Positions 1-32,000 of a DNA stretch of 32,000 nt are shown here, in pieces. The stretch is from positions 288,656 to 320,655 of the forward strand of contig NZ_LN852693.1 in NCBI RefSeq assembly GCF_001244545.1, in the 5' to 3' direction. The DNA comes from Candidatus Stoquefichus sp. SB1. GTDB taxonomy: Bacteria > Bacillota_I > Bacilli_A > Erysipelotrichales > Coprobacillaceae. Position 1 is the first letter of the stretch. Each line of letters opens with the position of its first letter. The notes under the pieces were generated by a model. The model made no database searches and had not been told where the DNA came from. It saw nothing but the letters and a program-made list of their open reading frames with translations. Both the position numbers and the translations under genes were made by a program.

Positions 1-304
1 CAGTTGCTTCATCAAATTGCTTATGACATGTTAAACGACCACGGCGCAAATCATCATTATCCATGCCTGGTAAATCATCATGAATCAAAGAATATGTATG
101 AATCATTTCAATTGCACAAGCAACATCAAGATACAAATGATAATCTAAGCCATAAGAACGTAATACATTCAAAAAAATCAATGGGCGTAATCTTTTTCCA
201 GGGGCAAGCAAAGAATAATGCATTGCTTCCTTAACCAAACCATCTTTTAATGGCTTAAGAAGTTCGTCTAAACGTTGATTTAATTCTTCTTTTAGTGTAT
301 CCAT
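1..304 (-). CDS. ispA: Farnesyl/geranyl diphosphate synthase (polyprenyl synthetase), N-terminal part; gene runs off the left edge
   Basis: Absent from the ORF track (no stop in window). Hand translation from ATG at 304: MDTLKEELNQRLDELLKPLKDGLVKEAMHYSLLAPGKRLRPLIFLNVLRSYGLDYHLYLDVACAIEMIHTYSLIHDDLPGMDNDDLRRGRLTCHKQFDEA... This carries the first Asp-rich prenyltransferase motif (IHDDLPxMDNDDLRRG). GAGGA SD lies about 6 nt upstream. Follows xseA-xseB as in B. subtilis. Confidence 0.85.
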   Translation of the reverse strand, partial: MDTLKEELNQRLDELLKPLKDGLVKEAMHYSLLAPGKRLRPLIFLNVLRSYGLDYHLYLDVACAIEMIHTYSLIHDDLPGMDNDDLRRGRLTCHKQFDEAT

Positions 305-306
305 AA

Positions 307-522
307 TTATTCCTCACTTTGAAATTCTTTTAATTGACCATCTTCATAGATTTGTGCAACCTTTGCTTGAATATTTTTCAATTTTTCATCACAATATTTT
401 GATAATTCAATTCCTTCTTGAAATAAAGCAATACTATCTTCCAAAGGAATTTCATTACTCTCTAATTTTGCAACAATTTCCTCTAAACGTGCAATTGCTT
501 TTTCATATGTCATTTTTTCCAT
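307..522 (-). CDS. xseB: Exodeoxyribonuclease VII small subunit
   Basis: 71 aa; MTYEKAIARLEEIVAKLESNEIPLEDSIALFQEGIELSKYC is the typical XseB helical N-terminus. ATG preceded by AGGTGA. Immediately downstream of xseA. Confidence 0.9.
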   Translation of the reverse strand: MEKMTYEKAIARLEEIVAKLESNEIPLEDSIALFQEGIELSKYCDEKLKNIQAKVAQIYEDGQLKEFQSEE

Positions 523-530
523 CTTCTCAC

Positions 531-1784
531 CTACTTAATTTCTGCCTTTTGAAAGCCATCATAAAATTGTATTTCAACAATATCTCCCTTTTGTACACTT
601 TTAACTGATTTTATCATTTTTTCTTCTCTTCTCACTAAAGTATATCCTCTTTGCATCACTTTTAAGGGACTTAATGCATCTAAACTTGCAATTGTTTTTT
701 GCAGTTGATATTCTTTTAATTGAATGAGATTATCAGTTGACTGTTTTAACGTTAATTGATAATTTTTAAGTTGTTGAAATATTTTCATATCAAATATTTT
801 AAATTGATATGACAGTTGATCTTGTAATTTTGTTAATCTCAATATTTCATTAGAATATATTGCTTCTGGTGTTGTTAAATAATATGATTTCTGCAATCTT
901 GTCAAATATTGACGATGGATATCTAAATAATGTTTCATTTTATATATCAATTGCTGTTTGAGATCATAATTATATTTACGTAATTCATTTTGATCAGGTG
1001 TTGCTTTCATAGCTGCAGCCGTTGGCGTTGCACATCGACAGTCACTTACAAAATCACAGATTGTAAAATCTGTTTCATGCCCTATCCCTGTAACAATAGG
1101 CGTTTGACAGTTAAACAAACATCTCGCCAAAGCCTCTTCATTAAAATTCCATAAATCTTCAATTGAACCACCACCACGAGCCAAAATAAGTGTATCAAAA
1201 CCTAATCCATCAACTTGATTCAATGTTTCAATAATTTGTCTATAAGCATTTTTTCCCTGCACAGGAATAGGAAAAACAACAACCTGAGTAAATGGAAAAC
1301 GCAAATGAATTGTTCTTACAATATCTTGAACTGCTGCTCCTTGTTTAGCAGACAAAACGGCAATTTTACGTGGAAATTGAGGGATCATTTTCTTGAATTT
1401 TTCATCAAATAATCCTTCCGCATTCAGTTTTTTCTTAAGTGCTTCAAATTTTAGATAGAGTTGTCCGATTCCATCTTGTTGAATAGATTGTACATATAAT
1501 TGATATTGACCACTCACTTCATAAACTGATACACTAGCCCGAATAAAAACCTGCATGCCATTTTCTATTTCAAAATTCAAACGTCTGGCTTGTGAAGCAA
1601 ACATGACAGCACTCACTCGTGAATTTTCATCTTTAAGAGTGAAATAAAGATGACCACTAGGATGTGGTCTATAATTTGATATTTCACCTTTGATATAGAT
1701 ATTCTGTAATGCTACATCCTGATTCATTTTTGCTTTAATATACTTATTTAAAGCAAAAACAGTAATATATTTTCTTTCCTCCAT
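531..1784 (-). CDS. xseA: Exodeoxyribonuclease VII large subunit
   Basis: 417-418 aa with an N-terminal OB-fold (ALNKYIKAKM...IYIKGEISNYRPHPSGHLYFTLKD), a catalytic core (ARGGGSIEDLWNFNEE) and a C-terminal coiled coil. The track start at 1787 is TTG. The ATG at 1784 shares one nt with the nusB TGA and is more likely. Confidence 0.9.
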   Translation of the reverse strand: MEERKYITVFALNKYIKAKMNQDVALQNIYIKGEISNYRPHPSGHLYFTLKDENSRVSAVMFASQARRLNFEIENGMQVFIRASVSVYEVSGQYQLYVQSIQQDGIGQLYLKFEALKKKLNAEGLFDEKFKKMIPQFPRKIAVLSAKQGAAVQDIVRTIHLRFPFTQVVVFPIPVQGKNAYRQIIETLNQVDGLGFDTLILARGGGSIEDLWNFNEEALARCLFNCQTPIVTGIGHETDFTICDFVSDCRCATPTAAAMKATPDQNELRKYNYDLKQQLIYKMKHYLDIHRQYLTRLQKSYYLTTPEAIYSNEILRLTKLQDQLSYQFKIFDMKIFQQLKNYQLTLKQSTDNLIQLKEYQLQKTIASLDALSPLKVMQRGYTLVRREEKMIKSVKSVQKGDIVEIQFYDGFQKAEIK

Positions 1785-2188
1785 CAAATAACCTGACTCA
1801 AGACACCATTAATAAACTTATACGAATCATCATCACAGAATTTTTTAGCATTAAGAACAGCTTCATTAATAACTATTGTTTTTGGCAAATCAGATTCAAG
1901 CAATTCACATGTAGCAATTAATAGTATTGCTCTTTCCATCACACTTAATCTATCAAATGTCCAGCTTTTTTTCAAATGTTTTGCAATTAAATCCTGATAT
2001 GAATCTTTATGATTAATTGCATTTTCTACTAACCATTGACTAAATTTCATTGTTTCAGGATTTTTACTTAATGTTTTATCTTCATTTAAAAATATAACTA
2101 TTTCATCTATTGAACTTCCAACTAATAGGTTTTGATAAACTCCAATAGTTGCTTTTTCTCTTGCAATTTGTCTACGACTTTTTTCCAT
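1784..2188 (-). CDS. nusB: Transcription antitermination factor NusB
   Basis: MEKSRRQIAREKA... aligns with the B. subtilis NusB N-terminus (MKRRTAREKA); C-terminal FINGVLSQV motif. Start set at ATG 2188 by that alignment; ATG at 2209 remains possible. Confidence 0.88.
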   Translation of the reverse strand: MEKSRRQIAREKATIGVYQNLLVGSSIDEIVIFLNEDKTLSKNPETMKFSQWLVENAINHKDSYQDLIAKHLKKSWTFDRLSVMERAILLIATCELLESDLPKTIVINEAVLNAKKFCDDDSYKFINGVLSQVI

Positions 2189-2244
2189 AAAATACAAATG
2201 CCTCCACATTCTCTAAATTACTCCTATTTTACCACAAATACTCC

Positions 2245-2285
2245 AAAAAATAAACAAAAGAAAAGTAAGAATCGACATTCTTACT
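2245..2285 (-). terminator. Rho-independent terminator after asp23
   Basis: Perfect 9-bp stem AGTAAGAAT (2264-2272) / ATTCTTACT (2277-2285) with a 4-nt loop. On the minus strand it is followed by TTTCTTTTGTTTATTTTTT. Confidence 0.75.
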
Positions 2286-2289
2286 TAAA

Positions 2290-2637
2290 CTATTCAAAAT
2301 CAATATTATCAACTTCAATATCAATATGTTTCACTTTTACATCTGTCATCTGTTTAATTGAAGTTGCTATTTTATCTTGAATCTCCTGTGTGATTTGAGA
2401 TACATTTACTCCATATTTAATACGAACATGAATACATATATAGACTTCATTTTCTTTAATAGAGCAAGACACAACTGCCTTTGTACCAGGAATTTGAATT
2501 CCCTTAGATGTATCCAAAGAAACATTTTTCATTTCATTAACAGTTCTTTTTGTAATTTCATCAAAGACTTGAACATTCATCAATATTTTACCATTTACAG
2601 AGCCTTGATCAAATGTATAATATTCATTATGTGCCAT
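2290..2637 (-). CDS. Asp23/Gls24 family alkaline-shock/envelope stress protein (YqhY-like)
   Basis: 115 aa with Asp23-family features (VNGKILMNVQVFDEI...VYICIHVRIKYGVNVSQITQEIQDKI). AGAGGT SD 6 nt upstream. Sits just upstream of nusB, like B. subtilis yqhY. Confidence 0.8.
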   Translation of the reverse strand: MAHNEYYTFDQGSVNGKILMNVQVFDEITKRTVNEMKNVSLDTSKGIQIPGTKAVVSCSIKENEVYICIHVRIKYGVNVSQITQEIQDKIATSIKQMTDVKVKHIDIEVDNIDFE

Positions 2638-2693
2638 AACATTACCTCTTTTCTATATCTCTATTGTATATAAAATATCATAAAATTACAAGT

Positions 2694-3152
2694 TTATTCA
2701 CTAATAAATTTCACTTCAACCTGATAGTTATCACCAACAAGATTTAAAATTTCTTTTATAATTTTAGATGCGTCTGTCTGTGTTGCATCTTTTTTCATAA
2801 CAGTCACTTTAATTGTTTGATTCTCAATTTCAACATACGCATCCTTATATCCAAGTTCTTTGATTTTTGAAACAATACTCTTCTCTTTTTCACCTATATT
2901 TTTTGTTTCACTAATCGTTTCAAGTGCTTCATTAATAGAATCTGATGTACTTGATTCTTTTGCTATAATCTCATTGTTTTTAGAGATAATATCTTCTCTT
3001 TTCTTATTTAATTGCTCTTGTAATTGCTGAATTGTTGTTTGCGTACTGGTAACGACTTCTTCATTTGAACTTGGTGGCAACATAATATAATAGATTGATA
3101 AGACAAGTATTAAACTGAAAAGTGTTAAAAAAGTAAAAGCTTGTTTATTCAT
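2694..3152 (-). CDS. SpoIIIAH-like membrane protein (single N-terminal TM plus YscJ/FliF-like C-terminal domain)
   Basis: The N-terminus LTLFSLILVLSIYYIMLPPSS closely resembles B. subtilis SpoIIIAH LTMLSLVVVLSVYYIMSPES as I recall it. The C-terminus (KIKELGYKDAYVEIENQTIKVTVMKKDATQTDASKIIKEILNLV...VEVKF) parallels LIKTQGYEDALVNAEGDKINITVKSD...AIIDLVAKEI...VAVTF. AAGGAGA SD. Confidence 0.7.
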   Translation of the reverse strand: MNKQAFTFLTLFSLILVLSIYYIMLPPSSNEEVVTSTQTTIQQLQEQLNKKREDIISKNNEIIAKESSTSDSINEALETISETKNIGEKEKSIVSKIKELGYKDAYVEIENQTIKVTVMKKDATQTDASKIIKEILNLVGDNYQVEVKFISE

Positions 3153-3204
3153 ATTCCATTCTCCTTTTTCTTATATACTATATGTTACAACAAGCTTAAA
3201 TATG

Positions 3205-3224
3205 AAAAAAAGAGCTTACGCTCT
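3205..3224 (-). terminator. Rho-independent terminator overlapping the efp stop codon
   Basis: Minus strand reads AGAGC-GTAA-GCTCT followed by TTTTTTTC. Short 5-bp stem. Confidence 0.55.
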
Positions 3225-3773
3225 TCCTTGATATTTTCCATCTTCTGTATTCACAATAACTTTTTCTCCTTCATTAATAAATAAAGGAACTTTGATTTGG
3301 TAACCTGTTTCAATAGTTGCATTTTTAGTTGCACCTGTTGCAGTATCACCTTTAACAGCAGGTTCAGTTTCAGTAACTGTAAAAGCCACATTGACAGGTA
3401 ATTGAACACCTAAAACCTCATTTTCAAAACTTGTGACTTCTACCTCATCAGATGGTTTTAAAAAGTTCATTTCCCATTTTAAATGATCAGCAGGAATTTC
3501 AATTTGATCATATGTTTCATTATCCATAAAAACTAACATATCCCCTGAATCATATAAGTATTGCATTTTTCTTTTTTCAATATGTGCTTTGGCAACTTTT
3601 TCACTATTTCCAAAAGTTACTTCAGTTGTAGAACCAGTTCTCATGTTTTTCATTTTCACTCTAATATTAGCAGCAGCACGTGCTGTTTTATTATGTGAAT
3701 ATTCTAAAACAACATATAAATTGCCATCATATTGAAAAGTCATACCTGGTCTTAAATCACCAACATTAATCAT
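3216..3773 (-). CDS. efp: Translation elongation factor P
   Basis: 185 aa; INVGDLRPGMTFQYDGNLYVVLEYSHNKTARAAANIRVKMKNMRTG is the canonical EF-P domain I including the modified-Lys loop region. The track start at 3779 is TTG only 1 nt from the SD. ATG at 3773 lies 7 nt after AAGGAGAG. Confidence 0.93.
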   Translation of the reverse strand: MINVGDLRPGMTFQYDGNLYVVLEYSHNKTARAAANIRVKMKNMRTGSTTEVTFGNSEKVAKAHIEKRKMQYLYDSGDMLVFMDNETYDQIEIPADHLKWEMNFLKPSDEVEVTSFENEVLGVQLPVNVAFTVTETEPAVKGDTATGATKNATIETGYQIKVPLFINEGEKVIVNTEDGKYQGRA

Positions 3774-3806
3774 ATTCAATCTCTCCTTTGTAAGTTTCCC
3801 TACGCA

Positions 3807-3835
3807 TTATAACAAATTTTTTCATATATGTAAAA
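3807..3835 (-). promoter_or_regulatory. Sigma-A type promoter for efp
   Basis: Minus strand: TTTACA - 17 nt - TATAAT, with a TGT extended -10 context, about 30 nt upstream of the efp SD. Confidence 0.6.
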
Positions 3836-3856
3836 TAAATCTATTACTTTTTAGAC

Positions 3857-4009
3857 TCAAAATAAAATGACAAAAATGATATCAACACATAAGAGTATCC
3901 CAATAACAATACTGATTTGTTTTTTTCGTTTATCTGTATCACAAATTTTTTCACGATACACACTAAGTAAAAAACATATCATTAAAATAGCAAATAAAAT
4001 ATATAGCAT
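3857..4009 (-). CDS. Unannotated 50-aa two-TM hairpin membrane protein, last cistron of the comG operon
   Basis: Below the track size cutoff. Hand translation: MLYILFAILMICFLLSVYREKICDTDKRKKQISIVIGILLCVDIIFVILF*. ATG at 4009 lies 2 nt after the comGG stop and is preceded by GGAGGG at ideal spacing. Two hydrophobic helices flank a basic loop. Confidence 0.6.
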   Translation of the reverse strand: MLYILFAILMICFLLSVYREKICDTDKRKKQISIVIGILLCVDIIFVILF

Positions 4010-4011
4010 AT

Positions 4012-4392
4012 TTATCCCTCCACATAGCTAAATTTTGTAACTTCAAACGTATCTGTTCGTATATTTAATATAAATGAATAGTTGATCTTTTCAGATGATA
4101 TATGCGTTGTAATTTCATAATAATCTCCTAAATCCTCAATGAGACTTTGAATTGAATATTCATCATCCATATAATCATCACTTAATAAAATATCATTTTG
4201 CATTTGATCAACATAATATTGAGTCAGTAAAATCTCTAGATTTTTTTGCTTCATGAGAAGTTGAATAGATGTATAGTTTTTGGCATTTTGTCGAATTAGA
4301 AATAATCCTACAGTTAGAGAAAATGTGAATACTAAAAAAGTCACAAGTACAATTTGTAATACGGATCCTTTATTGTTCTGTAATGATTTCAT
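4012..4392 (-). CDS. comGG: Competence minor pseudopilin-like protein ComGG
   Basis: 126 aa with an N-terminal hydrophobic anchor (KGSVLQIVLVTFLVFTFSLTV). Seventh gene of the operon; overlaps comGF by 23 nt. Assigned mainly by position. Confidence 0.6.
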   Translation of the reverse strand: MKSLQNNKGSVLQIVLVTFLVFTFSLTVGLFLIRQNAKNYTSIQLLMKQKNLEILLTQYYVDQMQNDILLSDDYMDDEYSIQSLIEDLGDYYEITTHISSEKINYSFILNIRTDTFEVTKFSYVEG

Positions 4393-4825
4393 CGTCTATC
4401 TCCTGTTTTTCTTTTGCAAAAGTAAGCAAGAACTGATATTCTTTTTCATTGCGAACGACATTCATATAAATCATATCATGCTTCATTTCAAAAGAAAGAT
4501 CATCGATATTGGTTATCATAATCTCAAATCCAGGCGTTTTAACAAGACGATGATTATCTATATCAAATGTCATGATTTCACCGTCATAATTATAAAAACT
4601 GTATTGCTCACCAACGTCTTCATAATTTGTTCCCAACACCTCCTGACTGATTTGTTTTGCAGCTATAAAAATATCTTCATCATATTGTGAAATGTTTTGA
4701 GCATGTGAAATCGTGCGATACATCCCAAACAAACTTGTTACAATAATCAATGAAATTCCAAATGAAAATAAGACTTCAATCAATGTAAAGCCATTTGAAT
4801 TAATTCTGTAAAATCTTCTGAAAAT
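4370..4825 (-). CDS. comGF: Competence minor pseudopilin ComGF (start unresolved: ATT 4825 proposed, track uses TTG 4783)
   Basis: The in-frame sequence just upstream of the track start encodes NSNG-FTLIEVLFSFGISLIIV, the class III prepilin cleavage motif. That frame opens at the TGA at 4832-4834 and has no ATG/GTG/TTG before the motif. ATT at 4823-4825 sits about 7 nt after GAGGGTGA. Confidence 0.6.
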   Translation of the reverse strand: MFRRFYRINSNGFTLIEVLFSFGISLIIVTSLFGMYRTISHAQNISQYDEDIFIAAKQISQEVLGTNYEDVGEQYSFYNYDGEIMTFDIDNHRLVKTPGFEIMITNIDDLSFEMKHDMIYMNVVRNEKEYQFLLTFAKEKQEIDDEIITEQ

Positions 4826-4989
4826 GATATTTCACCCTCTTTCTTTAAAACATCTTGATAATACTGACTGATTTTCGTTTCATTGGAAAAAAGATTCGTC
4901 ATTAAACCCATATAGATTACCAATACAGATATAAAGATTTCAAAAGCAAACAAACTTTCAATCAGTGTCGAGCCTCTTTTACCTAACAT
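4780..4989 (-). CDS. comGE: Competence minor pseudopilin ComGE
   Basis: 69 aa from ATG 4989: MLGKRG-STLIESLFAFEIFISVLVI (prepilin-like leader plus hydrophobic helix). The track's longer N-terminus overlaps comGD and is unlikely. Confidence 0.65.
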   Translation of the reverse strand: MLGKRGSTLIESLFAFEIFISVLVIYMGLMTNLFSNETKISQYYQDVLKKEGEISFSEDFTELIQMALH

Positions 4990-5368
4990 AAAAGCACCCA
5001 CTGCCCACTTGAAAAACAAACTGATATTGTTTTTTAGAAGTATGTAAAACAACCGTCTTAGCACCTTTAATATTCCCTGAAAGATTAAAGGTCATTTCGT
5101 GTGGTTCAAAAAAACTTTGATCATATAATTGATATTCTTTATTAAAATCAACACTGTGGTAAACAATTTCAGAATTTGAAAATGTTAATGTTACTGTCTG
5201 TTTATACGTCATTGCTGTTAATTTTGCTTCATTTAAAAAACCAATGATTTCTTGAACAAGCATACTCTCACTCTTTTGTGGCATATGTAATGTTAAAGAG
5301 AGAGTTGATAAAATGCATATAACAAATAATACAAATAATGTTTCAACTAAAGTAAATCCTTTATTCAT
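4979..5368 (-). CDS. comGD: Competence minor pseudopilin ComGD
   Basis: MNKG-FTLVETLFVLFVICILSTL prepilin signature. ATG 5368 overlaps the comGC stop in an ATGAATAA junction. Confidence 0.75.
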   Translation of the reverse strand: MNKGFTLVETLFVLFVICILSTLSLTLHMPQKSESMLVQEIIGFLNEAKLTAMTYKQTVTLTFSNSEIVYHSVDFNKEYQLYDQSFFEPHEMTFNLSGNIKGAKTVVLHTSKKQYQFVFQVGSGCFYVR

Positions 5369-5666
5369 CAGCATAAGCTTGACCATCGCTTATAGATATT
5401 GATTTTCCATTTGGACATATTCCTTGCTTTTCTGTTAAATAGGGATGACTACCACTTGTTAAATCAGAAATACTTGTTGGTAACTCTCCATTTTCAATTT
5501 CATATAACAAAATCTGAGAATTCACAACTTCAACTTGTGCTTCACAACCTTTGTTTTTAACAACAGTATTTTTAGAAGTAACATTAGGTATAACAAGAAG
5601 CAAAATAACTAATATCACACTAATACAGAAAATCATTTCAATTAAAGTAAATCCTTTTTTGTTCAT
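5361..5666 (-). CDS. comGC: Competence major pseudopilin ComGC
   Basis: 101 aa; MNKKG-FTLIEMIFCISVILVILLLVIP is the canonical type IV prepilin leader/cleavage site with Glu+5. Two Cys in the globular part. AAAGGAAGGA SD. Confidence 0.88.
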   Translation of the reverse strand: MNKKGFTLIEMIFCISVILVILLLVIPNVTSKNTVVKNKGCEAQVEVVNSQILLYEIENGELPTSISDLTSGSHPYLTEKQGICPNGKSISISDGQAYADE

Positions 5667-5682
5667 TTTTATTCCTTCCTTT

Positions 5683-6681
5683 CTAAATATCTGAGATTAC
5701 ATTCATCATTGGAATAATAATCGAAACATAAATCGTAATAACAAAAACTGCTACAAACCCATAAATTGATGGAACAAGATATTTTAAAAATTGGGATATC
5801 CAAAGATCAATCTGTTCATAAGTCAAATCAATATAATGTGCTAAAGATTGCTTTTGAACTGGATTTTTCATATACATTTGAAAAAAGCTTAAAAACAAAC
5901 GATCAAAATACTCAAAATCTTCTAAAATATCTTCTAGTGCTTCACCTTCATGTAATCTGTTATTCATTTCATAAAGCACAATTTTTAAATCACTTTCTGT
6001 CATTTGTTCATTCAAAAGTGCAATAATACTTGTACTATCAATTTCTTCATTAAGAAGTTCATGATAATAAACAGCAAATTTAAGAGAAAAATATTTTTGC
6101 AAACAAATTTTAAAGACTGGTAATTTCAAATACCACTCAATAATTAAATAAGATTTATGACGTAGTGCAAAAAATAGTCGAATAAGTAAAAACACAATAA
6201 GACTCCCAATAGAAATAATTAAAATTGGCATAAAATAGAAAAAGAAAAACATAATTTGAATCATAAGACTCTTTTGAATTTGAAAAGAATCAAATAGCTG
6301 ATTGACATTTGGTAATAAAATAAATACAACAAAAATAGAAAAAAGAAGCAAAAAAGTCATTAAAATAAGAGGATAAGTTAATTTTGATTTTAATTGATTT
6401 TGATACTCTTCTTTCATCATACAAATATCTAAACTCTTTTGAATAGCTTCAGATAAACAATTCTTATTTTTAAAAAAATAAAAGTATTCTAAAAATAATT
6501 TTGGAAAATCCCCACTTATAATAACCGTTTCTAAAGATTCACCATAATGTAACTGATCAATCATTTTTGTTATTATAGGATGATGCATGATATGCTGACA
6601 AATATGTAATGTTTCTTCAATACTATAACCTGCCTCCAATAAAGTATATAGATTTTTTAAAAGCAGATAATCTTTATTCAT
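5683..6681 (-). CDS. comGB: Competence pseudopilus platform protein ComGB (GspF/PilC family)
   Basis: Polytopic membrane protein with duplicated GspF-like cytoplasmic domains. Start set at ATG 6681 (MNKDYLLLKNLY), which overlaps the comGA stop by 8 nt; the track start 6714 would overlap by 41 nt. Confidence 0.85.
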   Translation of the reverse strand: MNKDYLLLKNLYTLLEAGYSIEETLHICQHIMHHPIITKMIDQLHYGESLETVIISGDFPKLFLEYFYFFKNKNCLSEAIQKSLDICMMKEEYQNQLKSKLTYPLILMTFLLLFSIFVVFILLPNVNQLFDSFQIQKSLMIQIMFFFFYFMPILIISIGSLIVFLLIRLFFALRHKSYLIIEWYLKLPVFKICLQKYFSLKFAVYYHELLNEEIDSTSIIALLNEQMTESDLKIVLYEMNNRLHEGEALEDILEDFEYFDRLFLSFFQMYMKNPVQKQSLAHYIDLTYEQIDLWISQFLKYLVPSIYGFVAVFVITIYVSIIIPMMNVISDI

Positions 6682-7660
6682 ATTGATATTCTCCTGTAAA
6701 TAACTCTCTATCAAAACCTTGATTTATTAATTTTTGAGCTTGCTTTGCAAACGTTGAATAATTTGTTTCGTGATTTTGAAAGTAAGAGAAAATCTCTTCT
6801 TTATTCATATACTCTGATAAAACAATAACTCTTTGATTCTTTGAATCATATTTCATCCTTTGCGACATTGCACCTATAACAACATCACAGATATCTATTT
6901 CATTTACTTCTAGATTCATTAAACGTTTTAATGATAATAATGCATTGCTTGCATGAATAGTTGTTAAAACTAAATGCCCTGTCAAAGCACATGTAATCGC
7001 AATTTTAGCTGTTGTCACATCACGTATTTCACCAATCATAATAATATCTGGATCATGCCTTAATATCTGCTTTAAAGTATCCTGATAAGTAATTCCTAAC
7101 TTTTCATTTAGTTCAATTTGTAAACAGTTCTCTAATTGCATTTCAATAGGATCTTCAATTGTAATAACATTCTTATTATCATGACGAATAATTTCTTTAA
7201 GAACAGTATATAAGGTCGTGGATTTCCCTGATCCCGTTGCTCCACTAATTAAAAATAAGCCACTTTCCTGTTTTGTTAACCACATTAAATAATGAATAAT
7301 ATCATCTTGGTAAGAAAGTTGTTCAATTGTACCAATCTCATGATTGTTAAGAATCCTAATGACAATACTTTCAAAATTTTGTGATGGCAGATAAGAAATT
7401 CTCAAGAAATACTCTTTTTGATGTATAGTTGTTGAAAAATCACCAGTTTGAGGAAGAAGTCGATAATTTGTATTGATGAGCGCTCTATATTTAATATAAT
7501 TCATCAATTTACTTCCTAAATCATTTTCTAAACAATCATAATTTTTTAATTTCCCAAACAACCGAAAACGAATATAAAGACAATCTTTTAAAACCATATG
7601 TATATCTGTAGCTTTCATTTTCAAAGCCCGATACATCACCTTATCAAATAGTTCATCCAT
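6674..7660 (-). CDS. comGA: Competence pseudopilus assembly ATPase ComGA (GspE/PilB family)
   Basis: 328 aa with Walker A GATGSGKST, an Asp box (ITIEDPIE), Walker B (DPDIIMIGEIRD) and a His box (TGHLVLTTIHA). GGAGGG SD. Confidence 0.92.
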   Translation of the reverse strand: MDELFDKVMYRALKMKATDIHMVLKDCLYIRFRLFGKLKNYDCLENDLGSKLMNYIKYRALINTNYRLLPQTGDFSTTIHQKEYFLRISYLPSQNFESIVIRILNNHEIGTIEQLSYQDDIIHYLMWLTKQESGLFLISGATGSGKSTTLYTVLKEIIRHDNKNVITIEDPIEMQLENCLQIELNEKLGITYQDTLKQILRHDPDIIMIGEIRDVTTAKIAITCALTGHLVLTTIHASNALLSLKRLMNLEVNEIDICDVVIGAMSQRMKYDSKNQRVIVLSEYMNKEEIFSYFQNHETNYSTFAKQAQKLINQGFDRELFTGEYQYE

Positions 7661-7788
7661 AATTACCCTCCTACTATATATATACGCAAAAAAAGTTCAT
7701 TTTTCTTTTTTTATTTTCAAAAAAATGAAATATTTTTTTAATTTATTCAAATACTTCTATAATTCAATAAAAATTAACCATATTAAGC

Positions 7789-7829
7789 AAAAAAAGATTC
7801 CATCCTTTATAAATAAAACGGATGAAATC
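7789..7829 (-). terminator. Rho-independent terminator after the MBL hydrolase gene
   Basis: Minus strand: GATTTCATCC - 14-nt loop - GGATGGAATC (one G-U/mismatch position) followed by TTTTTTTG. Confidence 0.7.
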
Positions 7830-7833
7830 TTTT

Positions 7834-8445
7834 TTATGATTTTAAATATGGGTTATTATTTTGTTCAAAAAGCAACGTACTTTCTTCACCATGGCCCGGC
7901 AATAATCTTGCATCAAAATCCATTGCTTTAATTGTATTTAAAGACTGCTTTGTTTGTAAATGAGAAGATGTAGGAAAATCAAATCTGCCAATTGAACCAG
8001 CAAATAAAACATCACCACTAAACATTGCATTCTCACTTTGAATATATATCATACAACTTCCTTGACAGTGTCCTTCTAACAAATACCATTTTAAATCAAA
8101 ATCAGCAATACGCATTATAGGCTTTGCTATTTGAATTGGTGCCTTAATAACAAATGGTTTTTCAAAACAGGACAAATTGTATTGAGGATTATTCATAATC
8201 TCTATAGATTCTTGATGAGCATATATAGGACAATGATAATGCTCATAGAGATAGTCAACAGCACCAATATGATCAAAATGTCCATGAGTTATCAATATAG
8301 CACATAACTTTAATTCATTTTCTGATAAATACTTTAAGACTTTTTGACCATTTGCTCCTGGATCAATAATGATACATTCATTTTTATCATTATATACAAT
8401 ATAACAATTGGTTTGCATTGAACCTAAGATCAATTTTTTTATCAT
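7834..8445 (-). CDS. MBL-fold metallo-hydrolase (glyoxalase II-like, YqgX-like)
   Basis: 203 aa with the ITHGHFDHIG zinc-binding motif (HxHxDH) plus downstream His/Asp ligands. Located next to comG, like B. subtilis yqgX. Confidence 0.85.
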   Translation of the reverse strand: MIKKLILGSMQTNCYIVYNDKNECIIIDPGANGQKVLKYLSENELKLCAILITHGHFDHIGAVDYLYEHYHCPIYAHQESIEIMNNPQYNLSCFEKPFVIKAPIQIAKPIMRIADFDLKWYLLEGHCQGSCMIYIQSENAMFSGDVLFAGSIGRFDFPTSSHLQTKQSLNTIKAMDFDARLLPGHGEESTLLFEQNNNPYLKS

Positions 8446-8467
8446 ATCAACAAATCCTTTCTATTAA

Positions 8468-8488
8468 AGAAAAAAAGCCATATGGCTT
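8468..8488 (-). terminator. Short terminator overlapping the rpmG stop
   Basis: Minus strand: AAGCC-ATAT-GGCTT followed by TTTTTTC. Only a 5-6 bp stem. Confidence 0.45.
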
Positions 8489-8636
8489 ATTTCTTTTCTT
8501 TATGAGCAGTTTTTTTATTACATCTTGGACAGTATTTTTGAACTTCCATTCTCTCTGGATGATTTCTTTTATTTTTAGTATTAATGTAGTTTTCTTCACC
8601 ACATTCAGTACATTTTAAAATGATGTTTTCTCTCAT
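8487..8636 (-). CDS. rpmG: 50S ribosomal protein L33 (zinc-ribbon, C+ form)
   Basis: Missed by the track (49 aa). Hand translation: [49 protein letters not shown], with CxxC...CxxC. GGAGGTG SD. The plus-strand track ORF 8418..8618 is its antisense shadow. Confidence 0.93.
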
Positions 8637-8700
8637 TATTACACCTCCATTGTGACTTCGCCATACTATAATAGCATAAAGTTTCTAAAAATGCTACACT

Positions 8701-10746
8701 TTATTTATTTTTTACACCATATTTATCAAAATATTTTGTTAAAGCCTGTTTTGAGATACTATTGCAGGCACTAGATGAACTTGAAGTTTGTGTTTCAGAT
8801 ATACAGGCAATTGAAATCTGTGGATCATTATAAGGAGCATAACCAACAAATGCACGGTTTTGATACTCCACATTATTAATAAAGACCTGAGCAGTACCTG
8901 TTTTTCCAGCCGCCTGATAATAGCCATTCATAGCCTTTGCCAAACCAGTGACACAACCTTCTCTAAAACCTGTTTGAACACGATCGAATGCTAATGTATA
9001 ACTAGATACATCATCAAGAACCTTAACTTTATGTTGTAATAAAGAAATTTTTTGACCTTCATCATTTTCATCAAACGATTCTAAGAAAAGATGTGGCTGA
9101 ATTCTTTTTCCACCATTTGCAATTGTAGAAACATATTGTGCCATTTGAATTGGTGTGTAAGTATCATATTGTCCAATTGCAAAATCGAGTAAATTACCAC
9201 CTTGGCGACTTGTAACCGGTCCACGATAACCTAAACTCTCACTTGGAACATCTATTCCTGTTTTAACACCTAGTCCTAGTTCACCGACATCTTTTCTAAG
9301 AATATCAAATGCTTCAGAATTAACACTTAAAGGTTGATCTCTTACATATTTTCCACCACCTAAACGGATGGCTACATGGAACATATAAACGTTTGAAGAC
9401 TTAGCTAATGCTTGAACTTCATTAACACGCCCTAAAGGTTTATATGATTTTTTAGCATTTGTTCCCGCAATCTTAATACCAGCTGCGTCATCCATAAAAG
9501 ACTCACCTTTGCTAACAAGTCCTTCCTTAAAAGCCATATAAACAGTTCCACCCTTAAAAGTTGAACCAATAGCATATGCAGAAAGATAATTTCCAGATGC
9601 ATAATCTGAAATTTCACCAGTTTTTGTATCTCTTTGTTTCCCAGCCATTGCAATAATCTCACCATTATTTGGATCCATCATTGTCACAAAAATATGATTA
9701 TTGTATGTCCCACCTTGGCGACTTTTTAAAAAGCTCTCAATTAAATTGTTTAAATACTCTTGCATTTCCCAATCAATTGTAAGACGTATATTGTCTCCTT
9801 TAGAGCCACTTGAAACTGACTTTATAATAGGATTCCCATCACTATCATAGGTCATTGAATATTTTGCAGCAGACCCTGCTAAAATATTTTCATATTGTGC
9901 TTCAATTCCACTCACACCAACACGTGAATCATTGTTATAATCTTGAGCCAAAAGAATATCTTTTGTACTTGCTGGCAACCCTTGTTTTTTCGTTGTTACT
10001 CTTCCTAATACAGATTTAAAAGTATTATCATATGTGTATTCGCGTGACCAATCATTTGTCACTTTTATTCCTCTTAATATGTTTGAATTTTCCCCAATCA
10101 GACTTGCTTCTTTAATTGAAAGATTTTCAAGCAATACAACTGAACCATTTGTACAATTTTGAATTTTTGCATATAACATATAATATTTAATATCATTATG
10201 ACTTAATTTCTCATTAAGTATATCATCAGTAATACGATCCAACTGTAATTTATAAACAACATCATCATCCTGCTTTAACTCTGCCTCAGATAAAAGACTT
10301 TTAACATATGTACTATCTTTCATTATTAAATAATCTTTTTTATCACGTTGTGTAACAGTGCCAGTATCCACACTGACGTTGTTAATTAAAAAGTTAACTA
10401 TGACTTTGATTTCTTCTTCACTGATATTCTTAACGGCATAATAAGTCGCACAATTAATATTTTTATTATATACTAAACGATTATAATCACGATCATAGAT
10501 ATTGCCTCTAAAAGTATCAGCTGTAAAAATACTTGTGTTATATTGTGCTAATTTCGTTGTGTAATAATCTTTTTGATTAATCTGTGTCATAAACAAACGA
10601 ATTAATAAAATAACACCCATAATCGCAACACTTATCATCAATATTTTAAATCTTCTAGAGATAACATTATCAGTTTGATTTTTTATCTTTGATTCAAGTT
10701 CTTTTTTGCCATCAAACTTGATTTGACTTTTTTTAAAAAGACCCAT
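8701..10746 (-). CDS. Class B penicillin-binding protein (PBP2/PbpA-type transpeptidase)
   Basis: 681 aa with an N-terminal TM anchor and a dimerisation domain. Transpeptidase motifs: SxxK (GSTFKG), SxN (KSSNVY) and KTG (GKTGTA). GGAGGTG SD. Confidence 0.9.
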   Translation of the reverse strand: MGLFKKSQIKFDGKKELESKIKNQTDNVISRRFKILMISVAIMGVILLIRLFMTQINQKDYYTTKLAQYNTSIFTADTFRGNIYDRDYNRLVYNKNINCATYYAVKNISEEEIKVIVNFLINNVSVDTGTVTQRDKKDYLIMKDSTYVKSLLSEAELKQDDDVVYKLQLDRITDDILNEKLSHNDIKYYMLYAKIQNCTNGSVVLLENLSIKEASLIGENSNILRGIKVTNDWSREYTYDNTFKSVLGRVTTKKQGLPASTKDILLAQDYNNDSRVGVSGIEAQYENILAGSAAKYSMTYDSDGNPIIKSVSSGSKGDNIRLTIDWEMQEYLNNLIESFLKSRQGGTYNNHIFVTMMDPNNGEIIAMAGKQRDTKTGEISDYASGNYLSAYAIGSTFKGGTVYMAFKEGLVSKGESFMDDAAGIKIAGTNAKKSYKPLGRVNEVQALAKSSNVYMFHVAIRLGGGKYVRDQPLSVNSEAFDILRKDVGELGLGVKTGIDVPSESLGYRGPVTSRQGGNLLDFAIGQYDTYTPIQMAQYVSTIANGGKRIQPHLFLESFDENDEGQKISLLQHKVKVLDDVSSYTLAFDRVQTGFREGCVTGLAKAMNGYYQAAGKTGTAQVFINNVEYQNRAFVGYAPYNDPQISIACISETQTSSSSSACNSISKQALTKYFDKYGVKNK

Positions 10747-10801
10747 ATCTGCACCTCCATGACTTATTATATTATAAACGATATTGAAAGTAAATCAACC
10801 C

Positions 10802-10831
10802 AAAAGAAAAAGAGAATTTCACAAATTCTCT
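10802..10831 (-). terminator. Rho-independent terminator downstream of lepA
   Basis: Perfect 9-bp stem AGAGAATTT / AAATTCTCT with a 3-nt loop. On the minus strand it is followed by TTTTCTTTTGGG. Confidence 0.7.
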
Positions 10832-10909
10832 TCATCATTTTTAAAAATATTTCATATTTCTAAATTTTACGCACAATACAAATAAATTATATCCATATTT
10901 TTGGCTTTA

Positions 10910-12718
10910 TTAGTCATCATCAACTGATAAAATAGCCATAAAAGCTTCTTGAGGAATTTCTACACTTCCAACAGCTTTCATTCGTTTCTTTCCTTCTTTT
11001 TGCTTTTCTAGAAGTTTTTTCTTACGAGAAATATCACCACCATAGCATTTTGCTAAAACGTTTTTACGCATTGCCTTAATATTTGTACGGGCAATAACTT
11101 TACCCTGAATGGCAGCTTGAATCGGCACTTCAAACATTTGTTTTGGAATAATATCTTTTAATTTTTCACAGATAATACGACCACGATTATATGCAAAATC
11201 TTTATGAACAATTGTTGATAAAGCATCAACAACTTCTCCATTTAACAAAATATCCATACGTGTCAGACGACTTTCTTTATAACCATTGAGTTCATAATCA
11301 AAAGAAGCATAACCTTTTGTACAAGATTTTAATTTATCAAAGAAATCATAAACAATTTCACTTAATGGAACCATATAGATGACATTACGTCTTAAATCAT
11401 CAATATATTCTATATCCTGATATTCACCACGCTTTGCCTGACACAACTCCATGATAGGCCCAACATATTCATTAGGTGTCATAATAGAAGCTTTAACATA
11501 AGGTTCTTCAATACAATCTATTTTCTGTGGATCAGGCAACATAGCAGGATTGTCAATCTCAATCATGCTTCCATCAGTGAGATGACAATGATAAACAACC
11601 GAAGGCGCCGTAGCAATTAACTCTAAATCAAATTCACGTTCTAATCTTTCCTCAATAACATCCATATGTAATAAGCCTAAAAAACCACATCTAAATCCAA
11701 AACCTAATGCTTGTGATGTTTCAGGTTCAAAAATCAATGCAGAATCACTTAATTTCATCTTCTCAAGTGCTTCTCTTAAATCTTTGTATCTTGCATTATC
11801 TACTGGATACAAACCACAATAAACCATTGGATTTAATCGACGATATCCAGGTAACTGTTGTGTTGATTCTTGTGATAAAGTTGTAATCGTATCTCCAACA
11901 TGTACATCTTGAATAGATTTAATTGAGGCAGCTATCCAACCAACCTCACCTGTCACAAGTTTGTCTTTTTTGACTTCTTTTGGTGTTCTGACACCTACCT
12001 CAACGACTTCATAAGTTGCACCAGTTGCCATAAACTTGATTTCATCACCAACACGAATACAACCTTCTTTGATACAAACAAAAACAATAACACCACGATA
12101 ACTATCATATAATGAATCAAAAATAAGGGCCTGAGTAGGATGATGAATATCCCCCTTTGGTGCAGGAACATTTTTGACAATATCCTCTAAAACATCAACA
12201 ACATTCAAACCTGTTTTAGCAGAAATAAGTGGAGCCTCATCGGCTGGCAATCCAATAACTTCTTCTATTTCATGAATAACTCTCTGTGGATCAGCACTTG
12301 GTAAATCAATTTTATTAATGACTGGCAATATTTCAAGATCATTATCCAATGCCAAAAAGACATTAGCAAGCGTTTGAGCTTCCACTCCCTGGGCAGCATC
12401 AACAACCAAAACAGCCCCTTCACAAGCCGCTAATGAACGTGAAACTTCATATGTAAAGTCGACATGTCCCGGTGTATCAATAAGATGCAATAAATATGTT
12501 TCACCATTTTTAGCTGTATATGTTAATTGAACTGCATTTAATTTTATAGTGATACCACGTTCTCTTTCCAAATCCATACTATCAAGGAGTTGCTCTTTCA
12601 TTTCTCTGTCACTCACCGCACCAGTAAGTTGTAGAATTCTATCTGCTAAAGTTGACTTTCCATGATCAATATGTGCAATGATAGAAAAATTTCTTATATG
12701 TGATTGATCTATATTCAT
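10910..12718 (-). CDS. lepA: Translation elongation factor 4 (LepA)
   Basis: GTPase motifs ([18 protein letters not shown]) and the LepA-specific C-terminal domain. The track start is TTG (12724). ATG 12718 lies 7 nt after AAAGGAG. Confidence 0.95.
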
Positions 12719-12879
12719 AATCAAACTCCTTTCTTTTTACCTAATCTATTTTACACAATTATGACCTAAAAAGAAATAAAAAAGTAATATAAAGGACAGT
12801 TTTTCAACTTTTTTAAAAGAAATAAGGTTTTAGTATATAAACATTAAATTTCTTTATATTATAATCCATATAAATAATG

Positions 12880-12907
12880 AGCATCTTAGAAAAATATCTA
12901 AGATGCT
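12880..12907 (-). terminator. Hairpin immediately downstream of the SSB gene (bidirectional-type terminator)
   Basis: Perfect 10-bp stem AGCATCTTAG / CTAAGATGCT with an 8-nt loop. The strong T-run is on the plus side (TTTTTT). The minus side is followed by ATTATTTAT, so termination efficiency for ssb is uncertain. Confidence 0.5.
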
Positions 12908-12917
12908 TTTTTATGTT

Positions 12918-13250
12918 TTATCTATTCATTAGATATTTATCTACGAACTCAACGTGTTCGACTTTCACTTCCATCACAGTGGTTGTCTGATGATCTGATG
13001 ATTCAAAAGTTTTTGATTGTAACCGTCCTTTTATTCCTATATAGCTTCCAATCTCACAACAATCCATCACTGTTTGGCTAATTCCTTTCCATAATACACA
13101 ACTGATATAATCATGATCTTTAATTCCCAGATTATTTCGATAAGGTCTTTCAACATCCAAAACCATTGTTGCAAGTTTTACACCGTTGCTTGTTTCTTTT
13201 AAAACTGGTTCATTTGCTAACTTCCCAATAACAATTATTTCATTAAACAT
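12918..13250 (-). CDS. Single-stranded DNA-binding protein, short form lacking the acidic C-terminal tail (SsbB-like)
   Basis: 110 aa. OB-fold pattern matches SSB (MFNEIIVIGKLANEPVLKETSNGVKLATMVLDVERPYRN...DYISCVLWKG...GSYIGIKGRLQSKTFE...EVKVEHVEF). Ends right after the OB fold with no Gly/Gln-rich linker or DDDLPF-type tip. AAAGGAGG SD. Confidence 0.75.
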   Translation of the reverse strand: MFNEIIVIGKLANEPVLKETSNGVKLATMVLDVERPYRNNLGIKDHDYISCVLWKGISQTVMDCCEIGSYIGIKGRLQSKTFESSDHQTTTVMEVKVEHVEFVDKYLMNR

Positions 13251-13430
13251 TTTTATTTTCCTCCTTTTTCTTTAAGTATATACGAGAATAGAGAAATAAC
13301 CTAATTTGAAGAAATAGAGGCAATTTTAATGAATTTTAACATATTTCAAGAAGGTTATTCTTAAAAACTGGCATTTAGGATAGGATTTAAGAACATATCT
13401 TGTCGAAATTGATGAATTTCGATTTAACAA

Positions 13431-13459
13431 ATAAAAAAAACATCAATAAAATGATGTTT
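13431..13459 (-). terminator. Rho-independent terminator after acpS
   Basis: Minus strand: AAACATCA - 6-nt loop - TGATGTTT followed by TTTTTATTTG. Confidence 0.7.
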
Positions 13460-13464
13460 TTCAG

Positions 13465-13794
13465 CTATTTTTCTACAATTACAAAAGCCACAGCATATTT
13501 TTTTTCATGAGAAATAGAAATTTGGGCATTTTCATCATTAAGAAAAGGACATCCACTCTCATCATTAAGAATTTCAATATCTTGAAAATTAATTCCACCT
13601 ATTCCTTTATGATAAGCTTTCAAATATGCTTCTTTACCTGCAAATCTTCCACCTAAAAATTCTAATCGGCGCTGATCAGACTTCATTTGATGATAAAGTT
13701 GAAATTCTCGATCACTTAAAATTCTTTTAACGAAATGCAGATTATTAATATCCAAGCGTTCAAGATCAACGATATCGACTCCAATTCCTTTCAT
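13465..13794 (-). CDS. acpS: Holo-[acyl-carrier-protein] synthase (4'-phosphopantetheinyl transferase)
   Basis: 109 aa; MKGIGVDIVDLERL..., FAGKEAYLKA and ISISHEKKYAVAFV are AcpS hallmarks. Its ATG shares one nt with the upstream TAA. Confidence 0.9.
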   Translation of the reverse strand: MKGIGVDIVDLERLDINNLHFVKRILSDREFQLYHQMKSDQRRLEFLGGRFAGKEAYLKAYHKGIGGINFQDIEILNDESGCPFLNDENAQISISHEKKYAVAFVIVEK

Positions 13795-14402
13795 TAATCT
13801 TTAAACTTCTTTTCATAAAGACTCATCAATTCATCTAAACTCATTGAATCATCTATCTCATCAATAAAAGAGTCCTCTTCTTTATTTTGAAAATCAAGTT
13901 TAAACTCTCCAGTTCTCTCTTCAATAATCTTTAATTGATCTTGTTCTTCTTCAACAATATGTGCAATATTACGTAAATTTTCTTCTACACTTGGTTCCTT
14001 TGTTTCCTTTTCAATAGGTTGACTTTCTTCAGGTTGCTTTTTTTCATCCTTAAGATTATCAGCAGGTCCATAAAAAGGACTAATAATTGGAATAAGTTCA
14101 TCTGTTTCTTTTTTGATTTTCTTTGTTTTAGGTCTTGCAACTTTTACTTCTTTTTTTCTTTCTTCTTTGATTCCAGTTATTGGTGAAATGATTTCACTCA
14201 TACGATAATTTGTTTCTAAAGGAACTTTTTTAGGCTCAGGTTTCTTAATTTCTGGTTTTTTCTCCTCTTTTTTTTCTTCCTCATCATCATTATAAATGAG
14301 AGGTGTACTAAATTTTTCTTTACGTCTTTGTTCCAAAACAGGATCAACTGTTTCAAAAACTTCTTCTTCATCTTCTTCTTTAGTAAACCATTTTTTAAAC
14401 AT
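13794..14402 (-). CDS. Hypothetical Glu/Lys-rich, probably disordered protein
   Basis: 202 aa of low complexity (EEKKEEKKPEIKKPEPKK). Amphipathic N-terminus MFKKWF. Two copies of an IISP(I/F)(T/Y)G motif. AGGAGG SD 7 nt upstream. Translationally coupled to acpS. Confidence 0.6.
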   Translation of the reverse strand: MFKKWFTKEEDEEEVFETVDPVLEQRRKEKFSTPLIYNDDEEEKKEEKKPEIKKPEPKKVPLETNYRMSEIISPITGIKEERKKEVKVARPKTKKIKKETDELIPIISPFYGPADNLKDEKKQPEESQPIEKETKEPSVEENLRNIAHIVEEEQDQLKIIEERTGEFKLDFQNKEEDSFIDEIDDSMSLDELMSLYEKKFKD

Positions 14403-14413
14403 ATCTCTTCCTC

Positions 14414-15016
14414 CTATTGAAAAAACGAATCTCCAACTTGATAATCTTTTTCATCCAAAACAAGGATACCACGGACTTGTGGTGCATTCGCTAAAGCCAG
14501 TTCTCGTGCAGAACACAACATACCAGACGATGGAATTCCTCGTAATTGTGATGGTTTAATGACTAATCCCGAAGGCATCACTGCACCCGGTTTTGCCACA
14601 ACAACCAATTGATTCAAAGCAACATTTGGAGCTCCACAGACAATTTGCAAAGTTTCACTTCCTACATCAACCTGGCATATATGCATATGGTCTGAATCTG
14701 GATGTTCTTGAATATCAATAATTTTGCCAACATGAAAACCATCATCATAATCACTTTCTACATGTGACTGTTGATATTTTTCCAATACTTGATTCATTTC
14801 ATTTACAAAATCCACTGTTATTTTTACTTTTCCTTGAGTCAACTGACTTATATATTGAGAAGCATGAAATAAATTATACCCAATAACTTGATTATCCTGA
14901 TATAAAACATATAAATCATCATTTCTTTCATATTTATCTACTTTAGCTGAATCAGTTAATCTTACTAATAACACATCACCAATATGATCTAAATTATAAA
15001 AAGCATGTAAATTCAT
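14414..15016 (-). CDS. ytpR: tRNA-binding domain protein (YtpR/CsaA-like, PheT N-terminal-like OB fold)
   Basis: 200 aa. The C-terminal tRNA-binding OB domain (VGKIIDIQEHPDSDHMHICQVDVGSETLQIVCGAPNV...KPSQLRGIPSSGMLCSARELAL) is typical. Same size and neighbourhood (thioredoxin-like ytpP) as B. subtilis ytpR. Confidence 0.8.
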   Translation of the reverse strand: MNLHAFYNLDHIGDVLLVRLTDSAKVDKYERNDDLYVLYQDNQVIGYNLFHASQYISQLTQGKVKITVDFVNEMNQVLEKYQQSHVESDYDDGFHVGKIIDIQEHPDSDHMHICQVDVGSETLQIVCGAPNVALNQLVVVAKPGAVMPSGLVIKPSQLRGIPSSGMLCSARELALANAPQVRGILVLDEKDYQVGDSFFQ

Positions 15017-15026
15017 CTTATCCCAC

Positions 15027-15347
15027 CTATTCTATTGCATCAATAAATGCTTGAATTTCATTTTTTGTTTTACGTAATTTATTAACCAGTCTTGCAACTT
15101 CTTTTCCTTCTTTGTATGCAATAAACGAAGGAATACCCATTATTTCTAAATCAATACATAAATCAACCATTTGATCACGATCAATATAATAAAACTTCCA
15201 ATCTGGATTTTCTGTTACTAACTCATCAATAAATGTTTTTAAAAAGTGACAATCAGGACACCATGTCGTTGAAAAAACCATCATAGATTGTCCTAAAATA
15301 GCCTTTTGATAATCTTCTACACTATTAATACTTACTAAATTATTCAT
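15027..15347 (-). CDS. ytpP: Thioredoxin-family protein (YtpP-like)
   Basis: 106 aa with a WCPDC active-site motif in a thioredoxin-fold context. Confidence 0.8.
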   Translation of the reverse strand: MNNLVSINSVEDYQKAILGQSMMVFSTTWCPDCHFLKTFIDELVTENPDWKFYYIDRDQMVDLCIDLEIMGIPSFIAYKEGKEVARLVNKLRKTKNEIQAFIDAIE

Positions 15348-15349
15348 CT

Positions 15350-16003
15350 TTATTTTTCTCCTTTAAACGCTGTAACAATACGATAAATAGGTCCAAACGG
15401 TGAGAACTTACGTTCATATTCTGTTTGAATATTATCTTCGTATCCCTCACTATGGTGTAAATCTAAACAAACATCTACAAAATCCATTCCATAATGCTGA
15501 AATGAAATCAATGAATATTCAAATAAAATACGATTATCTGTTTTTAAAATCAGTTCACCATCTTCATTCAAGATATTTTGATAAATAGGCAAAAATACCT
15601 CAGATGTCAAACGACGTTTCGCATGTTTCTTCTTTGGCCATGGATCACTGAAATTAAGATAAATTCGACTTACTTCATTTTCTTTGAAGACATCATTTAA
15701 AACAAGAGCATCTTCTTTCATAAGTTTCAAATTAGGAAGAACTTGTGGTTCTTCATCAAGTTTTTTGATAGCACCAACTAAAACACTTGGAAATTTCTCA
15801 ATCCCAATAAAATTGATATCTGGATATCGTTTGGCGTTTTCAATAATAAAATCACCTTTCCCCATTCCTATTTCAATAAAAATAGGATGGTCATTTGCAA
15901 ATAACTGATGCCATTTCCCTTTATAATCCTTTGTATTTAGCACAACAAACTCTTTGTGATTTTCTAAAATCTCGTTTGCTTTTGGGTTATTTCTTAAACG
16001 CAT
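15350..16003 (-). CDS. trmB: tRNA (guanine46-N7)-methyltransferase
   Basis: MRLRNNPKA..., an SAM-binding IEIGMGKGDF motif and LNFSDPWPKKKHAKRRL are TrmB signatures. The track start 16015 is TTG inside the SD. ATG 16003 lies 5 nt after GGAGGA. Confidence 0.92.
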   Translation of the reverse strand: MRLRNNPKANEILENHKEFVVLNTKDYKGKWHQLFANDHPIFIEIGMGKGDFIIENAKRYPDINFIGIEKFPSVLVGAIKKLDEEPQVLPNLKLMKEDALVLNDVFKENEVSRIYLNFSDPWPKKKHAKRRLTSEVFLPIYQNILNEDGELILKTDNRILFEYSLISFQHYGMDFVDVCLDLHHSEGYEDNIQTEYERKFSPFGPIYRIVTAFKGEK

Positions 16004-16024
16004 ATTTTCCTCCAATATTTTTTA

Positions 16025-16747
16025 TTATTGTAGCACAGATTCATCCTTTAATCTATCTAATTCTTCATCAGTTAATCTGCGATATTCACCTAGCTGTAAA
16101 GAAGTGTCTAAATAAAGTTCTTTCATTCGAATTCGCTTTAAATATGTCACTTCTTTTCCCAGCGCTAAAAACATTTTTTTCACTTGATGAAATTTTCCTT
16201 CATAAATTTCTACTTCAATCTCACTTTCCCCATGATTGATTGATAAAATGGTTAAATGAGCACTTTGACATTGATAATCATCATTAATAACGATGCCTTT
16301 TAAAAACTTTTGAACATCATCCTCTGTTACAATTCCTTTAATTTTTGCATAATAGACTTTTGGACAATGTCTTTTAGGTGATAAAAGCTGATGAGCTAAA
16401 ACACCATCATTTGTTAAAATTAATAATCCTTCGGTATCAACATCAAGTCTACCTACTGGGAATAAATCATCTCGATAATAATCATCAATTAATTCTACTA
16501 CCGTTGGATAGACATTATCTTCTGTTGCACTAACATAGCCGCTTGGCTTATTAAGCATATAATAAACATATTCCTCGTAAATAATTTTTTCATCATCAAC
16601 ACGTATCTCATCACGCATTGGATCAACATGTGCTTTATCTTTTTTTATAATTTCACCATTAACAGTGACATATCCTTTTCTAATTAATTCCTTCACTTCT
16701 TTTCTTGTTCCAAAACCACTATGGGCTAAAAGTTTATCTATTCTCAT
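16025..16747 (-). CDS. Pseudouridine synthase, RsuA/RluB family (S4 domain plus catalytic VGRLD)
   Basis: 240 aa with an N-terminal S4 domain (MRIDKLLAHSGFGTRKEVKELIRKGYVTVNG) and a catalytic Asp motif (PVGRLDVDTEGLLILTNDG). Confidence 0.88.
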   Translation of the reverse strand: MRIDKLLAHSGFGTRKEVKELIRKGYVTVNGEIIKKDKAHVDPMRDEIRVDDEKIIYEEYVYYMLNKPSGYVSATEDNVYPTVVELIDDYYRDDLFPVGRLDVDTEGLLILTNDGVLAHQLLSPKRHCPKVYYAKIKGIVTEDDVQKFLKGIVINDDYQCQSAHLTILSINHGESEIEVEIYEGKFHQVKKMFLALGKEVTYLKRIRMKELYLDTSLQLGEYRRLTDEELDRLKDESVLQ

Positions 16748-17214
16748 GATGGACTCACCTCTATATATTTAACCTTCTTTTCTGTCTTTTCTTCATCAAT
16801 ATAATAACTGATATAAACCTTAACTGTTCTTTTCATTTCGCATTCACCAGATAATTGTATTCCTTTATAAAAATGTTCTGCTTTATTAACATAATTTTTA
16901 TGTAAATGATAAGGTTCCTGATCAAAGAGTCCAATCACTGGGCAGGTTTGTTCATCTGTTTCCTGAGCATATGCTAAAGCCATAATATTATACATATTTA
17001 TTTGTGGCTGATCAATGATAATATCATACCGATATTTTTGATCTAATTGATTGAAAATCAATTGAATACGAAAAGGAAAATCTTTATCAAAATTCTGCTG
17101 ATTCTTCAAATCATTCTTAATCTCTTCATACATTGTAAACTGTGAATTTTGCTGTGTTTGATTACATGCCACACACAATAACAGAACACTTATGAACAGA
17201 ATTGTTTTTTTCAT
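16744..17214 (-). CDS. Putative lipoprotein, function unknown
   Basis: From ATG 17214: MKKTILFISVLLLCVAC-NQTQQ, a signal peptide with a lipobox-like VAC. The 4-nt ATGA overlap with the pseudouridine synthase gene suggests coupling. The track's N-terminal extension to 17286 runs through a terminator and is rejected. Confidence 0.65.
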   Translation of the reverse strand: MKKTILFISVLLLCVACNQTQQNSQFTMYEEIKNDLKNQQNFDKDFPFRIQLIFNQLDQKYRYDIIIDQPQINMYNIMALAYAQETDEQTCPVIGLFDQEPYHLHKNYVNKAEHFYKGIQLSGECEMKRTVKVYISYYIDEEKTEKKVKYIEVSPS

Positions 17215-17230
17215 ATTATCACCATCTTTT

Positions 17231-17239
17231 ATTATAGCA
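17231..17239 (-). promoter_or_regulatory. Candidate extended -10 promoter (TGCTATAAT) for the lipoprotein-to-acpS operon
   Basis: Minus strand TGCTATAAT lies about 17 nt upstream of ATG 17214, directly after the upstream terminator. No convincing -35. Confidence 0.35.
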
Positions 17240-17253
17240 TTTTTCACCAAATG

Positions 17254-17276
17254 AAAAAAGGCTATTTCTAGCCTTT
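17254..17276 (-). terminator. Rho-independent terminator after the DUF1540 gene
   Basis: Minus strand: AAAGGCTA-GAAA-TAGCCTTT followed by TTTCATTT. Starts at the stop codon. Confidence 0.7.
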
Positions 17277-17432
17277 CTACTGACATTTACATTCAAATGT
17301 ATCACAAGCTGTTTCAGCAACATCTTTTGCTTCTTTACAGCGACAGTTATTCACATGAATGCAATTTGCTTCACAACATCCATCACAATAGTATTTACAA
17401 GTATCCACGCTACATTTTACATCTTTAGCCAT
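17277..17432 (-). CDS. Small Cys-rich DUF1540-type protein
   Basis: Missed by the track (51 aa). Hand translation: MAKDVKCSVDTCKYYCDGCCEANCIHVNNCRCKEAKDVAETACDTFECKCQ*, with 11 Cys. The pattern VKCSV..C....C.A..I.V.....T.C.TF matches DUF1540 as I recall it. GGAGGTGA SD. Confidence 0.65.
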   Translation of the reverse strand: MAKDVKCSVDTCKYYCDGCCEANCIHVNNCRCKEAKDVAETACDTFECKCQ

Positions 17433-17465
17433 GGTTTCACCTCCATATTTTATTATGGCAGAAAC

Positions 17466-17639
17466 CTAAGATAAATATACAATCAAACAACTAAAACTGT
17501 ACTCTAGTTCACCATTATGAGATGTCATAGCAACCTGATAATGAATATTTTGAATATCAGGATTTTCTTTACAAATAAAATCATTTAAAGCATCTTCTAA
17601 ATCAAGTTCATGTGTTTTTTCAATAATTTTTATTTTCAT
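17466..17639 (-). CDS. Cse60-like small protein (sporulation protein Cse60/YteV family)
   Basis: Missed by the track (57 aa). Hand translation: MKIKIIEKTHELDLEDALNDFICKENPDIQNIHYQVAMTSHNGELEYSFSCLIVYLS*. Matches the recalled family pattern (hE.DLEd.lN.F.......i..I.Y.v.........y.FS.lI.Y). No clear SD. Confidence 0.5.
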   Translation of the reverse strand: MKIKIIEKTHELDLEDALNDFICKENPDIQNIHYQVAMTSHNGELEYSFSCLIVYLS

Positions 17640-17677
17640 GCATTCATATTAACACACATCACTTAAAAATTTTGTCA

Positions 17678-18556
17678 TTATTGGTTAATCTCAATTGTAA
17701 ACTGACACATAAATTCTTCTTGCTTCGCTAATGCAACAACGCCTTCTTTTTCTTTAAATTCACCTGTGAATCCAACATAATCACTATGTCCTACCCATGG
17801 TTCAATTGCTAATAAACCACCAACATGTTTACTTGTCCAAATTCCTAAATGATTAAAGTTATCCATATAAAAACGAATAGATTTATCATGATTTAAAGAT
17901 TTTAAAGTCACATAGTGTGAATGAAAATTCTTAACAACAATAGCATCATTATTAAATAGGGCCTGTCTTACAAAAAAGCGTCTTTCATTATCAAATAACA
18001 ACTCTGTTTTATCTGACATGCCACGATGTTCAACATCAATAATTTTCTGATATAAAGATTCATTTTTTTCAAATTCGATATAATAATCATTGCTTGATTC
18101 ATTTTCCATAAATGGACATGCAAATGCAGGATGTCCACCAATTTGAAAATAAATAACACGCTCATCAGTATTTGTTACAACACAACGACATTCTAATTGA
18201 TTTTCTTTTAATGTATAAATCACTTTTAAATCAAATAAATATGGATATTGTTTTAATATCTCTTCATTTGGTGTTAATTCAAATTCAACACATGTATCTG
18301 ATAATTGATGTGTTAAATATTCATTATGTCTTGAAAAACCATGTTGTGTCATTGTATATGTTTTTCCATCAATACGACATTCATTATTTTGTAAAGCACC
18401 AACAATTGGAAATAATATAGGTGCACTACTTGCCCATAATGATGGGTCTCTACGCCACATATAATTCAAACCATCTTTTAACCCAACAATTTTAATAATT
18501 TCAGCACCCTTTGGATTTAATTCAACTTCCAAAATATCATTTTTTAAAATCGCCAT
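17678..18556 (-). CDS. Aldose 1-epimerase family protein (LacX/galactose mutarotase-like)
   Basis: 292 aa with family features (PILFPIVG, HGF.R, GGHPAF, EPW). AGGAGA SD. 11 nt downstream of nagA. Confidence 0.8.
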   Translation of the reverse strand: MAILKNDILEVELNPKGAEIIKIVGLKDGLNYMWRRDPSLWASSAPILFPIVGALQNNECRIDGKTYTMTQHGFSRHNEYLTHQLSDTCVEFELTPNEEILKQYPYLFDLKVIYTLKENQLECRCVVTNTDERVIYFQIGGHPAFACPFMENESSNDYYIEFEKNESLYQKIIDVEHRGMSDKTELLFDNERRFFVRQALFNNDAIVVKNFHSHYVTLKSLNHDKSIRFYMDNFNHLGIWTSKHVGGLLAIEPWVGHSDYVGFTGEFKEKEGVVALAKQEEFMCQFTIEINQ

Positions 18557-18567
18557 TTTATAATCTC

Positions 18568-19698
18568 CTATTTTATTTGACCTTTAATCATTGTTTTTTG
18601 AATATTAATATCTTCATCAAAGAAAATAATATCAGCATATTTACCTTCTTTAATTTCTCCAATACTATCCTCACCTAAACTTTGTGCCGGATTATAACTT
18701 GCTAAATTGACAGCCTCATTTAAAGTTAATCCAAGATGTTTATATGCATTATTAACACATTCATTCATATTGGCAATACTTCCAGCTAATGCTCCATTGG
18801 CTAAACGTGCTGACCCATCTTTCACATAGACAGGTTGTGTTCCAAGTTTATATGTTCCATCAGGTAATCCAGCAGCTTCAATAGAATCAGTAATCAAAAT
18901 CAGCTTATCTTTGCCTTTAGCACGAAGCAAAGCCTTTGCAGCAGCAAAATTAACATGAATACCATCTAAAATCAATTCAGCATAAACTGTATCATTGATC
19001 ATAATCGCCCCAACAACACCTGGTGCACGATGTGTCAATGGAGTCATTGCATTATACGTATGTGTTCCAGAAGTTGCACCGGCATCAATAGCTACTTGTG
19101 CTTCCTCATAAGTTGCATTAGTATGTCCTAAAGAAACAACAGTGTTTTTATCTTTTAAGTAAGTAATTAAATCAATTGAATGTTCTAATTCTGGAGCAAT
19201 TGAAATTTTTCTAATAACATCCTGATGATCTTTCACAAATGATAAATAATTTTCAACTGTTGGTAAAATCATACATTCTTCTGGTTGTGCCCCTTTATAC
19301 TGTTTATTAAAAAATGGTCCTTCTAAATGAGTACCTAAAATCTGTGCCCCAGTTACTTTGTCTTTATTGAGTGCAATGTTTTCTACTGCTTTTGTAATAT
19401 CATCAACTGGCATTGTCATTGTTGTTGGCAACAATGTTGTTACACCTGTTTTTAAAGCCGCGTTTGAAATGGTATTTAAATCTTCAAAAGTCGGATACAT
19501 TGTGTCGCTTCCACCTCGACCATGTGTATGCACATCAATAAATCCTGGACTTACATACATTCCTTTCGCATCAATAATATCTTCATCAGTGGGTTGACGA
19601 TCACTGATTTCAACGATTTTATCATCGTCAATGAAAACGTTTTTTTCAACAATTTCATCATGTAAAATAATTTTCCCGTTCACAATACATTTTTTCAT
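18568..19698 (-). CDS. nagA: N-acetylglucosamine-6-phosphate deacetylase
   Basis: 376 aa amidohydrolase with GFIDVHTHG, HLEGPF, GHTNA and ITDS motifs typical of NagA. Confidence 0.9.
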   Translation of the reverse strand: MKKCIVNGKIILHDEIVEKNVFIDDDKIVEISDRQPTDEDIIDAKGMYVSPGFIDVHTHGRGGSDTMYPTFEDLNTISNAALKTGVTTLLPTTMTMPVDDITKAVENIALNKDKVTGAQILGTHLEGPFFNKQYKGAQPEECMILPTVENYLSFVKDHQDVIRKISIAPELEHSIDLITYLKDKNTVVSLGHTNATYEEAQVAIDAGATSGTHTYNAMTPLTHRAPGVVGAIMINDTVYAELILDGIHVNFAAAKALLRAKGKDKLILITDSIEAAGLPDGTYKLGTQPVYVKDGSARLANGALAGSIANMNECVNNAYKHLGLTLNEAVNLASYNPAQSLGEDSIGEIKEGKYADIIFFDEDINIQKTMIKGQIK

Positions 19699-19719
19699 TT
19701 TCTTTGTCCTCCTTGCTTT

Positions 19720-19747
19720 ATTATACCACGTCTTGATATATCTTCAA
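19720..19747 (-). promoter_or_regulatory. Sigma-A promoter for the nagA operon
   Basis: Minus strand: TTGAAG - 16 nt - TATAAT, with a TGG extended -10 context, about 20 nt upstream of the nagA SD. Confidence 0.6.
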
Positions 19748-19761
19748 ATAAAATACACAAG

Positions 19762-19783
19762 AAAAGGTATACATCAGTATACC
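19762..19783 (-). terminator. Rho-independent terminator after the SDR gene
   Basis: Minus strand: GGTATAC-TGAT-GTATACC followed by TTTTCTTGTGTATTTT. Confidence 0.65.
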
Positions 19784-19788
19784 CATAA

Positions 19789-20538
19789 TTATGACATTGT
19801 TGCTCCATCCACCGATAAAATGACACCAGTAATATAACTTGCCATATCACTTGCTAAAAACACAAAAGCATTCGCAATATCTTCCGGCTCACCTACACGT
19901 CTTAAAGGGATTGAATTAATGATTGGCTGAATAATTTCATCAGGCAAGGCTGCCACCATATCTGTTTTAATAACACCTGGCGCAACAGCATTCACACGAA
20001 TATGATCTTTACCAAGTTCACGAGCTAATGACTTTGTCATACCATTAACTGCAAATTTAGATGTAGGATAACCTGCACCGGCTGGTTGTCCATATAATGA
20101 TACCATTGAACTCGTATTTAAAATAACGCCTCCACCTTGTTCTTTCATCAAAATAGCAGCCTCTTTTGAACAGATAAAAACAGCATTGACATTAAGATTC
20201 ATAATCATTTCAAAATCTTCTAAATTATAATCAAAGAGTTTATCACGTTGTGATATACCAGCATTATTAACAAGAATATCTAAACGACCAAACTGTTTGA
20301 CAACCATTTGGAATGCTTCCTTGACTTCTTGAGCATTCATTAAATTAGGATGTAATCCAATCACTTGACAATTTTCATTTTCTTCATGTAGTTTTTCTAA
20401 TGCAATGTCAACAGTCTCCTTACGTGAACCAAACAATGCAACTTTAGCTCCTTGTTCTAAAAAAGCTTTGACAGTCGCAAAACCAATTCCTCTTGTTCCA
20501 CCTGTAACAATTGCAACTTTTCCTTCTAACAATTTCAT
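19789..20538 (-). CDS. Short-chain dehydrogenase/reductase (FabG-like)
   Basis: 249 aa with the TGGTRGIG cofactor motif, NNAG and the catalytic S...YxxxK (YPTSK). Substrate not assignable from sequence. Confidence 0.85.
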   Translation of the reverse strand: MKLLEGKVAIVTGGTRGIGFATVKAFLEQGAKVALFGSRKETVDIALEKLHEENENCQVIGLHPNLMNAQEVKEAFQMVVKQFGRLDILVNNAGISQRDKLFDYNLEDFEMIMNLNVNAVFICSKEAAILMKEQGGGVILNTSSMVSLYGQPAGAGYPTSKFAVNGMTKSLARELGKDHIRVNAVAPGVIKTDMVAALPDEIIQPIINSIPLRRVGEPEDIANAFVFLASDMASYITGVILSVDGATMS

Positions 20539-20569
20539 TTTTTTCCTTCTTTCATTTCAATATAAATTT

Positions 20570-20598
20570 ATTTTATGCTAATTAGCCTTGTTTGTCAA
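20570..20598 (-). promoter_or_regulatory. Sigma-A promoter for the SDR gene
   Basis: Minus strand: TTGACA - 17 nt - TAAAAT, about 30 nt upstream of the ATG. Confidence 0.65.
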
Positions 20599-20620
20599 AT
20601 ATTTCACAAGTATTTCAAAT

Positions 20621-20642
20621 AAAAAAGACATTAACTGTCTTT
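20621..20642 (-). terminator. Rho-independent terminator overlapping the rbfA stop (end of the rimP-infB operon)
   Basis: Minus strand: AAAGACA-GTTAA-TGTCTTT followed by TTTATTTG. The loop contains the TAA stop. Confidence 0.6.
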
Positions 20643-20978
20643 TTCATGTAATTCGTCAATAATACTCTCAATTTTATTTCCATATTCTAAAGAAGTATCT
20701 AATATGAAGTGAATCTCAGGACATTTACGGATTGTAAGACGTTTTGCTAATAAAGAACGAATAAATCCTTTTGATCTTTCTAATGCTTCCATACTCTTTT
20801 TTGTGTTTTTATTCATAAATGATACATAAATTTTAGCAATTGATAAATCATTTGTAATATCTACACCTGTAATTGTACAAAAGCCAATATCTGGATCACG
20901 GACTTCCGTCTGCAATATACCTGAAAGTTCTCTTTGAATAATATTATTCATTTTCTCTTTCTTCAATACCACTTTCAA
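20631..20978 (-). CDS. rbfA: Ribosome-binding factor A
   Basis: 115 aa; IQRELSGILQTEVRDPDIGFCTITGVDITNDLSIAKIYVS is the RbfA KH-like core. The start is TTG (20978) or the nearby GTG, downstream of TAGGAG; the exact start is uncertain. Confidence 0.88.
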   Translation of the reverse strand: MKVVLKKEKMNNIIQRELSGILQTEVRDPDIGFCTITGVDITNDLSIAKIYVSFMNKNTKKSMEALERSKGFIRSLLAKRLTIRKCPEIHFILDTSLEYGNKIESIIDELHEKDS

Positions 20979-20985
20979 TCAACTC

Positions 20986-22845
20986 CTATTTTCTTTCGAC
21001 TTCTTTCATGATATAACCTTCAACAATATCGCCTTCTTTGATATCATTATAGTTTTCAATTGTCATACCACATTCATAACCTGTTGCAACCTCTTTTGCA
21101 TCATCTTTAAAACGTTTTAAAGAAGCTAATTTCCCTTCATAAATAACGACACCTTCACGAATTAAACGAATTCCACAATCTCTTCGAATATATCCATCAG
21201 TGACATAACATCCAGCAATATTACCAACTTTAGAAACCTTGATAACTTGTCTAATTTCTGCTTGTCCAGTAATCACTTCTTCTAATTCAGGTGCTAACAT
21301 ACCTTTCATAGCAGCTTCAATTTCTTCTACCATTTTATAGATAATATTATGCAATCTGATTTCAACGCCTTCTTCTTCCGCTTTACGTCTTACATTTGCA
21401 TCAGGACGCACATTAAAGCCATAGATGATTGCTTTTGAGGCACTTGCCAATAAGACATCAGATTCACTAATAGCTCCTACAGTAGAACGGATAACATGAA
21501 CACGTGCACCATCAATATCAATCTTTTCTAATGATCCTCTCACAGCTTCTGCCGTTCCATTAACATCAGCTTTAACAATAATGTTTAAATCAACCATTTG
21601 TCCTTCTTTGATTTGATTAAATAAATCATCCAAACTCATAGCCGAATTGACTCCACGATCAATTTCCTGTTTTGCTTTTTGTCTTTCTTCACCAACATGG
21701 CGAGCCATTTTTTCAGTTTCAAAAGCCATAAATTTATCACCAGCAACAGGAACTTCATTTAAACCAGTAATCTCTACTGGTGTTGATGGTGCAGCTTCTT
21801 TTAAAGGACGCCCACTATCATCTAACATTTGTCGTACACGACCAAAGGCAGTTCCAACGACAATTGGATCCCCTGCTCTTAAAGTTCCGTTTTCAACTAA
21901 TAATGTTGCAACTGGTCCACGACCTTTATCTAGTCTACCCTCGACAACACTACCATATGCATAACGTTTTGGATTTGCTTTTAAATCAGCCAATTCCGCA
22001 ACAACTGTTAATGTTTCTAATAATTCAGGAATACCAGTTCCCTTTTTTGCAGAGATATTACAATAAACTGTATCTCCACCCCAATCTTCAGGCATTAATC
22101 CCAATTCACTCATCTCTGATTTAATACGATCAGGATCAGCACCTTCTTTATCAATCTTATTAACAGCAACAACGATTGGAACTTGTGCTGCTAATGCATG
22201 ATCAACAGCTTCTTTTGTTTGTGGCATAACACCATCATCAGCTGCAACCACAATAATAACAATATCTGTAACCTGTGCTCCACGTGCACGCATTGCTGTA
22301 AATGCTTCATGACCTGGGGTATCGAGGAATGTAACTTTTTTTCCATTCACATCAACCTGATAAGCGCCAATATGCTGTGTAATACCTCCAAATTCACCAT
22401 CAACAACTTTTGATTTTCTAATTGAGTCTAATAATGTTGTTTTCCCATGATCAACATGTCCCATAATTGTAACAACTGGGGGACGACTTGTTAAATCAGC
22501 TTCATTATCAACAATCTCAATATTTTCAAAATTAATTTCATTAACAACAACATTTTTCTTTGGTTCATAACCATATTCAAGACAAATCAATTCAACTTGT
22601 TCATCATCTAAAGATGAATTAATTGTGACCATTGTCCCTAACATAAATAAAACTTTAATAACATTGGCAGGTGTTTGCCCTATTTTCTCAGCAAGTTCAC
22701 CAACAGTAATTCCTTCTTCATATTCAACAATACCATCACCAATGATTTTTTCTTCTTTCTTTCCTGCCTTATTAGGAATATTTGAAATAAGTTTCTTTTT
22801 ATGCTGATTACCTTTCTTTTTTGTTGAAGTATTCTTTTTTGCCAT
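20986..22845 (-). CDS. infB: Translation initiation factor IF-2
   Basis: 619 aa with G-domain motifs ([18 protein letters not shown]), a C-terminal fMet-tRNA binding domain and a short basic N-terminus. AGGAGG SD. Confidence 0.95.
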
Positions 22846-22849
22846 AACA

Positions 22850-23152
22850 TCAACCTCCTAACTTTGATTTGATTTTATCTGCAAAACCTTTATCTTTAAT
22901 CCCCACAGCAACGCGGTTGCTTTTCCCAATTGCTGCTGATAGATCATCAATCGTACCATCAATCAAAACATCCCTACCATAGTATGAACATTTATCAGTA
23001 TATTTTTTCTTTGTATTTTCACTTGCATCTTGAGCAATAATGACCAGAAAAACCTGTTGTGAACGAATATCTTTTAATAATACATCACCACAACTGATTT
23101 TTCTTGCTCTTGATGCTAGACCCAACAAAGATAACACATCTTTATTTAACAT
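22850..23152 (-). CDS. ylxQ: L7Ae-family RNA-binding protein YlxQ (RplGA)
   Basis: 100 aa from ATG 23152: [22 protein letters not shown]...[17 protein letters not shown]. Conserved position between ylxR and infB. The track's 117-aa version extends into ylxR. Confidence 0.85.
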
Positions 23153-23396
23153 ATGTTTTAAGTTCCTCATATATTGCATCAGGAATATCAATTTCCAAAG
23201 CACGTTTCAATGCGCCTTTTTTTTGGGCTGTTTCAATAGCTTCAAGACTTCTTTTTAAATATGCCCCTCGACCATTCATTTTACCCGTTGAATCTACAAA
23301 AACTTCGCCTTCCTTATTCTTAACAACACGAATAAGTTCTTTTTTGGGAAGCTGTTCTCCTGTTGCCACACATTTTCTTAAAGGTATTTTTTTCAT
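23142..23396 (-). CDS. ylxR: YlxR/RnpM family RNA-binding protein (DUF448)
   Basis: 84 aa from ATG 23396: MKKIPLRKCVATGEQLPKKELIRVV...GRGAYL. AGAGGTGA SD 5 nt upstream. The track start is an upstream GTG. Confidence 0.88.
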   Translation of the reverse strand: MKKIPLRKCVATGEQLPKKELIRVVKNKEGEVFVDSTGKMNGRGAYLKRSLEAIETAQKKGALKRALEIDIPDAIYEELKTYVK

Positions 23397-23407
23397 GAGA
23401 ATCACCT

Positions 23408-24868
23408 CTATTTTTCATCATAATATTTATCAAATTCATCATAATCAATATCTTCATCATACTTAGGATCATAATCATAGTCATAATCATCATCAAATTC
23501 TTCACTATCATCTTCTTCTAAGTCTGTGACAAATGTTTCTTCTTCATCATCTGCGACAAAAGTTTCCTCTTCATCAATTGATTCAGAAACTTCATCTTCA
23601 TCCATTGAATCATCTTCTTCAATCATTTCCTCAAATTCTTCAACTGGCTCTTCAGTTAATTCTGGTTCAGAAATGATATCTTCAAATGTTTCTTCCTCAT
23701 CTGCTTCTTCAATAATTGGCTCAGATGAAACAGTTTTCACTAATGTTTCTACAATTGGTTCATCTTTTGTCATTTCAGTTTCAAATGATTTTTCAAATTC
23801 AGCATCTTGACCATAAATAATACCTTCAGCAGCTGCTTCACTCACAGATTTAATATCAATTTTCCAACCAGTTAAACGTACTGCTAATCTTGCATTTTGT
23901 CCTTTTTTTCCAATTGCTAGAGATAATTGATTATCTGGTACAATCACAAGTGCACTATGATCTTCTTCACAAATCTCAACATGTACCACTTCTGAAGGTG
24001 ATAATGCATGAGAAATAAAGATAACTGGATCTTCATTCCATTCAATAATATCGATCATTTCACCATTAAGTTCATTGACAACATTGCGTACACGACTTCC
24101 TTTAGGACCAACACAAGATCCAATAGGATCGACATTATCATTTGTTGTATACACAGCAATTTTGCTACGATCTCCTGCTTCACGCGAAACAGATTTAATT
24201 TCAACTGTTCCATCATAAATTTCAGGCACTTCCATTTCAAACAATCTTTTGACAAGACCTGGTTCTGTTCTTGACACACCAATATGTGTTCCTTTAGTGC
24301 TTCTTTCAACATCACTGACATAAACCTTTATATGCTGACCTTCATAAATTTTTTCACCTGGAATCTGTTGATTTAAAGGCAACAATGCACCTGTTCTGCC
24401 AATATTTATAATTGCGAAACGTTCTTCTACACGATCAACAACACCTGTAATAATATCATCTTTTTTATCAATATATTCATTATATAAAGTTTCTTTCTCA
24501 GCTTCACGAATCTTTTGTTTTAATAACTGTTTTGTTTGAATTGCAGCCAAACGACCAAAAACCTCAGGATCAATTTCAGTGACAACATCATCTCCTACTT
24601 GATATTTAGGATTAATGACTTGTGCTTCTTCTAAAGATAATTCGAAATCTTCATCATTGACATCATCAACAACATGTTTGATTTCATATAAACGAATTTT
24701 ACCAGTATTCTCATTAATATCAACACGAATAATTGATTCAGAACCACCATAATTCTTTTTATACGATTTTTCTAAAGCCTCTTTTAAAGCTTCTAAAACA
24801 ACTTCCTTTTGAATCCCTTTTTCACTCTCCAATAGCTCTAAAGCCTGGATAAATTTTTTACTAGCCAT
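23408..24868 (-). CDS. nusA: Transcription termination/antitermination factor NusA with a ~130-aa hyperacidic C-terminal extension
   Basis: The N-terminal domain, S1 (GVVDRVEERFAIINIG) and KH1/KH2 (GPKGSRVRNV, AIGKKGQNARLA) are intact. After about residue 355 the sequence is almost pure D/E/Y low complexity. AAGGAGG SD. Confidence 0.95.
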   Translation of the reverse strand: MASKKFIQALELLESEKGIQKEVVLEALKEALEKSYKKNYGGSESIIRVDINENTGKIRLYEIKHVVDDVNDEDFELSLEEAQVINPKYQVGDDVVTEIDPEVFGRLAAIQTKQLLKQKIREAEKETLYNEYIDKKDDIITGVVDRVEERFAIINIGRTGALLPLNQQIPGEKIYEGQHIKVYVSDVERSTKGTHIGVSRTEPGLVKRLFEMEVPEIYDGTVEIKSVSREAGDRSKIAVYTTNDNVDPIGSCVGPKGSRVRNVVNELNGEMIDIIEWNEDPVIFISHALSPSEVVHVEICEEDHSALVIVPDNQLSLAIGKKGQNARLAVRLTGWKIDIKSVSEAAAEGIIYGQDAEFEKSFETEMTKDEPIVETLVKTVSSEPIIEEADEEETFEDIISEPELTEEPVEEFEEMIEEDDSMDEDEVSESIDEEETFVADDEEETFVTDLEEDDSEEFDDDYDYDYDPKYDEDIDYDEFDKYYDEK

Positions 24869-24883
24869 TTTTTATTTTCCTCC

Positions 24884-25345
24884 TTAAAACTTAACAGCTA
24901 ATCTTATAAAAGCAATATCTTGATATTGCAAAGTACAAGTCTTCTTAATATTTTTCACTAAATATTGAAACTCAATTGTTTCATTATCAACACTTAAAAT
25001 AGTTCCATAAACATCATCCATTCCCTGGGTTGGTTTTTTAAACTGGATATAGACATATTCACCAACTGACTGTTGTACTTTTTCTAATGTTTTTAATGGC
25101 TTTTCAGCACCTGGAGATGAGATTTCCAAATAATATTCATTGGTAATGATATCAGCTTCATCAAGCTTTTCGCTAATCTCCTCACTTACAGCAACACAAG
25201 TATCCATATCTAAGTGATCATTATTTTTTTCAATGAATATTCTTAGATACCACTCATTTTTTTCATTCACATATTCAATATCATCAAGATAGACATCATG
25301 ATTATCAAGAATAGGTTGAATTAATTTTTTAATTGTCTCTAGCAT
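24884..25345 (-). CDS. rimP: Ribosome maturation factor RimP
   Basis: 153 aa; YLEISSPGAEKPLK is the RimP signature. First gene of the nusA-infB operon. GGAGGA SD. Confidence 0.9.
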   Translation of the reverse strand: MLETIKKLIQPILDNHDVYLDDIEYVNEKNEWYLRIFIEKNNDHLDMDTCVAVSEEISEKLDEADIITNEYYLEISSPGAEKPLKTLEKVQQSVGEYVYIQFKKPTQGMDDVYGTILSVDNETIEFQYLVKNIKKTCTLQYQDIAFIRLAVKF

Positions 25346-25360
25346 ATAATCCTCCGTTTA

Positions 25361-25391
25361 CAAATATAAACGAGAGGGTTGCCCCTCTCGT
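25361..25391 (-). terminator. GC-rich leader hairpin about 25 nt upstream of rimP (ancestral polC terminator and/or attenuator of the nusA operon)
   Basis: Minus strand: ACGAGAGGG-GCAA-CCCTCTCGT, a perfect 9-bp stem and the most GC-rich element in the window. It is followed by an interrupted U-tract TTATATTTGT, then the rimP SD. Confidence 0.6.
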
Positions 25392-25400
25392 AAATCACTG

Positions 25401-25428
25401 ATTACATGTATAATATAACATAGTTCAA
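25401..25428 (-). promoter_or_regulatory. Weak candidate promoter for the rimP-nusA-infB operon
   Basis: Minus strand: TTGAAC - 16 nt - TGTAAT, between the polC-end relic and the leader hairpin. Mediocre match in AT-rich DNA. Confidence 0.25.
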
Positions 25429-25451
25429 TACAAAAAACAATGCTTTCATCA

Positions 25452-25525
25452 ATATTTTCCTACAAATCAAATAAAGACAGCTGATTTTCATCAGACATAT
25501 TCTCAAAGACACCGATTTTTGTTAA
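25452..25525 (-). repeat. Direct repeat copy A: relic copy of the polC 3' end (last 21 codons, stop and 8 nt)
   Basis: 72/74 identical to 27027..27100. It would encode LTKIGVFENMSDENQLSLFDL*, but an in-frame TAA lies two codons upstream and there is no SD. The only in-codon difference (25514 G vs 27089 A) is a synonymous Ile change. Confidence 0.9.
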
Positions 25526-25628
25526 ATTTTATCCATTAAAAAGTTTTTTATAAATAAACAATCATGAAATCTTTATAACTCTTTGCACTTCTTTCACTAT
25601 AATTGAAAGCACCCTTATATCCAATTAA

Positions 25629-26309
25629 TTAATGAAATAAGTTTTCAAATTGATTAAAATTCATTTCATTTGAAAAATCATTTATGCGACCATATTCAGA
25701 CCTAATGATAATATTTTTAGAATTGACCTTATATTCTTTTTCAATTGTTCCATCCGTATTCATAAGCTGAGACTCTAATTTTAACTCATTATTTGTTATA
25801 GAAACCATGAAAGGATAAACAGCACCATAATAATTATGTTGAGTGGGTTCATTATTTAAGAATAAAATATATTCTTTATTTAAATCAGGTTCAATATAGG
25901 TTTGATCCAATGCAATAACTTTTGGTGTGTTTTTATTAATATCAGCCATGTCAGGAATATCATTATGAGCTGTATAATAAATTGTTTCACTATACCTTTG
26001 ATTAACCTGAATATTTGATACATTTTTAGCAAGCCCTTTATAGATATGAGTGATTTCAAAATTGTAAACACGTCCTATTGTCTCATATATATCACTTGGG
26101 TTGTCATCAATATCTCTTGCCATATTCCATTCATGGCTAAATTTAGTAAAATGACCTTTAACAACAACCTCACTTTGAGTAATTAAATCAGTATATGAAT
26201 TAGCAATAGGTAAATCAAATTTACTAACGATAACTTGTGGCTTATATAATAAATATATGGCAAAACATAAGACAAATAATATTGGAATAAAATATTTTAA
26301 TTTTTTCAT
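25629..26309 (-). CDS. Hypothetical membrane-anchored or secreted protein (cassette cargo)
   Basis: 226 aa. N-terminal signal-anchor MKKLKYFIPILFVLCFAIYLLY, then an Asn/Tyr-rich extracytoplasmic region in which I recognise no motif. AGGTGA SD. 8 nt downstream of the metzincin reading frame. Confidence 0.6.
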   Translation of the reverse strand: MKKLKYFIPILFVLCFAIYLLYKPQVIVSKFDLPIANSYTDLITQSEVVVKGHFTKFSHEWNMARDIDDNPSDIYETIGRVYNFEITHIYKGLAKNVSNIQVNQRYSETIYYTAHNDIPDMADINKNTPKVIALDQTYIEPDLNKEYILFLNNEPTQHNYYGAVYPFMVSITNNELKLESQLMNTDGTIEKEYKVNSKNIIIRSEYGRINDFSNEMNFNQFENLFH

Positions 26310-26317
26310 ACTCTCAC

Positions 26318-26842
26318 CTACTTATATAAAGATTTTACTCGACTAATATCGATACTTTGTGGTGTGTATAGACTGCCTCTATTTCTATTACCATTCATAA
26401 TTGAAGTCCCCGAAGTCAAATCGTCCAATCCCCATGAATGACCCAATTCATGAGTAGCCGTACTTCTTGCCACATTTGTTGAATAAACTTTGCTATTACC
26501 AATATTCACTCTTGCTAAATATGATGTCATAGTTTCCCATATGTTGACTGGATAATTAATTTAACCGTATAAAGTTGAACTTGTTTCTTTCATAAGTCCT
26601 TGTTTATAATTACTGTCAGACATATAGTAATATGTAACACCCACCAAAGATGTCCATGAGCTTCTTGCTTGATTCCACGCTGTCTGTAAACTATTATCCA
26701 TACTCATAGAAGAATCCCAACGATAAGAAGTTGCAAATGCAGGTAATTTTTGTCCTAATTCCCAATCAGCAGCAACAATAGAAATATTAAACAAACATAA
26801 AGTAAATATAATTATAAAGAGTTTTAACTTTTTAAATTTCAT
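26318..26842 (-). pseudogene. Small secreted metzincin zinc metalloprotease (HExxHxxGxxD, snapalysin/matrixin-like) interrupted by one in-frame TAA
   Basis: Track ORFs 26561..26884 and 26318..26530 are in the same frame, separated only by TAA at 26561-26563 (...SSTLYG*INYPVNIWETMTSYLARV...). The upstream part has signal peptide MKFKKLKLFIIIFTLCLFNISIVAA from ATG 26842 (AAAGGAG SD). The downstream part has THELGHSWGLDD (26420-26452) plus a Met-turn candidate TSIMNG. Confidence 0.7.
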
Positions 26843-26882
26843 ATAACTCCTTTCCAAACCCCTTATATCTCTTTCTAATTTC

Positions 26883-26891
26883 ATTATATCA
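26883..26891 (-). promoter_or_regulatory. Extended -10 promoter (TGATATAAT) for the cassette genes
   Basis: Minus strand TGATATAAT lies about 40 nt upstream of ATG 26842. No clear -35 in an A/T-rich upstream tract. Confidence 0.4.
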
Positions 26892-26990
26892 TTATTTTAA
26901 TAAAAATTATGGAATTCATATAGAATTTTACATATTTTTATCATTTTATATGACAATCATCAATTGAATAAATACTCAAAGTTGTATTTT

Positions 26991-27026
26991 AAAACGTATA
27001 AATCTATGACAAGATTTATACGTTTT
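26991..27026 (-). terminator. 15-bp perfect inverted repeat with 6-nt spacer, abutting repeat copy B (new polC terminator and/or recombination core site)
   Basis: AAAACGTATAAATCT (26991-27005) - ATGACA - AGATTTATACGTTTT (27012-27026). Begins 8 nt after the polC stop and ends exactly where the 74-bp repeat starts. A/T runs on both sides. Confidence 0.6.
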
Positions 27027-27100
27027 ATATTTTTCTACAAATCAAATAAAGACAGCTGATTTTCATCAGACATATTCTCAAAGACACCAATTTTTGTTAA
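27027..27100 (-). repeat. Direct repeat copy B: functional polC 3' end
   Basis: See copy A. Covers 8 nt downstream of the stop, the TAG stop (27035-27037) and the last 21 polC codons. Confidence 0.9.
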
Positions 27101-30100
27101 GAAGTCAATTTGGTTATTCGTCAGTTTTGTCCTTTTTGTGACATCTTCTTTAGATAAGAAAGAATTGTGTTTACGGGCTTCAATCACACTATCACCTACT
27201 GAAGCACCCAAACCATCTATAGAAGTAAATGGTGGCAATAAACCTTGAGGATCATCTGGATCTAATATAAAATTACGTGAATCAGATTTCTCTAAAGAAA
27301 TATTATTAAAATGAATATCTCTTTCATACATTTCTAAAGCAATTTCAAAAACAGAAATCAATGCTTCTTCCTTATTAGAAATTTTTACACCATTTTGTTT
27401 ATCAGATAAAATCTGTTGATATCTTGCCAGAATAGATTCTTTACCTTGAATCATAATTTCAATATCATATGCATCACAGCGTGTTGTAAAATAGACTGCA
27501 TAATATTCTCGAGGATAATAAAGTTTCCACCATGCCACACGAATGGCACTCAATACATAAGCAGCCGCATGTGCTTTAGGGAACATGTATTTAATTTTCT
27601 TACATGATTCAATATACCAAGAAGGAACATCATGCTCACGCATTAATTCTTCATATTTCTTTTCTGGGAATACAGCAGGTGACTTCCCTTTACGTACACA
27701 TTCCATAATATCAAAGGCATCTTTATTAGGCAATCCTTTTTCAATTAGATAAACCATGATATCATCACGACATCCAATAACCTCTTTTAATGTACATGTT
27801 CCAGAACTAATTAAGGTTTCAGCATTTCCTAAATAAACATCTGTTCCGTGTGATAAACCAGAAAGAATAACCAAATCGCTAAATGATGTTGGATGTGTTT
27901 GTTCAAGCATTCCGCGGACAAACTTTGTACCAAATTCGGGTAATCCTAAAGCCCCTGTTTTACAGTTCAAATAACTTAAATCTATACCTAATGCCTCAGT
28001 TGAATTAAAAAGACTCATAACACGAGGATCATTAGTTGGAATATCTTTTGGATTCACACCAGTTAAATCCTGAAGCATCCTAATCACAGTTGGATCAACA
28101 TGACCCAATATATCAAATTTCAAGACATTATCATGAATCGCATGGAAATCAAAATGAGTGGTTTTCCATTCAGCGCTTAAATCATCAGCTGGATATTGAT
28201 AAGGTGTAAAATCATAGACATCCATATTTTCCGGAATAACAATAATTCCTCCTGGATGCTGACCAGTCGTTCTTTTCACACCTGTACATCCTTTAGCAAT
28301 TCTTTCAAGTTCAGCTGCTCGAATAGTATTTTCTTTTCCCATTAATTCAGCATATCCCTTGGCATATCCATACGCTGTCTTTTCTGCTACAGTTGAAATT
28401 GTTCCAGCTCGATAGACATGGCTTTCTCCAAAAATCTCTTTTGTATAAGCATGTGCTGTTGGCTGATAATCCCCAGAGAAATTTAAGTCAATATCAGGAA
28501 CCTTATCTGCATTAAATCCCAAGAAAGTTTCAAATGGAATATTATGTCCATCTCCTTTTAATGGTTTTCCACAGACAGGACAAACTTTATCTGGTAAATC
28601 AAATCCATTCGCAATATATCCTTCTGGTAAAAACTCATTGTACTGACAATGCGGACAATAATAATGTGGAGGCAATGGATTCACTTCAGATATGTCAGCC
28701 ATTGTTGCAACAAACGAAGAACCAACTGAACCACGGCTTCCTACAAGATAACCAGCATCATTTGATTTTTTAACCAATTTATGAGCAATATAATAAATAA
28801 CGCCAAATCCATGTTTGATAATATTATCTAATTCCTTTGACAGACGCTTTTCAACAATATCAGGTAAAACCTCCCCATATTGTTTATGAGCATTTTCAAA
28901 ACACAATTTTCTTAAATTTTCATCTGCATTATCAATATGTGGCGTAAATAATTTATCATGAACAACATGAAAATCACCATCAATCATATCAGCAATCTTA
29001 TTGGTATTTTCTATAACATATTCATATTTTTCATTATCATTTAAATAGTCAAGAGAATCCATCATTTCTTGGGTTGTTCGAAGGTATTCATCTGGCGTCC
29101 AAGCCATAGGATTATTACGATCAGTCAAAGGATGTAATGTTCCTCCCAGCCCTATTTTTGGGTTACATGTGAATACATCACGGAAAATTTTATCTTTTTG
29201 ATCAACATAATGAACATCACCTGTCGCAACAATCAATTTTCCCATTTCTTTAGCTGTATCAACAATACGACGTAATATACGCTTTAAATCATCTTCTGTA
29301 TCAACACGTCCTCTTTCTACAAAATAACGGCAGATATCAAATGGTAAGATTTCAATATAATCATAAAATGCCATAGCCGCTTTTAATTCATCAATACTTC
29401 TTGTCATAGCCAATTCAAAAATTTCTGAATTGTAACATCCACTTCCAAACAATAAACCTTCACGATAAAATTCTAAGCGTTCACGTGGTATACGTGATGT
29501 TTTTTGATAATATGTTGTATTGGCTTCAGAAACGAGCTTAAACATATTCTTTAAACCTGTTTTATTTTTGGCAAGTACACACATATGTTTTGGTCTAACA
29601 ATCTTATATGCGTCTTCACATTCCATTGCATTCATATCTAAAAGATTGTATTTTTGGTTTTGCATCATATCATGTAACATCATGTTAAAAACACCTGCAA
29701 GAACTTCGGCATCATAATCAGCACGATGGGCCTCATCACCATCATAAGCAATACGATAATTACGGGCAACATTTCCTAAACGATATCCTTTAAGTTGTGG
29801 TAATAGTTTCCATGCTAATGTCAAGGAATCGACAGCTGGGTTTTTTAATTTTTGATAGCCATGTCGCTGTAAAATTTCATTTAAAAATCCAACATCAAAA
29901 GTTGCATTATGGGCAACAATAACATCATCACCAAAGAAATCTAAGATTTTTGGAATGAATTCTTCTATTGTTGGTGCATTTTTTACATCTTCATTTGTGA
30001 TATGTGTTAAATTCGTGATTTTTTGTGAGATGCGCTTATTCGGTTTAATTAAGCTTTGAATACGACCAATCTCTTGACCATTTTTAATACGTACTGCACC

Positions 30101-31351
30101 AAATTCAGTAATATCATCATCCATTACAGAAAGTCCTGTTGTTTCAAGGTCAAAAGAAACAAATGTCATGTCCTTTAAAGAAACATCTTTCTCATTATAA
30201 ACAACTGTAAATGATGGATCAATCATATACATTTCTACACCATAAATCATCTTAATCTTATTTTTGATACTTGCCATCTGGGCCTCAGGAAACGACTGAA
30301 CATTTCCATGATCTGTTACAGCAATAGCAGAATGTCCCCAAAAAGCAGCACGTGATATGTAATCGCTAATTGTTCCTATACCATCCATGGCAGACATTTT
30401 AGAGTGAACATGAAGTTCAACACGTTTTTTATCTGCATTGTCTTGTCTCACTTTAGGGGTAGGAATAATTTCTACTTCTCTTGCAATAATAACGGTATCT
30501 TTAGCAAAGGTATCATATTCAACATTGCCTTTAATTCTAACCCACATTCCACCTTTTTTAACTTTATTTAATTCTTCAAGGCTATTAGCTCCTTTATTTT
30601 CAAAACGTTTAACCACAATACTATTAGTATAATCAGTCACATACAATGATTGAATTGTCTTGCCTGTCTTTACTTTTTTAGAATCTTCTTTAAACACATA
30701 TCCTTGGATCATAACTTCTTTCACTGTTTCATCAATTTCATCAATAGTTAAAGAAAAATAATCTTTTTTATAACTTTGATATTTAGGCTTTTTGTCAACC
30801 ACAGTTTCCTCTACCTGATCAAAAGTCTGACTATCAACTTGAACCTCGTTTAAAGCATTCATTTCCTCTTGAATTGACTGATAAATCTCATTGTTATGAT
30901 CAATATAAGCATTGAAACCAATTTGAATACCAAACTTATTAAAATATTTATCAAATATTTTATAAAGATGCTGTAATTGACTTAATTGTATCTCATTAAG
31001 AACTTCAATATTTAAAGTATTCTCTTCAAAAGATAAACTTTCTTCTTTAATAAACTCAAGTTGAGGAAAACGACTTTTTAAACCATTAAAAATAAACAAT
31101 GCATATTCTTTTACATCTGTTGGTGTATAAGATGACATCCAGTCAAAAATAAAATCACATGGATATGGAAATTCTTTTTTAGCTGAAAAAAGAACCCTTA
31201 TTTCATTTAAAGGAACAATATGTGATGCAACAACATAAAACACATATGAATTATCTGCATTCACAATAACTTTTTCAATATTGGCCTGTTTTAATTCAAC
31301 AACTTCATCTTCTAAATGCAGTTGCTGAAGCAAAATTAACATTTTATTCAT
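27035..31351 (-). CDS. polC: DNA polymerase III, PolC-type (alpha subunit with intrinsic 3'-5' exonuclease)
   Basis: 1438 aa with an OB domain, a PHP domain (HVHSKMSAMDG), a DEDDh exonuclease insert (FVSFDLETTGL...HRADYDA), a Zn-finger (CPHC...CPVC), the polymerase core and a C-terminal QLSLFDL. GGGAGGA SD. Confidence 0.97.
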   Translation of the reverse strand: MNKMLILLQQLHLEDEVVELKQANIEKVIVNADNSYVFYVVASHIVPLNEIRVLFSAKKEFPYPCDFIFDWMSSYTPTDVKEYALFIFNGLKSRFPQLEFIKEESLSFEENTLNIEVLNEIQLSQLQHLYKIFDKYFNKFGIQIGFNAYIDHNNEIYQSIQEEMNALNEVQVDSQTFDQVEETVVDKKPKYQSYKKDYFSLTIDEIDETVKEVMIQGYVFKEDSKKVKTGKTIQSLYVTDYTNSIVVKRFENKGANSLEELNKVKKGGMWVRIKGNVEYDTFAKDTVIIAREVEIIPTPKVRQDNADKKRVELHVHSKMSAMDGIGTISDYISRAAFWGHSAIAVTDHGNVQSFPEAQMASIKNKIKMIYGVEMYMIDPSFTVVYNEKDVSLKDMTFVSFDLETTGLSVMDDDITEFGAVRIKNGQEIGRIQSLIKPNKRISQKITNLTHITNEDVKNAPTIEEFIPKILDFFGDDVIVAHNATFDVGFLNEILQRHGYQKLKNPAVDSLTLAWKLLPQLKGYRLGNVARNYRIAYDGDEAHRADYDAEVLAGVFNMMLHDMMQNQKYNLLDMNAMECEDAYKIVRPKHMCVLAKNKTGLKNMFKLVSEANTTYYQKTSRIPRERLEFYREGLLFGSGCYNSEIFELAMTRSIDELKAAMAFYDYIEILPFDICRYFVERGRVDTEDDLKRILRRIVDTAKEMGKLIVATGDVHYVDQKDKIFRDVFTCNPKIGLGGTLHPLTDRNNPMAWTPDEYLRTTQEMMDSLDYLNDNEKYEYVIENTNKIADMIDGDFHVVHDKLFTPHIDNADENLRKLCFENAHKQYGEVLPDIVEKRLSKELDNIIKHGFGVIYYIAHKLVKKSNDAGYLVGSRGSVGSSFVATMADISEVNPLPPHYYCPHCQYNEFLPEGYIANGFDLPDKVCPVCGKPLKGDGHNIPFETFLGFNADKVPDIDLNFSGDYQPTAHAYTKEIFGESHVYRAGTISTVAEKTAYGYAKGYAELMGKENTIRAAELERIAKGCTGVKRTTGQHPGGIIVIPENMDVYDFTPYQYPADDLSAEWKTTHFDFHAIHDNVLKFDILGHVDPTVIRMLQDLTGVNPKDIPTNDPRVMSLFNSTEALGIDLSYLNCKTGALGLPEFGTKFVRGMLEQTHPTSFSDLVILSGLSHGTDVYLGNAETLISSGTCTLKEVIGCRDDIMVYLIEKGLPNKDAFDIMECVRKGKSPAVFPEKKYEELMREHDVPSWYIESCKKIKYMFPKAHAAAYVLSAIRVAWWKLYYPREYYAVYFTTRCDAYDIEIMIQGKESILARYQQILSDKQNGVKISNKEEALISVFEIALEMYERDIHFNNISLEKSDSRNFILDPDDPQGLLPPFTSIDGLGASVGDSVIEARKHNSFLSKEDVTKRTKLTNNQIDFLTKIGVFENMSDENQLSLFDL

Positions 31352-31391
31352 ACAATTCCTCCCGCAATTTGAAAAGGGATATAATCATCCC

Positions 31392-32000
31392 TTATCCAAA
31401 CATTCTCGATATATCTTGATATGTGACAAAAACCATTAAAAGCATAACAAGGCCTAAACCTACCATCTGCAATCCTAATCTCAACTTACTAGGAATTTCA
31501 CGTCCAATCATTTTTTCAACCAACGCAAAGAGCACCTGACATCCATCAAGTCCAGGAATAGGCATAAGATTAAAAATACCAACATTCACGGAAAGTAATG
31601 CTAATAAGTTTAATAAATAAGCCACTTGCCCTGTCTCAGTCACCTGAGCAGTAATTTGATATATTCCAGCTGGACCAGATAATTGTGTCACTGTCTGAGA
31701 AAATTTAGTAACCAATTGCCCTAAAGCCGAAAAAATAGCCATACTCATAGTTCCTAAAGAAACAAAAGTATATTGGAATGATTCAGCAATATTCATATGA
31801 CGTGTTGCTTGTGTTATTCCTAATTTATATTTTCCATCATCTTGATTATAATTGACTTTGACATCAACAACTTCCTTTGCTTCACCACGTAAAACAGTTA
31901 CCTTTAAATTTAAAGTTTGTGAAGTTGTTTTTAAATAATCCTGAGTTAATTGAAGATCATCAAAATTAGAAACCAATAATGTTTGACCTGTTTCTTGCAC
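31392..32000 (-). CDS. rseP: RIP (site-2) zinc metalloprotease RseP/YluC family, C-terminal part; gene continues beyond the right edge
   Basis: PDZ-region remnant and C-terminal TM helices with the NLMPIPGLDG motif (the LDG third ligand region of S2P proteases). Located upstream of polC as in B. subtilis, except that proS is absent here. Confidence 0.85.
   Translation of the reverse strand: MQETGQTLLVSNFDDLQLTQDYLKTTSQTLNLKVTVLRGEAKEVVDVKVNYNQDDGKYKLGITQATRHMNIAESFQYTFVSLGTMSMAIFSALGQLVTKFSQTVTQLSGPAGIYQITAQVTETGQVAYLLNLLALLSVNVGIFNLMPIPGLDGCQVLFALVEKMIGREIPSKLRLGLQMVGLGLVMLLMVFVTYQDISRMFG

Follow-up and report, generated by a model that had tools for sequence, protein, structure and literature searches.

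A Cassette Flanked by Duplicated polC Ends Forms an Old, Fixed Insertion Scar between polC and rimP in Candidatus Stoquefichus sp. SB1

Organization of the polC-rimP Interval

The window, the whole stretch of 32,000 nucleotides that was analyzed, contains the replicase gene polC and the operon headed by rimP, separated by an insert bounded by two direct repeats (Table 1). The polC reading frame translates to a protein with the C terminus TKIGVFENMSDENQLSLFDL, whose clamp-binding tail is ENQLSLFDL, and products identical to PolC carry the Pfam domains PHP, RNase_T, DNA_pol3_alpha, and HHH_6.

Table 1. Features between rimP and polC, in window coordinates
Feature	Position	Strand	Description
rimP	24884..25345	-	153 aa; first gene of the rimP-nusA-ylxR-L7Ae-infB-rbfA operon
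Original polC-rimP spacer	25346..25451	-	Untouched; native polC terminator remains, rimP promoter region, leader hairpin
Repeat copy A	25452..25525	-	Untranslated polC-end relic, 1,501 bp downstream of copy B
Cargo gene 2	25629..26309	-	Conserved protease partner; 226 aa, N-terminal membrane helix
Cargo gene 1	26318..26842	-	Small putative matrixin-type zinc metalloprotease, secreted; 174 aa, motif HELGHSWGLDD
Extended -10-like TGATATAAT	26883..26891	-	Upstream of cargo operon; consensus match only
Palindrome	26990..27027	.	Perfect 16-6-16; adjoins copy B at the polC-proximal cassette end
Repeat copy B	27027..27100	-	Functional polC end: 21 codons, TAG, and 8 nt
polC	27035..31351	-	PolC-type DNA polymerase III alpha; ORF and translation, 1438 aa

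The two copies of the 74 nt repeat are identical at 72 positions and form the sole long, high-identity direct repeat pair in the window. Read on the minus strand, the unit is TTA ACA AAA ATT GGT ... TTT GAT TTG TAG, followed by AAAAATAT. One difference between the copies is a synonymous ATT/ATC change in an isoleucine codon, and the other falls on the first base past the TAG. A first, sequence-only reading had given the same coordinates, identity, differences, and intervening distance of exactly 1,501 bp. Its assignment of copy B as the true polC end and copy A as an untranslated relic is borne out by the open reading frame, its translation, and the alignment, and the further proposal that the duplication keeps the PolC C terminus is supported. 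Copy A is accumulating non-synonymous changes in other strains. In-register identity beyond the repeat edges is at chance level (6/34 positions immediately upstream, 14/52 downstream) and an in-register search found no eroded homology past them, so the boundaries are sharp. A 5-4-5 inverted repeat, CTGAT-GAAA-ATCAG, is present inside the repeat but lies within constrained coding sequence. Beyond copy A, the spacer retains the remains of a weak native polC terminator (TGATGAAAGCATTGTTTTTT) and a leader hairpin (25370-25391), rich in G+C and bearing a U-run, that is kept in all relatives; Rfam gave no match in the region.

Cassette Genes and Signals

Two cargo genes and 184 and 103 nt of non-coding DNA fill the 1,501 bp, so integrase remnants would not fit. 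As the sequence-only reading proposed, the cassette is recombinase-less: it has no integrase, relaxase, or transposase domains and comprises solely a protease pseudogene and a partner gene. The two cargo genes described earlier are both present, but a nonsense change of Gln94 to an in-frame TAA (26561-26563) makes gene 1 a pseudogene in the window; the gene is intact in other strains (L001/L002). We assign proteins as matrixin or metzincin on the basis of an HEXXHXXGXXH/D zinc motif together with a family profile match. The gene 1 product, which scores 19.9-20.1 bits against Pfam M10, below the 24-bit cutoff, is probably a matrixin-type mini-protease. A homolog with 58% identity (L021) reaches 25.6 bits, above the cutoff, and a Bacillus homolog (32% identity) has the RefSeq name "matrixin family metalloprotease."

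The gene 2 product matches no Pfam or NCBIfam family, and nearly all of its close relatives come from SB1 itself. Its structure model (pLDDT 71) gave a weak Foldseek match to TIMP-2 (E = 6e-3, prob 1.0, TM 0.35/0.43); a second model, with a pLDDT of 43, was too poor for use. TIMP inhibitors have an OB-type NTR fold and an N-terminal cysteine that chelates the zinc of the protease through its amino group; no conserved N-terminal cysteine is present in the partner protein. Because of the weak fold match and the missing cysteine, we rejected its assignment as a TIMP/NTR-fold inhibitor, and a possible TIMP/NTR-like fold is a lead only; protease and partner form a conserved pair and, as such, a side lead. 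A homolog of the pair in L021 adjoins an IS-type DDE transposase. Distant homologs of the pair on Bacillus plasmids were the only matches of the cargo proteins in IMG/VR, plasmids, and phages, and PADLOC matched no cargo to a defense system.

The palindrome at the polC-proximal end has arms at 26990-27005 and 27012-27027, is terminator-like on the plus strand, and forms a strong predicted hairpin (-17.9 kcal/mol, z = -5.1). It had been described as a perfect 15-6-15 repeat; it is indeed perfect, and extends to 16-6-16 when the base common to the repeat is counted. It is possibly a replacement terminator or an operator. The extended -10 promoter attributed to the cassette is present as a sequence match, but this amounts to a match to the consensus at near the expected frequency (2 in the window against 1.6 expected). 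The same nonamer is found upstream of the cargo in the Longibaculum cassette described below.

Insertion, Fixation, and Recurrence at the polC End

MEGAHIT (k119), SPAdes, and NCBI MAG contigs each span both repeat copies, the k of 119 exceeds the repeat length, and each copy bears private SNPs. Three independent spanning assemblies and copy-specific SNPs exclude a misassembled duplication. A 1,605-nt Logan contig (L012) whose ends overlap by 30 nt was considered as a circular form and rejected, since this overlap is the k-1 of a k = 31 graph passing through the repeat. All conspecific contigs examined carry the cassette or break at the repeat and, judged by these contigs, the cassette is fixed in the species and shows no sign of present mobility. 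Strains differ by 1.2-1.7% in the cassette versus 0.4-0.7% in the flanking genes, and with two fixed differences in 74 nt the insertion would predate the species' strain diversity by only a little. The insertion scar is genuine, old, and fixed, and belongs to a familiar type, at a previously undescribed site; as anticipated, we found no paper that describes polC as an integration hotspot.

We compared the locus with 101 other polC-rimP junctions on MAG contigs, about 45 of them from the same family-level clade. In at least 10 related species rimP directly follows polC, with a gap of 100-130 nt. These empty junctions identify the cassette as an insertion at the polC 3′ end, as the sequence-only reading had supposed. 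An integrase at the polC-rimP site was found in 0/101 junctions; some of the MAG contigs stop just after polC or just before rimP. The spacer is a general insertion hotspot, and in L029 (6.4 kb), L121 (4 kb), and L025 (1.3 kb) other cargo starts immediately after the polC stop with no duplication. Larger post-polC insertions in Bacillus swezeyi, Lysinibacillus, and a Bacillales MAG were considered as integrase elements and set aside, as they hold cellulase or prkA-type genes and neither an integrase nor repeats.

The polC end has been used as an insertion site more than once. A Longibaculum sp. carries there an unrelated, one-gene cassette with a nearly co-extensive duplication of 77-81 nt. 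Relative to the polC stop, the duplication extends from -64/-60 to +16 in Longibaculum and from -65 to +8 in SB1, with starts 1-5 nt apart. Both Longibaculum copies read GATGAT in L013 and GATAAT in L014-L016, and these matched variants indicate that homologous exchange between copies occurs; in both species, the differences between copies sit near the repeat edges. The two cassettes share neither homology nor short motifs beyond chance, which argues against common integrase arm sites. Between species, the repeat diverges by 13-15% and the remaining polC by 14-17%. The duplicated sequence is thus native to each host's lineage, and we rejected a foreign origin for it.

The two occupied species fall within a four-species clade with 94% support, the members of which are nearly equidistant. 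In the PolC tree, SB1 groups with L111/L113 (76% bootstrap) and Longibaculum with L115 (51%), so that occupied and empty species are interleaved. A gene-end duplication also occurs at another locus. In L146, a homolog that shares 44% identity with the Longibaculum cargo lies, together with a WYL-domain gene, behind a duplicated GH1 gene 3′ end of ∼376/298 nt (about 300-376 nt), the relic copy of which has its own divergent last codons. Homologs of the same cargo in L150-L152 are accompanied by WYL and DUF4116 genes and by no gene-end duplications.

Origin of the Duplication

We tentatively prefer capture through polC homology, with no cassette-borne recombinase, to the decay of an integrase element. 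A foreign compact operon, made up of the hairpin, the promoter-like site, the mini-matrixin gene, and the partner gene, would have entered between polC and rimP in the SB1 lineage, with the polC 3′ end itself providing the homology for recombination. The donor DNA would have carried the cargo directly after a polC end reaching from about position -65 to +8, counted from the stop codon. It may have recombined as a circle of ∼1.6 kb through a single crossover or by a homologous crossover inside polC combined with an illegitimate join at -65. Either route would leave the resident polC with the incoming terminal 74 nt (copy B), such that PolC retains its QLSLF clamp-binding tail, followed by the cargo, the final 74 nt of the resident gene, now a dead relic (copy A), and the untouched rimP promoter and leader. 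Both the route of recombination and the uptake of DNA through transformation are our inference.

Several observations are consistent with this capture model. The cassette has no recombinase, and none of the 101 junctions has an integrase at the site; the repeat diverges as each host's own polC does, and the two copies exchange sequence in Longibaculum. The duplication-free cargo right after the polC stop in relatives represents the configuration that a donor would need, and a repeat length that varies between 74, ∼80, and ∼300-376 nt fits homology-driven insertion better than a fixed att site or a target-site duplication. According to a passage in PMC4381049 that cites Khasanov 1992, homologous recombination in Bacillus subtilis needs at least ∼70 bp to be detectable, and the repeats of 74 and ∼77-81 nt are near this threshold. 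DNA uptake is plausible, given the comG competence-pilus operon and the short SSB (110 aa) encoded in the window. Viewed as a homology-anchored insertion-duplication, the locus thus has a host-homologous repeat with a length that is not element-set and reaches the ∼70-bp threshold, and comG is present. Against homology capture, competence of the organism is predicted only from its genes, and the two duplications have near-identical starts despite unrelated cargos, a coincidence of ∼5% for random illegitimate joins, and this shared start is explicable only by a stability or minimum-homology argument. A clean duplication restoring the end of a housekeeping gene is also the classical signature of site-specific integration. 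A donor with the SB1 cargo directly after polC and no duplication was not found, such configurations being present for other cargos (L029, L121).

The sequence-only reading took the repeats for attL and attR of a CIME-like element, an origin that we consider possible but doubtful. A tyrosine-integrase element (ICE, IME, or prophage) with the polC 3′ end as attB would later have lost its integrase and transfer genes. Its attP would have contained a gene-end mimic of ∼75-80 nt, so that copy B would now be attL and copy A attR, with the cargo between them; the remnant could still be movable, either through an integrase provided in trans or by accretion with a newly arriving element. CIMEs (cis-mobilizable elements) and decayed ICEs or IMEs occupy housekeeping 3′ ends in Bacillota, such as streptococcal fda, rpsI, rpmG, rplL, and tRNA-Lys (PMC5704250, PMC7563491). 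The SB1 anatomy is that of the textbook, in which one repeat holds the end of the housekeeping gene and integration is therefore non-disruptive (PMC5704250). The 74-nt repeat, with copy B as the polC end, has the structure of a CIME, a likeness of structure alone that does not imply att function, and the cassette carries no genes for its own integration or transfer. Streptococci commonly harbor att-flanked elements of 1.2-13 kb that lack a recombinase, and CIMEs, known with cargo down to 1.2 kb, outnumber intact elements (PMC7563491); the SB1 cassette falls within this size range and, like CIMEs, bears adaptive or accessory cargo. The sharp SB1 boundaries and the use of one site, with nearly the same repeat limits, for unrelated cargos in two closely related species of one well-supported clade also favor an integrase, and MAG contigs that end beside polC or rimP could conceal large elements. 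However, our searches gave this origin no direct support: of the two findings that the sequence-only reading asked for, empty sites turned up and an integrase-bearing element did not. No integrase-bearing element was found in the 101 junctions; the polC-end sequence, searched as two exact or degenerate patterns, was unmatched in IMG/VR, and the repeat-plus-cassette region was unmatched in phage or plasmid records. An integrase-bearing ICE or IME from which the cassette could derive, or with which it could share att sites, was found in none of these collections, although the junctions sampled are limited to MAG contigs and such absence is not proof. The cassette ends lack the common arm-type motifs that would be expected of one integrase, and there is no tandem accretion. 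Repeats of 74-81 nt somewhat exceed the 8-60 bp that is usual for the identity segment, with its crossover core, of att sites (PMC5704250), and the GH1 duplication, longer still, would be an unusual att site. Neither cassette has room for decay debris, and we found no report of polC as an att site in the literature searched.

A single old insertion-duplication in the ancestor of the four species is quite improbable. The relic would since have been gene-converted, the cargo replaced, and the whole lost from two lineages by repeat-against-repeat deletion. Such a history would account for the shared left boundary, and it draws on the gene conversion seen in Longibaculum, the position of inter-copy differences near the repeat edges in both species, the near equidistance of the four species, and a hotspot spacer in which cargo turnover is plausible. 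Nevertheless, it requires a gain, an exchange of cargo, and two precise losses, as compared to two gains, and occupied and empty species are intermixed in the PolC tree. The right boundaries are unequal (+8 and +16), the SB1 repeat edges are perfectly conserved with no eroded homology outside, and the two fixed differences suit an event that only slightly preceded the diversification of the strains. Far less probable is transposition that left a long target-site duplication, or an artifact of assembly; as far as sequence data go, both are already refuted. Direct repeats do flank the insert, the L021 homologs lie beside a transposase, and the L012 ends overlap, but the cassette has no terminal inverted repeats and no transposase, and 74 nt is far above known target duplications, the direct repeats of DDE transposases being 8 bp (PMC5704250). 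The spanning assemblies, the private SNPs, and the graph origin of the L012 overlap count against these readings.

Homology capture resembles Campbell-type insertion-duplication and homology-facilitated illegitimate recombination after natural transformation, reportedly described by de Vries and Wackernagel in 2002 and by Prudhomme et al. in the same year. There too one stretch of homology is enough, a homologous segment lies on both sides of the foreign DNA, and no dedicated recombinase takes part; the repeats near the ∼70-bp threshold and the competence genes agree with this likeness. In contrast to these mostly laboratory observations, the SB1 case is natural and fixed, and its donor molecule was not found. 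We know of no described natural, fixed duplication of an essential-gene end that occurs twice at one site. Prophage 21 and e14 in Escherichia coli icd likewise supply an alternative 3′ end to a housekeeping gene and leave the native end displaced, but these elements have their own integrase and span many kilobases, as opposed to 1.5 kb and no integrase. Neisseria minimal mobile elements are variable small cassettes that lie between conserved genes and, lacking a recombinase, spread through transformation and the homology of their flanks. They resemble the polC cassettes in that differing small cassettes occupy one conserved gene pair in related genomes; unlike in SB1, the end of the flanking gene is not duplicated.

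The end of an essential replicase gene joins the sites at which gut Bacillota gather accessory genes, and it offers a clean natural example of an insertion tolerated only by rebuilding a clamp-binding C terminus. With two independent cassettes at polC and the GH1 duplication as a third case, all recombinase-less, it becomes testable whether "att-like" scars in MAG-rich clades stem from integrases or arise incidentally from transformation and RecA, a distinction that matters for the annotation of recombinase-less islets. A less conventional, and in our view unlikely, reading is an undescribed cassette-capture system at the polC 3′ end of Coprobacillaceae that collects small, recombinase-less, promoter-bearing cassettes. 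It would be driven by an unlinked, trans-acting integrase or by a general, recombinase-independent gene-end duplication that also operates at other genes, as in the GH1 case, and it would constitute a chromosomal cassette platform with no adjacent integrase.

A duplicated polC end flanks an insertion fixed in the species

The repeat at the end of polC consists of two 74-nt direct copies, identical at 72 positions and exactly 1,501 bp apart, and the window contains no other long direct repeat of high identity. The upstream copy in the minus-strand reading (copy B) is the end of the gene for the 1438-aa PolC and comprises the codons for LTKIGVFENMSDENQLSLFDL, the TAG stop codon and 8 nt; the downstream relic (copy A) is without a reading frame of its own. 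Identity ends abruptly on both sides, and the two differences, a synonymous ATT/ATC change and the first base past the stop, are those described by the sequence-only reading. The adjoining palindrome is perfect, as claimed, but measures 16-6-16 rather than 15-6-15; likewise, both cargo genes are present, but the protease gene is broken in the window.

Comparison with 101 further polC-rimP junctions, about 45 of them from the same family-level clade, bears out the proposal that the cassette is an insertion. The default arrangement is a spacer of 100–130 nt between polC and rimP, found in at least 10 related species, among them the ones whose PolC is most similar (90–92% identity over the C-terminal 250 aa). 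The SB1 sequence 3' of the relic aligns base for base with these empty spacers; the insertion cost the recipient no sequence. In three other relatives (L029, L121 and L025), the spacer carries inserts without any duplication. Neither these nor the larger inserts of Bacillus relatives contain an integrase. The surface proteins of L029 and L121 (1250–1320 aa) include long runs of 'DTNKDGKPDINI' repeats.

Both copies are spanned in three independent assemblies (MEGAHIT k119, SPAdes and an NCBI MAG) and each copy has private SNPs, so the misassembly that had been raised as a concern is rejected. In the conspecific contigs read (RimP identical to that of Candidatus Stoquefichus sp. SB1), the cassette is either present or the contig breaks within the repeat, and the two diagnostic differences between the copies are fixed. 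SNPs in the relic alter codons (GAT GAA to GAT AAA; TCT to CCT), as would be expected of dead sequence. Within the species, divergence is 1.2–1.7% in the cassette, as against 0.4–0.7% in polC and rimP-nusA on either side of it. The protease gene is intact in two conspecific contigs (L001 and L002), whereas Gln94 is replaced by a stop codon in the window strain and in four further contigs (L005, L006, L011 and L012), so part of the species is losing this gene. The cassette is real, old and fixed, with no sign of current mobility.

Features of the window and of the compared loci
Feature	Position	Description
Copy A	25452-25525	relic, rimP side
Copy B	27027-27100	functional polC end
polC	27035..31351	minus-strand reading
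Palindrome		adjoins repeat, first in polC direction; -17.9 kcal/mol, z = -5.1
TGATATAAT match		between palindrome and protease gene
Protease gene		174 codons; secreted small zinc protease; in-frame TAA at 26561-26563
Partner gene	25629-26309	226 codons; N-terminal membrane helix; no Pfam or NCBIfam family
Spacer 3' of relic		ordinary, with conserved leader hairpin; leads to rimP-nusA-ylxR-L7Ae-infB-rbfA
Leader hairpin	25370-25391 (- strand)	G+C-rich, then U-run, just 5' of rimP ribosome-binding site; conserved clade-wide; probably leader terminator or attenuator of rimP-nusA operon; no Rfam match
NusA C-terminal tail	23503-23722	acidic; 27-nt imperfect tandem repeats; NusA 463-486 aa among relatives
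comG operon	4012-7660 (- strand)	complete-looking; ComGA ATPase, ComGB platform protein, several N-methyl pilins, ComGF
SSB gene	12918-13250	110 aa, SsbB-like length
L029 insert	surface gene 10619-14590	6.4 kb; nucleobase permease and 1323-aa surface protein; no flanking repeats
L121 insert	3279-7025	surface protein gene alone; no flanking repeats
L025 insert		lipoprotein gene, opposite strand
L124 junction	1-10500	polC absent within 10 kb upstream of rimP; rearrangement or very large insertion
Longibaculum cargo, L013	5038-5784	
Longibaculum cargo, L014	5044-5784	
L146 cassette	5512-7983	at GH1 glycosidase gene end
L021 segment ends	3126-3158, 6680-6712	imperfect ~33-nt direct repeat
L153 protease and partner genes	3432-4756	B. 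mycoides plasmid NZ_CP128141.1

Related architectures in Longibaculum and at a GH1 gene

In Longibaculum sp. (RimP 87% identical), the corresponding position is occupied by another insert, which consists of one gene of 246–248 codons with no family match. Upstream of this gene lie a canonical hairpin-plus-U7 terminator and the TGATATAAT nonamer also present in SB1. The SB1 and Longibaculum cassettes show no DNA similarity and share no short motifs above chance. The Longibaculum insert is also flanked by a polC-end duplication (77 nt at 96% identity in strain L013, 68 nt at 100% in L014), with limits, judged by eye, of about -64/-60 to +16 relative to the stop codon, compared with -65 to +8 in SB1.

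Homologs of the Longibaculum cargo (35–52% identity) usually lie 3' of a WYL-domain gene. In locus L146, a WYL gene and a cargo homolog form a 1.8-kb cassette flanked by the duplicated 3' end of the GH1 gene, of which the real end spans ~376 nt and the relic ~298 nt, the latter shortened by a 78-nt slip deletion and ending in different codons. The arrangement of gene end, cassette and relic thus also occurs away from polC, with repeats of variable length; as an insertion scar it is of a known kind, for which the polC end is a new site.

Origin of the duplications

In the PolC tree, SB1, Longibaculum sp. and two empty-site species form one clade (94% bootstrap), within which each occupied species pairs with a different empty one (SB1 at 76%, Longibaculum at 51%); the four are near-equidistant in DNA. 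Interspecies divergence in the repeat region is 13–15%, like that of the rest of polC, and the copies within a genome differ by 0–4%, so each duplication was made of its own host lineage's sequence. In Longibaculum the copies exchange sequence: both read GATGAT in one strain and GATAAT in three others. This makes copy-to-copy identity an unsafe clock.

We tentatively favor capture through polC homology, in which incoming DNA with a polC end and cargo behind it would recombine with the resident polC, with no recombinase needed, either by a Campbell-type single crossover or by a polC crossover combined with an illegitimate join at -65. Such capture predicts repeats of host-lineage sequence and variable length, and it fits the spacer as a hotspot, in that relatives have cargo directly 3' of the stop codon. 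The comG competence-pilus operon and short SSB of the window, which suggest that the organism can take up DNA, likewise agree with it. The weak points are the missing donor and the coincident limits of two events. A minimum of ~70 bp has been reported for homologous recombination in B. subtilis (Khasanov 1992, as cited in PMC4381049); the repeats, of 74 and about 80 nt, are near this value, and such a threshold could explain similar limits in two independent events.

Near-identical limits around two cargos are naturally explained by site-specific integration, the textbook account and the one suggested by the sequence-only reading, in which the repeats would be attL and attR of a CIME-like element (recombinase-less and cis-mobilizable) or of the remnant of a larger island. 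In Bacillota, elements with a tyrosine integrase insert at the 3' ends of housekeeping genes and bring their own copy of that end (PMC5704250), and recombinase-less CIMEs of 1.2–13 kb are common (PMC7563491). However, the proposed search for integrase-bearing elements at or resembling the polC site found none in the 101 junctions, IMG/VR, or phage and plasmid collections. In addition, the SB1 and Longibaculum cassettes have no common arm-like sequences and no decay debris, and their repeats exceed the usual 8–60 bp, as does the ~300–376-nt repeat of the GH1 case. The proposal is supported in part: the cassette is an insertion at the polC end, a site used more than once, but the att/CIME mechanism is unproven, and we consider site-specific integration possible, if somewhat less likely than capture. 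A single ancestral duplication would require later turnover of the cargo, gene conversion and a precise loss in each of two lineages; this is a longer series of steps, and the edges of the SB1 repeat agree poorly with it. We regard it as improbable. The remaining probability falls to other or unknown causes.

Cargo genes

The Longibaculum cargo is a mosaic, with the first ~110 codons strongly diverged between L013 and L014 and the remainder near-identical. It contains a nuclease-motif-like 'IEHEN' motif, and its homologs follow WYL regulators; a role as a defence or toxin-like module is possible. PADLOC returned no credible match for it.

The SB1 protease has a signal peptide and the metzincin motif HELGHSWGLDD. 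It falls just under the Pfam thresholds for M10 and M12, and a 58%-identical homolog passes that for M10. The partner belongs to a set of ~156 representative clusters overall. Its AlphaFold model, of moderate confidence (pLDDT 71), best matches TIMP-2 in MMP complexes and NTR domains among solved structures (E = 6e-3, TM 0.35–0.43); the TIMP-type N-terminal cysteine is absent. The model points weakly to a bacterial pairing of a protease with a TIMP-like inhibitor, and a TIMP-like fold would make functional sense in a protease partner.

The pair is conserved beside an IS-type transposase in metagenomic contig L021, and on megaplasmids of the Bacillus cereus group (Bacillus mycoides and B. toyonensis), where RefSeq assigns the protease to the 'matrixin family' (32% and 30% identity). 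In L021, a 3.55-kb segment 3' of thiD comprises the DDE transposase and the protease pair (58%/47% identical). On the B. mycoides plasmid L153, both genes adjoin an S8 peptidase gene.
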